Positions 1 to 64,000 of a stretch of DNA of 64,000 nucleotides are shown piece by piece. This DNA comes from Candidatus Eiseniibacteriota bacterium. Lineage in GTDB: Bacteria; Eisenbacteria; RBG-16-71-46; JAFGJU01. Each line of letters opens with the position of its first letter. Positions within the stretch are counted from its first letter, which is position 1. Below the pieces are notes generated by a model. It saw only the letters and a program-made list of their open reading frames with translations. It did not search any database and had not been told where the DNA came from. The DNA is taken from NCBI GenBank assembly GCA_020349905.1, contig CP070702.1:2230936-2294935 (forward strand), given 5' to 3'. The position numbers and the translations under genes are program-made.

Positions 1-108
1 TCTGTACTCCTTCACCACGGCCTCCATCTCGGAGCTCACCTTCTCGGGGGGGATCTCGATGCTGAGGGTCCTCTTCCACTGAGTTCCCTCTTCCACTTGA
101 ACCTTCAT
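1..108 (-). CDS. tig: trigger factor, N-terminal 36 codons only (gene runs past window start)
   Basis: Reverse complement of 1-108 translates MKVQVEEGTQWKRTLSIEIPPEKVSSEMEAVVKEYR, a typical trigger-factor N-terminus. ATG at 108-106 has GGAGG 6 nt upstream. A tRNA-Leu lies directly upstream, a common arrangement. Confidence 0.55.
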   Translation of the reverse strand, partial: MKVQVEEGTQWKRTLSIEIPPEKVSSEMEAVVKEYR

Positions 109-162
109 CAGGCCTCCTCGTCCACACAGATTAACTCGAACACCAGATGCTGGGCACGGACT

Positions 163-247
163 TGGTGCGAGAGGGGGGATTCGAACCCCCAAGAGTCTCC
201 TCACTGGATCCTAAATCCAGCGCGTCTGCCAGTTCCGCCACTCTCGC
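163..247 (-). tRNA. tRNA-Leu, anticodon UAG, type II with long variable arm
   Basis: Minus-strand sequence GCGAGAG...CTGGA-TTTAGGA-TCCAG...GGGGGTTCGAATCCCCC-CTCTCGC-A-CCA. It has a 7-bp acceptor stem (GCGAGAG/CTCTCGC), anticodon stem CTGGA/TCCAG with loop TTTAGGA (anticodon TAG, G37), a long variable arm, a T-arm GGGGG/CCCCC with TTCGAAT loop, and an encoded CCA at 163-165. Confidence 0.85.
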
Positions 248-504
248 GGCGCCTTGCCTCTTCAAAGTATAGCACATCGATTGGGAAAAGCAAGGTGAAG
301 TGGCTCAAGGGACTGTGGCGGTGCGCTTAGCGGGGCCCGGAGCCCCCTGGGACCACGCCCCGGGGCCCGCAGGTGCGCGGGCAAAGCGACAGGCGGGACA
401 GCAGACAGGGCATAGCATGTCGCCCACTGTCCGGTCCCGAAGGTGAGAACCATGCGGCGCAGGACGCCCGGCGAGCACGGAGACGCGAAACAGAAGTTGA
501 GCCC

Positions 505-1767
505 CTAGGCAGGACCTCCCAGCAGAGAGCGCACCTCTCTCTCCATCATCTCGTCCATTTCGGGGGCGTAGCCGAGGTGCTTAAAGACGATGAGACCTTC
601 CCGGTTTATCATGTACGTCGTTGGAGTTCCGCGTATCTTATAGATTTCTCTTCCCACGGACTTGTCGTCAATAAGTACCGGAAAGCTCACGCCCGTCTTT
701 TCCACCATCTTCACGGTCTTCTTCTTCTGGTTAGAGTCGTCTACTGCCAGGACTGCAAACTGTTCGCTCGGAAACTTGGCCGCCAGCTCCTCTAGTCGCG
801 GAAACTCCGCGACGCAAGGTCTTCAGGTGGGGCTCGTGAAGTTGAGCAGCAGCACCTTGCCCTTGTAGTCGGCCAGCGACACCATCGCCCCGTCCAGGGA
901 ACGCAGCGAGAACTCCGGAGCCGGGCTCATCCTGCGCTCTCTGCGAACCCGTATCTCTTCCTCCAATCCTTCGGCCGAACCCCTGGTCTCCGTGTAGAGC
1001 TCAACCAGCTTGGAGCGTATCTCCCCGTACTCGCCGGTTTCCATCATCACCAGATACGTTTCTATGGCGTCGTCCTGGCGACCCAGTTCCACCTGAGCCT
1101 CCCCCAGGTACTTAAGAATCTCAGCGTCGGGGTCCTCGCCCGTGAGCTGATTGGCCTGCTCCAGCGCAGCCACCGCCTCCTCTGCGTTACCGGCCTTAAG
1201 ATGTGCCATCCCGAGAGTGGCGAGCGAGTATGTCTTGTCGTATTCGTCTTCGGCCAGAGCCAGGGCCTTGTCACAGAGCTTCACGGCCAGCTCCGGATTC
1301 TGCTCCGCCTCCACCAGGTCGTACCCCATTCCCAGATACACCCACGGGTCCGTCAGAGAGAGCGCCAGGACCTCGGCGCCCAGGGCCGCTATGCTGTCGG
1401 AGTTGGCTGTCTTGACCCAGAAGGCAAACAGCTGGTAGTAGAGCCGCCCCTTCGTATCAACGGGCTCTTCAGAGGCAAGCACGTCGCGCGCGTAAGCCAC
1501 CGCGTGGGAGGTGTCCTCCAGAAAGCTCACGTACGTGTCAAAGATGTACCCGTAAGCGTAGCCGCGATACTCACCGCGGGGATACTGCTCCAGGAACGCC
1601 TGCAGCTTCTCCATTCTCACTCCACCCTCGGTCTGGTCGCGGGCTTCCCTGAGAGCCTCAAGCTCCTTCTCCCGGCCCGTCTCGGAAATCCGAGGGACGT
1701 ACTTGACCGCAAAAAGCGCGATGAGAACTGCAAGGGCCAGTATCAAGACTATGTTTCTCTTAGACAT
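505..1767 (-). CDS. membrane-anchored TPR-repeat / TlpA-like thioredoxin-fold selenoprotein (thiol:disulfide oxidoreductase) with in-frame UGA (823-825) read as selenocysteine in a U-R-P-C redox motif
   Basis: Six-frame ORFs 823..1767 (TM helix plus TPR repeats, ending ...APEFSLRSLDGAMVSLADYKGKVLLLNFTSPT) and 505..714 (thioredoxin-fold C-terminus) are in the same frame (825-714=111). They are separated only by TGA at 825-823. Read-through gives LNFTSPT-U-RPCVAEFPRLEELAAKFP..., i.e. the TlpA/ResA 'NFWAsWCxPC' active site with U at the first Cys. A stem-loop sits 9 nt downstream of the UGA. Confidence 0.8.
795..813 (-). promoter_or_regulatory. putative bacterial SECIS hairpin (GUCGCGG-AGUUU-CCGCGAC) starting 9 nt 3' of the in-frame UGA
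   Basis: Perfect 7-bp GC-rich stem with a 5-nt G/U-containing apical loop immediately downstream of UGA 825-823, at the position and spacing expected for a SelB-binding element. Confidence 0.6.
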
Positions 1768-1962
1768 CCTGTCACTCCTTTCGCACAGGGCGGGGCGGAC
1801 ACTATGCGTGCACGTCGCGCAACGTCGTAGAATCGTTCACGTCGTCGGTGTTCTGTTGCATCTTAACGATACAGCACCGGCCGGGAAAAAGCCACATTCT
1901 TTGGGGCCACACGCTCCCCTTTGCTACCTGACCTTCCGCACGCGACTCCACCGGAGCAAGAG

Positions 1963-3267
1963 CTAGGTCTCGGGAAGTCCCCTCGACAATTGCCGTATGA
2001 GGAGCACGATGGCCATGAGAGCCAGGCCCACAAACGTAAGCGTGGTGGCCTTATCGAGATTCTCCGCAACGAGGCCCACGAGAACGCTGGAAATCAGAAA
2101 CCCGCCGTTAAGCAGGCTGTCCCTGGCGCTGAAGACGCGTCCACGGAACTGGTCCGGCACGGATTTCTGTAGCAGCGCGTCCAGGCATATGAGAACCGGC
2201 GCAAGCGAAATCCCAGCCACGCACGCCAGCAGGTTCATGAATACAAGATTCTTCATCTGCGCAAAGACGATGACAACGATTCCAAACGCCGTCAGCCCAC
2301 CCAGTATGAGACGCCTCTGAGTGATGGCGTGGCCGAATCTCCCAACCAGGAGCGAGCCCAGGATCATCCCGATTCCCAGGGAGCCTATGAGCGTACCCAG
2401 ACCCTCCATTCCCTTCCCGAGCTCTTCTTTCACAAGGACTATGACCAGAACGTAGAGACTACCTCCCGCGAGAGCCAGGGCGATTGCGCTCGCAAACGCG
2501 AACACCGTGGCCTTGTGCGTGAACGCGAACCTCAACCCCTCCCACACCTCCCGGAATATCTTCTTAGACTCCCTCAACGTGGCCTGCATCCCTTTCTGCT
2601 GCTGAGACGGAGGTGCCACCTCTATGTCCTGTGCCCCGCGCACGGCGGGCCTGTACGTTACTAGCAGAAGCATGCCTGCCGAGAAGACATACGTGAGGGC
2701 ATCCAGAACGAAGCTGATGCGCCAGCCCAGGTATCCAACTATCATGCCGCCCGCCACCGCCCCGATGACGGTGGAGGCCCTCGCACCGAAGCTGGCGACC
2801 GAACCCGCCATCAGGAGCTTCCTTCGCGCTATCACGTTCGGAATGAGCGCCAGTTTAGCCGGTGAATAGAAAAGACCCGCCGAGAAGACCAGGAACACGA
2901 CGGCGAACACGACGTGAGAAGCGGTCGAGGGAGACATGAAGCGCGAGATGTAGGGAGAGAAGAACAGAGGAATGAGCAACACCAGAGAGGCCCTCATCAT
3001 GTCGCAGAAGATGAGGACCTTCTTCTTGTTCAGCCTGTCGACGAAAACGCCCGAAATGGGCCCGAAGATGAGGCCCGGGACGGTAACGAAAATCATCAGC
3101 TTGGAAAACTTAAACGTGGAGCCGGGCATCATATCGGAGACCAGCGCGATGAGGGCCATGTGGTTCAGGCGATCGCCGAACTGGGATATGGTCTGCCCGA
3201 TGCTTAGAGCGAGGAAACTCCTGACTCGCAGTACGCTGCCTACGCTGACTCGTCTCTGCGCTCCCAA
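1963..3267 (-). CDS. MFS transporter
   Basis: 12-TM hydrophobic profile. The TM1 motif GQTISQFGD and loop motif GPISGVFVDRLNKKKVL are typical of MFS. The six-frame ORF extends to 3705 but that part is Arg/Gly-rich and overlaps the upstream gene. The proposed start is a TTG at 3267 directly after the upstream stop; the first in-frame ATG (3159) would delete TM1. Confidence 0.6.
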   Translation of the reverse strand: MGAQRRVSVGSVLRVRSFLALSIGQTISQFGDRLNHMALIALVSDMMPGSTFKFSKLMIFVTVPGLIFGPISGVFVDRLNKKKVLIFCDMMRASLVLLIPLFFSPYISRFMSPSTASHVVFAVVFLVFSAGLFYSPAKLALIPNVIARRKLLMAGSVASFGARASTVIGAVAGGMIVGYLGWRISFVLDALTYVFSAGMLLLVTYRPAVRGAQDIEVAPPSQQQKGMQATLRESKKIFREVWEGLRFAFTHKATVFAFASAIALALAGGSLYVLVIVLVKEELGKGMEGLGTLIGSLGIGMILGSLLVGRFGHAITQRRLILGGLTAFGIVVIVFAQMKNLVFMNLLACVAGISLAPVLICLDALLQKSVPDQFRGRVFSARDSLLNGGFLISSVLVGLVAENLDKATTLTFVGLALMAIVLLIRQLSRGLPET

Positions 3268-3269
3268 GG

Positions 3270-4478
3270 CTATCTGTACCCCCAGAGTCCGCCCTCGCCT
3301 CCGGCCCAGCCGCTGGGGGAACCCTCGATGGCATCGACACAGAGGAGCGCTTGCGGGGTCTCCTCGAACAGATACCACGACAGGCCGCCGTCCGTGCTTC
3401 TCAACACGCAGCCGGTAGAACCGTACTCGCCCCCCACAGCCCATCCGTCGACGCTGCTCCAAAATGCTAGAGAGCGGAGCGAGGCATTGGTGGCGCCGGC
3501 CACTTGGCCCCAGCTGAGGCCGCCGTCCGTGGAGCGGATGACAAACCCGTCGTCGCCCACGCAGAGCCCGATATTGGAGGTGCGAAAGAGAACGTCTCTC
3601 AGGCAGGAGGCGGAGACCACGGGACGCTTCACCCAGCTCGCGCCTCCGTTGGTGGTCCTGAGGATGACCTGCCCTTCTCCGGGAACGAATCCTCCGACGG
3701 CCCACCCGAGCGTGGTGTTAAAGAAATAGACCGCAGAAAGACCCTGGGTCACGCCGCTCTGCTGAGGATTCCAGCTGAGGCCGCCGTCAGTCGTGCGAAG
3801 AATCTTCCCCGCCTCTCCGACCGCCCAGCCGTTGGAGACGTCCACGAAGAAAACGTCGTAAAGGTCCGTAGCCACTCCACTGGGGAGCGGAGTCCAGCTC
3901 TGACCGAAGTCGGTCGTCCGAAGGATGATCCCTCCGGTGCCGCACGCCCACCCGTTTGACGGCGAGGCGAAGCTCACCGAAAGCAAGGTCTCGATGGTTC
4001 CGCTCACGACTTCGTTCCAGTTGACGCCGGCGTCGGCGGTCCTAAATACTCGCCCGTTCTGGCCAACTGCGCAGCCGTAGTTCAGAGAGGCGAAGTTGAC
4101 GTCGAAGATGGTGGCGCTCACCTGCGGTATCTGGACCCATCTCAAAGTCCCCTCAAGAGCCTGCATGTGCACGTTCACCGATATCGTATCGTCTCCCGAG
4201 ATGGAAAACGCGAGAGTCGTGTCGCGGTATCCGTCTAGGGTAAGAGTCAGGGTGTAATCGCCCGTCCTCAGAGAGAGGGTGTCAGGAGTCAGCTTGCCCG
4301 TGCTCACGGCGTCAATGTGGATGAGAGCCCTCCCGGGCAGCGAACTCACAAAGAGGAGCCCGCCCGGCGGGGGCGTGGTGGACTTTCCTCCGCAGCCTGC
4401 GAGGAGTAGGCCCGCGAACGCGCACGTTGCGGCGCAGAGTGCGGGAATCCAGAAGGAGGAGCTGTTTCTTCTTTTCAT
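3270..4478 (-). CDS. lipoprotein with PEGA-like domain and Ycf48/BNR-type beta-propeller repeats
   Basis: Signal peptide with lipobox LLAGC, a PEGA-like segment, then repeated '(R)TTDGGxSW' / 'GWAVG' blades characteristic of Ycf48-like/BNR propellers. Confidence 0.6.
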   Translation of the reverse strand: MKRRNSSSFWIPALCAATCAFAGLLLAGCGGKSTTPPPGGLLFVSSLPGRALIHIDAVSTGKLTPDTLSLRTGDYTLTLTLDGYRDTTLAFSISGDDTISVNVHMQALEGTLRWVQIPQVSATIFDVNFASLNYGCAVGQNGRVFRTADAGVNWNEVVSGTIETLLSVSFASPSNGWACGTGGIILRTTDFGQSWTPLPSGVATDLYDVFFVDVSNGWAVGEAGKILRTTDGGLSWNPQQSGVTQGLSAVYFFNTTLGWAVGGFVPGEGQVILRTTNGGASWVKRPVVSASCLRDVLFRTSNIGLCVGDDGFVIRSTDGGLSWGQVAGATNASLRSLAFWSSVDGWAVGGEYGSTGCVLRSTDGGLSWYLFEETPQALLCVDAIEGSPSGWAGGEGGLWGYR

Positions 4479-4616
4479 TTGCCGTTAACCCCCGGCTTAA
4501 GATGGGCGGAATCCGGCGGCCGAAGACCTATGATTCAGACACCATGGGTCAGGCTTACCTAGCCAGCCGCCCCTTTCAGCACGGCCGGCCCTCGGCTCTC
4601 CGACAGGTCTCTCGCC

Positions 4617-5399
4617 CTATTTTCCTGTGAACTTAGGCTCTCGTTTCTCCAGAAAAGCGCCCACTCCTTCCTTCATGTCCTCGGTGGAGAAACAGAGGCC
4701 GAACATGTTGGCTTCGATGTAACTCCCTTCATCAGTGGAGACCTGGGAACCCTCATCTATGGCCTCCATCGCGTAGCGAACCGCAAGAGGCGGCTTGGAG
4801 AGAAAGACCTCGACCATCTCCTGGCACGTCGTAAGAAGCTCGCCCGGAGGAGTCACCTTGTTCACGAGACCGATCTGGAGGGCCTCCTGGGCGTCCACGA
4901 ACCTGCCAGAGAGGATAAGTTCCATCGCTTTTCCCTTCCCCACCAGCCGCGTGAGTCTCTGAGTCCCGGCGTAGCCGGGTATGAGCCCCAGGTTGAGCTC
5001 CGGCTGGCCCAGCTTCGCCTTCTCTGAGGCCACCCTGATGGTACAGGCCATGGCCAGTTCACACCCGCCTCCGAGGGCAAATCCGTTTATGGCAGCTACG
5101 GAGGGCTAGCCCAGCTTCTCCAGCAGGCGGAAGACGTGCTGCCCCGAAAGCGAGAAGTGCCGCGCGGCCTCAGGGCTTAGGCCCACGAACTCCTTTATGT
5201 CCGCGCCTGCCACGAACGCCTTCTCACCGCTTCCCGTGACTATGACCGCGCCCACTTCGTCGTCGCGACGTATGTCCAGCAGAACTCGCCTCAGCTCGTC
5301 CATGGTGGCCACGTTGAGAGCGTTCAGTACCTTGGGCCTGTTCAGAGTGATGGTGCCTATCCGGTCCTTCTTCTCAAAGAGAATGTTCTCGTAAGCCAT
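4617..5399 (-). pseudogene. enoyl-CoA hydratase (crotonase family) interrupted by a single in-frame TAG (5106-5108) at the conserved Lys of the K-P-x-I-A-A-x-N-G oxyanion-hole segment
   Basis: ORFs 5106..5399 (N-terminus ...RLLEKLG*) and 4617..5051 (C-terminus starting MACTIRV...) are in frame. The 54-nt gap translates PSVAAINGFALGGGCELA, the missing crotonase core. Only the TAG breaks an otherwise intact 261-codon gene. Confidence 0.6.
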
Positions 5400-5435
5400 T
5401 TGCTCCTCCTCCGTACCGTAATCTGACGTTCGACC

Positions 5436-5774
5436 TCAGCATGTCAGATGAAGCGCCGCCACGACGCGCTTCGTCTTGCACAGTTCGTTGTACTTTCGGC
5501 AGGCCTTCGTGGTGTTGAGCACCAGAAGCTCGATTCCCTCAGACTCCAGGAGGTGCTTCGTCTTCACTGGAACCTGGAGAAAACCCGAATACCCCGCGCC
5601 CACTATCACCACTTCGGGTTTCGCCGCCACAATGTCCTTTACGTCCTCCGCGGAAAGCTTGTGCCCCTCCCTCCGCCACCAGTCGCTCACGACTCTGTCG
5701 GGGAAAAGAATGACGTCGGAGGTGTACGTCTTGCCATCAACGATGATCTCTCCGAATTCGTACGAGTCAACCAT
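5436..5774 (-). CDS. Mth938-like domain protein (DUF498)
   Basis: Full-length match to the Mth938 domain pattern (..IVDGKTYTSDVILFPDRVV.WWRREGHKLS.EDV..I....PEVVIVGAGYSG....P.....LESEGIEL.VL.T..ACR.YN..). Confidence 0.6.
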   Translation of the reverse strand: MVDSYEFGEIIVDGKTYTSDVILFPDRVVSDWWRREGHKLSAEDVKDIVAAKPEVVIVGAGYSGFLQVPVKTKHLLESEGIELLVLNTTKACRKYNELCKTKRVVAALHLTC

Positions 5775-5806
5775 CGCAATGCCTCCCGCCGCTTCGTCCC
5801 GTGCGC

Positions 5807-7060
5807 TCAGAAGATGCTCATTTGCTCCGTCGCCGGGACGCCGTCTGTCTCCTGGTCCGGCAGAATGCTTATCTTGCCGAAAACCCCGTCGTGACCAGGC
5901 TCTATATTCACCTTTCCCTCTCTCACCGCCCCGATCCGGCTAACAATATCCTTCGGTACGTGACGAGAGAGTTCCTCCAGCGAGTGGGTGAGAAGTACGT
6001 CAAACTCGCTGCCACAGGACTGGACGATTCTCAGGTACTCCCGGCGCACGGAGGTGGCGCTCGGAGCCACGCCGCGCACCTCTCCGATTATCTCCTCCAG
6101 AGGGATGAGGTTGCGAGCGGGAATCGCTCCCTGGGGCACGACGCCGGGCTCTCTGTCGGCCAGCTCCTCTACCCTGTGGTAGACGCCTATCGTCAGAACT
6201 TTCTTGCACACCGGGCACACTTTGGAATACCGTATGCTCTCAGCGGGAGAGAACACGACGCCACATTTCCTGTGGCCGTCGTAGTGATACTTCCCTTCTT
6301 CCGGAAAGAACTCCACTGTGAAGAGAAACCTTTTCGGGTCCTTCTTCCTCAGAACGTCGCAGATTCCAGAATACGAGAGCTCGCAGTCGAACACGTTGGC
6401 CTCGCGTCCGATGCGGGAGGGCGAGTGAGCGTCGGAGTTGGAGACGAGGGTGATTTTGTCCAGCGTTGAGAGCCTCCAGTTCATAGGCGGGTCAGATGAC
6501 AGCCCCGTCTCTATTGCGAAGATCTTGTCGGTTTCCTCTTCGAAGCACTCCTCCAAGGAGTCGAAGCCGGAATTGGCCCCGAACACGCTGAACCATGGCG
6601 TCCACGCGTGAGCAGGGATGAGTACGAACGAAGGGGAAACCTCGAGCACCATCTTCACCAGGTCCTTGACAGGAAAAGTGAAGATGGGTCGCCCGTCGCT
6701 CGAGAGCTTTCCGAAACGCTGAAGCTTGGAGTTCAGTCTCTCTATGTCCCGGATGTCTCGCGCCAGAATCAGCGTGTGTATCTTCCTGAGCTTTCCACCT
6801 TGGTGGAAGATGTTACAGACCTCGCCGGTGAGCATGAAGCGAGTGGAACGCTCCCCTCTCTTCACGCGGAACAGTCCCTCTTCGGCTGGCTCCAGTCGGG
6901 CGCTCAGCTCGGCGAAATAGGTGGGGTGGGTGAAGTCTCCGGTTCCGAGCAGCGTGATGCCTTTCAGCTTGGCCCAGCGCGCCAGGGTCTCGACTTCCAT
7001 GTCCTTGCTTGTGGCGCGGCTGTAGCGCGAATGGACGTGGAGATCGGCAATGAAAGGCAA
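5807..7060 (-). CDS. endonuclease Q-like PHP-domain nuclease with Zn-ribbon
   Basis: N-terminus ADLHVHSRYSRATSKDM...AKLKGITLLGTGDFTHP matches archaeal/Bacillus EndoQ (DLHIHSHYSKAVSK...AKLKGLNLVGTGD). A C-x2-C...C-x2-C zinc finger (CPVCKK) is present. Confidence 0.65.
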   Translation of the reverse strand: MPFIADLHVHSRYSRATSKDMEVETLARWAKLKGITLLGTGDFTHPTYFAELSARLEPAEEGLFRVKRGERSTRFMLTGEVCNIFHQGGKLRKIHTLILARDIRDIERLNSKLQRFGKLSSDGRPIFTFPVKDLVKMVLEVSPSFVLIPAHAWTPWFSVFGANSGFDSLEECFEEETDKIFAIETGLSSDPPMNWRLSTLDKITLVSNSDAHSPSRIGREANVFDCELSYSGICDVLRKKDPKRFLFTVEFFPEEGKYHYDGHRKCGVVFSPAESIRYSKVCPVCKKVLTIGVYHRVEELADREPGVVPQGAIPARNLIPLEEIIGEVRGVAPSATSVRREYLRIVQSCGSEFDVLLTHSLEELSRHVPKDIVSRIGAVREGKVNIEPGHDGVFGKISILPDQETDGVPATEQMSIF

Positions 7061-7337
7061 CGTAAGGCTCCCGCGTTCGGCGTGTTCCTGTAGCTCGGCT
7101 GTCCACGTTTCCCGCCATGCTACCAGAAAGAAAAGTTAAGTCAAGCGCAAGGGATTAGGGGGTCGGGAGATTGGCAGAGCGCAAGTTAGGGGGTTCGGGG
7201 CCGGGCTCGTGTCGGGCTCGAGCCACCCACTTGAACGGCTGGTGTATTGCAGGTGATTGGCGGCCCGGCTCCGAGCAGGCGGTTCGAGTCCTATCCGGGG
7301 AAACGAGCTAGGGTTGCAGACCTGCCAGCGAAAGCAA

Positions 7338-7361
7338 GGGGACCGGCGGCTGGCCGGCCCC
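7338..7361 (-). terminator. GC-rich hairpin downstream of T9SS cargo gene 1
   Basis: GGGGACCGGC-GGCT-GGCCGGCCCC lies about 30 nt 3' of the stop. A near-identical structure follows the paralogous 3' end at 9357-9379. Confidence 0.4.
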
Positions 7362-7391
7362 TGACTGCATTGAGGTTCCCTTTGTTGGCGA

Positions 7392-9110
7392 TTACCTCAG
7401 CAATACCATCTTCTTCGTCTCATTGTGCCCAGACGCTTCCAGCCGGTACAGATACACACCCGACGCAACAGCCCGTCCCGCATCGTCACGACCGTCCCAG
7501 GCAACCTCGTAACGCTGAGGTTTCCGCCAACCTTCAACAAGCGTGCGGATGGCGCGGCCCTCAATGTCAAGAATGCTTAGCACGACCCTCCCCGGCTCGG
7601 GCAATGAGAATCGAATCGTTGTTAGCGGATTGAATGGGTTCGGGCAGTTCTGTTCCAGCGCTGATACTGCGGCCGGCCGCTGGACTGTCTCCCCGACACC
7701 CACAAAACTCCCATCAGCTTCAATACGCTGTGCATAGACGTTGTATGGATTGGCCCCTCGAGTATCCCGCCAAACGATCATAGCTCCTCCCGCTCCATCG
7801 GAGGTCAACCTCGGCTCCTCCTGCTGTCCCGCCGCAGTGCAGATGGCCTGGCCGTTTACTTCCCACAGTCGGACCCCTGACGCGTCCCTGCGCTGGGCGT
7901 AAATGTCCGAATTGTCCCCGCTGCGGTAGTCCTGCCACGTGATTATCGCACCCCCCTCACTGTCCCGGATGATTCTAGGAAGGTTCTGCGAGACCGGGGC
8001 TGCAGAGATCACCACACCTCCGGGCGTCCACAGGTGTGATCCCGCCGCATCAACTCGTTGAGCGTAGATGTTCAACTCATCCGTGGGGCCCGTGTAATAC
8101 GATACCCATGTGACAAATGCACCACCTGAGCCGTCAGGGACGAGCCTTGGTTCGAAAAGTCTGCAGCATGCTGAAGCTATAGGGATTCCGCTGGGACCCC
8201 ACGTGGTATCGCCTGACGCATCTACATGCTGACCGTGTATGGCGGTACTCGAGTAACCGGTCTCCTGTTTCCACACGATTATCGCGCCGCCAGCACCGTC
8301 CGATGCAATTCTGGGACTCCAGTTGTCGTCCGCGAGATTCGAAAGATAAACGCCGTTAGGGATCCAGAGGAGGTTTCCGTCCCCGTCCACGCGCTGGGTG
8401 TAGGCGTGAAAGTTCCCGCCGTTACGCATATCTTCCCAGGTAATGACAGCGCCGCCAAAGTCATCCGGGGCAATATCGATGCACTGTTGGTCAAACGCCG
8501 CGTTACAGATTACCACGCCATTTGTGGTCCACAGCGGAGTGCCGGAGCCGTTCACTCGCTGAGCGTAAACGTCTTCGTCGCTACCGCGCCCGTCACCCCA
8601 CACAATGATTGCGCCGCCCGCATCATCCGAGACTAGCTGCGGAGAGAACTGATTCCCCGGGGCCATGCATACAGCCACACCGTCCACACCCCACAACAGA
8701 TTCGCTGAGCCGTCTATTCGCTGGGCATGTATGTCACCCGGCCTTTCCCACACCACGATCGCACCACCCGAGCCGTCCGACACAATTTCGAGTCCACCGA
8801 GGCCCCATATATCAACAGATCCGGAGATCTTGACTCCGCACGATGCCCACAACTCGTTCCCGTCCGCATCCACGCGTTGTGCATAGACCTTGGTCCCACT
8901 TCGCTCATCCTTCCAGGCAATGATCGCGCCGCCAGCACCATCAAACGCGATGACGGGAGCGTACTGCCAGCCGCCTGCTATACAGATGGGATTTCCGCTG
9001 TCTTGCCAGATGGCGATCGCAGAGGCAGGGAACGTCAGCGCGAGAGCAAAAAGCAACATTGCAGTTCCCTTGTAAGTCTTGACTCTCTCCACAATCTCAC
9101 CCCTTGGCAT
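7392..9110 (-). CDS. secreted beta-propeller-like repeat protein with T9SS C-terminal sorting domain
   Basis: Signal peptide (likely start MLLFALALTFPASAIA at 9059). About 8-9 tandem repeats of a roughly 48-aa unit (SDGAGGAIIVW.D.R.G..VYAQRVD..G..LW). C-terminal roughly 85 aa has NCPNPFNPLTTIRFSL...KKMVLLR, the T9SS type-A sorting domain. Confidence 0.7.
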   Translation of the reverse strand: MPRGEIVERVKTYKGTAMLLFALALTFPASAIAIWQDSGNPICIAGGWQYAPVIAFDGAGGAIIAWKDERSGTKVYAQRVDADGNELWASCGVKISGSVDIWGLGGLEIVSDGSGGAIVVWERPGDIHAQRIDGSANLLWGVDGVAVCMAPGNQFSPQLVSDDAGGAIIVWGDGRGSDEDVYAQRVNGSGTPLWTTNGVVICNAAFDQQCIDIAPDDFGGAVITWEDMRNGGNFHAYTQRVDGDGNLLWIPNGVYLSNLADDNWSPRIASDGAGGAIIVWKQETGYSSTAIHGQHVDASGDTTWGPSGIPIASACCRLFEPRLVPDGSGGAFVTWVSYYTGPTDELNIYAQRVDAAGSHLWTPGGVVISAAPVSQNLPRIIRDSEGGAIITWQDYRSGDNSDIYAQRRDASGVRLWEVNGQAICTAAGQQEEPRLTSDGAGGAMIVWRDTRGANPYNVYAQRIEADGSFVGVGETVQRPAAVSALEQNCPNPFNPLTTIRFSLPEPGRVVLSILDIEGRAIRTLVEGWRKPQRYEVAWDGRDDAGRAVASGVYLYRLEASGHNETKKMVLLR

Positions 9111-9263
9111 TCGGTCTCCCTGTCATCAACCTTCAGATACGCTCGTCGCTATGAGACCACTAAGGACATTGAGATCATTCATGATACCATAGAATCGCCA
9201 CAATATCAAGGAAAGAAGGGAGTTACGACAGGCAGGTCAAATCGAGGTCATCCCCTGTTCGTT

Positions 9264-9292
9264 CACACAAAAAGTTCTAACATCGTCCAGCG
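9264..9292 (-). promoter_or_regulatory. conserved upstream element copy A (CACACAAAAAGTTCTAACATCGTCCAGCG) about 150 nt 5' of T9SS cargo gene 1
   Basis: About 90% identical to a second copy at 11186-11216, upstream of the next T9SS cargo gene. Confidence 0.4.
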
Positions 9293-9356
9293 CGGGAGAT
9301 GGCCTGGGGGCTCAGTGAGACGCGCTATGGACGTTGCCGTGGCTGGCAAGAGCAGA

Positions 9357-9379
9357 GGGGCCAGCGGTTGGCCGGCCCC
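9357..9379 (-). terminator. GC-rich hairpin downstream of T9SS cargo gene 2
   Basis: GGGGCCAGCGGTTGGCCGGCCCC lies about 30 nt 3' of the stop at 9408 and is homologous to 7338-7361. Confidence 0.4.
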
Positions 9380-9407
9380 TTGATTGTATTGAGGTCCTTT
9401 GTCAGCA

Positions 9408-10952
9408 CTACTTCAGCAAGACCATCTTCTTTGATTCTTTGTAGCCAGGCCCCTCAAGCTGATAGAAGTACACGCCTGAAGCGACTGCTTTGCCGGAGTC
9501 GTCCCGACCGTCCCATGCAACGTCGTAGTGTTGAGCCTCCCGCCAGCCCTCCAACAACGTGCGAACTGGTCTACCAAAAACATCATATACCCGTAGCTCA
9601 ACTAAACCAGGCACGGCAACAGAGAATGTGATATGTGTCAGAGGATTGAACGGATTAGGATAGTTCTGCTTCAGCGCGAATGGCGCGGACATCGGACCTT
9701 GCTCGTCAACCGCAATTACCATGCCAGGGAAGAACTCCACACTCAAGCTGGCATAGTTACTGGCGATCCCACTACCTGCCGTCTCCACATAGTTCTCGCA
9801 AACCCCATAGAACGTATGAGACCCGGCCGCGATGTTATAAGCCTGCGTATGCGAGAAGGAGTTGAATTCCAGATCCGCGCTCACGGCTTCCACTCCGACG
9901 TTGCCGTCGTTGGATTCCCAGTCTCTCTTGTCGCTGGCGGCCACGATGATTCGGTCGCCCACATCAGAGACACATAGGCCTTCATATCTGACGATTGCCG
10001 TCCCCAGCTCCGTTGGACTGATTATCAGGGAGTCCATGACTACCGGCGCACCTCTCACGTAAACATTCGTCTGCGATACTCCGGTATGTTGTACGAAGGC
10101 GTCACCTGCCGACGTTGGAAAGAACTCCACGGTCAGGCTCCCGTAAAACGACGCAATACCGTCCCCGTCCGTCTCCACGATGTTCTCAGCAACGGCGTAG
10201 AAGTCATGCGAACCAGGCCCGATCGAATACATGCGCGAGTGGGAGAACGGCGTAGTGTCGAGATCGCTGTCGATGGCCTCGACCGCGGTGCAGCCATCGT
10301 TGCCGCTCCAGCTGGTTGTGTTGCTGGCGGCGAGAATGATGCGGTCACCCGGAGTTGACACGCACACCCCGTCGAACCGCACGAGAGCGTTACCGGAGAC
10401 ACCGACCGTTATGTTCCTCTGGGCGATCAGGGTGCTCGCCCCACGGACATCTTCGTAATCGACAACGATCCCCGTATGGGATACGAGAGGTACGTCCACC
10501 CCGTCCGGGAAGAACTTGACTACCAGGCTTCCATAGACGGAGGCAATACCTGACCCAGCCGTCTCTACAAAGTTCTCCCCGACAGCGTAGAAAGTGTGAG
10601 TCCCGGCGCTTACCGGATATACCCGGGTGTGTGAAAAGGACCTGATGTTTATATCGCTGTCATATGCCTCCATTTCAGTGTGGCCGTCGTTTGAGTACCA
10701 AAGGGGCGTTTTGCTAGCGGCGAGAATAATACGATCGCCGGGAGAGGACCAGCACTGGCCATCAAACTGGACGACGACGTTGCCGGCCTCAGCAACAGTT
10801 ATGATCTGCTGGGCTAATACAACCGGAGCCCCGCGCATGTTGACATTATCTCGTATGACTCTGCGATGCCAGACTCCGACGTCAGCAGAACAGGGTGCGT
10901 ATGCGACGAGGCATACAAACAGGCACGCGATGCCTATCACTGCGGTTCTCAT
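9408..10952 (-). CDS. secreted protein with three internal roughly 125-aa repeats and T9SS C-terminal sorting domain
   Basis: Signal peptide MRTAVIGIACLFVCLVAYAPCSA. Three copies of a domain (VRGAPVV...GN.VV.FDG.C.S.PGDRIILAAS......NDG...EA..SD.....FSHT..Y....G.H.FYAV.EN.VET.G.GIAS.YGSL.V.FFP). C-terminus is QNYPNPFNPLTHITFS...KKMVLLK. Confidence 0.7.
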   Translation of the reverse strand: MRTAVIGIACLFVCLVAYAPCSADVGVWHRRVIRDNVNMRGAPVVLAQQIITVAEAGNVVVQFDGQCWSSPGDRIILAASKTPLWYSNDGHTEMEAYDSDINIRSFSHTRVYPVSAGTHTFYAVGENFVETAGSGIASVYGSLVVKFFPDGVDVPLVSHTGIVVDYEDVRGASTLIAQRNITVGVSGNALVRFDGVCVSTPGDRIILAASNTTSWSGNDGCTAVEAIDSDLDTTPFSHSRMYSIGPGSHDFYAVAENIVETDGDGIASFYGSLTVEFFPTSAGDAFVQHTGVSQTNVYVRGAPVVMDSLIISPTELGTAIVRYEGLCVSDVGDRIIVAASDKRDWESNDGNVGVEAVSADLEFNSFSHTQAYNIAAGSHTFYGVCENYVETAGSGIASNYASLSVEFFPGMVIAVDEQGPMSAPFALKQNYPNPFNPLTHITFSVAVPGLVELRVYDVFGRPVRTLLEGWREAQHYDVAWDGRDDSGKAVASGVYFYQLEGPGYKESKKMVLLK

Positions 10953-11185
10953 GTGACCCCCTTTTACCAGTCGTGGCCGATGGTGGACTGATGGTACTCA
11001 TCAGGTTATTGAAAACTGAGAGACAGCGGGACAATCCTCTGTCAAAGCCGCCCAGACTATCTAGCGACTCGCAACGTCAATCGTCCACTTATTGCGGCCA
11101 CAGAAAGTACCACATGTTCACGGTAATGTCAAGCGCGATTTGCAGTTAAGAGTCTGTGATGTACGACCGTATTCGCATGAACCTC

Positions 11186-11216
11186 CACACAAAAATAGTT
11201 CTAACAGCGTCCAGCG
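11186..11216 (-). promoter_or_regulatory. conserved upstream element copy B (CACACAAAAATAGTTCTAACAGCGTCCAGCG) about 235 nt 5' of T9SS cargo gene 2
   Basis: Direct comparison with copy A at 9264-9292. Confidence 0.4.
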
Positions 11217-11455
11217 ATGGGAGCCAAGGCAGACTCGAACAGAACCGGCCGCCGTGACAGACGATGCTCTGCAGCGAGAGGGCTGGGTTCATCCACTCCT
11301 CACGAACGATGCGGCGCTTAAATGACCTTCTCCGACACGACCAACCTTGTCTTGCACTGCTCATCGTCCCGCAGTAGAATCCCATCACAGGCTCATCCTT
11401 GCGAATTTGAGTCTCACAACTGCTCTGACTCGCAGACAGCCAGCGTGGATTCCCC

Positions 11456-13795
11456 ATGATCGGAAAGACCATCTCCCACTACAAGATCCTCGAGAAGCTC
11501 GGCGAAGGCGGTATGGGAGTCGTCTACAAGGCCCAGGACACGAAGCTTAGACGCATCGTGGCCTTGAAGTTCCTCCCACCGCAGGCCCTGGGTACGGAGG
11601 ACGAGAAGACTCGCTTTGTCCACGAGGCTCAGGCTGCAGCTGCACTGACTCACCCCAACATCTGCACGGTCTATGAGATTGATGAGGCCGATGGGCAGAC
11701 CTTCATTTCGATGGAGTGTGTGGAAGGTCAGAACCTCAAGCAGAAGATTAGCTCTGCTCCGCTGAAACTGGAAGAGGCACTGGGCGTTGCCGTTCAGATC
11801 GCCGAGGGTCTACAAGAAGCCCACGAGAGAGGGATGGTCCATCGCGACATAAAGAGTGCCAACATCATGTTGACGCCGAAGGGCCAGGTTAAGGTCATGG
11901 ATTTTGGCCTGGCAAAGCTCTACGGGGCGACCAAGGTAACAAAGACAGGGACGACCGTGGGCACTGCTGCCTACATGTCCCCTGAGCAGGCTCGGGGCGA
12001 GACAGTGGATCATCGTTCAGACATCTGGTCGTTCGGCGTGGTTCTCTACGAGATGCTGACCGGCCAACTGCCCTTCAAGGGTGACTACGGCGAGGCTATC
12101 ATTTATTCCATCCTCAATCAGTCGCCGGAGCCTATCACTGCTCTGCGCACGGGTGTTCCGATGGAGCTCGAGCGGATAATTGGCAAGGCGCTGGCAAAGA
12201 GCCCAGGCGAACGCTATCAACACGTAGACGAGATGCTCGTGGACCTGAGGACCCTCCAGAAGGAGCTGGAGTCTGGGCGAGCCATGACGCCGGCTTCCAG
12301 GACAGAGCCTCGACGAAGGAGAAGAATCCTCTGGTACGGCGGCGGCGCGGTCATCCTAATTCTGCTAGTTGCAGCCGCACTCCGCTTCTTTCCAAGAGAC
12401 AGAGAAACCATCGATTCCATCGCGGTGCTTCCGCTGGAGAACCTCTCAGGCGACCCCGAGCAGGAGTATTTCGTTGATGGCATGACCGAGGCGCTCATCA
12501 CCGAGCTGTCTAAGATCGGTGCACTCAGAGTCATCTCACGGACTTCGGTCATGCGCTACAAGGAAACCGATAAGCCGCTGGCGGAGATTGCGAGCGAGCT
12601 GGGGGTTGATGCGGTGGTGGAGGGTTCGGTACTGCGTGTGGGAGACCGAGTGAGGATAACGGCGCAGTTGATTGGTGCGGTGCCGGAACGTCACCTCTGG
12701 GCAGAGAGTTATGACCGCGACGTTGGTGACGTTTTGATTCTATCGAGTGAGGTTGCACAGACCATTGCGCGCGAGATCCGGGTCAGGCTCACGCAACAGG
12801 AGCAGGAACGCCTCGCGAGTGAACGTCCCGTGGACCCCGAGGCCTACGAGCTCTATCTCAAGGGCCAACATAGACTCTACGATGGATGGTCGCCGAAGGC
12901 AGCAGAAGAGGCCATCGAGTACTTCCGTGGGGCTGTCCAGAAGGAGCCAGATTTCGCAGAGGCGTACGCTGCGTTGGCAGACTGCTACATTTGGCTCGGG
13001 TGGAGTGGAGCGTTACCGCTTAAAGAGGCCTCATCAAAAGCCACCAACTTTGTCGAAAGGGCTTTGGACATTGATGACTCTCTCTCGGAGGCCCACTACT
13101 CACTGGGGGGCATAAAGTTCTATCTGGAATGGGACTGGCAGGGGGGAGCGGAGGAATACAAACGAGCCATGGCACTAAATCCAAACAACGCGTTTGCTCA
13201 CGGTGAATATGCCTGGACTTTAGCAGCGAGAGGTCGATTTGAGGAGGCGATTGTTGAAGCCAAGCGCATGTTCCAGCTCAATCCCGTCGCGTATGCAGCA
13301 AACATGAGTATGGTGTGGTTACACTACCTCGCGCGCCAGTACGATGAGGCACTAGCATATTGCTCACAATGGGCCGAGCTGGAGCCGAATGATTACAGAC
13401 CATACAGCGACATGACCACGGTATACGCGCAGATGGGGAGGTATGAGGACGCAGTGAGAGCTCAAAAGAGGTCCATGACCCTCCGGGGAGCCCCGCCAGA
13501 GAGGATAGCCGCACTGGATAGCGCCTACAGTGAATCAGGGCCAAAGGGTTACTGGAAGTGGCGTTTGGAGCGTCTGGGAAGATTGGAGGGCGGCTATGAC
13601 CGCTACCCGGCTTACACTGCCATGTACTACGGCCAGCTGGGCGAAAAGGATAAGGCGTTCGCCTGGCTGGAAAGGGCCTACGAGAAACATGATGCGGCGA
13701 TGTTCAGACTGAAAGTCGACCCCCCCTGGGACCCGCTACGGGACGACCCCCGCTTTCAAGATATGCTTCACCGGATGAACTTCCCGGAAGACTAA
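11456..13795 (+). CDS. Ser/Thr protein kinase with TM segment, TolB-N-like domain and C-terminal TPR repeats
   Basis: Gly-rich loop GEGGMGVVYKA, VALK, catalytic loop HRDIKSANIM, DFG, SPE motif. A TM helix sits around residue 290. The SIAVLPLENLSGDPEQEYFVDGMTEAL segment is typical of the TolB-N-like module in such kinases. The C-terminus is TPR-rich. Confidence 0.8.
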   Translation: MIGKTISHYKILEKLGEGGMGVVYKAQDTKLRRIVALKFLPPQALGTEDEKTRFVHEAQAAAALTHPNICTVYEIDEADGQTFISMECVEGQNLKQKISSAPLKLEEALGVAVQIAEGLQEAHERGMVHRDIKSANIMLTPKGQVKVMDFGLAKLYGATKVTKTGTTVGTAAYMSPEQARGETVDHRSDIWSFGVVLYEMLTGQLPFKGDYGEAIIYSILNQSPEPITALRTGVPMELERIIGKALAKSPGERYQHVDEMLVDLRTLQKELESGRAMTPASRTEPRRRRRILWYGGGAVILILLVAAALRFFPRDRETIDSIAVLPLENLSGDPEQEYFVDGMTEALITELSKIGALRVISRTSVMRYKETDKPLAEIASELGVDAVVEGSVLRVGDRVRITAQLIGAVPERHLWAESYDRDVGDVLILSSEVAQTIAREIRVRLTQQEQERLASERPVDPEAYELYLKGQHRLYDGWSPKAAEEAIEYFRGAVQKEPDFAEAYAALADCYIWLGWSGALPLKEASSKATNFVERALDIDDSLSEAHYSLGGIKFYLEWDWQGGAEEYKRAMALNPNNAFAHGEYAWTLAARGRFEEAIVEAKRMFQLNPVAYAANMSMVWLHYLARQYDEALAYCSQWAELEPNDYRPYSDMTTVYAQMGRYEDAVRAQKRSMTLRGAPPERIAALDSAYSESGPKGYWKWRLERLGRLEGGYDRYPAYTAMYYGQLGEKDKAFAWLERAYEKHDAAMFRLKVDPPWDPLRDDPRFQDMLHRMNFPED

Positions 13796-14026
13796 ACCTG
13801 GAAGAGAGACCGAGAGAGATGGCTTGAGCAGCTCGCTGGAAAGCCAAGTCCGATCATCCAGCACTCGTTGACCTCGGCTCCCAAGCCGGGAGAGAGCCAA
13901 CGCTCTACCAGCCAAGGACAGAAGCGCCAACGCTTGCAGGGCAAGATGAAGACAGCATCGAAGCAGGACGTATGTTTCCTCACGAGTAGCTTCCCGTCAC
14001 AGCGCTTGCCTTCCCCGGACGAGCTC

Positions 14027-15193
14027 TTACCTGCACGCTCTGCGAAGCCTGTGGGCGAGCCCTATGAGGCGCCTTGCGAAATCGTACGGTCCCCGGTTCC
14101 CGTTTGTCACGATGGCCACCGTGATTCCAGTTTCGTAATCCCCGAAAGCAACCGAACAGTAACCTCCGGCGTGCCCAAAACACCTCTGCGTATTCCACCA
14201 TCCGTAGATTGAAGGCAGGCGTGTTCCAAGCACGAAGCCCCTACCCACTGTCAAGAACGTCCGGTTGCTCCTGTCCCATCCACGGATTCCGCGGGTCGTG
14301 TATTTCTGTATCGCCCCTTTCGAAATCAGCTGCTTGCCAGAACGTGCCACTCCCCTGTCGACGAGAAACTCGTAGAACGCCGCCAGGCTGGCTGCGTCGG
14401 TTACCAGGCTGACGGCCGGGTTCCTGGAATTAAACATCTCTGCGGAATTGTTCGTTTTCTCAAAGCTCTCGGCAACGTTGACGCCGGCAACCATGGCCTT
14501 CGGCTTGCCCAGCCAATAGGAGAACGCCAGTGAATTCAAATCGCGCCCCGCAAGTCCGTATTGGAGAGCAGGTAGTCCCAGCGGAGCAGAGATTTCTTCT
14601 CTGACGAAATCCGGCAAAGTGCGTCCGTCCACCTTCAACATGATTTCTGAGAGTATCCATCCGTATTCCCAGGGCATGTAGGCGAAGATGCCGCGCCTAT
14701 AAGAAGGTTCTGACTCCTTGAGGCTGCTCAGTACGGCGTGTCTGTCCCCCCACAGGTGCGGATTCTTGGCCAAATCCGGCAGCAGGATGCCAGCCCTGTG
14801 AGTAAGGACGTCCAGCGTCGAAATCTCTTCTTTCCCGCGGGTTTCGAATTCCGGAAGCACTCTGGATACGGGAGCCGCTACGTCAAGCAGCCCGCGGTCT
14901 TCGAGCATGGCGATGGCGATTGCAGCCAACGGTTTTCCTGCTGACAGTACAGGAAACGGAGTTTGCGGCTGCACTTTGAACGGCGGGACAGGTTCATTTG
15001 ACCGTAGCCCCCGCGCAATGCCGAACACTCTGTTGAGCACTAACGTGCCGTGTCGCCTCAAGATAAGCTGGCCTCCCGGGCACGCTCCCGATAGCTGCTG
15101 CCTTTCAAAAAAGCTGACGGCCTTCTCGAGCGCGACCCGGTTCATACCAGTAGCCGCAGGGTCGATTTCATCTTCGTACGGAAAAGTCGCCAT
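14027..15193 (-). CDS. serine hydrolase of the beta-lactamase/transpeptidase-like (class C / esterase) superfamily
   Basis: About 388 aa with an S-x-x-K motif (SAGKPL) near the N-terminus and overall beta-lactamase-fold family features. It overlaps the upstream radical-SAM gene by 26 nt. Confidence 0.55.
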   Translation of the reverse strand: MATFPYEDEIDPAATGMNRVALEKAVSFFERQQLSGACPGGQLILRRHGTLVLNRVFGIARGLRSNEPVPPFKVQPQTPFPVLSAGKPLAAIAIAMLEDRGLLDVAAPVSRVLPEFETRGKEEISTLDVLTHRAGILLPDLAKNPHLWGDRHAVLSSLKESEPSYRRGIFAYMPWEYGWILSEIMLKVDGRTLPDFVREEISAPLGLPALQYGLAGRDLNSLAFSYWLGKPKAMVAGVNVAESFEKTNNSAEMFNSRNPAVSLVTDAASLAAFYEFLVDRGVARSGKQLISKGAIQKYTTRGIRGWDRSNRTFLTVGRGFVLGTRLPSIYGWWNTQRCFGHAGGYCSVAFGDYETGITVAIVTNGNRGPYDFARRLIGLAHRLRRACR

Positions 15194-16556
15194 TGCCGTA
15201 ATCCCTGTATGCTCTCTTCACGCGGTTGCGAACCCGGTACGACTTCATGAGAATCGAAGGAATCTCTCTAGGCGGGAATTTCCTCAAGAACGCCATCGCA
15301 TCCCCGAAGGAGAACGCCCTGCTCAGGAGCTGATAGAACTCGTAATAGAATTCCCTAAGCGGAAGCTCAGTCGGAAGCAGAGTGTGAATGAGGTCGAAGT
15401 AATCGTGGTTGTGGGTTATCAATCGGTTCCTCACCTCTTCGTAGAGGTCGGTGCCGGGAAAAGGCGTCAGCACTGCGAACGAGCCGAAGCCCAGCCTCAA
15501 CTTGCGGCAGTAGCGCCTGAGTGCTCTGAAATCCTCTCTACTGAATTCGGGTCGCAGGATGAAGGAGGCGTACGTTTCAACTCCAAGATCGCGCAGTATC
15601 TTCACTGCCTTCTCGTTATCGTCTGTCGTCGATCCTTTACCTATGTAGTTTAGGTCCTCATCCCTGAAGAACTCGAGTCCCACAAACACTCTCTCGAGGC
15701 CGATTTTTCTCCACATCTCGAGAAGCTCAGGATTTCTCGCAATCGTGTCACTTCTGCCGTATACGAAGTACTGCTTCCGTATCCCCGCCTTCTCTATCAA
15801 CGCCGCGAGAGTCTTCATTCTTGCTGCATCCACGAGTGATTCGTCGTCTGCGAAGAAGACGAACTCTTCTTCAATACCCGCCAATTCTTCGACCACTCTC
15901 TCTGGCTTTCTCCCGAGGTAGCGCCCCCTTGTCAGTTTCCAGAGAGTACAGAAATTGCACCTGTATGGGCATCCCTTTGAAGTACGAATGGAAGCCATCG
16001 GCTTCATCCATTCTGAGTAGTAGTGCCTTCTATACCTTGCAGTCAGTTTCCTGTCTGGAAGCGGAAAGCCATCCAAATCCTCCAGGGGCGAACAGGCAGT
16101 CCTCGCCAAACCGTCTCCTTTCGCGAACGCTATTCCTGGGATTCCGTCGAACCCACTTCCCTTCTCAAATCTTCTCACTACTTCTCTAAACGCAAAGACC
16201 CCTTCCCCCATTACCACGAGGTCAACGACGGGCGAAAGGAAATCCTCCGGCACGACCGTGGCGTGATGTCCTCCCACGACGGTGAGAACCTGTGAATTCC
16301 ATATCTTTATCTCCTGTAGGACGGACTTGACAGTATTGACGTGCACTGTGTAGGCGGTTATGCCAACGATCTGGGGGGAGAACTCTCTCAAGACCCCATG
16401 CAGGTCGTGCTCCAGCCGCATGTCAAGGATTTTCACGTCGTGGTGACCTTCGACTCCCGCGGCAACGTACTCGAGGGCCAGTGATTCAAAAATGAAGACG
16501 TCCTCTCCGCCTATCGTCAAGGGCGCCTTGGCCGGTTCGATAAGGAGTATCTTCAT
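15168..16556 (-). CDS. B12-binding domain radical SAM protein
   Basis: N-terminal Rossmann-like B12-binding segment (MKILLIEPA...). Radical SAM cluster motif CPYRCNFC. About 460 aa, typical of class B cobalamin-dependent rSAM enzymes. Confidence 0.7.
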   Translation of the reverse strand: MKILLIEPAKAPLTIGGEDVFIFESLALEYVAAGVEGHHDVKILDMRLEHDLHGVLREFSPQIVGITAYTVHVNTVKSVLQEIKIWNSQVLTVVGGHHATVVPEDFLSPVVDLVVMGEGVFAFREVVRRFEKGSGFDGIPGIAFAKGDGLARTACSPLEDLDGFPLPDRKLTARYRRHYYSEWMKPMASIRTSKGCPYRCNFCTLWKLTRGRYLGRKPERVVEELAGIEEEFVFFADDESLVDAARMKTLAALIEKAGIRKQYFVYGRSDTIARNPELLEMWRKIGLERVFVGLEFFRDEDLNYIGKGSTTDDNEKAVKILRDLGVETYASFILRPEFSREDFRALRRYCRKLRLGFGSFAVLTPFPGTDLYEEVRNRLITHNHDYFDLIHTLLPTELPLREFYYEFYQLLSRAFSFGDAMAFLRKFPPREIPSILMKSYRVRNRVKRAYRDYGNGDFSVRR

Positions 16557-16620
16557 CGAGTCCTGCTCCGCGATCCCCTCTTCGCGATTAAACCGTCAAA
16601 CACCTTCATCCGATGAGAAA

Positions 16621-19600
16621 CTACCGGACTTCTACCTCTCCTGCTGATTCACGGGAACGCATTAGTCCAAGGCGGCAGCAACCCCGGATGACAATTCGTC
16701 CGATATCATTCCTCACCATGTACAGGCTGGGCACCAGAATCAGGGTTATGGGAGTCGCAAACAGCAGGCCGTACGCCAGCGCAAGTGCCATCGGAGCCAT
16801 GTACGGGTCGCTTCCACCAATGCCGTAGGCCAGCGGCAACAGAGCTGAAGTGGTCGTGAGGGTAGTGACCACAACGGGCCTGAAGCGGTGCGATGTTCCT
16901 TCTGCCACGAGCTCCCGCATATCCACGTCGGTCTGCTCTCGAGTGAGCCTGTTGATGTGATTTACGAGCACAAGAGAGTCATTGACTACGACTCCGGCAA
17001 GACCTATGACACCCAGCATGGCCACGAAGCCGAGCGGTTCGCCGTGAAGGGCGAACGCCAGGATGACGCCCATGATGCCAAACGGGATGGCTGCCATTAC
17101 CATTAGCGGCTGCGTCGGAGAATTGAACAGTAGTATCAGAAGGAAGTAGATGCCGATAGCAGCCAGCATAAACGCCCTGAAGAGACTTCTCATGGACTCC
17201 TGCGTTTCCTCAGCTTCACCACCCACTGCGAAGCGCATACCCGTCCAGTCGCTGTCCAAATCGAAATGATTCAGCGTCGCCTCTGTCGCTTCCAGCGGTG
17301 TGGTCTCCCCTTTGGTGATGTCGGCCGTGATGGTAATGGCACGTTCCTTGTTGAAGTGATAGAAATTGGATGGGCCTGGTCCTGTCTCAAAGCGGGCAGC
17401 TTCGCCCAGCGGAATGAGGCGTCCCCGTCTGTTGGGAATAGTAAGCTCGGACAGAAACTTCAATTGTCTCCGGGCCTTCTCCTGAAGCATCACCCGAAAG
17501 TCTATGTCCTCGTCACCGTATCGGACGCTGGTTACGACCTCTCCGTCGTAGGCTATCCGAACACCCTGCGCCACGTCGGCCACCGTGAGACCCAGCCGAG
17601 ACAGCTTGTCGTAGTCGACCTTGATCTCAACCTGGTCCTTTCCGAGCTTGTCGTCGCGGTCAATGTCCTTAACGCCCTCCAGGGTTCCGAGGAAAGCCTC
17701 AACGGAATCTGCAAGCTGAGCCCTGAGCATGTCGTTCGAGCCCACTACCCGAATCGTAATGGGCTTTCCGACAGGAGGGCCTCCTCCTTCGATGGAATAG
17801 GTGACCTTCTCGTACCCCTCGAATCCATCGGTCTTCTGGCGAAGCTCTTCAACAATCTGGTCGGCGCTCCTTTCTCTTTGTGCGAAGGGAGTGAGGCTGA
17901 CCGAGATTATGGCCCAATTCTCGTTCTCTCCGGCGGCAAATCCTTCGAGACTACCGATACGGGTTACGAACGAACCCAATTCGTCCTCGGGCAGCTCTAA
18001 CACAATCTGCTCAACTTCCCTCACCCTGTCCGAAGTTGCCTCGAGGGAGGTTCCCGTAGGAAGTTCAATCAGAACGTAGAACTCGTCTGCCATGCTGGAG
18101 GGAAAGAGAGTGAAGCTCATAAACGTGGCCGCATACCAGAGAGAGACCACCAGAAGAACGATGAACAGTCCGAGAAAGGCGTATCGAAATCGAAGGAGCC
18201 GGAATATAACTCGACCACACGGTTTCTCCAGTCGTCCGAACCAGTTCTGGCGTGGAGGCACTGCCGTGCCCTCTCGGCTGCGGCGGAATCCGCGTATTAG
18301 ATGGGCCGGCAGGGCCACTGTTGCCTCAAACAGCGAGACGAAGAGAGCGAGGCTGATGACCAGGGGAATGACGTAGACAAAGTCCCCCAACATGCCGGTC
18401 ATAAGAAACAGGGGGGCGAAGGCCAGGAAGGTCGTGAGAATGGTAGTCACGACGGGTGCGTAGACCTCTCGGATTCCCTCCACGGCGGCGACCAGAGGCG
18501 GGTCCCCCTTCTCTCTGTGTCGCTGGATGTTCTCAGATATGATGATTGCATCATCAACGATGATCCCAAGGACTATGATCATCGCCGCCAGAGAAATGCC
18601 GTCAAGATAGACGTCGAACTGAGGCATCAGGAAAATGGTCCCGAGAAGGGAGACCGGGATACCCAGTGCCACCCAGAACGCATTCCGGAAGCTCAGAAAG
18701 AGAGAAAGCACAATCAGCACGAGTATCCCGCCGATCAGTCCGTTAGCACCCACGATGTTGAACCTATTGCGGACGTACCGAGAGAAATCGCGTGAATAGA
18801 GAATCTCTACGCCGTCAGGGAGATTCGCACTTTCCTTCTCTGCAAGCTCCTTGACAGCATCGACGGTTCGAATTGCGTCGGCAGTGGCCTTCTTGTTGAC
18901 GGTGAAGGAGATCGCCTGCTGGCCGTTCATGCGCGAGAGGACCCGCTCGTCTTCGAAATCGTCCTTCACTATGGCCAGGTCCTTCACCTTGATGACAGGC
19001 CCCTCGAAGGTCGAACGTACGATTACCTCTCGCACCTCCAGGGGGTCCCGGAACTGAGCGAGGGTCACCAGGTCCTTTTCACTGGTGTAGGATTCAAACG
19101 AGCCGCCTGTGGCACGGATGTTCCGAGCTCGAATCGCCGAGATGATCTCTCGCAATGGAATCTGATACTCTTGAATCGCTTCGGGAGAGACCTCGACCTT
19201 GACCTCCCTGGCACGATAGCCAAACCTCTCCACGCTCGAGACGCCCGGGAGGGCTTCTAGTTTCTTCTCGAACCGCCGTGCGATTTCGCGAAGCTCTCCG
19301 TAAGGCAGGTCTCCCGTGATTCCCACCTCGATGACCGGAAAGATAGAGGTCTTTATCTCGGTGACCGTGGGAGATTCGGTCACCTCAACAGGAAAGTCGG
19401 TTACTCTGTTCACGGCCTCTCTGACTTCATTTTGAACCTCTTCCTGGTCCTTCGCATCCGGGTCAATGACGACATTGACAACAGATATGTTCTCCATGGA
19501 GACAGAAGTCATTCGCTCTATGCCGGTCACTCCCTTTAGCTCTTCCTCGATCTTGTTCGTGACGTTAAGCTCCACGTCTTCGGGAGACGCACCGGGGTAG

Positions 19601-19767
19601 CGAGTCGTAATTATCATTACACCCAGGTCAACCTCGGGCCATATATCGCGCTTGATTTGCGTCAGAGTGCTTACGCCAAGCAAGATGGTCATGAGCGTGA
19701 TGAGATGAGCAAGAAGGTGACGCTCGGCAAAGAACTTGAAGAAGGATCGCATCGCCTTTTCCTCCAC
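16621..19767 (-). CDS. RND efflux transporter permease (HAE1/AcrB family)
   Basis: 1048 aa with 12 TM helices and two large periplasmic loops. Overall AcrB-like architecture and conserved TM4 region. Start may be the MRSFFKFF Met at 19752. Confidence 0.8.
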   Translation of the reverse strand: MEEKAMRSFFKFFAERHLLAHLITLMTILLGVSTLTQIKRDIWPEVDLGVMIITTRYPGASPEDVELNVTNKIEEELKGVTGIERMTSVSMENISVVNVVIDPDAKDQEEVQNEVREAVNRVTDFPVEVTESPTVTEIKTSIFPVIEVGITGDLPYGELREIARRFEKKLEALPGVSSVERFGYRAREVKVEVSPEAIQEYQIPLREIISAIRARNIRATGGSFESYTSEKDLVTLAQFRDPLEVREVIVRSTFEGPVIKVKDLAIVKDDFEDERVLSRMNGQQAISFTVNKKATADAIRTVDAVKELAEKESANLPDGVEILYSRDFSRYVRNRFNIVGANGLIGGILVLIVLSLFLSFRNAFWVALGIPVSLLGTIFLMPQFDVYLDGISLAAMIIVLGIIVDDAIIISENIQRHREKGDPPLVAAVEGIREVYAPVVTTILTTFLAFAPLFLMTGMLGDFVYVIPLVISLALFVSLFEATVALPAHLIRGFRRSREGTAVPPRQNWFGRLEKPCGRVIFRLLRFRYAFLGLFIVLLVVSLWYAATFMSFTLFPSSMADEFYVLIELPTGTSLEATSDRVREVEQIVLELPEDELGSFVTRIGSLEGFAAGENENWAIISVSLTPFAQRERSADQIVEELRQKTDGFEGYEKVTYSIEGGGPPVGKPITIRVVGSNDMLRAQLADSVEAFLGTLEGVKDIDRDDKLGKDQVEIKVDYDKLSRLGLTVADVAQGVRIAYDGEVVTSVRYGDEDIDFRVMLQEKARRQLKFLSELTIPNRRGRLIPLGEAARFETGPGPSNFYHFNKERAITITADITKGETTPLEATEATLNHFDLDSDWTGMRFAVGGEAEETQESMRSLFRAFMLAAIGIYFLLILLFNSPTQPLMVMAAIPFGIMGVILAFALHGEPLGFVAMLGVIGLAGVVVNDSLVLVNHINRLTREQTDVDMRELVAEGTSHRFRPVVVTTLTTTSALLPLAYGIGGSDPYMAPMALALAYGLLFATPITLILVPSLYMVRNDIGRIVIRGCCRLGLMRSRESAGEVEVR

Positions 19768-19799
19768 ACAGGATGGATCTGATAGCAGCCTATGAAGTA

Positions 19800-21281
19800 C
19801 TACTTGCTTGTTCGGTTCGTGGCGTCCGCTGTCAAGGGATACAGTTCATCCATCAAGGCGCGATAATGCAGGACCAGCTGCTGATAGGTGGCAGCATTCT
19901 GTGCATACCTCAGTTTGGCACTTTCCTCGTTATCGCGACTCTGGATAACGAAGGTCAGCTCTCCCCTCCCCTGATTGTAGAGTCGCTCTTCTTCCTCGGT
20001 CTTCTTCCGGGCTGATTCGATCTGTTCAAGGTTGAGGGCCAGGACGGCCCGAAGCTCTTCAATCTGAATCAGCAGGCTGCTCACCCCTGCTTCCAGGTCC
20101 AAGGCCACCTGCCCCATCTCCAACTCCAGTCGCTCCAGCTGGAGGTCTGACACCTGGATATCTGTACGGGCCGTGCGATTGCCGAGTGGGACCCGCAGCT
20201 CGGCCCCGACCAGAAGGTCCGGCTTGTCGAGCAAGAGCGATTCGCCGAACTCATCCTCCCCTCCCTGGAGACCCGCTCCGACATTGAGGAACAGCTGTGG
20301 ACGAGCCGCCTCCACTAAGCCAGCGCGCTGGTGCAAAAGCTGCTCCCGCAGAGTGGCCAGGGTACGAAGAAGTCTCGAGCGCACGGTGAGAACACTCACT
20401 GCCTGTTCAGGTGAAGGCAAATCCGCGAGTTCGTACAGGTCATACTCTGGGGCAGCGTAATAGATCTCCTGCCAGACAGCAAGCACTGCCAGCTCCGCCT
20501 GCTTCGACTTCCACTGCGACTCTATGAGCATGGTGCTCTGCCTCGCAATCCTGACAGCATCTTCAGCCCGCAGGACGTCTACCTCGTCTATTAGGTTCGC
20601 CCTTCTCCTTCTCTCGGTTTGCTGGAGCTGCTCTTCTGCCAGACGCAGACGGTCGGCTGCAATCCGGCTCTGCTCAGACAGGAGCGTCCACTCCAGAAAC
20701 CTCGCGCCCAAATCCAGGAGAAATCCCTCCTGTTCTTCCAGCGACTGGATTGCGCTGAGGTCCACCGCATACTCCGCCAGCTCGTATTCCAGGCGGTCAA
20801 GCTTGCCACGGTAGTTCTGCAGGAGCGGATGGGAGTATATGGCGTATATCCTGTGCTGATAGAACCGTTCAGGTCCCAGCGGGATTGAGAAGCCAGGAAG
20901 TTCGATTTCGGGAAATCTCTGGTCTGCGACGTCTGACGAGACAGAGACAGACAGCCGGCCGCCGGTACGCCAGAATGCTCTCTCGGCTCCCGCGTTGAGG
21001 CTCAGCAAGTCAACGCGCTCCGAAGCGAACGCGCTGGAGCCGACTGGCTTCTGGTGGAGAAAGTACGGAGACGAAGTGATGACCCAGTCCTCCGCCCCCA
21101 GGTATCGCTGACGTCGGGTTTCTTCGATCTCCACCGACATCGCTTCTTTGGCGAAGAGAGGATGGTTCTTACTGGCAGCCTCAAGGAAAGCCTCGAGAGT
21201 CACTGCCTGTACAACGGCGGTAAGCATCAAGAGCGCAAAGAGAGCCATTCCAAGTACTCTTCCCAGTGTCCTACGATTCAT
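19800..21281 (-). CDS. TolC-family outer membrane efflux channel
   Basis: Signal peptide MNRRTLGRVLGMALFALLMLTAVVQA. Duplicated coiled-coil/beta-barrel repeat organisation of outer membrane efflux proteins. Only 32 nt upstream of the RND gene. Confidence 0.65.
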   Translation of the reverse strand: MNRRTLGRVLGMALFALLMLTAVVQAVTLEAFLEAASKNHPLFAKEAMSVEIEETRRQRYLGAEDWVITSSPYFLHQKPVGSSAFASERVDLLSLNAGAERAFWRTGGRLSVSVSSDVADQRFPEIELPGFSIPLGPERFYQHRIYAIYSHPLLQNYRGKLDRLEYELAEYAVDLSAIQSLEEQEGFLLDLGARFLEWTLLSEQSRIAADRLRLAEEQLQQTERRRRANLIDEVDVLRAEDAVRIARQSTMLIESQWKSKQAELAVLAVWQEIYYAAPEYDLYELADLPSPEQAVSVLTVRSRLLRTLATLREQLLHQRAGLVEAARPQLFLNVGAGLQGGEDEFGESLLLDKPDLLVGAELRVPLGNRTARTDIQVSDLQLERLELEMGQVALDLEAGVSSLLIQIEELRAVLALNLEQIESARKKTEEEERLYNQGRGELTFVIQSRDNEESAKLRYAQNAATYQQLVLHYRALMDELYPLTADATNRTSK

Positions 21282-21721
21282 GACAACTCCCCGTGTTAGG
21301 ATACCTTGAACTACCTTCCCGTCCTCCGAACCGACCCTCTTGGTCCGGGCCCAGAGCTGGTATCTCCCGGCCCTCAAGGTTGTGGCCGGTCAGGATTCTT
21401 ATTTGAAGGCCTTCCCAACTCAAACATATATGCTTGTACAGGTCAATAGGGCCGAGATTATCGTGTCGAGTTCCGCTCACGGGTTAGCTGCCCCACGCCA
21501 TGAATCGGTCAAGAGCGTTCACAGTATGCCCTCACATGCCGCATCCCATTGTTGCCAGGGTCGCTCTGTGATAGAGTATCGGGGTGCGTTGGGGGGACGG
21601 GGATGATGGAGATACGGTATTAGTCTCCGCGACCCGACGAATTGTGCCGGAATCCTGCAGCCTCATGAACAGTGTTGGGATTCAACAGTGCTTTTCTGTC
21701 CGCACTGAGTGAGGTGGGACG

Positions 21722-22258
21722 GTGAAGAGGATTCTCATCGTGTGTCTGCTCTTGACAGCAGGCACGACCTTGCAGAATGCCTACGCTCAGGACGAGACTC
21801 TCATAAAGACGGTCACTGCCGGAAGTGGGCAGGCCCGGGGCGGCATAGAAATCTGGCGCCTCGGATTTCGAACGACTCCACATCTATTGTTCCACAGCGA
21901 GTCAGCGCATCTTACGTTTGGCTACGAAGCTTCTGTGAGTCACCTGGTACACGGAGACGAAGGCGCTGCCGGGATTGCGCTCTCACCAGTGTTCGTGTGC
22001 TACCTCGGCCCTAAGTCGAACAGCGTTCGCCCGTATCTGGAGGCGGGTTTGGGAGTGGCAGCCATCTCAGACACTGAGATTGCCAATCGCGATTTGTCCT
22101 CGAGCTTCCATTTCGAAAACCGGGTGGGCATCGGCATCAGAGGAAGAGGATACGATTTGAACCTCAGGTACCTGCACTACTCAAATTCGGGCTTGAAGGA
22201 GCCCAACGAGGGCCTTGACATACTCATGGTCTCGTTCGGGCACGGTTTCGTTCCGTGA
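21722..22258 (+). CDS. PagL-like outer-membrane acyloxyacyl hydrolase (lipid A deacylase family) beta-barrel
   Basis: Signal peptide. 178-aa beta-barrel-like alternation. The C-terminal LRYLHYSNSGL segment matches the H-x-S-N catalytic motif region of PagL-family lipid A 3-O-deacylases. Confidence 0.5.
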   Translation: MKRILIVCLLLTAGTTLQNAYAQDETLIKTVTAGSGQARGGIEIWRLGFRTTPHLLFHSESAHLTFGYEASVSHLVHGDEGAAGIALSPVFVCYLGPKSNSVRPYLEAGLGVAAISDTEIANRDLSSSFHFENRVGIGIRGRGYDLNLRYLHYSNSGLKEPNEGLDILMVSFGHGFVP

Positions 22259-22369
22259 GATCGAAGGCGTTGGCCTGAGATGTGAGGCGCAGGAAGACGC
22301 CTTCGGTCGCTCTGAGGTCTGCCGCGTCGTGTGAGATTCTCGAACCTGCGCGGGGCGCGGCGATCAGCT

Positions 22370-25249
22370 CTAATCCAGCGGTTCCCGCCTCACGAGCTTC
22401 ATGACCCTTTCAGCAAGGTATGGAGCGTCAGCGTCGTCCGGATTGATCGCGAGTGCTTTCTCATACTCCCCGAGCTCCTCGCGCAGCCGCCCGGTGATGT
22501 GAAAGAGATGACCCGCCATCACGTGGGTCGTGGCCCTGTAGTAGCGCTCGAGACTCTCCCTGGTTGCGGCCTGCTCCTCCGGCGATGCGCCCAGGTTGAC
22601 GACCAGGCCCTCGGGGAACCGTCTCGCCCTTGCTATCTCCGAGAGGTTCATCCACTCGCCGCGCTCCCGGATCATGTTCCGCGGCGCCCTGAACTCGACC
22701 AGCGGTCTGTCCTCTGTGTTCAGCAACCCCTCACCCACCATATCCTCGATGCCGCTGCCGTGGACGGCCAGGCAGTCCGCGATTGCCAGAGGATCGTTCA
22801 TCCTGACCGAAGCCAGATCAGCGTTCAGTCCCTCGTTCTCCAGCGCAAGACGTACTCTCTCAAGGTCGAGGCGAATGGGCTTCATACTGCCCATCGCCAC
22901 GCTGTATGCCTCGACCGTGTTGTTCATGTACCAGATGATCACGTGCGGAAATGCCGCTTCCAGCGTCCTCACGATCATCTTGTATTCCTCATCCGACAGG
23001 AAATACGTGGGCAACCAGAACGAGAGGATGCCGTCCTCGGTGAGCCGGCTCTTGCAGAGCTCGAAGTACTCCTTGGTATAGAGGCTACCGTTCCCTACGT
23101 AGCGCGGGTGAATCGAGTCTGAGAGGATGATGTCGTATCGCTCGTCAGTCGCCATGACGAAGTTCCTGGCATCCTCGATGACCAGGGAGACTCTCGGATC
23201 GCTGAGAACGTTTTGATTCATGTCCTGAAAGTACAGCGTCGCTGCCCTGATTACCGAGGGAGAGATTTCGACGCAATCGATGCGCTCGATGCTGGGATGG
23301 AGACTGATGGACCAGCAGGTCCCTCCGCTTCCGAAGCCGATCTGCATAACCTTCTTCGGGTCCGGATGCGAAAGAAGCGGAAAGTGAGCCTGCATCTTCT
23401 GTGTCACCAGGAAGCCGAACTTTGTTCCCGCCACGTTTAATCCGTTTATGTCCAGTACCCTGTGACCGCTTTGCGCCTGGTGCACGGTCACGGTCCCGCT
23501 GGCACTTTCGTTCACGTATATGAGTGCCATCCTCTTCTCGGCCGTGGCGTACATGTCGACGAAGACTTCCCGAGGGATGAGAGCGAAGGCGATGAGGACG
23601 GAGGCTGTGCCAGCAATTAGGGAACCAAGCTTCAGAGTCGCGCCCAGGTCACGGCCTTCCACAGACCTTGCCGTCTTGCCGGCCCGTACCGCCTTGCCCC
23701 CCCGTTTCCCGTGGCCCTTCCGTTTGGGCTTACTCCTTACGGTGCCTGCGGCGCCGTCGGGAGACGGGACGGGCGCGAACCACAAAATTACGATTCCGAC
23801 CGCCACGCTTACTGAACCTGTCGAGATGGCGGAAATCCTAACGCCCAGCGCCTCGACCAGGATGAAACTCGCGAGAAATGAACCTGCGATCGCACCGAGC
23901 GTGTTGATGCCGTAAACGTCACCCACACCGCGCCCCACGCGCGCCATGGCCCTCGAGTAAATCTTGGCAGCCAGCGGAAAGCTCGCCCCCATGAGAAAAG
24001 TGGGAACCAGAAGTATCACGAACGCAGCGCCCATCTTCCACATCGTGAATTGCCACCACGGGTCCGGCGTGTCGAGCGAAGTGCCGACTCCGCTCAGACT
24101 GCGCAGGAAAGATTCCCTGAACCCTATCAGCGGGGCAAAGAGAGGAATCAGAATGAGGACAACGATGCCGATGGAAAACTGAAACAGGCCGAAGAGACGA
24201 AGCCCGACACCCGGTCGGTCAAGGTATCTAGAGATGATGGCACTTCCGAGGGTGATTCCGAAAAGGAAACTCATCAGCACGAGGCTAAACGAGTGAACGA
24301 AGTTTCCGAGCACGTACACCATGATGCGCGTCCAGAGTACCTCGTTCGAGAGAGCCGCGAGCCCAGCCACTCCGGCACCCAGGAGGATGAGACGGGCCTC
24401 TCCGGGTAACGCTGCACCTGGGACCTGTACGGCCTTCTCTGCCGCTCCGACTTCCGATTCGCTACGCTGTGACCCGCTGCCCTTGCTGGAGCCTTGCACG
24501 GACGCAGGTGCGGAGGCAGGTGCGGCGACCCTTTCGCCTTCGACAGTCGCAGGTTCGATGGCCGCAATCCGCATTCCAACGGCTATTGCAATGAGCCCTA
24601 CCACTGTATTTATGAGGGCCGCAATGATGGAGGTCGTACGCATCCCCAGGAGTTCGATGAGGAAGAAGCCTGCCGCAAATGTACCCACCACCGCCCCGAA
24701 AGTATTCACAGCGTAAAGAGAGCCAACGGCTGACCCAAGACGCGGGAGCTTCCGCACGGCGAACTTCACGACCACAGGAAGAGTGGCTCCCATGAGCGTC
24801 GTGGGCAGAATGAGCGCCATCGTACAGAGGGCGAACCTGAGGAGCGTGAACGTGAAGAAGGAGGCCGAGAACTTCTGGAACGCAACAACGTGGACGGCGG
24901 TGACACCCTGCAAGATGGTCGGAAAGAAGACCGCGAAGAGCCCTATCACCAATTCCAGAACACCGTAGAGAACGAGAGGTGACATCCTACCGCGGTCCAC
25001 GTATCGTCCGAAGAGGAAGCTTCCGAGCGCAAGCCCGGCCATGAAGGCAGTCACGACGGCACCCATGGCGTAGACCGTGGCTCCGAACGTGGCGACAAGC
25101 ATCCTCGTCCAGACCACCTGGTAGACGAGCGCGCTAGCGCCCGAGAAAAAGAGAAGAACAAGAAGAAGCCAGCGTCTGGACCAGTCGGAGCGACCGGCGC
25201 CACCCTTTGGGTTACTCCGGCCAGCGGGTTTGCGGGAGTCTGTATTCAT
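22370..25249 (-). CDS. fused MFS-like membrane domain / spermidine synthase-like aminopropyltransferase with C-terminal TPR
   Basis: Two 6-TM blocks flank a Lys/Arg-rich loop. The C-terminal soluble domain with GFGSGGT...VEISP..IR.A...F......DPR..L...DAR...Y...D is the spermine/spermidine synthase fold. TPR-like repeats follow. ATG at 25249 gives a clean start; the six-frame ORF extends to 25315. Confidence 0.65.
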   Translation of the reverse strand: MNTDSRKPAGRSNPKGGAGRSDWSRRWLLLVLLFFSGASALVYQVVWTRMLVATFGATVYAMGAVVTAFMAGLALGSFLFGRYVDRGRMSPLVLYGVLELVIGLFAVFFPTILQGVTAVHVVAFQKFSASFFTFTLLRFALCTMALILPTTLMGATLPVVVKFAVRKLPRLGSAVGSLYAVNTFGAVVGTFAAGFFLIELLGMRTTSIIAALINTVVGLIAIAVGMRIAAIEPATVEGERVAAPASAPASVQGSSKGSGSQRSESEVGAAEKAVQVPGAALPGEARLILLGAGVAGLAALSNEVLWTRIMVYVLGNFVHSFSLVLMSFLFGITLGSAIISRYLDRPGVGLRLFGLFQFSIGIVVLILIPLFAPLIGFRESFLRSLSGVGTSLDTPDPWWQFTMWKMGAAFVILLVPTFLMGASFPLAAKIYSRAMARVGRGVGDVYGINTLGAIAGSFLASFILVEALGVRISAISTGSVSVAVGIVILWFAPVPSPDGAAGTVRSKPKRKGHGKRGGKAVRAGKTARSVEGRDLGATLKLGSLIAGTASVLIAFALIPREVFVDMYATAEKRMALIYVNESASGTVTVHQAQSGHRVLDINGLNVAGTKFGFLVTQKMQAHFPLLSHPDPKKVMQIGFGSGGTCWSISLHPSIERIDCVEISPSVIRAATLYFQDMNQNVLSDPRVSLVIEDARNFVMATDERYDIILSDSIHPRYVGNGSLYTKEYFELCKSRLTEDGILSFWLPTYFLSDEEYKMIVRTLEAAFPHVIIWYMNNTVEAYSVAMGSMKPIRLDLERVRLALENEGLNADLASVRMNDPLAIADCLAVHGSGIEDMVGEGLLNTEDRPLVEFRAPRNMIRERGEWMNLSEIARARRFPEGLVVNLGASPEEQAATRESLERYYRATTHVMAGHLFHITGRLREELGEYEKALAINPDDADAPYLAERVMKLVRREPLD

Positions 25250-25327
25250 GTTTGGACCGTCTCCTGTCTGACTCTTCGAACGATGGCCGATTCTAACTAA
25301 CGCCAATCCTCCCAACCCTACCCCGAG

Positions 25328-25446
25328 ATGCCCGTTCAGTCCGAGTCACCCATCTTGGGAGACACGTCGCCCGTTCTGCCGAGTTGCCGATTTTAGGAGA
25401 AACGTCGCCCGTTCTGCCGAGCCCCCCATTCTGAGAGACGCCTCGC
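25328..25446. repeat. array of 3-4 direct repeats (core CGCCCGTTCTGCCGAG) spaced 38 bp apart in a divergent intergenic region
   Basis: Perfect 20-bp copies ACGTCGCCCGTTCTGCCGAG at 25364-25383 and 25402-25421, with degenerate copies at about 25328 and 25434. Confidence 0.7.
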
Positions 25447-25476
25447 CGCAGGGCAAGCCCTCCATGTCACAAGTGC

Positions 25477-25505
25477 TTGATTTTCCAGCCACTATAGTGT
25501 ATAAT
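25477..25505 (+). promoter_or_regulatory. near-consensus sigma70-type promoter (TTGATT-17-TATAAT) upstream of the multiheme cytochrome gene
   Basis: AT-rich island in GC-rich DNA. -35 TTGATT, 17-nt spacer ending in TG, -10 TATAAT followed by AAA. About 150-nt 5' leader to GTG at 25662. Confidence 0.5.
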
Positions 25506-25661
25506 AAAGGGGTGGTCAGTGCAACCCGCCTCGAATAGCGCCAATATGACAAAAAAATCGTGACGCTATCCAAAGAGCGCCTTCGGATGGACTGGACTAG
25601 CGGTTGGTCCGTCTATTGTATTTCGCACCCCGAGTAACTACAGCGGAGGGAGGCGATCTCC

Positions 25662-28343
25662 GTGAAGTATTTGCGAACGTTGGCTCTGTGTCTCGCCGTC
25701 ACGTGTGTGGCGACCGCTCCTCTCCTTCTCTCCTCCCTGACCGAGGCCCGCACACCCATCAGAAACGCCTTCTTCAACGTCTACCCTTCTGCCGAAGGCA
25801 CCCGCCTGGACGACCTGGCCAGCAGCCCGACTCACTGCGGGGTGTGCCACTTCGACTTCGACGGAGGCGGGCCCAGGAACCCGTATGGGATTGCAGTGGA
25901 GGTGGCTCGCAACTCCGGAATGTACTCCACGGACGAAGAGGTCATTGCCGCCATAGAAGGCGAGGACTCTGACAACGACGGTTTCTCCAGCCTGATAGAG
26001 ATTACCGACACCGTCAACTTCGACAACACCCCCACCTTTCCAGGACTGAATCAGAACAACATTAGCAGCGTCGTTAATGTGAGCGTTATCGAGATAAATA
26101 CTCATCTCACACCTACTGGCGGCGTTGACACGACCCCTCCCGCAGTTGTAGTGCTCTCTCCGAACGGCGCGGAAAGCTTCGATGCAAGCACCGTCAGAAA
26201 CGTCACCTGGTCTGCGTCCGACGCGAGTGGCATCTCCCACGTGAACATCTACCTTTCTGATGACAACGGCCTCACCTACATGCCGATAGCCAAGGGTAGG
26301 CCCAACGACCAGCCTTTTAGCTGGCACGTGCATAACCTGCCCGGTACGCAGAACCTGATTCGCGTCGTGGCAAAGGACAACGCGGGCAACAGCGGCTTCG
26401 ACGATAGTGACAGTCCTTTCACCATCATCCGCTATCCATTCGGCAGGGTGCCATCGACGCTGCGAGACGTAAGACTTTCCGGGACCCAGCCCTTAGAAGG
26501 CGGAATACTTGAAGACCCGGACGTGAGCTGCATAACCTGCCACGGCAACTACGACGTCGTTGCTGAACCCTGGCACAGCTGGAGAGGCAGCCCGATGGGC
26601 CAGGCAGCAAGGGACCCTCTGTTTCTGGCGTGCCTGGTGACTGCCGAGCAGGCCGCTCCCTCTGTGGGAGACCAGTGCCTTCGCTGTCACACCCCGGGAG
26701 GATGGCAGGAGGGACGCGCCGTCGACACGTTCGGGAACATGATAAACGCCAAGGATCGCCAGGGCGTGCAGTGCGACTTCTGCCACCGTGCCGTGGACCC
26801 TGACTACAAGCTAGGCATAAGTCCCCTGGAGGACGTCGCCGTACTCGACTCCCTGGACGCCATCCCCATGGACTACGCGAACGGCCAGTTCGTCACGGAC
26901 CCCAATCCGTTCAGACGCGGGCCCTTCTTTGACGCAGAGTCCAGCCACGGCTTCCTGGAGTCTCCGTTCCATCGCAAGTCAGAGATGTGCGGCACGTGCC
27001 ACGACGTCAGTAATCCCGTGTACGTGAGGGGTGCGACGCCTGACGAATACGTTCCGAACGCTTTCGATTCTCCGCACCCGGACGGGGATCAAGCCAACAT
27101 GTTCCCGCTTGAACGTACGTTCAGCGAATGGTCCATGAGCGAATATGCTTCCACGGGCGTTTTTGCACCTCAGTTTGCTGGGAACAAGCCGGACGGCATA
27201 GTGTCTACCTGCCAGGACTGCCACATGTCGGACGTTAACGCAAGGGGAGCCAGTGTACCGGGTACTCCGACGCGTCCGGACCTGCCGCTTCACGACTTCA
27301 CGGGAGGCAACTACTTCATCGCCGACATCCTGCCCAGCTTCTACCCCGGAGAGGTCGATTCGCTGAGACTGCTCGACGCCAAACTGAGAGCTATCGCCAT
27401 GCTTCAGAAGGCCGCGAGCATTTCGCTCATAGCGGGAGACGAGCCTCCTCATCTCAAGTTGACCGTGGTCGTGGTGAACGAGACGGGCCACAAGCTGCCC
27501 ACCGGCTATCCGGAAGGCAGGCGCATGTGGCTGAATGTTAAGGTCTACGACGACGAATCTAATCTAGTCTACGAATCTGGTGCCTACGACGAGGAAACTG
27601 CTCTTCTGGGGGACGACCCGGATATCAAGGTCTATCAGATAAAGCCGGGTATTTCTCGCCGGATATCCCCTGTTGTCAGCATCCCGTTCGGGCCGTCGTT
27701 CAATTTTGTCATGAACGACACGCTATTCTCGGACAACCGGATTCCGCCGAGAGGTTTCACCAACGCCAACTTCGAGGCCATACAGTCCCAGCCTATCGCA
27801 TACAGCTATGCAGACGGCCAATTCTCGGACACGACGACGTACCTGGTGCCTCCCACTGCGGTCTTCGCCGAGGTGAAGTTGTACTATCAGACAACGACCA
27901 GGGAATACATCGAGTGGCTGAGAGACCACAACGCCACAAACAGCATGGGACAGGACCTGTTGGACGCCTGGGCCAGGGAGGGAAAGTGCGCTCCGGTAGC
28001 AATGGCGACCGACACGATAAGCCTGCAGCTTCCGGTAGATGTTCCGATCAGAGAGGCCCCCGGCTTCCGCAACGCGCTGTTCCAGAACACACCCAACCCG
28101 TTTAATCCACTTACGAACATCGCCTATTCTCTTGAGTCGGCGGGACGAGTCAGCATCAGGGTCTACGACGTGAGGGGAAGTCTCGTCCGCACTCTGGTGG
28201 ACGCTGTGAAGCAGGCAGGGATGCACGAGGCCCTCTGGGATGGCCGCAGCGACGCGGGTGGGGCCGTCTCATCAGGCGTCTACGTGGTCAGGATGAACGT
28301 GAACGGCTACGAAGCGGTCCGCAAGGCCGTGCTCCTCAAGTGA
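25662..28343 (+). CDS. secreted multiheme (six CxxCH) c-type cytochrome with T9SS C-terminal sorting domain
   Basis: GTG start with GGAGGGAGG RBS. Signal peptide. Heme motifs CGVCH, CITCH, CLRCH, CDFCH, CGTCH, CQDCH. C-terminal 85 aa NTPNPFNPLTNIAYSL...RKAVLLK is homologous to the sorting domains of the two cargo proteins at 7392-10952. Confidence 0.8.
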   Translation: MKYLRTLALCLAVTCVATAPLLLSSLTEARTPIRNAFFNVYPSAEGTRLDDLASSPTHCGVCHFDFDGGGPRNPYGIAVEVARNSGMYSTDEEVIAAIEGEDSDNDGFSSLIEITDTVNFDNTPTFPGLNQNNISSVVNVSVIEINTHLTPTGGVDTTPPAVVVLSPNGAESFDASTVRNVTWSASDASGISHVNIYLSDDNGLTYMPIAKGRPNDQPFSWHVHNLPGTQNLIRVVAKDNAGNSGFDDSDSPFTIIRYPFGRVPSTLRDVRLSGTQPLEGGILEDPDVSCITCHGNYDVVAEPWHSWRGSPMGQAARDPLFLACLVTAEQAAPSVGDQCLRCHTPGGWQEGRAVDTFGNMINAKDRQGVQCDFCHRAVDPDYKLGISPLEDVAVLDSLDAIPMDYANGQFVTDPNPFRRGPFFDAESSHGFLESPFHRKSEMCGTCHDVSNPVYVRGATPDEYVPNAFDSPHPDGDQANMFPLERTFSEWSMSEYASTGVFAPQFAGNKPDGIVSTCQDCHMSDVNARGASVPGTPTRPDLPLHDFTGGNYFIADILPSFYPGEVDSLRLLDAKLRAIAMLQKAASISLIAGDEPPHLKLTVVVVNETGHKLPTGYPEGRRMWLNVKVYDDESNLVYESGAYDEETALLGDDPDIKVYQIKPGISRRISPVVSIPFGPSFNFVMNDTLFSDNRIPPRGFTNANFEAIQSQPIAYSYADGQFSDTTTYLVPPTAVFAEVKLYYQTTTREYIEWLRDHNATNSMGQDLLDAWAREGKCAPVAMATDTISLQLPVDVPIREAPGFRNALFQNTPNPFNPLTNIAYSLESAGRVSIRVYDVRGSLVRTLVDAVKQAGMHEALWDGRSDAGGAVSSGVYVVRMNVNGYEAVRKAVLLK

Positions 28344-28586
28344 TTCCAGAAGACGGGCAGCCTGCCCTGACAGCGTTCTGAGGCGGCTGCCCTCACCCCC
28401 CCGAGAAACCTCTGCGGTGGCGTTACCCCCTCCGAGAGTAGCAGATCAGGCCCGGTCCAGCTGGTGCCCGCGGCCCAATTGACGGCCTGCGCTGCCTCGC
28501 ACCCTACGGCCCTCTTGCGCGGACGTGACATGCTCCTGGGGCGGGCGCACCCGTCTCGCTCACGCAACACCATGGGAAGATTCTAC

Positions 28587-28615
28587 TTGACGCGATGGGC
28601 GGTTTGTGATATAAT
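28587..28615 (+). promoter_or_regulatory. near-consensus sigma70-type promoter (TTGACG-17-TGaTATAAT) upstream of the Cys-rich protein operon
   Basis: Same architecture and flanks (GTGxTATAATAAA) as the promoter at 25477-25505. About 140-nt leader to ATG 28755. Confidence 0.5.
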
Positions 28616-28754
28616 AAACCGGTAATTTCTATAGAAAGATCACCTTCATAACATACCAGACGACAGTTGCACTACCCGAGAGGGGAGCCCGCGATTCCCC
28701 GGACTCCTCGCCCTATTACTATCCCTTCGAGGGTGAGAAAGGGGGTGATTTGGT

Positions 28755-29525
28755 ATGAAGAAGGCTATGGGAATTCTCCTCGGCCTGATGTGCGTTGCGT
28801 TCCTCGTGAGCCTCCTCGTTACACCTCAACCCAGGATTCAGCACAGAGGCTCTTCCGCCTTCGACGTGGCCCTAGAGCGGGCCGTTGACAGATTGGAAGG
28901 CACCGGCAGGTTCGTCCTTGCCGGAACGGCCACCCCTGTCGACGCACAGCTGCAGCCCACGTTCGATGGCAGATACACCTGCGATACGTATGAGGCGGCG
29001 ATGACCACGTGTGACCCGGCGCAGCCAGGATGCCTAACACACACAGCCGACCCAATGGGTCACACATGCGTGGCGGGTGAGTACACGTGCCAGGTGGCAA
29101 CGTGCGACACCTACGACAGGCAGCAGTATACGTGCGATCCCGCCAACGCAGACTGTCCCACTGCTACTCACACGTCTGAACCGTCGCCCTACAATCACAC
29201 TTGCGAAGGCCACACCTGTGACGGTGCCTTCACCTGTGATTTTACGGTTGACCCGCGTGCTTGGACCTGCGATGCGGCTGACGTCGACTGCCAGGACGTG
29301 ACGTTTAATGCGTTTATCTCAACGTGTGACCCGATGAAACCGGAGTGCCGCGAGAGCAATCCAGACCACTGTACCGCAGAAGGTTACTTCACGTGTATCG
29401 TGACAGAGGTAACCTGCGACCCGCTCGATCCCAACTGTCCGACCATCGATCCGAGACCGGGTTGCGCCACTGCGACAGAGCACACGACCTGGGGACAGCT
29501 CAAGACCCTACACATGAGGGAGTAG
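28755..29525 (+). CDS. secreted cysteine-rich repeat protein (about 25 Cys; repeated [YF]TC[DQ]x7-9TCDPxxPxC units)
   Basis: RBS GGGGGTGA. Signal peptide MKKAMGILLGLMCVAFLVSLLV. The mature part is dominated by 'TCD' tripeptides arranged in 4-5 degenerate repeats. No recognisable catalytic motif. Confidence 0.7.
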   Translation: MKKAMGILLGLMCVAFLVSLLVTPQPRIQHRGSSAFDVALERAVDRLEGTGRFVLAGTATPVDAQLQPTFDGRYTCDTYEAAMTTCDPAQPGCLTHTADPMGHTCVAGEYTCQVATCDTYDRQQYTCDPANADCPTATHTSEPSPYNHTCEGHTCDGAFTCDFTVDPRAWTCDAADVDCQDVTFNAFISTCDPMKPECRESNPDHCTAEGYFTCIVTEVTCDPLDPNCPTIDPRPGCATATEHTTWGQLKTLHMRE

Positions 29526-29672
29526 GACTCCCCGGGCAACGGCCAGAATTCGGGGGAGAAACCCCAGCTGTTTCTTCCCCGGATTTTTTTATTCCTGCCG
29601 CACGCATGAAGGGGTGTGGTAATATCGAAGCGCTCGTCTGGAGAGCGCGTCGCTGTTCGCTCAAGGTGACCA

Positions 29673-32099
29673 ATGAGAATGTGGACCCGAAACATCTCGT
29701 TTCTCTTTCTCGTCGGCGCCTCAACGAGGTCTCTCGGTCTACTGAGTGGTGACCTCTACGAGATACTCTCTTTCTTAGGCTTCCTGGTCTTCGCCTCCAC
29801 GTTTCGCCTGGGCCTGCTGAACGCCGGCGACGGGGGTCTCTTCCGGCTCATCTCAGCATTTTTTCTCGCAGGGGCAGGCATAGCCCTGTTCAGGTGGGGG
29901 GAGACAGGACTCCTTCCGCTGTATGTTTTTCTGTCAATATCGCTTCTGCTGCTTTTTTGGCGGAGAGAGTCTGAGGACGTCAGGCACCTGGAAAGCTACG
30001 TCCTGGCTCTGGCGTGCGTTGCGTTCCTAGGCGGGTTGGTGCGACTGCTTCCGGTTCTCTGGCACGCAGAGACAGACCTGGCTTCTCTCTTATCGTGGAC
30101 GGCGGAGAAGCTTGCCGAGGAAGACCGGGCCCTGGGGGCCACGACCATGGCGATGCCTCTTCTGGCGGCACTCTTGTTCCTCCTGTTCGTGCGGGAGGCG
30201 GCAGCTGAGAGCCGCCGCCATTCCCGGTGGATAGCCGGGGCCTTGGTTCTGGTGGCCGTCCACGTCTTCTACCTGGTCTTCCTGAAATACTACGCCCGCT
30301 GGATAACCTCTCACCGCCCGACTTGGGACTGGTTGATTCTCAATTCCCAGCACCTGTTTCTGATTCTGGGGAGCGTCGCCTTCACACTCATTGACAGAGG
30401 CAGGACAGTACGCTCCTTGATGCCCGCGTACTTCTGGCGAGCCGGCTACGTCTCAGCGGCCTTGTTTGTGGTGGCAGTGGTTGTTGCGCTGGCGCTGGCC
30501 TGGGCTCCGGCCCCCACGCACCGGCCGTACTGTGTGATGGTGTACGACGCCGGGTATCTCAACTGGAAGATTCCCGTCCACGGCACGTACGGAGAGCGTA
30601 GCGCGGGCATGTTCGGGATGTTTCCGTCGGCGCTGGAGGCCGCAGGTCTGGACGTCATCGCCTCGAATGACCTGACGCTTCTGGATTCACCGGCGGCGCC
30701 GGACTGCGTCGTAATGATAAACATCCAGGAGTATCTCGAGGAGGAGGAGAGGGAGAGGATCTGGAAGTTTGTCTCCGAGGGCGGGGGCCTGCTCTGCCTG
30801 GGTGACCACACCGGTGTGGCGGGCATCAGGGGTCCGTTTAACGACCTGCTCGAACCGGTGGGCATCCGGTTTCGATTCGACAGCTCCACGTTCTTCGGAC
30901 AGGGGTGGAACGAGGCTCTGGACTTCCGCCCGCACCCGCTCAACCGGGGCGTAGAGACGGCCGAAGATTTCCAGATATGGGTCGGCGCAACGCTAGACCT
31001 GGACATTGCTGCACGTCCCGTCGTAATCGGCCGCTACGGGTATTCCGACATAGGCGACGCCGCCAACATCGAGCGCTCCTATCTCGGCGACCGCAGGTAC
31101 AATCCCAACGAGCTTCTGGGTGACGTGGTGCTCGTGGCCGACGCTCGCTTCGGCAAGGGCAAGGTCCTGGTGTTCGGGGACACATCGGGCTACCAGAATC
31201 TCTCCCTTGTGCGCACTCTGGATTCGGTCGTCCGGTCGCTGGACTACTTGAGCGCCGGCGAGAGGTTCGGCCCCGGCGCTCTTGCGCAGGTCGGCTTACT
31301 TGTGTTGCTCCTTCTTCTCGTCACCGCTGGAGCCGCGTACGTCAAGAACCCCCTGCCCATCATCGCGGCGGCCCTGGGGGTGATTGTAGGGTCGGCGCTG
31401 TGTCAACTTGCTACACCCACGCCCAAACAGCTGACTCCGGCCTTCCTGGATGAGAGCCCCGAGTTCTCCTTCTCTCCAACGCCCCACGTCAAGAGGGAAC
31501 TCGCCGTGATGGACGTTTCTCACGGTGGTCACCACACGTTGCGGGGCTGGAAGGACAAGAGCATAGGCGGGCTTCAATTGAACCTGGCGCGGAACGGATA
31601 CTTCCCGTTGCTCAGGCCCGAGTTTCCTTACCAGGACCTCGAACGCGGGGCGGCTCTGCTTGTCATCATGGCTCCGACCCGCGTTTACAGCGAGAGAGAG
31701 ATAGATGCAATCGAGAAGTTTCTGAGAAGCGGCGGAAGGGTGATAATAAGTGTGGGCTTCGAGGAGCTTCGCGCCTCCGAAGGACTTCTCAACCGTTTCG
31801 GCCTCAGCGTGGCGAACGTGCCGCTGGGGCGACTCGAGGTCGCCTCCGAGGGCGACAGTCCCGGGATTCTGTTCCGGGAGGGATGGCCGGTTCTCTTCGA
31901 CAGCGGCGCTCCGGTGGAGGTCATGGTGTCTGAGTGGAACTACCCGCTCGTCGTGAGGAAGCCTGTCGGGGCGGGCAACATAATTCTCATCGGGGACAGC
32001 TCCTTTTTCCACGACGCGAATCTTGAAACGCGTGAACACTATTTCGAGGGGAACGTGGCGTTCTTCAGGCGACTCATCGAGCTTGGAAAAACGAAATGA
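29673..32099 (+). CDS. large polytopic membrane protein (about 9 N-terminal TM helices plus 2 internal TM helices) carrying two GldG/GATase1-like extracytoplasmic domains; paralog A
   Basis: Hydrophobicity pattern. Two soluble domains with motifs CVVMINIQEYL...FVSEGGGLLCLGDHTG and LLVIMAPTRVYSEREIDAIEKFLRSGGRVIISVG...NIILIGDSSFFHD. These resemble the GldG / 'ABC-type uncharacterized transport system' family pattern (VLVIAGP..FS..E...L..FV..GG.L). Paralogous to the next gene. Confidence 0.6.
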   Translation: MRMWTRNISFLFLVGASTRSLGLLSGDLYEILSFLGFLVFASTFRLGLLNAGDGGLFRLISAFFLAGAGIALFRWGETGLLPLYVFLSISLLLLFWRRESEDVRHLESYVLALACVAFLGGLVRLLPVLWHAETDLASLLSWTAEKLAEEDRALGATTMAMPLLAALLFLLFVREAAAESRRHSRWIAGALVLVAVHVFYLVFLKYYARWITSHRPTWDWLILNSQHLFLILGSVAFTLIDRGRTVRSLMPAYFWRAGYVSAALFVVAVVVALALAWAPAPTHRPYCVMVYDAGYLNWKIPVHGTYGERSAGMFGMFPSALEAAGLDVIASNDLTLLDSPAAPDCVVMINIQEYLEEEERERIWKFVSEGGGLLCLGDHTGVAGIRGPFNDLLEPVGIRFRFDSSTFFGQGWNEALDFRPHPLNRGVETAEDFQIWVGATLDLDIAARPVVIGRYGYSDIGDAANIERSYLGDRRYNPNELLGDVVLVADARFGKGKVLVFGDTSGYQNLSLVRTLDSVVRSLDYLSAGERFGPGALAQVGLLVLLLLLVTAGAAYVKNPLPIIAAALGVIVGSALCQLATPTPKQLTPAFLDESPEFSFSPTPHVKRELAVMDVSHGGHHTLRGWKDKSIGGLQLNLARNGYFPLLRPEFPYQDLERGAALLVIMAPTRVYSEREIDAIEKFLRSGGRVIISVGFEELRASEGLLNRFGLSVANVPLGRLEVASEGDSPGILFREGWPVLFDSGAPVEVMVSEWNYPLVVRKPVGAGNIILIGDSSFFHDANLETREHYFEGNVAFFRRLIELGKTK

Positions 32100-34714
32100 C
32101 CGCAGTCTGGATTGGCATACTCGTTCTGGCGTTCTCGTGGCTCAAAGCGCTTCCTCTATTTGAAGACGCCGGCGGCTCTTTGCCGTGGTTTCTGGTCGGA
32201 GTGCTCCTGGTAGTCTTCGGGCTTCGCAATCAGAACTTCTGGCAAGACGGACCGCGAAAGGGTCCTGCGGTGGCCGTTCTCGTTTCCTCCATGGTGGCGA
32301 TTGCCTGGCTGGGTGATCCTTTCCGGACGGGATTCCTTCTGCTGGCACTGGCTGCCCTTCTCACGCTGCTTCCTGTGCCGCGCGCAGCTGCACGGTGGGC
32401 CCTGCCGGGATTATGGTTCTCCGGAATGGTGTGCGTACTGCAGGCGGCGTGCGTCCCTCTTCTTTACTCGTTCTGCGCCCGTTATCACCAGACCGCCGAG
32501 CTGCCGTTCCTGCACGACCTGGTGTCCGGATTTCCGTCCTTCCCGTGGCTGGCGACATTGCTCTACGTCCCCCTCAAGATACTGAATCCCGACACGGCCC
32601 TTGGCGGGGCTACTCTGTATATGCCCGCCAGCGTGGACGTGATAGCGTTGACTCCCACCTGGGAGAAGCTGGGCCTCATCCCGGCCGTTCTCTTTGGGGC
32701 CGGCGCCGCTCCGCTCCTGCTCCTTCGCCCCGACTGGCGCAGGCGGTTGGGTGGGCTGCTGTTCTGGACGGCCCTCTTCCTGTACGTACGTCTTGTGCTC
32801 CTCTTCCTGCTGGTCGCCCACACGAGAAACGAGCGCGCCTTCTGGCTCTTTGACTTCGTCTTCCTGAGCTTCTTTCCGCTCGCCCTTTTGCTCGCGGCCT
32901 GGTGGCATCGGGGCTCTTCGGCTCCTGAGTCGCCTGAGCCCTCGGAGGTCGGGCCTCTCAGGTCGGGCAGGAAACGCTTCCTGGCCTGGCTGGCGGGTCC
33001 CGAGGAGAGCGAGAGTCATTTTGACGCGAGGCTCAGAACGGCACGTGTGCTCGTCGCGACGTTTCTCTTCGCAGGCGGGCTCACTGCGTTCTGGGGATTT
33101 CACGACGCGGGGATTCCGAAGGCCGGCCGCATTCTCATCGACGAAGGCCACAGCGACTGGGAGTGGACGACCGAACCCTTCGACACTCTCACGTACGGGG
33201 GAAAGTCTGGCTACAACTACTACTGTCTTGCCGATTACTGGAATCACTTCTACAGCGTGGAGACCCGAAGAGACAGCTTGACGTCCGAACTTCTGGCAGG
33301 TTGGGACGTCCTAGTCATAAAGACGCCCACGTCGGCTTTCTCGAAACAAGAAGTAGACGCCATCGAGGGTTTTGTCCGGCAGGGGGGCGGACTCTTTCTC
33401 ATAGGTGACCACACCAACGTATTCGGAACCAGTACGTATCTCAATGCTATCGCCGAACGGTTCGGAATGTACTTCAGATACGACGCCACCTACACCCTGG
33501 CCTCGCTCGGCCTCAGTCTCTTCGAGCGCCCGCATCGGTTTGCTCATCCGGTGATTCGTTTCATGCCCGATTACCTGTTTGCCACCTCGTGCACGATGTA
33601 TTCCCCTCCCCTGTCGGAGAACGTCATCCTTGGATACGGGCTTCGGGCCATGTACCTGGACTACTCGGAGGTGAGCTACTTTCCGACCAAGCAAGAGAAG
33701 TGGGACTACGATTTCGGGCTCTTCGTCCAGGCCGGAGGCGTGAGATTCGGCAAGGGCAGAGTCCTGGGTTTCACCGACAGCACCTGTTTTTCGAACTTCT
33801 TCATGTTCATGCCGGGAAAGCCAGAGCTGGCTCTGGCGTCCCTGGAATGGCTGAACAGAACGAACAGATGGTCGTGGCGCTACAGAATTTTCCTCCTCAC
33901 TTCACTTATCGGACTCGTGCTGCTCGTCATCGAGGCGCGTCGCAACACGGGCCTGTCCTTCTGGCAGGGAGTGATCGTATCGGGTACGTTGACGGTCGTA
34001 GTCCTTGGAGCCATCACCGAATCGCAGGTCGCCCGTTCCTACGCTCTGCCGCAGCCGCACCGTCCCCCGATCTACATCACCTTTGACCACGAACACGGGA
34101 ACTACCTGATCCCCGCCGAGACTCTGCCCGTCTCCAACTGGCAGAACTTCCAGACGTTCTACGTCTGGACCCAGCGCATGGGACTCGTTCCCAGAGACGA
34201 GAGCTCCCTGGAGGGAGCGGTCCGGAACAGCCGCGCTCTCGTGGAGATTCACCCCTACCGTTCCTTCTCCATCGAGGAGATAGACCTTGTCGTAGATTTC
34301 GTGCGGCGGGGAGGAACGCTCGTCGTGCTGGATTCCCCCGACAACTTCCGCAGTTCTGCGAAAACGCTCCTGGGGCCCTTCAGCGTATACTTTGACGGGG
34401 AGGTGGCTGATTCCCTGGCCGTGCTCGACGCTCAGGGCGACACCCTGGGAGTGCCGCGACGGGCCGTCGGTGTTAGAGGCGTGGCTCCCCTTCTTACGCT
34501 GGGTGACGGCCGGACTGTCATGGGCTACCGGCCCTTCGGAAAAGGTAGGGTCGTCGCGTGTGGGGCGTCGTACCTCTTCTGCTCGGAGTCCATGGGAAAC
34601 ACAGCCGTCGTACCGAACGCCCGGCAGAGGCGCGTCTTCAGGGCAGAGTACGACGTCTTTGAGAAGGTGGCCGGCCTGCGTGTGCGGGGACGTTACTACC
34701 TTCCTGACGAATAG
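32096..34714 (+). CDS. paralog B of the preceding membrane protein (same N-terminal TM module plus two GldG/GATase1-like domains)
   Basis: Start ATG overlaps the previous stop (ATGA at 32096-32099), indicating translational coupling. Domain motifs DVLVIKTPTSAFSKQEVDAIEGFVRQGGGLFLIGDHTNVFG and LVEIHPYRSFSIEEIDLVVDFVRRGGTLVVLDSPDNF are collinear with paralog A. Confidence 0.6.
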   Translation: MTAVWIGILVLAFSWLKALPLFEDAGGSLPWFLVGVLLVVFGLRNQNFWQDGPRKGPAVAVLVSSMVAIAWLGDPFRTGFLLLALAALLTLLPVPRAAARWALPGLWFSGMVCVLQAACVPLLYSFCARYHQTAELPFLHDLVSGFPSFPWLATLLYVPLKILNPDTALGGATLYMPASVDVIALTPTWEKLGLIPAVLFGAGAAPLLLLRPDWRRRLGGLLFWTALFLYVRLVLLFLLVAHTRNERAFWLFDFVFLSFFPLALLLAAWWHRGSSAPESPEPSEVGPLRSGRKRFLAWLAGPEESESHFDARLRTARVLVATFLFAGGLTAFWGFHDAGIPKAGRILIDEGHSDWEWTTEPFDTLTYGGKSGYNYYCLADYWNHFYSVETRRDSLTSELLAGWDVLVIKTPTSAFSKQEVDAIEGFVRQGGGLFLIGDHTNVFGTSTYLNAIAERFGMYFRYDATYTLASLGLSLFERPHRFAHPVIRFMPDYLFATSCTMYSPPLSENVILGYGLRAMYLDYSEVSYFPTKQEKWDYDFGLFVQAGGVRFGKGRVLGFTDSTCFSNFFMFMPGKPELALASLEWLNRTNRWSWRYRIFLLTSLIGLVLLVIEARRNTGLSFWQGVIVSGTLTVVVLGAITESQVARSYALPQPHRPPIYITFDHEHGNYLIPAETLPVSNWQNFQTFYVWTQRMGLVPRDESSLEGAVRNSRALVEIHPYRSFSIEEIDLVVDFVRRGGTLVVLDSPDNFRSSAKTLLGPFSVYFDGEVADSLAVLDAQGDTLGVPRRAVGVRGVAPLLTLGDGRTVMGYRPFGKGRVVACGASYLFCSESMGNTAVVPNARQRRVFRAEYDVFEKVAGLRVRGRYYLPDE

Positions 34715-34742
34715 CGGAGAGAGATGCCGCAGGGTTACACAG

Positions 34743-34862
34743 ACACGAGGGGATGGTTCGGATGCCACCTGGAACAAAGACACGCAGGGGTGCTCGGATG
34801 CCCCCAGGACACGGACACGCAGGGGTGCTCGGACGCCCCCAGGACACGGACACGCAGGGGTG
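34743..34862. repeat. tandem direct repeat, about 3.4 copies of a 35-bp unit (GACACGCAGGGGTGCTCGGATGCCCCCAGGACACG)
   Basis: Two near-perfect copies at 34779-34813 and 34814-34848. A truncated third copy and a degenerate leading copy flank them. It sits in the 150-nt gap between membrane protein B and the next gene. Confidence 0.75.
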
Positions 34863-34867
34863 ACCAG

Positions 34868-35674
34868 ATGTTGCGTATGAAACTGATGGCGAGCATTCTC
34901 GCAACGCTCGTGGCTCTTGCGGGCGCCCCGGGCGATGGGAGGACCGGCCGCGTTGGTGAAACTCCGTCTGCTGCGGCCGCGGGTACCGATTCGGGGCGCG
35001 TGAACTACAGCCCGCCGTTCGACCCGAAGGATTTCGTTGAGCACGTCGACAATCCCTACTTTCCCCTCACGCCAGGAACGACGCGCCTGTATGCCTTGAG
35101 GACCGAAGAAGACCTCGGGGCAGTTGAGGAGTTTGTCACCTTTGACACGAAGACCATCCTGGGCGTCAAGACCACAGTGGTGCTCAGCAAAGAGATGATG
35201 GGAGGGGCTCTCGTCGAACAGACCTCGGACTGGTATGCACAGGACAAGCACGGCAACGTATGGTACTTCGGCGAGTACTCCGAGCATTACAGGGACGGAG
35301 AATTTCTTGGCACTCGCGGCTCATGGGAGGCGGGCAAGGACGACGTGCAACCCGGAATCATCATGCCCGCCAATCCCAGAATACGAATGACCTACAGGCA
35401 GGAATGCCGCATCGGCGAGGCAGAAGACTTTGCAGAGGTGCTGAGTCGTTCGAAGCGGGTCTCCGTGCCGTACGGGACCTTCGAGAAGTGCCTTCAGACG
35501 GCTGAGTGGACCCCGCTAGAACCCGGAGGCAGGGAGTTCAAGTACTACGCGCCCGGCGTAGGACTCGTCCTGGAAGTCGAACCCGGGGACAACGAAACCC
35601 GCCTCGAGCTGGCGGCCGTGTCGCCCCCGGGTGGAATGATCGAGGTCGACAGCTTGACGAAGAAAGCCCGCTAG
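34868..35674 (+). CDS. secreted protein of unknown function
   Basis: Signal peptide MLRMKLMASILATLVALAGAPG after a GGGGTGA SD. The six-frame ORF starts further upstream at 34724 but that extension is the repeat array. No recognisable motifs. Confidence 0.55.
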   Translation: MLRMKLMASILATLVALAGAPGDGRTGRVGETPSAAAAGTDSGRVNYSPPFDPKDFVEHVDNPYFPLTPGTTRLYALRTEEDLGAVEEFVTFDTKTILGVKTTVVLSKEMMGGALVEQTSDWYAQDKHGNVWYFGEYSEHYRDGEFLGTRGSWEAGKDDVQPGIIMPANPRIRMTYRQECRIGEAEDFAEVLSRSKRVSVPYGTFEKCLQTAEWTPLEPGGREFKYYAPGVGLVLEVEPGDNETRLELAAVSPPGGMIEVDSLTKKAR

Positions 35675-36993
35675 ACACCCGCAACAACGACGTCCGCAAA
35701 GACCAGGCTGGGCGTACGTCGCGAGGAGTATACCCACGGGTCGTTTGCCACTTCTATGAGCCGGGGCCAGAACTTGAGCTGGTTGTCTGCGATGTTCATC
35801 TCGGCCACTGCCTGAGTGGGCTTGCCGTCCTCGAAGAGGTGGCCGAAGATTCCAATCGAAGCATCCCCGGTCGTTGAGTTGGAATTCCCTCCTATGAATC
35901 CCGTGATGTATATCCCTCTTCCCAGGTCCTTCATTATCTCCGCCACGGATCTCTTTCCGGGAGGGATGATGAGGTTCGAAGAACCCCCGGTCGTGGGTTC
36001 GCAGTCCAGCTTGCGGCTGTAGTACCAGTCGACATAGAAATCCTTGAGCACGCCCGATTCGATCATGACTCGCTTCTTCGCCGCGAAACCGTCCCCGTCG
36101 AATAACCGGCTGCCCAAACCTCCGACAAGTAGCGGATCATCGATCAGCGTAAGATGCTCGCTCGCGACCTTCTGACCCTTCTTGTCTGCTAGGAAGGACC
36201 GCTTCTGGTGGATGTTCCAACCGCTCATCGCTTCCAGCAACGCGCCCAGCAGTGTGGGAACGTTTCGATTCTCCACAATGATGGGTAGCGTCTCAGTCTT
36301 GAGCTTCTTGGCGCCCAGAAGGCTCAGGGTCCGCCTGGCGGCGACGGCTCCGATTTCTCCGGGCGAGGGCATCTTCCTCCGGGCCACAGAAGCCACGAAA
36401 TTGTAGCCGGCGGGCCTGCGATCTCCCTCGTCCTGTGCGGTGACGCGGGCTCCGGCCCAGTAGGAGGTGCCGTTTGCGTAGCCCTCGAAACCGTTACTGG
36501 TAAGAACTACCCTCTCCTCGTGGGTATCCTGGGCCATGGCGGTCACGGTGATGATCTTCTCGCCCCCCTCTGTGAGGCAGGCCTCTTCGATGGTCTTCAC
36601 CGAGTCGTGCCGGTCACCAGCGGTGAGCTGAGGGTAGTCCGGGTCGATTATTTTCAAGTCCACATCCGCCCTGCCTTCGTAGTACTTGGGGTCTGGCAGA
36701 GCGCGATACGGGTCCTCGGCCAGAAGTCCTGTCGTGGCCACGGCCTTGGCGATGAAGTCCGTGAGGGCGTTCCGTCGCAAATCGGACGTGCTCTGGGCCG
36801 AATAGCGACCCTTCGCGAAGATTTCGACGACAAGCTCCCTGGTCGAGGCCTCCTTTATGTTCTCGGGCTTGCGTTCCCTGTAGCTCATCTGAACGAATCG
36901 CTCTCCGGAAATCCCGACGCGACAATTGTCGGCACCGGACGACAGAGCTGTCTTGACCGACCATCCGGCCAGGTCATGAAGTTCCTTGTTCAT
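35671..36993 (-). CDS. pmbA: PmbA/TldE-family metallopeptidase component
   Basis: 440 aa TldD/PmbA-fold protein lacking the HExxxH motif, paired with the adjacent TldD gene. Confidence 0.65.
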   Translation of the reverse strand: MNKELHDLAGWSVKTALSSGADNCRVGISGERFVQMSYRERKPENIKEASTRELVVEIFAKGRYSAQSTSDLRRNALTDFIAKAVATTGLLAEDPYRALPDPKYYEGRADVDLKIIDPDYPQLTAGDRHDSVKTIEEACLTEGGEKIITVTAMAQDTHEERVVLTSNGFEGYANGTSYWAGARVTAQDEGDRRPAGYNFVASVARRKMPSPGEIGAVAARRTLSLLGAKKLKTETLPIIVENRNVPTLLGALLEAMSGWNIHQKRSFLADKKGQKVASEHLTLIDDPLLVGGLGSRLFDGDGFAAKKRVMIESGVLKDFYVDWYYSRKLDCEPTTGGSSNLIIPPGKRSVAEIMKDLGRGIYITGFIGGNSNSTTGDASIGIFGHLFEDGKPTQAVAEMNIADNQLKFWPRLIEVANDPWVYSSRRTPSLVFADVVVAGV

Positions 36994-37005
36994 CCTCTCT
37001 CTCCT

Positions 37006-38535
37006 TTATCCTTTCACACCGCCGACAGTCATGGACTTGACCAGGATAGTAGGCTGACCGAAGCTGGCCGGTATCGACTGGCCGCCCTTTCCACACGAGC
37101 CAGCGCCACTTTTCGCCAGCTCCATGTCGTTCGCCACCATGATGACGTTTTGCAGCATCTTCGGCCCGTTGCCCATTATGTTGATGTCCTTTATCGGGGC
37201 CCCGAGTTTGCCGTTCTCTATCATCCTTCCCTGTGAGACGTAGAACGCAAAGTCCCCCTCCCCTATTCTCACTTCCCCGTTGCTCACGTCCTGGACGTAG
37301 ATGCCTCTATCGACGCTTCGTATGACGTCGTCGGGTGTGGCAGGGCCGGGGAGCATGTATGTGTTGCGCATTCGCGGCTGAACGAAGTGTTGATAGCTCT
37401 CGCGGCGACCGTTGCCGGTCGAGGCAACGTTGTAGTGCTTGGCTGAGATATTGTCGTGCATGTAGCTCGTGAGAATCCCGTCCTGCACCAGCACGGTTCT
37501 CTCAGATGGAGTCCCCTCATCATCGACGTTGATGGAGCCCAGTTGACCGGGAATCGTGCCGTCGTCGATTATCGTCACGAAGGGCTCCGCCACCTTTTTC
37601 CCTATCATGGTGGAGTAAGTGGACATCTTCTTTCGATTGAAGTCGGCCTCCATCCCGTGTCCGATGGCCTCGTGAAGCAGCACACCCGTGACTCCAGGCC
37701 CCAGAACCACTGGCATCTCACCTGCCGGGGGCTGGATGGCGTCGAAGAGGGTAACAGCGCGCTGGACCGAAGTTTCTGCAACCTCTTCGACCACAGCATC
37801 TGTGTAGAAGGAAAAGTCCCTTCGGCCACCCAGGTTCCACCATGCGCTCTCCCTCCTGCCGTCCTTCTCCGCAACCACGGAGGCGTACAGGTAATTCCTG
37901 GGCTGGAGATCCTCGACCTTCGAACCATCGCTCGTCAGAATCAGTACCCGCTTCTGCTGGTCGTGAAATCCAGCGTTCACCTTGACCACGTGGGGCGAGG
38001 AGGCGAAGCAGCGGTCGTTGACAGACTGGACGAGCGGCAGCTTGGACTCCAGTGGGACTATCGTGAGCAGCGTCTCAAGCGGGTAGTAGTCCTTGAGCTT
38101 CAGCTCCTTGAACTCCTCCCGCAGCTGGCGGGGGCCGGAGTCTGCTATCGAAGCGGCTGTGGAAGCGGCGTTCAGCATGGACTTCTCCGCCAGCTCTTGC
38201 GTGAAGCCGTAGCCGACCTGGTCGCCCTTCACAGTACGAATACCAACGCCCAGTGCCACGTCACAATACGCCCGGTTGACCTGGCCGTCCTCCAGCAGGA
38301 CCCAGTTCCCGATGGTGTGCTCGAAGTATAAGTCGGCGTAGTCGCCTCCCTTTGAAAGGGCCTCGGCAAGCACCCTCCTGCAAAGGGCGTCCGTGATGCC
38401 GAACTCGCGTTCGAAGTAGCCGGACGCGTCCGTGCTTCCGAGGCCGAACAGACTTCTGGGAAAAGAGGCGGCTATGGCGGCGGTCACTGCCACGGCGGAC
38501 GTCTTGAGAAAACAGCGTCTACTCATTGATTCCAT
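37006..38535 (-). CDS. tldD: TldD-family metallopeptidase with Tat signal peptide
   Basis: Start MESMSRRCFLKTSAVAVTAAIAASF (twin-arginine motif SRRCFLK) with GGAGGG SD. HEAIGH zinc motif (LLHEAIGHGMEADF). TldD-like length. Confidence 0.7.
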   Translation of the reverse strand: MESMSRRCFLKTSAVAVTAAIAASFPRSLFGLGSTDASGYFEREFGITDALCRRVLAEALSKGGDYADLYFEHTIGNWVLLEDGQVNRAYCDVALGVGIRTVKGDQVGYGFTQELAEKSMLNAASTAASIADSGPRQLREEFKELKLKDYYPLETLLTIVPLESKLPLVQSVNDRCFASSPHVVKVNAGFHDQQKRVLILTSDGSKVEDLQPRNYLYASVVAEKDGRRESAWWNLGGRRDFSFYTDAVVEEVAETSVQRAVTLFDAIQPPAGEMPVVLGPGVTGVLLHEAIGHGMEADFNRKKMSTYSTMIGKKVAEPFVTIIDDGTIPGQLGSINVDDEGTPSERTVLVQDGILTSYMHDNISAKHYNVASTGNGRRESYQHFVQPRMRNTYMLPGPATPDDVIRSVDRGIYVQDVSNGEVRIGEGDFAFYVSQGRMIENGKLGAPIKDINIMGNGPKMLQNVIMVANDMELAKSGAGSCGKGGQSIPASFGQPTILVKSMTVGGVKG

Positions 38536-38905
38536 GTGTCCCTCCTCTTGCTCATATGAAGTATGAACGCGCAGGAAAAGCCTACGCTCATTACTACGCA
38601 CTTGCCACAGTTTTTGGTTCCCCTGTTGATCGCCTCCCCCCAGGATTCCTTCCGCCCGCCATTTCGGCCTGAAAGTGCGCCATTTGCGCTCCCAAAGCAG
38701 GCCGGAGGACGACCATCTTTCCCTTGCAACCGCGGGCCTTTTTGGCTACGGTGCAAGTGCACTGACGACCCTCTCGTGACATCGAGCGGCTGCGCGCCGT
38801 ATCGAGAACGGTCGAAGCTGCTGCTCCTCGCAGTGCTTGTGCCCGGTCGGGAGTGGGCTTCATCGGGCGAGCACTCGCAGTGAGCGGAAAGGTAACTCTG
38901 TCAAT

Positions 38906-39691
38906 ATGGCCTCTTCTCCGAAAACCATCGTCGTGATGCCGGCCTACAACGCCGAGACCACCCTGGAACAGACTCTGGCCGACATGCCGGACGGTGCCGC
39001 GGACGAGATCATTCTGGTCGACGATTGCAGCACGGACGGAAGCGCTGAGCTGGCACGAAAGCTGGGTCTCACGGTGATACAGCATGAGAAGAACATGGGA
39101 TACGGGGCCAATCAGAAGACCTGCTATCGTGAGGCGCTCAAACGAGACGCGGACGTCATAGTAATGATTCACCCCGATTACCAGTACGATTCCAGCCTGC
39201 TGTCAATAATGGCGGAACTTCTCATGAAGGAGCACTGCGACGTGCTGCTCGGAAACAGGATAAGGACACGCAAGGAGGCCCTGGACGGAGGCATGCCGTT
39301 CTACAAGTACATCGCCAACCGGGGTCTCACCATGATAGAGAACATCTGGCTGGGACAGAACCTGGGCGAGTTCCATTCTGGGATGCGGGGCTACCGCAGG
39401 GTAGTGCTGGAGACGATCCCCTGGGAGAGCAATAGCGACGATTTCGTGTTCGACAGCCAGTTTCTAGTGCAGGCCGTGCACTTCGGCTTTCGCCTCGGCG
39501 ACATCCCCGTGCCCGTGCGGTACATGAAGGAGGCGAGCAGCATCAACTTCCGGCGAAGCACGACGTACGGACTCGAGACTCTCCGGACTCTTCTGTCCTT
39601 CTCGTTACACCGCGCCGGGCTGGCACGGAGTCCCCTCTTTCTGGGCCGAGAGACCAGTAGCCAAGATGAAGCTCAGGGACAGCGCGACTGA
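38906..39691 (+). CDS. family 2 glycosyltransferase (polyprenol-phosphate sugar synthase-like, DPM1/ArnC type)
   Basis: [10 protein letters not shown]...[10 protein letters not shown]...D..V.M..D pattern of GT2 dolichol-P-mannose/undecaprenyl-P-sugar synthases. Start ATG 38906. Confidence 0.7.
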
Positions 39692-41276
39692 ATTGCCGTT
39701 TGAGACCTCGAAACGGACCGGCACGATTCTGAGTGTAATCGTGCTGCTGGTTGGCGTGCTCTATCGACTGTACGGTCTCACGGGTGACATCACGTTTGAC
39801 TCCGCGGTCTACGCACAGAACGCGTACAACCTCCTTAACGGCACCTTCCGACTCGATACCTACTCCTGGTACGACCACCGGCTGACGGTGTTCGTGCCGG
39901 TCGCTGCATCGTACGCTCTCCTCGGCGTGGGGGCTCTTTCGACTCACCTGTGGCCCCTGATTCTCTCCGTTTCTCAGATCGGTGCGGTCCTGTGGCTGGG
40001 ATCCCGCTGGCTGGGGCGGGAAATCGCCTTGCTGGCTGCGTTCTTCCTGGCGCTTCTCCCGTTGGACGTCAAGTATGCCGGCGTGCTCAGCCCGGACATC
40101 GTCATAGCGGCCCTCTTGACGCTCTCGGCTGTCTGCTGGATTGGTGCTTTTCAAAGGGAGGAGAGACCGCCTTCCGGAACCCTGCTCTTCCTGGGGGGGC
40201 TCTTCCTGGGCCTGTCCATCCTCACGCGTCCGTACGCGGCCGTGATGCTGCCCTTCTTCGTAGTCTACGCGGCGTGGAAACGCTCGTTCTTGCGGGCTTC
40301 GCTCTGGTGGTGCCTGGGTGTTGTCTCGGTAGGGGTTCCTGTTGTGCTTCTGTACGCATTCCTCACGGGTGACCCGCTCTTCCGCTTGCACGCCATATCC
40401 AGCTTCTACGGAGCGCCGCCGGTACCGGAGGGACCCAGGTGGCTGGCCTACCCGGCACTCATCTGGAACCTGGGAAATGCCACGGGCCTCTTTGCTCCGC
40501 TGTTCGCCGCAACTGCCCTCCTGGCCCTTGTGCGGCCGACTCGGGAGCGGCTGGTGCTGCTTCTCTGGATTGCTCCCATGCTGCTCTACCTTCAGTTCGG
40601 CTCCATGAGCCTGGATTCGTACGTGCCCGTCTTCAAGAGAGTCCGCTTCCTCACGCCCCTGCTCGCTCCTGGAGCTCTTCTCGCGGCCACGGTGGTCGTC
40701 GAGGAGTTGCCCCGGACAGTGAAAGGAATCGGAAGTTGGCTTAAGTTCTCTCCGAGCGAGCGGGTGTCCAGGATTCTCCTGGCTCTCTTGATACTCGTTC
40801 TCTGCCTCAGTTCGCTGGTGTTCATGCGAGGGCATCGCAACACGCACGTCCCCGTGGCCAGGAGTTTCAGAAGCGTCGTGGAAATACTCGGACGTCAGGA
40901 GGAGCTTCCCATACTCACGGACCATTGGCGTACGGCCATCCGCCTGAGTTACTACATGGGCTTCCGGGAGGGCTCTCATTTCTACGTGGGGGCGGATGAA
41001 TCCAAGAGGATGGAGAGGACCGAGGCGCTAAAGAACTCAAGGCTAGGGTATCTGAAGTGGTACGAAGACGCGCAGGAGGTGCCCGAAGCTTTCGTGGTGT
41101 TGGAGGACGAAATACTGGCGCTGGCTGAGAAGGCGGCCGTTTCGGACCCGAGCCGCTCGACCTATCCGGCGAAGGACATTCCGGCGTATTGCCACAATCC
41201 GCCCGATTCGTGGCAGCTCGTGAGGCGCTCCGGTTCACTCCGGGTCTTCCGGAGCAATGGAGCCGGTCTTCGCTGA
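39666..41276 (+). CDS. GT39/ArnT-like (PMT family) polyprenol-phosphate-sugar-dependent membrane glycosyltransferase
   Basis: About 11 TM helices with an N-terminal periplasmic loop and a long C-terminal soluble domain. Overlaps the upstream GT2 gene by 26 nt, the classic ArnC/ArnT-like pairing. Confidence 0.6.
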
Positions 41277-41319
41277 CGCGAAGGGCGGATTTCACTGGCT
41301 CACAACAGGCAGCCCACCT

Positions 41320-41730
41320 TTACCTGTATTTGAGCAGGGTCGCCTTTACCTCCTTGGTTTCCTCGGTCGTGGTCTTCGTCACGGCGGTTGTGGTTTCTTC
41401 GGTCTTGTCGTCCTCGACGCTCGTCTCCGTGGTCTCCGTGTACTTGGACGATTCGCCGGAGATGTAGCGCTCAAACCCCAGGATCACGATGGCGTCGGCC
41501 CCCTTCTGGCGGGCCTTCTCCAGCATCTGCTCCTGCATCTTCTCCGCGCTGACCATGGCGTTTCCAGTGGCGATGACGTGCCCCATGACCTCGTAGTCAC
41601 GTGACACCTCGTCGAGCGAGAAGTAGATATCGACGTGTGACGTCGGTGGATACTCTCGCCCCACGTAGTCTATGGTTGCGCAACCTGCAAGGCACAGCAC
41701 GGAAATGAGCAGAACCGGTACGACTCTCAT
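41320..41730 (-). CDS. small lipoprotein, unknown function, with Thr/Glu-rich tail
   Basis: Signal peptide with lipobox LCLAGCAT. 136 aa. Confidence 0.5.
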   Translation of the reverse strand: MRVVPVLLISVLCLAGCATIDYVGREYPPTSHVDIYFSLDEVSRDYEVMGHVIATGNAMVSAEKMQEQMLEKARQKGADAIVILGFERYISGESSKYTETTETSVEDDKTEETTTAVTKTTTEETKEVKATLLKYR

Positions 41731-41778
41731 GTCACCCTCACTTTTCTGTCTGCCTTCTTCTCACAGGGGCGGTCCTTC

Positions 41779-43143
41779 CTAGTCTCTCTTGCCCGACCCG
41801 GTTTTGTCAACGACCACTTTCCCGTCCTTCATGACCCAGCGTACGCCGTGGATGGCCGCGTCGATGTCCACCAGAGGGTTGCCTTCAACGGCCACGATGT
41901 CCGCGTAACACCCGGGCGCCACCCTACCCAACTCATTCTCCATCCCCAGAAGGACCGCGCCGTTCACGGTCGCAGTGACCAGCGCCTCCTCGGGCGTCAT
42001 TCCCGCCTTTACGAACCAGCCCAGCTCACGCGTGTTCTCTCCGAACATGGTGAAGAGCGCATCGGACCCCATCGCAAGAGGTACACCTGCCTTGTGCGCC
42101 CGGCGCGCCGTCTCCAGATTACGTTCCACGAACGCCCTGAGCTGCTTCTCGATTTCCTCAGAGTAACCGTAGTCTTCCCTGTTATCGGCGTAGTAACGAT
42201 TGTGGTCGATGGTCGGCACGTAGAATATCCTGCGCCTGGCCATCTCGGCAATTGTCTCGTCGTCCATCCCCGTGGCGTGCTCTATGGAATTGGCGCCCGC
42301 CCTCACGGCGTCGCGGGCCGCATCGGGCCCGTAGGAATGGACCGCGATGTGTTTTCCTCTCGCGTGCGCTATGTCCACGGCGGCCTTGATCTCCTCAAAA
42401 GTGAACGTCTGATAGCCGGTGAGATCACTGGCGCTTCCGGTGGAGGCGAACATCTTTATGCAGTCGGCCCCGGCCGCTATCTGCTCTCTCACGACTCGAG
42501 TCACATCAGCCACGCCGTCGGCCCTTCCCCAGCTCGGAGAGACCTGGCCAGGATACGAGGGCGCGAACGTGGGCAAAAGCCCGTAGCCGCACACGAACAT
42601 TCTGGGCCCCACCATGGCTCCCCTGTTGATGAGGTCGCGCATCGCAATGTCCATGTGCACGCAGGAATTCGGATCGAAGGCACCCAAGTCCCGCACGGTC
42701 GTGACACCTGCTTCCAGAGTCTTGAGCGCGTTCTCCTGGGCAAGAAACACGGTCATCGCGGGTGACATGCTTTCCGCCTGAGACCACGGGGTCGTGCCCG
42801 GAGTCCTGTCCCAGTAGTAGGTCATGTGCGTGTGAACATCGATGAGGCCTGGCAGTCCTGTGTAGCCGGTAAGGTCTATCACCTCGGCACCTTCTGGAAT
42901 TGCCGAGGCCTCGGCGGTCACATCGACGACCCGGTTCCCTTCCACCACGACCAGGGCGCCGGAGAGAAGCGGCCCCTTGCCGTCCCAGAGCTTTCCGAAC
43001 CGAAGGACCCTAGTGTCAGACGAACAGGGCGCCGGGCACGGCAGGAAGATTGTGAGGCACACGGCCAGGACTGCCGCGGCTAACACCACAGAGGAAAGGG
43101 ACGTTTCTGCGGACCCGGCCGTCGCGGAATTGGGCTTCATCAT
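41779..43143 (-). CDS. amidohydrolase-family metal-dependent hydrolase (secreted/membrane-anchored)
   Basis: Motifs VIDLTGYTGLPGLIDVHTHM and later His/Asp ligands typical of the amidohydrolase superfamily. Start MMKPNS at 43143 with GGGAGG SD and a signal/anchor sequence. The six-frame ORF extension to 43374 is likely non-coding. Confidence 0.65.
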   Translation of the reverse strand: MMKPNSATAGSAETSLSSVVLAAAVLAVCLTIFLPCPAPCSSDTRVLRFGKLWDGKGPLLSGALVVVEGNRVVDVTAEASAIPEGAEVIDLTGYTGLPGLIDVHTHMTYYWDRTPGTTPWSQAESMSPAMTVFLAQENALKTLEAGVTTVRDLGAFDPNSCVHMDIAMRDLINRGAMVGPRMFVCGYGLLPTFAPSYPGQVSPSWGRADGVADVTRVVREQIAAGADCIKMFASTGSASDLTGYQTFTFEEIKAAVDIAHARGKHIAVHSYGPDAARDAVRAGANSIEHATGMDDETIAEMARRRIFYVPTIDHNRYYADNREDYGYSEEIEKQLRAFVERNLETARRAHKAGVPLAMGSDALFTMFGENTRELGWFVKAGMTPEEALVTATVNGAVLLGMENELGRVAPGCYADIVAVEGNPLVDIDAAIHGVRWVMKDGKVVVDKTGSGKRD

Positions 43144-43465
43144 GGCCACCTCCCTGGGGACAGGTTGAATCGCGCGAACGGAGGTTCTGTCATGAACACT
43201 CAACCTCGAAGCAGCATAAGGCAGCGGAAACTGCGGGTCAAGCCCATCGCCCGTTTCTGCAACGTGGCTTTGGCACCCCGCCCGGGGCTTTGGCTTTGCC
43301 CCTGCAGGTGCCGTTGTGGCTTGGGCACCGGACCTTGACAAGACGGCTTCGGCCCCGCCACCGGAAATCATCACTTTGCCACCACAAATCGCCCGGGAGC
43401 CGTCTTGACACGCTGAACCCGATGGTGCTATGTTTTATTGTTTGTATCTGCGTTCGGCCTCTTTG

Positions 43466-43505
43466 AGGAGGAAAGCATGCAGGTCAGGAGGAAAGCATGC
43501 ACGCC
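43466..43505 (+). repeat. 20-bp tandem duplication of the etfB ribosome-binding site and start codon (AGGAGGAAAGCATGCAGGTC / AGGAGGAAAGCATGCACGCC)
   Basis: Two SD+ATG copies 20 nt apart. The first ATG (43477) opens an out-of-frame 32-codon uORF overlapping the etfB start (43497). Confidence 0.7.
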
Positions 43506-44288
43506 GTCGTATGTATCAAGCAGGTTCCGGAAAGCCCCAACGTGGGGATCGACCCTTCAACTAACACTTTAATCCGTGAAGGTATCCCTAGTATTGTCAA
43601 TCCGTTCGACACGTATGCCATAGAGGAGGCACTGCTGCTGAAGGACAAGTTCGGCGGCAAGGTGACGGTCATGACCATGGGACCTGCCCAGGCCGCAGAG
43701 GCCCTTCGGGAAGCCCTGGCCATGGGCGCAGACGAGGCCATGCTTCTCAGTGACAGGGCGTTCGCCGGCGCCGACACGTGGGCGACTTCGTACACGTTGG
43801 CCAAGGCTGTGGAGAAGGTCGGCGATTACGACATCGTATTCTGCGGCAAGCAGGCCATAGACGGAGACACTGCACAGGTGGGGCCGGGAATCGCCAGGCG
43901 CCTGGGAATCCCCCAGCTCACGTACGTGAGCAAGATAAGAGAAATCGACATCGACGCCAAGAGGATAGTCGTGGAGCGAATGCTGGAAGCCGGCAAGGAA
44001 GTTGTGGAGTCCAAGCTCCCCGCTCTGGTGACGGTCGTGAAGGACATAAACCAGCCCCGCTTCAGGACGCTCATAGGAATCAGAAAGGCGTCTCAGGCGG
44101 AAATCCCGGTTCTCGGGCCGGCGGACCTCGGATGCGAGGCAGAGAACATAGGCCTAGCGGGCTCGCCGACAGAGGTCATCAAGATTTTCACGCCTGAACC
44201 CCGCAAGGGCGGACAGGTGCTGGAGGGGGAACCCGAAGAGACCTGCGTGCTTCTCATCGAGAAGATCATGGACGCCAAGATACTTTAG
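43497..44288 (+). CDS. etfB: electron transfer flavoprotein beta subunit
   Basis: MHAVVCIKQVPES...DTYAIEEAL..K...G..V..MTMGP..A..ALREALAMGADEA: a canonical EtfB. Confidence 0.85.
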   Translation: MHAVVCIKQVPESPNVGIDPSTNTLIREGIPSIVNPFDTYAIEEALLLKDKFGGKVTVMTMGPAQAAEALREALAMGADEAMLLSDRAFAGADTWATSYTLAKAVEKVGDYDIVFCGKQAIDGDTAQVGPGIARRLGIPQLTYVSKIREIDIDAKRIVVERMLEAGKEVVESKLPALVTVVKDINQPRFRTLIGIRKASQAEIPVLGPADLGCEAENIGLAGSPTEVIKIFTPEPRKGGQVLEGEPEETCVLLIEKIMDAKIL

Positions 44289-44303
44289 GTCGAGAGAGAG
44301 ACG

Positions 44304-45503
44304 ATGCACAACCTGAGACTCAACGAAGAAGCCTGTACCGGATGCGGCGCGTGTGTAGAGACCTGCCCGTTCGGGGCACTCATTCTGGAGGGCGACATCG
44401 TTCGCGTCGGAGAGAACTGCAACGACTGCGGAGCGTGCCTGAGTTCGTGCCCCACGGAGGCCCTGATCCTTGAGAGGCCGGAGCCCACGGTGAGCGTGGA
44501 CCTGTCCGCCTACAAGGACGTGTGGGTGGTCGTAGAATACGGCAGGGCGGGCATCTCACACGTGGCGCTAGAACTCCTCGGAAAGGGAAGGCAGTTGGCC
44601 GACACGCTCAAGTGCCGCCTCTGCGCCCTGATTCTGGGCGACGGTGTCTCCCGGCTCTCGGAAGAGGCCTTCGCGCATGGCGCTGATGTTGTCTACCTCG
44701 TGGAGAGCCCCGTGCTCCGCAAATATCGAACGGACCCTTACGTGGAAGCGGCCTCCGTCCTGGTCAGGAAGTACAAGCCGGAGATAGTGCTGCTCGGTGC
44801 GACCACTACTGGGAGAGATTTCGCCGGTGCCCTTGCCACGGAAATCGGCACGGGTCTCACGGCCGACTGCACCGGGCTCGAGATAGAGCCGGAGGGAAGA
44901 AACCTCGTTCAGACCAGACCCGCATTCGGCGGCAACATAATGGCGCAGATTCTCTGCCGCAGGCACCGGCCGCAGATGGCAACCGTGCGACCCAAGGTGA
45001 TGGAACTGCCCGAGCGCGTCGACGGGAAGAAGGGAGAGGTCATCACCGAGCCCGTGGACCTGGACGAAGAGAAATTCCTGACGAGGGTACTGGAGTTCGT
45101 CAAGGAAGAAGGGTCCACGGTCAATCTTGCCGACGCCAACGTCATCGTCTCCGGGGGAAGAGGACTTGCAGATCCCAAGCACTTCGCTGTGATAGAGGAG
45201 CTCGCCAAGACTCTGGGCGGGGCCGTGGGCGCATCCCGCGCGGCGGTCGACGCGGGATGGATTCCCTATCCTCATCAGGTGGGCCAGACCGGAAAGACCG
45301 TGAGGCCCAAGCTCTATATCGCCTGCGGAATTTCGGGCGCCATACAGCACCTGGCCGGAATGCAGACCTCGGATATCATCGTGGCAATAAACAAGGATCC
45401 CGACGCTCCCATCTTCAAGGTGGCCACCTACGGAATAGTTGGCGACCTCTTCAAGATAGTCCCTCTGCTCACAGAGAAGTTCGCGAAGCGTCTCGGAAAG
45501 TAG
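44304..45503 (+). CDS. etfA: electron transfer flavoprotein alpha subunit with N-terminal 2x[4Fe-4S] ferredoxin domain
   Basis: N-terminus CTGCGACVETCP...CNDCGACLSSCP (two CxxCxxCxxxCP motifs) followed by the EtfA FAD-binding domain (SGGRGL...YIACGISGAIQH). Confidence 0.8.
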   Translation: MHNLRLNEEACTGCGACVETCPFGALILEGDIVRVGENCNDCGACLSSCPTEALILERPEPTVSVDLSAYKDVWVVVEYGRAGISHVALELLGKGRQLADTLKCRLCALILGDGVSRLSEEAFAHGADVVYLVESPVLRKYRTDPYVEAASVLVRKYKPEIVLLGATTTGRDFAGALATEIGTGLTADCTGLEIEPEGRNLVQTRPAFGGNIMAQILCRRHRPQMATVRPKVMELPERVDGKKGEVITEPVDLDEEKFLTRVLEFVKEEGSTVNLADANVIVSGGRGLADPKHFAVIEELAKTLGGAVGASRAAVDAGWIPYPHQVGQTGKTVRPKLYIACGISGAIQHLAGMQTSDIIVAINKDPDAPIFKVATYGIVGDLFKIVPLLTEKFAKRLGK

Positions 45504-45609
45504 TGCTCTCGTGTCTGAACGGATCCGGTGCGCCTGACGGGCAGGTCGTACATCGTGCGGCTTTAACGGGGCTTCTGCCGGAGCGAGGCAGCGGCGCCCT
45601 GCGACCGGC

Positions 45610-46809
45610 TCAGATTCGCTTCATGGCCTGCCGGAGGTCGTAGATGAGGTCGTCCACGTCCTCCAGACCGACCGAGAGCCGGACCAGTCCCTCGGTGATG
45701 CCTACCTCTTCCAGCTCTTCCGGAGTGTACCCGCAGTGCGTCATCGTGGCGGGGTGCTGAATGAGGGTGTCCACGTCTCCCAGGCTCACCGCCAGTACGC
45801 AGACCTCCACACTGTTCATCAGCTTCCGTCCGGCCTCCCTCCCCCCCTTGAGCTCGAAGGCTATCATCCCCCCGGGGCCTCTCATCTGCCTCTTCGCAAG
45901 CTCGTACTGCGGGTGAGTACGCAGCCAGGGGAACCACACCCTGCTGACCTTGGGATGGAACGAGAGGAACTGAGCTATCTCCATGGCGTTCTCTGAGTGT
46001 TTCTCCATGCGGACCGGAAGCGTCTTAAGTCCCCTCAGAAGCAGCCAGGCGTTGAAGGGGCTGATTACCCCACCCAGGTCTCTCAGAAACTCCTTCTTCA
46101 ACTGCTTGATTCCGTCGGCAGGCCCCACGATGATGCCCGCTACCGTGTCGCCGTGCCCGCCGATGTACTTCGTGGCGCTGTGCAGCGAATAGTCTGCGCC
46201 CAGCTCCAGTGGGTTCTGATAGTACGGAGTGCAAAAGGTATTGTCCACCACCAGGGCCACTCCCTGCTTCCTGGTTATGGATGCCACTGCCTCGATGTCC
46301 ACGAGCTTGAGAGTGGGGTTGGCCGGTGTCTCGATGAAGACCAGCCTCGTTCTCTCGTCTATGGCCCTTTCTATGTTCTGGGGGTCGGAGGCGTCTACCT
46401 CCTGTACCTCGATGTTGAGGCGGGGAAACGTATTCACGAATAGTTGATGAGTGCCTCCGTAGAGAGTGTCTGACGCAACGACCTTCTCGCCGCTCCGCGC
46501 GAGACTGATGATGAGCGTCGCCGTGGCGGCCATCCCGGAGGCCGTTGCCAGGCCCGCCTCCCCACCTTCCAAGAAGGCCATCTCGTTTTCCAGGGCGGTC
46601 TGCGTGGGGTTTCCGAGTCTGGTGTAGTAGTAACCTTCCTGCTCGCCGGCAAAGATGGCGGCTCCCTGTTCCGCACTTTCAAAGGCGAAGGTCGAACTCT
46701 GGAAGATCGGGGTGGAAAGAGCACGGATGGGAATCTGCGTCTCGTGTTTGTCCAGGCGCTTCTTCCCGTGCACCGCTATCGTTGCGAAACCCAGCTTCCT
46801 CTCTTTCAT
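45610..46809 (-). CDS. PLP-dependent Cys/Met-metabolism enzyme (methionine gamma-lyase / cystathionine gamma-synthase family)
   Basis: 399 aa with the SATKYIGGHGD PLP-lysine motif and overall family conservation. Confidence 0.75.
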   Translation of the reverse strand: MKERKLGFATIAVHGKKRLDKHETQIPIRALSTPIFQSSTFAFESAEQGAAIFAGEQEGYYYTRLGNPTQTALENEMAFLEGGEAGLATASGMAATATLIISLARSGEKVVASDTLYGGTHQLFVNTFPRLNIEVQEVDASDPQNIERAIDERTRLVFIETPANPTLKLVDIEAVASITRKQGVALVVDNTFCTPYYQNPLELGADYSLHSATKYIGGHGDTVAGIIVGPADGIKQLKKEFLRDLGGVISPFNAWLLLRGLKTLPVRMEKHSENAMEIAQFLSFHPKVSRVWFPWLRTHPQYELAKRQMRGPGGMIAFELKGGREAGRKLMNSVEVCVLAVSLGDVDTLIQHPATMTHCGYTPEELEEVGITEGLVRLSVGLEDVDDLIYDLRQAMKRI

Positions 46810-46874
46810 GCCTCTGGAGCCCTCTTCTATACTGCCTTCGTCAAGCCGTTCTATATCGTCTTCGGAATGCCCTC

Positions 46875-48032
46875 TTATGTCGCCTTCCTCAGGTCATCGA
46901 CACGGTCGCAGACTTCCCAGGTGAACCCTTCCTCCAGCCTGCCGAAATGACCGAACGCAGCCGTGGCCTCGTAAATGGGACGCCGGAGGTCCAGGGTCTC
47001 GATGATGCCCGCCGGCGTCAGGTCGAACTGCTCCCTGATGAGCTTCTCGAGTTTACGGTCATCCACCTTTCCGGTGCCGAAGGTGTCGACCGTCAGCGAG
47101 ACGGGCTCCTCCATCCCGATGGCGTAGGCCAACTGAAGCTCGCACCTGTCAGCCAGCCCGGCCGCGACGATGTTCTTGGCGACGTATCTCGCCGCGTAGG
47201 AACCCGAGCGGTCTGTCTTTGTCGGGTCCTTTCCCGAGAACGCGGCTCCTCCGTGCCTGGCGGAAATCCCGTAGGAGTCCACAGCCAGTTTCCTCCCGGT
47301 GAGGCCCACGTCCACTCTCGGGCCGGCCGAGATGAACTTGCCCGCCGGATTTATGAGCAGCTGTGCATCGTTGGAGCCCAATCCGGTCGGAGCCATGACC
47401 TTGTCGATGACCTCCTTCTTGAGATCGCGCCTCAACTGCTCAAGCTCTATCTCGGGGGAATGCTGTGCAGAAAGCACGAGCGTGCTCAACGAAACTGGTT
47501 TTCCGGAATCGTACTCCACGGTGACCTGCGCCTTCCCGTCAGGGCGCAGGTAGGGGAGCACGCCGGATAGCCGCACGTCCCTCAACTTCCTCGTCAGCCC
47601 GTGGGCCAGAAAAATCGGAACAGGCATGTATTCCGAGGAAAACCCCGCCGCCTCCGCCTCGTTGCTGGCGTAGCCCACCATCATCCCCTGGTCGCCGGCC
47701 CCCTTGCGATCCACTGCCAGCCCGATGTCAGGACACTGCTCGTCTATCATGACGATGACCGCGCAGGTCTGATAGTCGAATCCGGAGCAGACGTCACAGT
47801 AGCCCACCTTCTTGAGCTTCTCCCGCACTATTCCAGTGATGTCCACGTAACACTTGGTCGTGATCTCGCCGGTCACGACGACGAGGCCCGTAGTAATCAG
47901 GGCCTCGCAGGCCACGCGCGCGTACGCGTCCTCCCGGAGGATGGCATCGAGAATCGAGTCCGATATTTGGTCGCAGACCTTGTCAGGATGGGCCTCACTT
48001 ACCGATTCAGAAGTGGCAAGATACCTGGACAC
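46875..48032 (-). CDS. metK: S-adenosylmethionine synthetase
   Basis: N-terminus [18 protein letters not shown] and conserved MetK motifs throughout. GTG start at 48032 with AAGGAG 6 nt upstream. Confidence 0.85.
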
Positions 48033-48276
48033 GTGTGACTCCTTTCACTGGGGACGCCATCAAAACCCTTAAGTTTCTCACAAACGCTCTTGCACTGTCA
48101 AATGCATTCACCGATGATGTCTTGACCCGCAAACTGCAGGCGTGATATCGTGCCGCAGAATGGCGTGGTCGCCAGGCCGGGCCACTCACTCGGCCGGCAG
48201 GCGAAAGTATCCGGCGAGAGCCGCGGGTCCCCAAAGACCGCGGTGTCACAAGGTACGCACCCGGCGGGTGTTCTGA
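48033..48276 (-). promoter_or_regulatory. about 240-nt structured 5' leader of metK; candidate SAM-responsive riboswitch (unverified)
   Basis: Long GC-rich untranslated leader. A possible P1 pairing GACCCGC...GCGGGUC encloses about 100 nt containing UGGCCCGGCCUGGCGACC, reminiscent of the SAM-I/IV core UGGCCC...CCCGGCAACC. Confidence 0.25.
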
Positions 48277-49857
48277 ATGACCCAGGAAGACACGTCTTCT
48301 AGATATCCTCCCTCCGAGGTCCGATTCCCGCATTGGGCCGCGGTGGCCACCCTGCTGGCCCTGGCCGCCACCCTGAGGCTCTATCGTCTTTCCGCTCAGA
48401 GCATCTGGGTCGACGAGATGCTGACCCTTTCTTCGAGCGGCATCACTGCCACGCTCAACCCCATCGACATCTTCGACAACCTGCACGGTCCCCTGCATTC
48501 GCTCATCCTTTTTCTCTGGACACAAGTCGCGGGCGAGAGCGAGTTCGTCTTGAGACTCCCTTCCGTTTTTTTCAGCGTCCTCTCTCTGGTGGTGATTTAC
48601 AGGTTGATTCTTAGACTCTTTGACGCTCGGACAGCGCTCGTGGCCCTGGCGCTCCTGGCGATCTCCCCTCTTCACGTCTGGTACGGGCAGGAGGCACGGA
48701 ACTACAGCCTTCTTCTCTTCTTCTCCGCGCTTTCTTTCGACAGCTATCTCTCTCTGCTTTCGGAACCCGGCAGGGCCAACTTCGGGAAATACGTGCTCTT
48801 CACCTTCAGCGCTCTTCTCTGCAACATGAGCGCGGCGTTTCTCGTCATCGTCCAGGACGTCTTCTTCTTCTTCTCTCCCCGGAAGCTCTCGTTCCGCGAC
48901 CTTCTTCTGGTACACGTCCTGCTCGCCCTTTTGCTCTTGCCCTGGCTCAAGGGGATGTTCGAGAGGGTGGAGTTTCACCGTCTGGTCAGGACCGAACCCT
49001 ATCCGGAGTCTCAATTCCTGAGGGGAGAGACAACGTTCTCGCCTTTGGCAATTCCGTACACGTTCTACGTGTTCTCGGTCGGTTACTCACTCGGGCCGGG
49101 CCTCAGGGAGCTTCACGAGTCGGTGGGGCTGGCCGGTATCTCCGGACATCTCCGGACCGTCGTCCCTGCGGCGGCCTGTTTCTCTCTGGCGTTTCTACTG
49201 GGCGTGTTTTCGCTCAGAGACAGGAAGAGACTGCTCTTTCTCTTGCTTCTCTGGTTGGCCGTGCCGCTAGTGCTGGTCTCCCTTTTCGCCGTCAAGAACT
49301 TCAAGCCATTCAATCCCCGCTACGCCCTCGTGGCCCTGCCTGCCTACATAATGATAGTCGTAGAGGGGGTGCGCCTGCGCGCGCCGGTTGTCCTGAGGGC
49401 GCTTCTTCTGGCAGCGCTCCTGGCCTCGATGCTCGTCTCCCTCTGGAACTACTACACCGTGCCGGCGTACTGGAAGGACGACTTTAGAGGGGCGGCGGGC
49501 GTCTTAAACGCAGAGGTGACCGCCGGTGACGTAGTCTTCGCAGCAGGCACGTATGAGCCGCTCATCTACTATCGCAGCGAGAGGGTACCTCTGCTGCCAT
49601 TATTCCCGGAGGTCGTACGCGATCGTGCCGCCCTCGAGTCCTACGTCCTCAAGCAGGCGGCAGGTTCTGAGCGGGTATGGCTCGTCACTTCCAGGATGTG
49701 GAACGTGGACCCGGAGGGAGCGGTGAGGGGGTTATTCACGCGCTTATTCAGCGTCGAGAAAGAGCTTCGTTTCGAGGGTGTCGAGGTCATCCTGTTCGTG
49801 AGAGAGCGCGAGGCCTCTTCCGGACAGGGCGGCGTAAAGCGCACGCTCGACACTTGA
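48277..49857 (+). CDS. GT39-family (ArnT/PMT-like) membrane glycosyltransferase
   Basis: Multiple TM helices in the N-terminal two thirds, with a first periplasmic loop carrying a D-E motif (SIWVDEMLT). C-terminal soluble domain. Family-typical size. Confidence 0.6.
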   Translation: MTQEDTSSRYPPSEVRFPHWAAVATLLALAATLRLYRLSAQSIWVDEMLTLSSSGITATLNPIDIFDNLHGPLHSLILFLWTQVAGESEFVLRLPSVFFSVLSLVVIYRLILRLFDARTALVALALLAISPLHVWYGQEARNYSLLLFFSALSFDSYLSLLSEPGRANFGKYVLFTFSALLCNMSAAFLVIVQDVFFFFSPRKLSFRDLLLVHVLLALLLLPWLKGMFERVEFHRLVRTEPYPESQFLRGETTFSPLAIPYTFYVFSVGYSLGPGLRELHESVGLAGISGHLRTVVPAAACFSLAFLLGVFSLRDRKRLLFLLLLWLAVPLVLVSLFAVKNFKPFNPRYALVALPAYIMIVVEGVRLRAPVVLRALLLAALLASMLVSLWNYYTVPAYWKDDFRGAAGVLNAEVTAGDVVFAAGTYEPLIYYRSERVPLLPLFPEVVRDRAALESYVLKQAAGSERVWLVTSRMWNVDPEGAVRGLFTRLFSVEKELRFEGVEVILFVREREASSGQGGVKRTLDT

Positions 49858-49861
49858 CCCG

Positions 49862-50839
49862 GTGCCTGAGCGAGAGACTGGGCGCCTGACTCAGAGAGCG
49901 GAGGGAATCTTGAGACTCCTCATAGTGAACCAGAGGGCTCCGGAATACGCTGCTCTCATCAAGAAGGAGCTTCCCGACCTCGAGATAAGTGTCGCGAAAA
50001 ACAAGAGCGAAATCCCTCCTTCCATCGAAGACGTGGACATCATACTCGCGTGGCGCGTTCCAAAGGACGTGCTCAAGAAGGCGGTAAACGTCCGGTGGCT
50101 TGCTTCGACCGGAGCGGGCGTGGACCACCTGATTCTTCCCTGGCTCGGAAAGGACGTGGTAATAACGAAGGCTCCTCCCATCTTCGGAAGACTCATCGCC
50201 GAGTACGTCATGGGTTACGCGCTTCACGTCTCCCTGGGTGTGGAGAATGTGCTTTCAAACAAACAGAAGAAGCTCTGGGCCGTGCCTGAGCGCTCTGCAT
50301 TGGGCGGAAGGCTGATGGGAATACTGGGAATGGGAAGCATAGGCACCGAAATCGCCCGGGCGGCCAGGTGCATGGGAATGAAGGTGTGGGGAGTCAGAAG
50401 AAGCGCTGCCCCGTCGCCGGATGCCGACCGGGTGTTCGGCCCGAAGGAACTTAAGGACTTCCTTCCCCATCCTGACTTCCTTGTCATCGCTCTCCCGCTC
50501 ACCGAAGAAACCAGGGACCTTATCGGGTCCGATGAGCTCTCCCTCGTCAAGTCAACCGCGTGGATAATAAACGTGGGGAGAGGCAGGGTGCTGGGCGAGG
50601 AAGCACTGGTGAGGAAGCTCGGCCAGGGAGGATTGGGTGGCTACGTTGCGGACGTCTTTGCGACGGAGCCGCTCCCGAAGGAGAGCCCCCTGTGGGAGCT
50701 CTCCAACGTTATAATCACTCCGCACTACGCGGCACTTACGAGCCCGGAGGAGTTCGTCCCTTCCTTCGTGGACAACGTGCGCAGGTTCGAGGCAGGCCGA
50801 CCTCTTCTGTTCCAGATAGACAGGCAGAAGGGCTACTGA
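49862..50839 (+). CDS. D-isomer-specific 2-hydroxyacid dehydrogenase (NAD-binding)
   Basis: GILGMGSIGTEIARAA Rossmann motif. A catalytic Arg-Glu-His arrangement in the C-terminal half. 325 aa. Confidence 0.75.
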   Translation: MPERETGRLTQRAEGILRLLIVNQRAPEYAALIKKELPDLEISVAKNKSEIPPSIEDVDIILAWRVPKDVLKKAVNVRWLASTGAGVDHLILPWLGKDVVITKAPPIFGRLIAEYVMGYALHVSLGVENVLSNKQKKLWAVPERSALGGRLMGILGMGSIGTEIARAARCMGMKVWGVRRSAAPSPDADRVFGPKELKDFLPHPDFLVIALPLTEETRDLIGSDELSLVKSTAWIINVGRGRVLGEEALVRKLGQGGLGGYVADVFATEPLPKESPLWELSNVIITPHYAALTSPEEFVPSFVDNVRRFEAGRPLLFQIDRQKGY

Positions 50840-51036
50840 CCAAGGATGGTCTTGGCAAGAAAGCGAAGCGACCTGTCATAGGTCTTCTCCGCCGCCTTTG
50901 GAAAGAGGCACGCGGGCGCCTCTCCCGCTCTCTTGTGGTACTGGATGCACTCGCAGCACTTGCCCTTTCTGGAACACGGGTCGTACGTGCACGTGCAGAA
51001 GCCCAGGTTCGCCTTGATTGAATCGCATTCAGCCAC
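50833..51036 (-). CDS. small cysteine-rich protein (CxCxYxPC...CCEC, DUF6485-like)
   Basis: 67 aa, 8 Cys, with AAGGAGG SD. It overlaps the convergent dehydrogenase gene end by 7 nt. Confidence 0.5.
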   Translation of the reverse strand: MAECDSIKANLGFCTCTYDPCSRKGKCCECIQYHKRAGEAPACLFPKAAEKTYDRSLRFLAKTILGQ

Positions 51037-51102
51037 AGCAGCCTCCTTGCCCTCTTATTCCCATCCCACCCGAATCCAGCATTAACCCGAATGAGACAAA
51101 GG

Positions 51103-51160
51103 GCCCGCGTTTCCCTTGATAGTAGCTATCACGCACACTAGTGCGATGGGAAACGCGGGC
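51103..51160. repeat. nested palindrome: 13-bp inverted repeat (GCCCGCGTTTCCC/GGGAAACGCGGGC) enclosing two 5-bp hairpins
   Basis: The outer stem is perfect. The 32-nt interior contains GATAG-TAG-CTATC and CGCAC-ACTA-GTGCG. It lies between two minus-strand genes. Confidence 0.6.
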
Positions 51161-51184
51161 TCACCTCTTTTAGTCTTCGGCCCC

Positions 51185-52723
51185 TCACCGCACCGGTCTA
51201 AACCCGCTCTCCCAGCTTGTCCGCGGCACGATGGCTCGCATCCTGGAAAGGGAGAACGGCGGCACCGTGGGGCCATCGAAGTAGAATAGCGTCATGTCTA
51301 TATCGGTAACGTCGTCAACTACGAAGACAGGAGTGAGCACCGGTTCGCCCTGGCCCGACACCTCACCATAAATCCCGACGGGTTCAGACGGCACCTCCCC
51401 CACGAAGTCAAGCTCGCCGTTGCCGTTGAGGTCCATGAAACAGATGATGTAGTAACAGCCGAACGGCAGGGGTGTGCTGACGTACGGGCCTGTTCCGTTC
51501 GGCAGGACTGCCATGCCCCAGGGGTCCGCCTCTCCGCCCGCGGTCGGGTCCTCCATGAAGAAGAGCGCATACGTCGTGTCGGACTCGGTCACCTCCGGAC
51601 GCTTCGAGACGGTTCCGGATATGGTGCAGAGCCGGTATACGAGGTCGAGCGATAAGTCTATGCCCCTCGTGGTCTTTCCAGCAGTAACAACGACCGGGTC
51701 CGGCGACCCGTCCTGGCCCGGGTCATACATACCCGCTGGCTCTCCGAGGTCAATGTCCTCGTTACCGTTCACGTCAAGGGCAGCCGCTACGTAGTAAGTG
51801 CCAGGGGGGACGGGTTCCACGGTGTAGGGGCCGAGCGCCTCGCTCCAGCCCTGTACGTCTGGCTCGAAAAAGCAGGGCTGTCGAAACAGACCTATGAACA
51901 CCCCTCCGTACACCTGGGATTCGCCCTGGGCTATGAAGGGAGAGTAGCTGATGGTCCCGGTGACGGTGCCTCCCTCCCCGGTTTCAAAGCTCCATGAGTA
52001 CTCGGATTCCAGCGGATTCCCTGAGACGTCTGTTGCCCCGGTGCCGACAGAGGCATGGAAGGCGGCGAAGTCCTCAAGAGGGTCAGCTGGCGTGAAGATG
52101 GCCCTGGAATTGTTGGCCTCCCAGCTGAAGCTCCCGGGTAGAGAGTAGCCGCCAAAGGGGCCCTCGAGGATTTCGAAGTTACTCTCCACAGAGCCCGTGT
52201 TCATCCTTTCGCTGAATTCAATGGTGACGGTAGTAAGCGTATCCACGTCCCACGCTCCGTCCGCCGGAATCGTGCGAGTCACGACAGGCGACGTGGTGTC
52301 GGACTGTGTGGAGCCGGAGAACTCTGTGGTCTGGGCGCTCATCGCGTTGCCCGCAAGGTCCTTCACACCGCTTACTTCCAGTATGTAGTCGAACCCTAAC
52401 TGCGGGTCCGTCTCCAGAAGCACGTTTTCCCCATCTTGAAGCAAGACGCCGCTCACCACCGGCAGAAGACCTGTGGCTTCAGCATGCACAAGCGACGGGG
52501 TTATGGTGTAGTTCCCGGCGTCCTCGGCTGAAGTTTCGTCCAGCTTCTCGTTGAACGTGACGTTTAGATGAATCTCGTCGACCGCGGTTGCCGAGACGAG
52601 TTCCGGCGGCGTGTTGTCCCTTTCAGGTTTCTGGCTGCTTTTCTCCGAACACCCCCCCAGTGACACCACGAGCAGCACAACGAAAACGAGAGTGGCGACG
52701 GAGGTGACCCTTCCCGGAGACAT
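51185..52723 (-). CDS. lipoprotein with tandem Ig-like (SbsA/Big-type) domains
   Basis: Lipobox VSLGGCSEK after ATG 52723 (AAGGAG SD). Repeated '...VTFNEKLDETSAEDAGNYTITP' / '...TIEFSERMNTGSVESNFEIL' Ig-like domain starts. Confidence 0.55.
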   Translation of the reverse strand: MSPGRVTSVATLVFVVLLVVSLGGCSEKSSQKPERDNTPPELVSATAVDEIHLNVTFNEKLDETSAEDAGNYTITPSLVHAEATGLLPVVSGVLLQDGENVLLETDPQLGFDYILEVSGVKDLAGNAMSAQTTEFSGSTQSDTTSPVVTRTIPADGAWDVDTLTTVTIEFSERMNTGSVESNFEILEGPFGGYSLPGSFSWEANNSRAIFTPADPLEDFAAFHASVGTGATDVSGNPLESEYSWSFETGEGGTVTGTISYSPFIAQGESQVYGGVFIGLFRQPCFFEPDVQGWSEALGPYTVEPVPPGTYYVAAALDVNGNEDIDLGEPAGMYDPGQDGSPDPVVVTAGKTTRGIDLSLDLVYRLCTISGTVSKRPEVTESDTTYALFFMEDPTAGGEADPWGMAVLPNGTGPYVSTPLPFGCYYIICFMDLNGNGELDFVGEVPSEPVGIYGEVSGQGEPVLTPVFVVDDVTDIDMTLFYFDGPTVPPFSLSRMRAIVPRTSWESGFRPVR

Positions 52724-53067
52724 CGCACTCCTCCTTAGTATTGGAAGCCGGCTCATCACATTCGCTTCATCGCCAGGGTGGATACCCGAACGCATTCATA
52801 GCACAGTGCCGAAAATCCGTCAATGCGCTCTTGGCCGCGCCGCGCTTGACGCCGTTTTGGGGGCGTGCTAGCATGCCGCCTGGCCCGGGGGGACGAGACC
52901 CGGCCCAGGGGCGGCTCGCTTGCGCCTACCCGTTGCAAATCAAGAAGTTACGCGGGGACGGCGGATCTCGGACTTCGATTGCGGCCCGGTCTCAAAGCAT
53001 CGGCTCAGGCACACGCTCCGGTCTGCGGCGGCCCCTGAGGCCGTCACGAGCGTTGCGGAGGTCAGGA

Positions 53068-54129
53068 TTGAAGATTTGTTTTCTGGGCGACGCGTCCATG
53101 AATCACGTGGCCAGATGGGTCAACTATTTTGTTGACAGGGAACACGAGTGCCTCGTCATAAGCCTCGAGAAGGGGCAGAGCTTTAAGTGCGCGTTCAACC
53201 ACGTCCCCATGCCGGCCCTGCCGCGCTTCATCCGGTACCCTCTGGCCACCTTCTTCATTTCCAGCCTCGTTCGAAGCTTCGGCCCCGACCTGGTGAACGC
53301 TCTCTTCATTCCGAACTACGGCCTTATTGCGGCTCTAATGGGCACCAGGCCCCTCGCCGTGACGACCATGGGGTCCGACGTGCTCGTATCCCCCAGGAGG
53401 AGCCCGTTCCATCTCTGGAGAACCAAGTACGTGCTCTCCAAGTGCGACCTGGTGACGTCGGACGCATGGATGATGACCGAGAGAATAGTCTCGTTCGGAG
53501 CCGGGCACGAGAAGGTGCTCACGGTCCCGATGGGGATAGACAACTCGGTGTTCAACATGAAGGACCGGACGCCTCCCTCCCTGGAGGAACCCGTCATAGC
53601 GAGCACGCGGCAGCTCGAGCCTCTCTACAACGTGCACCAGCTCGTAGAGGCAATCCCGGAGATACTTAGAGCCGTTCCGAAAGCCAAGTTCGTGATCGCC
53701 GGCACGGGCTCAGAACAGGAGAAGCTCGTGGAAGCCACCAGGCGCAACGCCACCTCGGACGCCGTGAGCTTCGCTGGCTGGCTTAGGCCCACCGAACTTG
53801 CAGCGCTCCTCAGGCGCTCAAGCATCTTCGTGTCCACTTCCACCTCCGACAGCACCTCGGTTTCTCTTCTCGAAGCAATGGCCTGCGGAGCCTTTCCCGT
53901 CGTGAGCCACATCCCCGGAAACCGGGAATGGGTGGAGAACGGTGTGAACGGACTCCTATTCAGGCTCGGGAGCGCCTCTTCCCTCGCCCAGGCGGTGACG
54001 AGCGCCCTGTCGGATAAAAATCTCCTGGCCTCCGCCGTCCAGAAGAATAGCGAAATCGTCCAGAAAAAGGCGCTCTGGAGCGACAACATGTCTGTGGTCG
54101 AGAGCGCTTTCGAAGTCCTCAAGCGTTAG
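53068..54129 (+). CDS. GT4-family glycosyltransferase (GT-B fold)
   Basis: TTG start after a GGAGG SD. N-terminal KICFLGDASMNH and C-terminal E-x7-E-like region (FVSTSTSDSTSVSLLEAMACGAFPV). The upstream part of the six-frame ORF (52741-53067) is Arg/Gly-rich and non-coding in character. Confidence 0.6.
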   Translation: MKICFLGDASMNHVARWVNYFVDREHECLVISLEKGQSFKCAFNHVPMPALPRFIRYPLATFFISSLVRSFGPDLVNALFIPNYGLIAALMGTRPLAVTTMGSDVLVSPRRSPFHLWRTKYVLSKCDLVTSDAWMMTERIVSFGAGHEKVLTVPMGIDNSVFNMKDRTPPSLEEPVIASTRQLEPLYNVHQLVEAIPEILRAVPKAKFVIAGTGSEQEKLVEATRRNATSDAVSFAGWLRPTELAALLRRSSIFVSTSTSDSTSVSLLEAMACGAFPVVSHIPGNREWVENGVNGLLFRLGSASSLAQAVTSALSDKNLLASAVQKNSEIVQKKALWSDNMSVVESAFEVLKR

Positions 54130-54210
54130 GCCGCGATGGCCGCCTTATGGCCTCGACTATGCCGCGGCTGTCAGAGTCCTCAAGGGATAGGGCGCAGTTC
54201 GAACGCCTCC

Positions 54211-55683
54211 TCAGAATATCGCTGAGACGGAGGAAGCCACGAGGCGGGCAAAACCGGACGGAAACACGCCCATGGCCAGAGTGCCCAGGACGCATATCAG
54301 CAGCGCCGCTCTTGCAGCGAGAGAAGGAGGGGCCTCTATCCCGACCGTCTCTTCCTTCATGTACATGAGATACACAATCCGCATGTAGAAGTAGACCGAG
54401 ACGAGGCTGTTGAGAACGCCGATGACAGCCAGGTCGACGTAGCCGGCTCCGACGGCCGCGCTGAACACGTAGAACTTGGCGAAGAATCCTCCTGTCGGGG
54501 GAATACCAGCCAGGGAAATCATGAAGAGCGCCATGGCTCCTGAGAGAAGCGGATGGCGCGTCGAGAGACCGCTGTAAGAGGTGAGGTCCAGGGCTTCTTG
54601 CTCCTCGCGCCTCAAGAGAGCTATGACTCCAAAGGCACCCAGCGTCATGAAGGCGTAGGCGAGGGCGTAAAAGAGAACACTCGAGTAGCCCGCCCTACCC
54701 GCCGCTGTCAGCGCCACCAGCAGGTACCCTGCGTGAGCTATGCTGGAGTAGGCAAGCATGCGCTTGATGTTGGTCTGCGAGATGGCGGCCAGGTTGCCGA
54801 GCGTCATCGTTGCAACGGCCAGGACCCAGAGCACCTTGGAGAGCTCTATCTGAACCGGAGCGAGTCCGGTTCCGAATATACGGACGAAGGCAGCGAACAC
54901 TGCCGCCTTGGATACCACTGACATGTATCCCGTCACCGACGTGGGCGCCCCTTGGTAGACGTCAGGAACCCACATGTGAAACGGGACCGACCCCAGCTTG
55001 AAACAGAGCCCCACCATAAGCAACGCGCACGCCGCATACACCAGAAGCGTCGGAGCGTCTCCCCCCGAGGAAAGCATCGCCTGCATCGCGCCGTACTGCG
55101 TGCTGCCTGCCGCCCCGTAGAAGAGGGCTATCCCGTAGAGCAGAAAGCCGGAGGCAAACGCCCCCAGCACGAAATACTTGACCGCCGCCTCCACCGAGAC
55201 GGTCCTGTCGCGGAAGAACCCGCTGAGCACGTAGAGAGAGACGGAGAGTATTTCCAGGCCCAGAAAGAACACGACCATATCCACGGCCGACGCCATTAGC
55301 ATGGCCCCTGAAGTGGCAAAGAGCAGAAGCGAATAGTACTCTCCCCTCTCTATCCCTTCCCTACGCGCGTAGAAGAAGGAGCTGAGAACCACGAGCGCAG
55401 TGCCCAGAAGCAGAAGAAGGTCGAAGAAGGAGGAGAATCTGTCGAGACTGATGGCTCCGCTGAACCCCACGACTTCCCTTCCCCACAAGAAGGTCACCAG
55501 GACCGAAGAGGCCAGCAATCCCACGAGCGAGACGAGCGGAAGCACCCACTTTCGTCCGGGGGGCAGAAGGAAGTCGAGGAGGAGCACGACGATGGCGAAG
55601 AACACGACCGCGCTGAAGGGAGCGGCAGCCAGAAGTCCCATGTCCGAAACTCCGGAGAAAGAAGTCGCAGCTCCCATCGTCAC
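54211..55683 (-). CDS. nuoN: NADH-quinone oxidoreductase subunit N
   Basis: 490 aa, 14-TM antiporter-like subunit, last gene of the nuo cluster. Family conservation. Confidence 0.8.
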   Translation of the reverse strand: MTMGAATSFSGVSDMGLLAAAPFSAVVFFAIVVLLLDFLLPPGRKWVLPLVSLVGLLASSVLVTFLWGREVVGFSGAISLDRFSSFFDLLLLLGTALVVLSSFFYARREGIERGEYYSLLLFATSGAMLMASAVDMVVFFLGLEILSVSLYVLSGFFRDRTVSVEAAVKYFVLGAFASGFLLYGIALFYGAAGSTQYGAMQAMLSSGGDAPTLLVYAACALLMVGLCFKLGSVPFHMWVPDVYQGAPTSVTGYMSVVSKAAVFAAFVRIFGTGLAPVQIELSKVLWVLAVATMTLGNLAAISQTNIKRMLAYSSIAHAGYLLVALTAAGRAGYSSVLFYALAYAFMTLGAFGVIALLRREEQEALDLTSYSGLSTRHPLLSGAMALFMISLAGIPPTGGFFAKFYVFSAAVGAGYVDLAVIGVLNSLVSVYFYMRIVYLMYMKEETVGIEAPPSLAARAALLICVLGTLAMGVFPSGFARLVASSVSAIF

Positions 55684-57383
55684 TCCCCTCCCTCGTCCGC
55701 CTGAGTATCCGGTTCCATGGCCGAAGCAACCTCCTGAGAAGCGCCCTGCGAAGCCCCCTCAGAGTCCTCCTCTCCACCGTGCATCAATTGCCGGGTCAAT
55801 GTGGGAAGCCCCCTGGACGCGGCCTCCTCAACGCTTTCCACGGGCGCAGCGTTGGCGTTTCTTACCGTCTCCAGGAGGGCGTCCACCGAGGCGTGCATTC
55901 GGGAGAGGAAGAAGCCAGGCCACACGCCTATCCAGAATATGAGCACCACTATGGGAACCAGAATCCACCTCTCCCTGGCACCGATGTCGAAAAACACCGA
56001 CCCGTGCTTCTGTGCGGCACTCTGCTCTTCGCCGTCACCGTCTCGAGGTTCTCCGAACATCACCTTCTGGAACATCCACAGCATGTAGACGGCGGAGAGG
56101 ATGATTCCCACCGCGGCGGCAGCAGCAAAGACCGCGTTCTTCATGAACGCGCCCACCAGTATCAGGAACTCCCCGGCGAAGCCGTTGAGGCCCGGAAGCG
56201 CGATGGAGGAGAGCGTGACGATGAGGAAGAAGCCCGCGAACACGGGCATCCGCTTCCAGAGACCTCCGAAGTCCTCCATCATCCTGCTGTGACGCCGGTC
56301 GTAGAGCATTCCCACTATGAGAAAGAGAGCGCCGGTGCTTATGCCGTGGTTCACCATCTGAAGGATGCCGCCCTCAACACCCTGCGTGTTCAGGGCAAAG
56401 AGTCCCAGCATGACGAACCCGAGATGGCTCACGCTTGAATAGGCCACCAGCTTCTTCACGTCGCGCTGGGCCAAAGCCACCAGAGCTCCGTAGATGATTC
56501 CGATGATGGCCAGGATCGCTATTGCCGGAACTGCCTGAAGCGACACGCGCGGGAACAGAGGCAGGCAGAACCTCAGAAATCCGTACGTCCCCATCTTGAG
56601 GAGTATCCCCGCAAGCAGCACGCTGCCCGCGGTGGGAGCTTCCACGTGCGCATCGGGGAGCCACGTGTGAAACGGAAACATCGGAACCTTGATGGCGAAG
56701 CTTAGGAAGAAGGCCAGGAAGAGCCATAGCTCGACTCCTCCGGGGATGGCTGTGCCGTACAGCTTGAGCAAGTCGAACGTGTATTCGCCGGTGTTCCCGT
56801 GATGAATGAAGAACAGAGCCAGTATCGCGACCAGCATCAGGAGGCTTCCGGCCAGGGTGTAAAGAATGAACTTCACCGCGGCGTAGATTCTCTGCGGCCC
56901 ACCCCACACTCCGATGATGAGGTACATTGGGATGAGCATCGCCTCCCAGAAGATGTAGAAGAGCAGCAGGTCCAGAGAGACGAACACGCCTATCATTCCG
57001 GTTTCCAGAATCAACATCGAAACCATGAATCCCTTCACCCTGTGGGTGATGGAAGTCCAGGAGGCCCCGATGGAGAGCACGGTGAGAAAGCTCGTCAGAA
57101 TCACCAGGAAAAGGCTGATGCCGTCTATGCCCACGTGATAGCTGGACCCTATGGCGTCTATCCACGCATGCTTTTCGACGAACTGGACCGAGGGCGTGGA
57201 GACGTCGAAACCCGCGAGCAGGGGCACACAGACGGCGAAGTCTACCAGGGCAGTGACAAGAGCCACGGTTCTGATGAACCTCACTCTGCCGGGGTTCGTG
57301 AGGGCAATAAGGAACGCCCCGAGCAGCGGGAGGAAAGTAACGACCGTTATCAAGGGCACCTGTGACATGACCTCACCCGTCAC
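55680..57383 (-). CDS. nuoM: NADH-quinone oxidoreductase subunit M (with acidic C-terminal extension)
   Basis: Antiporter-like subunit with conserved NuoM TM core. 4-nt overlaps with its neighbours. Confidence 0.8.
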   Translation of the reverse strand: MTGEVMSQVPLITVVTFLPLLGAFLIALTNPGRVRFIRTVALVTALVDFAVCVPLLAGFDVSTPSVQFVEKHAWIDAIGSSYHVGIDGISLFLVILTSFLTVLSIGASWTSITHRVKGFMVSMLILETGMIGVFVSLDLLLFYIFWEAMLIPMYLIIGVWGGPQRIYAAVKFILYTLAGSLLMLVAILALFFIHHGNTGEYTFDLLKLYGTAIPGGVELWLFLAFFLSFAIKVPMFPFHTWLPDAHVEAPTAGSVLLAGILLKMGTYGFLRFCLPLFPRVSLQAVPAIAILAIIGIIYGALVALAQRDVKKLVAYSSVSHLGFVMLGLFALNTQGVEGGILQMVNHGISTGALFLIVGMLYDRRHSRMMEDFGGLWKRMPVFAGFFLIVTLSSIALPGLNGFAGEFLILVGAFMKNAVFAAAAAVGIILSAVYMLWMFQKVMFGEPRDGDGEEQSAAQKHGSVFFDIGARERWILVPIVVLIFWIGVWPGFFLSRMHASVDALLETVRNANAAPVESVEEAASRGLPTLTRQLMHGGEEDSEGASQGASQEVASAMEPDTQADEGGE

Positions 57384-59305
57384 CTGAGTAACCAGAACGC
57401 CAGTATCGCTATCGCACCCACGACGATGGAGAGCGCGTAGTTCTGAACGCCTCCTGTTTGCAGCCGCCTGGAGACCTTGCTGGCCGTCTCGACCAGGAAG
57501 GCCGAGCCGTTCACTGCACCGTCGATGATGAGGGCGTCGACGTGGCGCCAGAGAGCCGTCGCGAACGACACCAGTGGCCTGACGAACAGAGTGTCGTAGA
57601 TCTCGTCCACGTAATACTTATTGAAAAGAATCGAGTAGAGCCGCGCGAATCTCTCCTTGAGACGCTGGGGAACATCGGGAGAGATCACGTAAAACCTGTA
57701 GGCCAGGACTATTCCGAGCACCGCGATAGAAACCGAAACCACTGCCATGCTGAGTTCGGAGACAACGAAGTGCCCCGCTCCGGCTTCGTGTGTCCCGGCC
57801 GCTACGTGGCCATTGACGTGGCGGAAGACGGGGCTCAAGAACTCCTTCACGAAGTGACGTCCGAAGAGAAGGGGTGCTCCGACCAGACCGCCTACCGCCG
57901 ACAGCACTGCCAGGCAGACGAGGGGGAGCTTTATGGAAAAAGGCGGCGCGTGAACGTGCCCCTCGTGCCTGGCCGTCCCGTGGAAGACAAGGAAGAGAAG
58001 CCTGAACATGTAGAAGGCCGTCATGAGCGCGCCCACGGCACCCAGGGCCCAGACCAGAGGGCCTCTCCTCAGAAGCGTTTCCCAGAGTATCTCGTCCTTG
58101 CTGAAGAAGCCGGCAAACGGGAACACTCCGGCTATCGCCAGGGCCGCTATCAAGAACGACCAGTACGAGACGGGGAGCTTCGAGCGAAGCCCGCCCATTT
58201 TCGTTATGTCCTGCTCGCCGGCCAGAGCGTGTATTACGGCTCCGGCCACCAGGAAGAGCAGCGCCTTGAAGAAGGCGTGCGTCATGAGATGGAATATCCC
58301 CACCGCGAAGGCCCCCACCCCACAGGCCAGGAACATGTAGCCGAGCTGGCTGATGGTGGAATATGCGAGCACCCTCTTAAGGTCGTTCTGGACCAGGCCA
58401 ATCGACGCCGCGTAGACCGCCGTGGCGAGGCCGACGATGGCTACGACTGCCAGGGCCAGGGGGGAGAGCACGAAGAGCGCGCTGCAACGGGCCACCATGT
58501 AAACGCCTGCAGTCACCATCGTGGCCGCGTGAATCAGGGCGCTCACGGGCGTGGGACCTTCCATGGCGTCCGGAAGCCACGTGTAGAGGGGAATCTGCGC
58601 GGACTTCCCGGTCGCACCCGCGAACAGAAGCAGGGCGATCCCTGTAATGAGGGTCGACCCCGAAGGAAAGAGCCTCTCGGCACCTGAGAAGACCTCACCG
58701 AACTCAAGCGTGCCGAAGGTTCTGAAAATGAGCAGGATGCCGAGGGCGAAACCGAAGTCACCGATTCTGTTCACTATGAAGGCCTTCCTGCCCGCGTCGG
58801 CAGCGGGTTTCTTCTGAAACCAGAAGCCGATGAGAAGGTACGAGCAGAGCCCCACGGCTTCCCAACCCACGTAGAGCACGAGGAAGTTCCCTCCGAGGAC
58901 GAGGGTGAGCATGGAAAACGTGAAGAGGTTAAGGTACGTGAAGTACCTTCTGTATCCAGAATCCCCGGCCATGTATCCGGTGGAATAGACGTGTATCAGG
59001 AAGGCCACGCCGGAAACCACGAGGGTCATCAGAACCGAAAGCGGGTCCAGCAGGAGCGTTCCCTCTACCTTGAAGCTTCCCGAGAGAAACCACGTAAAGA
59101 TGTGCCTCTCAAAGTGACGCTGGGCCGGCTGCATCGCCAGAAGCTCGAGGAAGCAGGCCACACTCACGACGAAGGAGAGGCCCACGACGCCGCAGGAGAG
59201 CGCGCTCACAAACCGCCGCCCGAGTCTTCCTCCCAGGAATATGTTGCCCGCGACCCCCGCCAGGGGAAGGGCCAGAATCAACCAGGCATGTTCGAGCATC
59301 GTCAC
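57380..59305 (-). CDS. nuoL: NADH-quinone oxidoreductase subunit L
   Basis: 641 aa with a long C-terminal amphipathic helix region. Conserved NuoL motifs. Confidence 0.8.
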   Translation of the reverse strand: MTMLEHAWLILALPLAGVAGNIFLGGRLGRRFVSALSCGVVGLSFVVSVACFLELLAMQPAQRHFERHIFTWFLSGSFKVEGTLLLDPLSVLMTLVVSGVAFLIHVYSTGYMAGDSGYRRYFTYLNLFTFSMLTLVLGGNFLVLYVGWEAVGLCSYLLIGFWFQKKPAADAGRKAFIVNRIGDFGFALGILLIFRTFGTLEFGEVFSGAERLFPSGSTLITGIALLLFAGATGKSAQIPLYTWLPDAMEGPTPVSALIHAATMVTAGVYMVARCSALFVLSPLALAVVAIVGLATAVYAASIGLVQNDLKRVLAYSTISQLGYMFLACGVGAFAVGIFHLMTHAFFKALLFLVAGAVIHALAGEQDITKMGGLRSKLPVSYWSFLIAALAIAGVFPFAGFFSKDEILWETLLRRGPLVWALGAVGALMTAFYMFRLLFLVFHGTARHEGHVHAPPFSIKLPLVCLAVLSAVGGLVGAPLLFGRHFVKEFLSPVFRHVNGHVAAGTHEAGAGHFVVSELSMAVVSVSIAVLGIVLAYRFYVISPDVPQRLKERFARLYSILFNKYYVDEIYDTLFVRPLVSFATALWRHVDALIIDGAVNGSAFLVETASKVSRRLQTGGVQNYALSIVVGAIAILAFWLLR

Positions 59306-59361
59306 CTCACGACGATATGTTCACGCGTGCGAAGAACCGCCTGCCTGCGGTCACTCCACAC

Positions 59362-59667
59362 CTACCACTTCATCACGTTCATCTCGTCCACGTCGGTGGT
59401 CTCGCGGGCCCTGAAGGCGATCAGCACTATGGCGAGCCCCACCGCGACCTCTGCGGCAGCCACCGTCATCACGAACAGAACGACTATTTGCCCTCCCACT
59501 GCCCCGCTCGCCCTGGAGAAAGTCACGAAGGCCAGGTTGGCAGCGTTCAGCATGAGCTCGATGGACATGAGGACCACCAGGATGTTCCTCCTGAGAAGGA
59601 CCCCCGCCACGCCCACCGCGAATATCACCGCGCTCACTGCAAGATAATGGCTCACGCCTACGGGCAT
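59362..59667 (-). CDS. nuoK: NADH-quinone oxidoreductase subunit K
   Basis: 101 aa, 3 TM, with NuoK-typical conserved Glu residues in TM2/TM3. Confidence 0.8.
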   Translation of the reverse strand: MPVGVSHYLAVSAVIFAVGVAGVLLRRNILVVLMSIELMLNAANLAFVTFSRASGAVGGQIVVLFVMTVAAAEVAVGLAIVLIAFRARETTDVDEMNVMKW

Positions 59668-59671
59668 CGGT

Positions 59672-60178
59672 TCACCTCTTCTTCGTTATCGCTATCGCCC
59701 CCACGATGGCCACAAGGAGCAGCACGGAGGCCACCTCGAATTGAAAGAGATAGCGCGTGAAGAGCTCTCGTCCTATGGACTGGACCGTCCCGAAACTTAT
59801 GCCGCTCGCCGCTATCCACGCCTCTTTGCTGAGCCACCCCACGCCCATGACCGCCACGAAAAGAGCCTCCATCAGAAGCACAATGACCAGGATCACCGCA
59901 CCCAGCTTCTGTACCGTGGACGAGTGAAGCGTGACCGTCTCCTTCTTGACGTTGAGAAGCATAAGAACAAAGACGAAAAGCACCACTATCGCTCCCGCGT
60001 ACACGATGACCTGCAGGGCCGCAATGAACTGCGCACCCAGGAGCAGGAATAGGAGCGCCACCGAAAGCAGGCACACTATGAGGAAGAGCACGCTGTGCAC
60101 AGGGTTCTTCCTGGAGACAACGAGCGCCGCAGAGGCGATGGCCACGAGCGAGCATACGAAGAACAGCAGCGCGGTCAT
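59672..60178 (-). CDS. nuoJ: NADH-quinone oxidoreductase subunit J
   Basis: Start MTALLFFVCSLVAIASAALVVS at 60178. The longer six-frame ORF is an Arg-rich artefact overlapping nuoI. Confidence 0.75.
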   Translation of the reverse strand: MTALLFFVCSLVAIASAALVVSRKNPVHSVLFLIVCLLSVALLFLLLGAQFIAALQVIVYAGAIVVLFVFVLMLLNVKKETVTLHSSTVQKLGAVILVIVLLMEALFVAVMGVGWLSKEAWIAASGISFGTVQSIGRELFTRYLFQFEVASVLLLVAIVGAIAITKKR

Positions 60179-60639
60179 GCCAGCCTCCCTTCCCTCTCCG
60201 TCAGGCGATCCCCGTTCTCGAGAAGGCGCGATTTCGTGAAGAAGAAGCTGTCGCGCTCGTAGTCGGCCATCTCGTATCTGGGCGTCATGGAAAGCGCCTC
60301 GGTCGGACACGCGTCCACGCAGTAGCCGCAGAAGATGCATCGCCCTATGTCTATCACGTATTCCCTGGCGTACCTTTCTCCCTTGGAGTAGCGTTCTCCG
60401 TCTACGTTCTCCGCCGCGTCGACCTCGATTGCGTTTGAAGGACACACCCTGGCACAGAGCCCACACCCCACGCACTTCTCGAAGCCCTCCTCATCTAGAG
60501 AGAGAGCCAGAAGCCCGCGAAACCTGGGACTCACTTCCCTCTTTCTTTCGGGATAGAAGACCGTGACGGGCTTCTTGAAGAAGTGGCTGAGCGTCAGCCG
60601 GAGTCCCCTCAGTATGGCGAGTGCAGTGTTCATTCTCAA
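60175..60639 (-). CDS. nuoI: NADH-quinone oxidoreductase subunit I (2x[4Fe-4S])
   Basis: Two CxxCxxCxxxCP motifs (CVGCGLCARVCP, CIFCGYCVDACP). Confidence 0.85.
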   Translation of the reverse strand: MRMNTALAILRGLRLTLSHFFKKPVTVFYPERKREVSPRFRGLLALSLDEEGFEKCVGCGLCARVCPSNAIEVDAAENVDGERYSKGERYAREYVIDIGRCIFCGYCVDACPTEALSMTPRYEMADYERDSFFFTKSRLLENGDRLTEREGRLA

Positions 60640-61619
60640 TCAATAAGGGCCAGAATCAGGCCGGTCACGATGATGTTTGCCAGCGAAACGGGAAGGAGCA
60701 CCTTCCACCCGAACTTCATGAGCTGATCGTATCTAAACCTGGGAAGCGTTCCCCTGACCCAGATGAAGAGGAACATGAGCGCCGCCACTTTGCCCAGGAA
60801 CCAGACCACGGGCGGGAGGAAAGGACCGTGCCATCCTCCCAGGTAGAGAGTGGTCACCATGGCAGAGACAGCGATCATGTTTCCGTACTCTCCCAGGAAA
60901 AACATCGCGAACTTCATGCTCCCGTATTCCGTGTGAAAGCCCGCCACCAGCTCGTTCTCCGCCTCGGGCAGATCGAACGGAAGCCTGTTCACCTCTGCGA
61001 AGGAGGCGATGAGGAATATGAGAAACCCCACGGGTTGAAGAATCAGAAACCAGAGCCGCGATTGGCTCGCAACAACGTCCGACAAACTCACGGAGCGGGA
61101 TATCATGAGAACGCCGATGACGGAGAAGACGAGGCAGAGCTCGTAGCTCACCATCTGGGCCGCGGAACGAAGCCCTCCCAGGATGGGATACTTGCTGTTG
61201 GAGGCCCACGCCCCCATTATGAGCCCGTAGACTCCCAGGGACGAGATGGCGAAGACGTAGAGCAGCCCTATGTTGATGTCCGCAAGCTGGAGCGCTATCC
61301 GCCGGCCGAAGAGTTGTATCTCGTTGCCGAAAGGAATCACCGCGAACGTGGCGAAGGCAGCGGCAAGGGATATTCCGGGAGCCAGGAAGAAGACGGCGCG
61401 GTCGGCCTGTGAAGGCACGACGTCCTCCTTGAAGAACAGCTTGATTCCGTCCGCGAAGGGTTGGAACAGTCCCCAGGGACCCACGCGGTTGGGTCCCACC
61501 CGCACCTGGAGGTGCGCGATCACGCGTCTTTCCATGAGCGTCGCGTAGGCAATCATGAGGAGCAACGCCAGAAGGATTACCAGGGATTTGATTACGGTAA
61601 TGAGAACGTACTCAAGCAC
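60636..61619 (-). CDS. nuoH: NADH-quinone oxidoreductase subunit H
   Basis: 327 aa, 8 TM, with conserved NuoH/ND1 motifs (RVGPNRVGPWGLFQPFADGIKLF). Confidence 0.85.
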   Translation of the reverse strand: MLEYVLITVIKSLVILLALLLMIAYATLMERRVIAHLQVRVGPNRVGPWGLFQPFADGIKLFFKEDVVPSQADRAVFFLAPGISLAAAFATFAVIPFGNEIQLFGRRIALQLADINIGLLYVFAISSLGVYGLIMGAWASNSKYPILGGLRSAAQMVSYELCLVFSVIGVLMISRSVSLSDVVASQSRLWFLILQPVGFLIFLIASFAEVNRLPFDLPEAENELVAGFHTEYGSMKFAMFFLGEYGNMIAVSAMVTTLYLGGWHGPFLPPVVWFLGKVAALMFLFIWVRGTLPRFRYDQLMKFGWKVLLPVSLANIIVTGLILALID

Positions 61620-64000
61620 CTTTCTTCCTCACTCTCACCCTGGTCACCGCCTCGCCACCCGATGTAAGACAATTGAGACGGGTGCGCGCCAGGCCCCGGG
61701 GGAGAAAGACAACACCAGGCATGAGACTCTCAGTGGCCACGGCCCTCACTTCCACACTGCCCCTGGGGGATTCTATCTCTACCAGGTCTCCCTCACGTAT
61801 TTCGAACTCCGCGGCGTCGGAGGCGGAAATCTCTGCGAAGTCTTCTTTGGGGACCAGCTCGTGCTCGGAGAACTCCCGGACCCATCCCCAGCTGGAGACA
61901 CGAAGAGCCCCGCAGATAAGAACGTAGGGGTACTCGGATCTCTCGGGCGCCCTCTCCTCGAACCTCATCTTCTTCTCGAAATCCCGAAGGGCCATCCAGG
62001 CCTCGGAGGGCTCGGCGGCGTTTCCAGTAAGTTCGACGCCGCTTCCCGCGGCCAGGGCTTTCATGTCCTCGGGAGCGCCCCATCCGTGGAGCCGGTTGGC
62101 TTCGCGGAAGACGGATGCAGCGCCCTTTACGGATAGCTTCCCGCGCATCGTGCGCCGTATGGATTCAAGCACGTCGAAGAGAAGCGACCGCTTCCCGTAC
62201 TCGCTCTCCTGTGGGGAGAGGCCACAGAGCCTTCCGTCTAAACTCAGCACGGTCCCTTCCTTCTCGAAAACACTTTGAAGAGGCAGGTAGACGTCCGCGA
62301 CTGCAGCCGTGGCGTTCAGCGTCTCACTCTGAACCACGAGGAATTCCACTTTTCTCAAAGCTTCCTTGGCCGCCTCCCTGTCGGCGTATTCGGCAATAGG
62401 GTCGCTTCCCACAATCAGAAGCGCACGCAGCTTTCCGGCCGAGGCAGCTTCCAGCATCTGAGAGAAGCTCCGACACGCCGTGCCCTCTTGCGTCCTGGAA
62501 GACTCGCCTCCCGAGGCGCGCGAAGAAGCGTCACTGCCAGAGGCCCTTTCAGCGTCGTCGCCTCCGCCAGCTTCCCCTCCGGGCGAAGTAATCAGGGCCC
62601 CTGGAAACACTCCCAGATCCAGCGCACCCCGCACGTTTCCTTCTCCCAGAAGCGAAAGCAAGACCGTTTCTCCTGCGCCCAGGGCCGCTCTGGCCGCGCA
62701 GATCCTCAGCATCGAGGAAAGCACCAGGTAGACGTGTGGGCTCTCAAAGACCTCCGCTCCCACGACGAGCCCCAGCCTCTTTGCCGAGAGAAGCTCCTCC
62801 AAGAGAGAACTCAACTCTTCCAGCTTGATTCCGGTGAGCTGGCTCGCCCTGTGCAGGGATAATTGGCCCGCCCCCTCAGCTGCTGCAGCCGAACCAGGCT
62901 GGGCGTTCTCACTCCGCGCGGCCCTCGCCGCCAGTTCCGTTGAGACGAAGGCCAGGAGCATCGCGGCGTGCACCGGCGTTGCCGGAATCCAGCCCCTTGA
63001 AAGCGGGCGGGGAGTTACACGTCTTGGTCCCACGGACGTTAGCCGGGCCCCAGAATCGGCTGCCCGGCAAACGTGCAGCCCCACGACGGGAGTCTCCTCA
63101 CACGGGTCACAGCAGAAGAGATGTATCGAGTCGCAACCTGCCAGTTGGCTGATGCGTCCCTGGACCGTACGAGCCGTCGACATCACCTCCGCTTCCTCTG
63201 CGCTCACCGCGGCTCCTGTGCGGACTCTGAAGTCCACGTTGGGAGAGCCAAGAACGTTTCGGAACACGTAGTTGACTGCGAAGAACTCTTCGTTGGTGAG
63301 AGAGGTCGAGCACAGGACTCCCACGCTGGCAGGACCGCTGTCTTTGGAAATCACTCTGAAGCGACCGGCCACCATGTCCAGAGCCACGTCCCACGGCACG
63401 TCCACTTCTCTGCTCTCTTCCCTCAAGAAAGGCTTTCTCCGCCGGGAACCGTCACGCACGTGCCCGAACCTCCCCAGGTCGCATATCCAGGGACTTAGGC
63501 CACCCTTCCGGCTCTTGATGCGGACGATGCGCCCCGAATCCAGTTCCAGTTCAGTCAGGCAGCCCACTGGGCAGAGCGGGCAAACGGACGGAATGCTCTC
63601 CAGCTCCCATACTCTGGCCTTGAACCTGAAGACCCTGTCCGTGAGTGCCCCCACCGGACAGAGTTGCGTCACGTTTCCCGAGAACGGATTTCGAAGCTCC
63701 TTGCCCAGGTAGGTGCCGATGCTGGTCTCGCGTCCCCTGTCGAAGGCGCCCACGTCGTGCGTGAGCGTCACCTCGGAGGCGAAGCGCACGCATCGGGTGC
63801 AGTGAATGCACCTGTTCATGTCTCTCACGACGAACGGGCCGATGTCCTCCTTCGAGAACGTCCTCTTCGGGAAGGCGAACCTGCCCTTCCCCCTGCCGTA
63901 GGCGAACACGTAGTCCTGAAGCTTGCACTCTCCACCCTTGTCGCACACCGGACAGTCCAGGGGGTGGTTTATGGTCATGAGCTCCAGCACGCCTCTTCGC
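61612..64000 (-). CDS. nuoG: NADH-quinone oxidoreductase subunit G (5'-partial; N-terminal 2Fe-2S domain lies beyond window end)
   Basis: INHPLDCPVCDKGGECKLQD and CIHCTRCVRF cluster motifs. Molybdopterin-like C-terminal domain. No stop between 63990 and the window edge. Confidence 0.8.
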   Translation of the reverse strand, partial: RRGVLELMTINHPLDCPVCDKGGECKLQDYVFAYGRGKGRFAFPKRTFSKEDIGPFVVRDMNRCIHCTRCVRFASEVTLTHDVGAFDRGRETSIGTYLGKELRNPFSGNVTQLCPVGALTDRVFRFKARVWELESIPSVCPLCPVGCLTELELDSGRIVRIKSRKGGLSPWICDLGRFGHVRDGSRRRKPFLREESREVDVPWDVALDMVAGRFRVISKDSGPASVGVLCSTSLTNEEFFAVNYVFRNVLGSPNVDFRVRTGAAVSAEEAEVMSTARTVQGRISQLAGCDSIHLFCCDPCEETPVVGLHVCRAADSGARLTSVGPRRVTPRPLSRGWIPATPVHAAMLLAFVSTELAARAARSENAQPGSAAAAEGAGQLSLHRASQLTGIKLEELSSLLEELLSAKRLGLVVGAEVFESPHVYLVLSSMLRICAARAALGAGETVLLSLLGEGNVRGALDLGVFPGALITSPGGEAGGGDDAERASGSDASSRASGGESSRTQEGTACRSFSQMLEAASAGKLRALLIVGSDPIAEYADREAAKEALRKVEFLVVQSETLNATAAVADVYLPLQSVFEKEGTVLSLDGRLCGLSPQESEYGKRSLLFDVLESIRRTMRGKLSVKGAASVFREANRLHGWGAPEDMKALAAGSGVELTGNAAEPSEAWMALRDFEKKMRFEERAPERSEYPYVLICGALRVSSWGWVREFSEHELVPKEDFAEISASDAAEFEIREGDLVEIESPRGSVEVRAVATESLMPGVVFLPRGLARTRLNCLTSGGEAVTRVRVRKKGA

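Follow-up and report, generated by a model that had tools for sequence, protein, structure and literature searches.

The two adjacent open reading frames examined here, A and B, encode membrane proteins that sequence comparison supports as ancient paralogs with duplicated domains of the GIFT/GldG superfamily. Together with a secreted protein encoded just upstream, they suggest a three-gene envelope system that has not been described before, and not accessory proteins of an ABC transporter. The genes lie in a 64-kb stretch of DNA (64,000 nucleotides, hereafter the window), and their features are listed in Table 1. The third gene, conserved and located just 5' of A, was overlooked by the first-pass annotation of this DNA, which described only the A-B pair, and it changes what the unit is. 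We found no description of the A/B cassette in the literature on DUF4350, PF09822, GIFT/GldG and cysteine-rich repeats, and no curated family for the three-gene unit. The repeat presented in a 2026 'CysRRep' preprint appears different from that of the partner protein.

Table 1. Features of the partner-A-B unit (positions in the window)
Feature	Position	Strand	Description
Promoter-like site	28587..28615	+	TTGACG-17-TATAAT with TG; consensus scan, 11/12 matches; consensus match only
Partner gene	28755..29525	+	256-aa secreted Cys/Thr-rich repeat protein; translation
Leader motif, residues 33-49	28851..28901	+	SSAFDVALERAVDRLEG, shortly after signal peptide; alignment of 30 partners and profile
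GC-rich hairpin then T-run	29545..29597	+	Intrinsic-terminator/attenuator-like; between partner gene and A
ORF A	29673..32099	+	808 aa; JSW03_09745, 'hypothetical protein', Candidatus Eiseniibacteriota MAG
A membrane module, residues 1-283	29673..30521	+	9 predicted TM helices, N-terminus inside; hydropathy, AF2 helices, positive-inside count
A soluble domain 1, residues 284-530	30522..31262	+	Predicted GIFT/GATase1-like
A two-helix TM hairpin, residues 531-582	31263..31418	+	Predicted from hydropathy and AF2
A soluble domain 2, residues 583-808	31419..32096	+	Predicted DUF4350/GIFT; Pfam DUF4350, hhalign
ORF B	32096..34714	+	872 aa; JSW03_09750; start overlaps ORF A stop (ATGA)
B membrane module, residues 1-334	32096..33097	+	9 predicted TM helices; structured outer loop 130-193
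B soluble domain 1, residues 335-593	33098..33874	+	Best-conserved part of the system
B two-helix TM hairpin, residues 594-648	33875..34039	+	Predicted from hydropathy and AF2
B soluble domain 2, residues 649-872	34040..34711	+	Predicted DUF4350/GIFT

The coordinates previously given for A and B were matched exactly, and the ATGA in which the two genes overlap occupies positions 32096-32099. The proposal that they are translationally coupled is supported by related loci: A is directly 5' of B in 67 of 73 informative loci, which makes co-translated partners very likely. The same 4-nt overlap was found in 23 loci, and the gap is 20 nt or less in at least 42. Loci with A followed by B span more than 15 phyla plus Methanobacteriota archaea; they include Eisenbacteria, Latescibacterota, Gemmatimonadota, Chloroflexota, Desulfobacterota, Bacillota, Planctomycetota, Verrucomicrobia and Fusobacterium. 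A small clade has B only, set among glycosyltransferase and flippase genes. The ORF that follows B (34724-35674) is conserved in none of the related loci and was rejected as a fourth component.

BLASTP found significant similarity between A and B (24% identity over 459 aa, E = 2e-19), in an alignment that runs collinearly from soluble domain 1 (D1) to the C-terminus. Profile-profile comparison matched D1 of A with D1 of B (99.7%, E = 5e-27) and soluble domain 2 (D2) of A with D2 of B (99.3%, E = 4e-20); D1 and D2 are also mutually homologous (98-99%). The proteins had been described as collinear paralogs with shared signature stretches, two of which were quoted. Paralogy and collinearity stand, but the second stretch ('LVI..P...FS..EIDAIE.F.R.GG') pairs domain 2 of A with domain 1 of B in a second HSP, and therefore reflects the internal duplication rather than collinearity. 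The N-terminal membrane modules of the two proteins show no detectable sequence similarity (hhalign probability 4.8%); in the models, each module has nine helices, with an outer loop following the fifth.

The four-part layout proposed for each protein (TM module, soluble domain 1, TM hairpin, soluble domain 2) was recovered by both hydropathy and AlphaFold2 (A: pLDDT 89.9, pTM 0.89; B: pLDDT 88.7, pTM 0.89). The GIFT domains are predicted to be extracytoplasmic from the family-wide positive-inside count: Lys plus Arg amount to 8.6 (A) and 7.6 (B) in the loops predicted inside, compared with 0.85 (A) and 1.8 (B) in the short loops predicted outside. The surface Ig-like domains that longer B homologs carry after D2 point to the same topology. 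In A, the invariant residues of D1 are G377-D378-H379-T380 and G502-D503-T504. In B, conservation extends to the membrane module (W15, Q116, H131, E190 within TWEKLG, R232 and W250), and D1 carries the conserved stretches DExHSxWEW, GYNYY, KTPT, GGGLFLIGDHTNVFG, ATSC (C499) and FTDSTxFSN. Ten N-terminal modules searched against Pfam matched no family even at E up to 10, a PDB profile search with the B membrane module returned no match, and the top 50 Foldseek matches of the A and B models in the PDB concerned soluble domains only.

The assignment of duplicated GldG-like domains was confirmed in both proteins. The Pfam gathering cut-offs were exceeded for DUF4350 (PF14258; A 63.3 and B 42.1 bits, cut-off 30.4) and for ABC_transp_aux (PF09822; A 43.6 and B 46.2 bits, cut-off 34.7). 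For IFT52_GIFT (PF23355, cut-off 27.2), B scored 36.9 bits and A, at 25.2, was slightly under. The N-terminal GIFT domain of IFT52 is the best match of the soluble domains in both sequence (profile E = 7e-10) and structure (Foldseek of the A and B models to 5fmr/5fms, E = 8e-8 to 1e-6, target-normalised TM-score 0.61-0.72). The soluble domains lack the Cys-His-Glu catalytic triad of class I glutamine amidotransferases, since not a single Cys is conserved in the A family; in B the sole conserved Cys is C499. In those enzymes the Cys occupies a strand-turn-helix nucleophile elbow; at the equivalent position, placed by means of the secondary structure in the models, Asp-His-Thr comes after the GGGL(F)L(I)G strand in D1 of both A and B. 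Given the missing triad and the significant similarity of A and B, neither refuting outcome named in the first-pass annotation occurred. Membership of the exosortase/archaeosortase family, considered because of the TWEKLG and R232 motifs of B, was rejected: there is no Exosortase_EpsH match in Pfam, and the module has no conserved Cys. In addition, the conserved tag of the partner is N-terminal, unlike the C-terminal tag of PEP-CTERM-type substrates.

The partner protein consists of a signal peptide, a conserved leader motif and hypervariable Cys/Thr-rich repeats of the 'TCDPxxPxC' type, followed by a C-terminal TTWGQLK tail. It has no Pfam or NCBIfam family, and its 37 close relatives are all annotated 'hypothetical'; the contigs of several of these relatives have the same lengths as contigs with A/B matches. 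The gene is conserved beside A-B in related loci (67% identity, E = 2e-126 in L001; E = 3e-13 in L002). The only feature conserved among the partners is the short amphipathic leader motif (S-[SP]-[AL]-F-x2-[AS]-L-x2-[AST]-[VIL]-x2-[LM]-[EDQ]), a few residues past the signal-peptide cleavage site. A profile built from the motif alignment of 30 partners gave 45 matches no more than 2.5 kb from A-B pairs, whereas the 1636 ORFs at greater distance yielded none (Fisher p = 1e-14); when only ORFs outside the seed were counted, 15 matches were near pairs and none far (p = 2e-5). In the whole window, the partner gene is the only match (E = 1.2e-7). An ORF with the leader motif is present in 36 of the 54 loci that have at least 1.5 kb on both flanks, and no partner gene was detected nearby in the remaining third or so of these well-flanked loci. 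The partners combine cleavable signal peptides with the kind of surface anchor usual in their lineage (T9SS tail, SLH, PD40, or TM plus basic tail). They contain 13% Thr, and TC/CT dipeptides are 2-3 times more frequent than expected. The TTWGxxK tail was considered as part of the local T9SS-type sorting domain and rejected, as the three FlgD_ig/T9SS-tail-type C-terminal domains examined in the window start with QNxPNPFNP.

The promoter-like site lies about 140 nt 5' of the partner gene, and the consensus scan found no comparable site between the hairpin and A. The hairpin that separates the two genes has an 18-pair stem followed by a T tail (dG -25 kcal/mol). An equivalent strong hairpin is present between the partner gene and A in 17 of the 18 loci with the partner upstream; the spacer matches no known RNA family in Rfam.

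Our leading interpretation, held tentatively, is that A and B form a heteromeric complex of the cytoplasmic membrane that, independently of ATP, docks or matures the surface protein encoded upstream. A and B would be its two subunits, each contributing 11 TM helices (nine plus the hairpin), with four GIFT domains, presumably GATase1-like but without amidotransferase activity, on the outer face. The complex would act with the Sec-exported Cys/Thr-repeat protein encoded just upstream. A single promoter may drive the partner, A and B, and we propose that the hairpin lets only some of the transcripts pass into A-B, so that much substrate and little machine would be made. Once exported, the N-terminal motif of the partner would dock on the extracytoplasmic GIFT platform, and the complex would then hold or mature the repeat protein, or pass it to the lineage-specific surface anchor. 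A precedent for GIFT domains with a platform role on the side of a membrane facing away from the cytoplasm is Wbp1/OST48 (PMC7226087). The well-flanked loci with no detected partner gene and the B-only clade speak against this interpretation, as does domain 1 of B. Its conservation (over 20 polar or aromatic residues are invariant, and Cys499 is 98% conserved) goes far beyond what passive docking needs, which hints at catalysis or at the binding of a complex ligand.

It is also conceivable, if rather less probable, that A/B is an extracytoplasmic enzyme in which domain 1 of B is catalytic, A is a degenerate partner, and the protein encoded upstream is chemically processed. Examples of such a reaction would be leader cleavage or transfer, in a sortase-like or propeptidase-like manner, via Cys499, His439 or His484, or an action on the Cys/Thr residues. 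Several observations are in keeping with an enzyme: B D1 (with D349, E350, H352, S353, H484, C499, R555 and D561-S562-T563) shows the strongest conservation in the system, its DHTN motif (438-441) lies right after a beta-strand and before a helix, and the A family retains GDHT but no conserved Cys, as expected of a pseudo-enzyme partner. Furthermore, the partners have in common only a leader-like motif and Cys/Thr-rich repeats, and the order of abundant substrate, hairpin and machinery resembles, by analogy, operons that encode a precursor and its processing enzyme. However, neither A nor B is similar to peptidase, sortase, exosortase, thiol oxidoreductase or glycosyltransferase families in Pfam, NCBIfam or the PDB, and the structurally characterised GIFT-type matches (IFT52, OST48, the GH42 middle domain and S1P domain 4) are to our knowledge non-catalytic.

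A bolder proposal, to which we give little credence, is a new system that sorts or matures surface proteins by an N-terminal tag. After Sec export and removal of the signal peptide, A/B would capture the SP(L/A)F helix of the Cys/Thr-rich repeat protein, and domain 1 of B would process the protein catalytically through Asp438-His439 and Cys499, by removal or transfer of the leader or by action on thiols. If true, it would be the counterpart of the sortase, exosortase and T9SS systems, which use C-terminal tags, and it would be widespread, as the cassette occurs in methanogen-related archaea besides more than 15 bacterial phyla.

We consider it similarly doubtful that A/B handles lipid-linked glycans or polysaccharides, as an analogue of the oligosaccharyltransferase (OST) or a GT-C accessory complex. 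The membrane modules would bind a polyprenyl-linked sugar and the GIFT domains a glycan, and the Thr/Ser-rich partner would be glycosylated. Foldseek matched the models to the OST48-type subunit of human OST (6s7t_G and 8b6l_N, E = 1.5e-5), one B homolog (P0271) has a weak OST48_N match (23.2 bits, cut-off 36), and the conserved polar residues Q116, H131, E190 and R232 are located within the B membrane module or at its outer edge. The high Thr content of the partners would suit this reading, as would the position of the B-only clade within glycosyltransferase clusters and the GT2 and PMT_2 genes found 4-5 kb downstream in the window (a PMT_2 gene is also present in L005). On the other hand, A and B have no match to GT-C, STT3/PglB, PglL or WaaL families, nor to OST48/Wbp1 (PF03345), and no STT3/PglB gene is present in the neighbourhoods examined. 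N-x-S/T sequons in the partners occur at about chance level, with no enrichment, and glycosyltransferase neighbours are not consistent among the neighbourhoods examined.

Finally, the view behind the first-pass annotation, that A and B are auxiliary, GldG-like components of an ABC-type exporter whose genes lie elsewhere in the genome, helping to export a polysaccharide or another substrate, with GIFT domains that bind sugar as has been proposed for such domains (PMC7226087), is very unlikely. Apart from the ABC_transp_aux scores, it can call on Wzy, Wza and Wzz in one related locus (L006), on the GT2, GT4 and flippase genes beside B-only loci, and on a weak local match of B to the GldG equivalog TIGR03521, but that match reaches 16.9 bits over 50 residues compared with a cut-off of 389.85, and A has none, which excludes GldG orthology. 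The predicted link to an ABC exporter found no support: no ABC ATPase-like ORF (Walker A plus LSGGQ) is present in the window and only one of 86 related loci has one within 7-10 kb, six Pfam-annotated neighbourhoods contain no ABC transporter families, and the sole recurrent neighbour of A-B is the Cys-rich protein. Moreover, GldG is not known to have other than terminal membrane anchors, whereas A and B each bring their own predicted 11-helix membrane domain.

Compared with characterised systems, A and B share with GldG, the ABC auxiliary protein of Flavobacterium gliding motility, a homologous GIFT-type soluble domain outside the cytoplasmic membrane. They differ from it in having no linked gldA/gldF-type ABC genes, in carrying two GIFT domains per protein, each protein with its 11-helix domain, and in forming an obligate paralog pair. 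IFT52, in contrast, is a cytoplasmic subunit of eukaryotic intraflagellar transport that has a single GIFT domain and lacks a membrane portion. OST48/Wbp1, like A and B, is TM-anchored with tandem GIFT-like domains on the non-cytoplasmic face, and is thought to dock or recruit substrates leaving the Sec translocon (PMC7226087). However, OST48 has a single TM helix and a catalytic STT3 partner, no STT3/PglB-type protein is linked to A/B, and with marginal sequence similarity the resemblance is at the fold level only. The archaeal arCOG01314/DUF4350 proteins also have a DUF4350/GldG-like extracellular domain, here with a signal peptide and one C-terminal TM helix. On the basis of gene neighbourhood alone, they were proposed to assemble into envelope complexes, homomeric or heteromeric, that act on surface proteins, as part of a predicted archaeal secretion or membrane-remodelling complex (Makarova et al. 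2015, PMC5898192). Their companions there are vWA proteins and AAA+ ATPases of the MoxR type (PMC5898192), neither of which is linked to A/B.

Pilin-usher and lantibiotic lanA-type operons have an abundant structural or precursor gene and, beyond a hairpin, the genes for its processing or assembly. The partner-A-B unit has the same order of substrate gene, strong hairpin and machinery genes, and likewise conserves only a short leader-type motif in a substrate that is otherwise hypervariable. It differs from such operons in that the putative substrate is a Sec-exported protein of 150-1000 aa and not a small cytoplasmic peptide, and in that A-B comes with no known family of modification enzymes, peptidases or transporters.

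Bacteria, archaea and eukaryotes (IFT52, OST48) all commonly have GIFT/GldG/DUF4350 domains, yet we know of no prokaryotic member with a defined molecular role. The A/B family is tractable in this respect, as it probably offers a fixed two-subunit membrane complex and a linked candidate client with a short recognisable motif, and bacterial GIFT-domain function thereby becomes open to direct experiment. If the link is functional, the unit would represent a new envelope system of mostly uncultured anaerobic and sediment lineages, whose clients would be unusual Cys/Thr-rich repeat proteins on the cell surface. The results also correct a likely annotation error, namely the label 'ABC transporter auxiliary' or 'Gldg family' that these proteins tend to receive although no ABC partner accompanies them. 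The B membrane module has 530 representative matches, nearly all of which, fragments aside, have the same architecture. Other fusions of this module were considered as a hint to function and set aside, as the few longer proteins checked that carry a known family are B homologs with surface Ig-like domains (SdrD_B, CarboxypepD_reg or SpaA) added after D2.

The main new result is a third gene, belonging to no known family, linked to the overlapping paralogous membrane-protein genes A and B; this partner gene encodes a secreted Cys/Thr-rich repeat protein. The A and B proteins of this Candidatus Eiseniibacteriota MAG match JSW03_09745 and JSW03_09750, two entries annotated 'hypothetical', with 100% identity, and their genes are positioned as in the first-pass annotation, an ATGA joining the TGA of A with the ATG of B. 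BLASTP aligned A with B significantly (E 2e-19, 24% identity, 459 aligned residues). Their claimed collinearity holds from the first soluble domain (D1) to the C-terminus, but the second of the 'signature' stretches cited for it pairs the second soluble domain (D2) of A with D1 of B (second HSP). Comparison of parts of the 52- and 54-sequence family alignments with hhalign gave 99.7% for A-D1 versus B-D1, 99.3% for A-D2 versus B-D2 and 98–99% for D1 versus D2 inside each protein; between the N-terminal membrane modules, no relation was detectable (4.8%). The proposed duplication of GldG-like domains within each protein is thus real, and the membrane modules are unrelated at the sequence level. 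All 240 homologs retrieved by BLAST split cleanly into an A and a B family, so the duplication is old.

Features of the window and of related loci (L numbers)
Feature	Locus	Coordinates	Strand	Remark
Promoter-like site	window	28587-28615		near-consensus, before partner gene
Partner gene	window	28755-29525	+	256 aa, directly upstream of A
Partner C-terminus	window	29487-29525		tail TTWGQLKTLHMRE
GC-rich hairpin	window	29545-29597	+	18 bp, with T-run; after partner gene, before A
ORF A	window	29673-32099	+	808 aa
A/B overlap	window	32096-32099		ATGA
ORF B	window	32096-34714	+	872 aa
ORF after B	window	34724-35674	+	316 aa
Secreted protein	window	25662-28343	+	893 aa
MFS-type/synthase fusion	window	22370-25315	-	981 aa
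TldD/PmbA pair; GT2, PMT_2 genes beyond	window	35671-38601; 38837-41276	-; +	
B12-binding radical SAM	window	15168-16556	-	
B12-binding radical SAM	L004	1480-2883		Dehalococcoidales
Rest of window	window	166-247; 7392-10952; 11456-13795; 16621-21377	-; -; +; -	
Partners	L001; L002; L005; L004	9100-9876; 8789-9745; 6835-7407; 12631-13731		many more at other loci
ORF downstream of A–B	L069	9611-10270		Methanobacteriota archaeon
A-upstream ORFs	L003	5436-8696, 8869-9915		Phycisphaerales
A-upstream ORF	L077	80-1384		Planctomycetota
B homologs, B-only clade	L042, L048, L055, L058, L076	about 6000-9500 in each		

The partner consists of a signal peptide, the motif SSAFDVALERAVDRLEG, Cys/Thr-rich 'TCDPxxPxC' repeats and a TTWGQLK tail. 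It again lies next to A–B in a Latescibacterota genome (67% identity); the version in a more distant bacterium retains no more than the N-terminal motif, the tail and the richness in Cys. Elsewhere, the neighbours of A–B are recurrently secreted proteins with wholly different repeats (TCxxTC..., CTxGxxCT..., YTTDxxLWPECG..., TCNGxx...). Partners have in common a leader motif, S-[SP]-[AL]-F-x2-[AS]-L-x2-[AST]-[VIL]-x2-[LM]-[EDQ], located 5–15 residues past an AxA-type cleavage site, and their C-termini bear lineage-typical anchors (a T9SS tail, SLH domains, PD40 repeats, or a TM helix with a basic tail). A 26-residue profile of the motif was searched against all locus ORFs: it matched 45 of the 1610 ORFs lying within 2.5 kb of the pair and 0 of the 1636 lying farther away (Fisher p 1e-14). 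Among matches not used to build the profile, 15 were near and 0 far (p 2e-5), and the whole window contains a single match. Of the 54 loci whose flanks reach at least 1.5 kb on each side, 36 contain a leader-motif gene, and three more gave weaker matches. This gene is found upstream of A–B in FCB-type, Chloroflexota and Desulfobacterota loci, and usually downstream, overlapping B, in Bacillota. Cys makes up on average 8.3% of the partner proteins and Thr 13.4%; TC/CT dipeptides are 2–3 times as frequent as expected, Cys spacings have maxima at 4 and 6, CxxC is almost absent, and N-x-S/T sequons are at about chance level. No Pfam family, NCBIfam family or name was found for the partner and its 37 close relatives.

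A tail of the form [ST]-W-G-x-[IVL]-K-x2-[FY] ends many FCB-type partners (that of the window and those of L002, L005, L011, L016, L022, L067); it differs from the QNxPNPFNP start of three T9SS-type C-terminal domains examined in the window. The archaeal L069 ORF has a signal peptide and 'ESPLFTVRTQRSI' and is not Cys-rich (0.9% Cys); the motif may be separable from the Cys-rich repeats. In Planctomycetota loci the leader profile gave no match; a 1086-aa protein (13% Cys) lies just upstream of A, as does a TPR protein containing a 'SSLYDSTLREAY' stretch, and this may represent a divergent form of the partner.

No promoter-like site was found between the hairpin and A, and no Rfam family in the partner-to-A spacer. 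An equivalent hairpin exists in 17 of 18 loci with an upstream partner (dG -23 to -44 kcal/mol per 50 nt). This layout would fit high partner expression with attenuated read-through into A–B.

Scanning genomes with the B profile yielded 79 loci, in Latescibacterota, Gemmatimonadota, Krumholzibacteriota, Eisenbacteria, Zixibacteria, Chloroflexota, Desulfobacterota, Bacillota, Planctomycetota, Verrucomicrobia, Ignavibacteriota, Armatimonadia, Acidobacteriota, Fusobacterium and Methanobacteriota archaea. Of the 73 loci with enough upstream DNA, 67 have A immediately before B; the same 4-nt overlap was seen in 23 and a gap of at most 20 nt in at least 42. The loci that lack A upstream form a B-only clade, beside GT2, GT4 and flippase genes. 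In four of its five loci the B homolog adjoins GT2-like, GT4-like and multi-TM flippase-like ORFs in varying combination (names assigned from sequence), and in three a conserved protein of ~1035 aa adjoins the B homolog; this clade may be a functionally distinct offshoot. The B membrane-module profile retrieved 530 cluster representatives among 1.84 billion; in nearly all, the module is N-terminal in a protein of 810–900 aa, indicating that module and GIFT domains form a fixed unit.

Hydropathy and AlphaFold2 (pLDDT 89.9 for A, 88.7 for B; pTM 0.89 for both) agree on the four-part layout recognized at first sight: nine TM helices, alpha/beta D1, a two-helix hairpin and alpha/beta D2. Lys plus Arg residues, counted per loop over all family members, amount to 8.6 (A family) and 7.6 (B family) in the five short loops predicted to be cytoplasmic, with the N-terminus inside, versus 0.85 and 1.8 in the three short loops predicted outside; D1 and D2 are therefore predicted to be extracytoplasmic. 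Independent support comes from longer B homologs, which append after D2 SdrD_B, CarboxypepD_reg or SpaA Ig-like domains, typical of surface proteins.

DUF4350 and ABC_transp_aux scored above Pfam gathering cut-offs in both proteins, as did IFT52_GIFT in B. Both Foldseek and PDB profile searches gave the IFT52 GIFT domain as the best match of the soluble domains (sequence E as low as 7e-10; TM-score 0.61–0.72). For the membrane modules, neither a Pfam family nor a PDB sequence match was found, and among the 50 best matches listed per model, no solved chain covers more than about one-fifth of A or B. The best-supported reading, which we hold tentatively, has A and B forming a heteromeric complex of the envelope, in which four external GIFT domains would handle the co-encoded repeat protein via its N-terminal motif. 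A and B might anchor this protein, help it fold as a disulfide-rich solenoid, remove its leader or modify it in some other way.

A closely related reading makes B-D1 catalytic. B-D1 is by far the best-conserved region (over 20 of its polar or aromatic residues are invariant), and this extreme conservation and a single conserved Cys speak for catalysis; however, nothing ties B-D1 to any known enzyme family, and we regard this as somewhat unlikely. A catalytic glutamine amidotransferase was rejected, as no triad was found: conserved Cys is absent from the A family and C499 is the sole one in the B family. An invariant Asp-His-Thr occupies, in A-D1 and B-D1, the strand-turn-helix site where GATases bear the nucleophile. 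Conserved residues of the B membrane module are Q116, H131, E190, R232 and W250.

The next matches after IFT52 were the GATase1-like middle domain of GH42/GH164 enzymes, ThuA-like proteins, site-1 protease domain 4, and the human oligosaccharyltransferase chains 6s7t_G and 8b6l_N, which we take to be OST48. The yeast equivalent, Wbp1, is a recognized GIFT protein with two luminal domains (PMC7226087). By analogy with OST48, a glycan-handling role of A and B would be possible, although improbable. A role as GldG or ABC accessory, suggested by the first-pass annotation, is very unlikely, since the GldG equivalog model scored 16.9 bits against a cut-off of 389.85 and linked ABC genes were not found (by Walker A plus LSGGQ search, no ATPase in the 64-kb window and one in 86 related loci; no transporter in six Pfam-annotated neighbourhoods).

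The domain superfamily of A and B is already known. Neither Pfam and NCBIfam (2025-2026 copies) nor any paper found in the searchable literature describes the double-GIFT architecture with 11 TM helices, the obligate pairing of A with B, their membrane modules or the leader-tagged Cys/Thr-rich partner. The nearest published idea places archaeal DUF4350 proteins in a predicted novel secretion or membrane-remodelling complex (PMC5898192); unlike in the A–B–partner cassette, the partners there are MoxR and vWA proteins.

The ORF starting 10 nt past B (real start probably Met49, followed by a signal peptide) has no Pfam family and is conserved in no related locus; it is therefore probably outside the cassette. 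Matches to MtrC/MtrF-like proteins and to cytochrome c7 are weak in the 893-aa secreted protein, which also has Ig-like domains and, at its C-terminus, a sorting domain of the FlgD_ig/T9SS type; it may be an extracellular multihaem cytochrome. The 981-aa protein fuses an MFS-type transporter domain to a spermine/spermidine synthase domain. The two TldD/PmbA metallopeptidase genes converge on the cassette; 4–5 kb downstream are two glycosyltransferases, one of the GT2 family and one a membrane protein of the PMT_2 family (GT-C type), and L005 likewise has a PMT_2 gene near A–B. The B12-binding radical SAM genes, ~6–15 kb from the cassette, are probably there by coincidence. Also encoded in the rest of the window are a tRNA, two proteins with FlgD_ig/T9SS tails, a TPR-containing Ser/Thr kinase, and an RND efflux pump accompanied by an outer-membrane factor.
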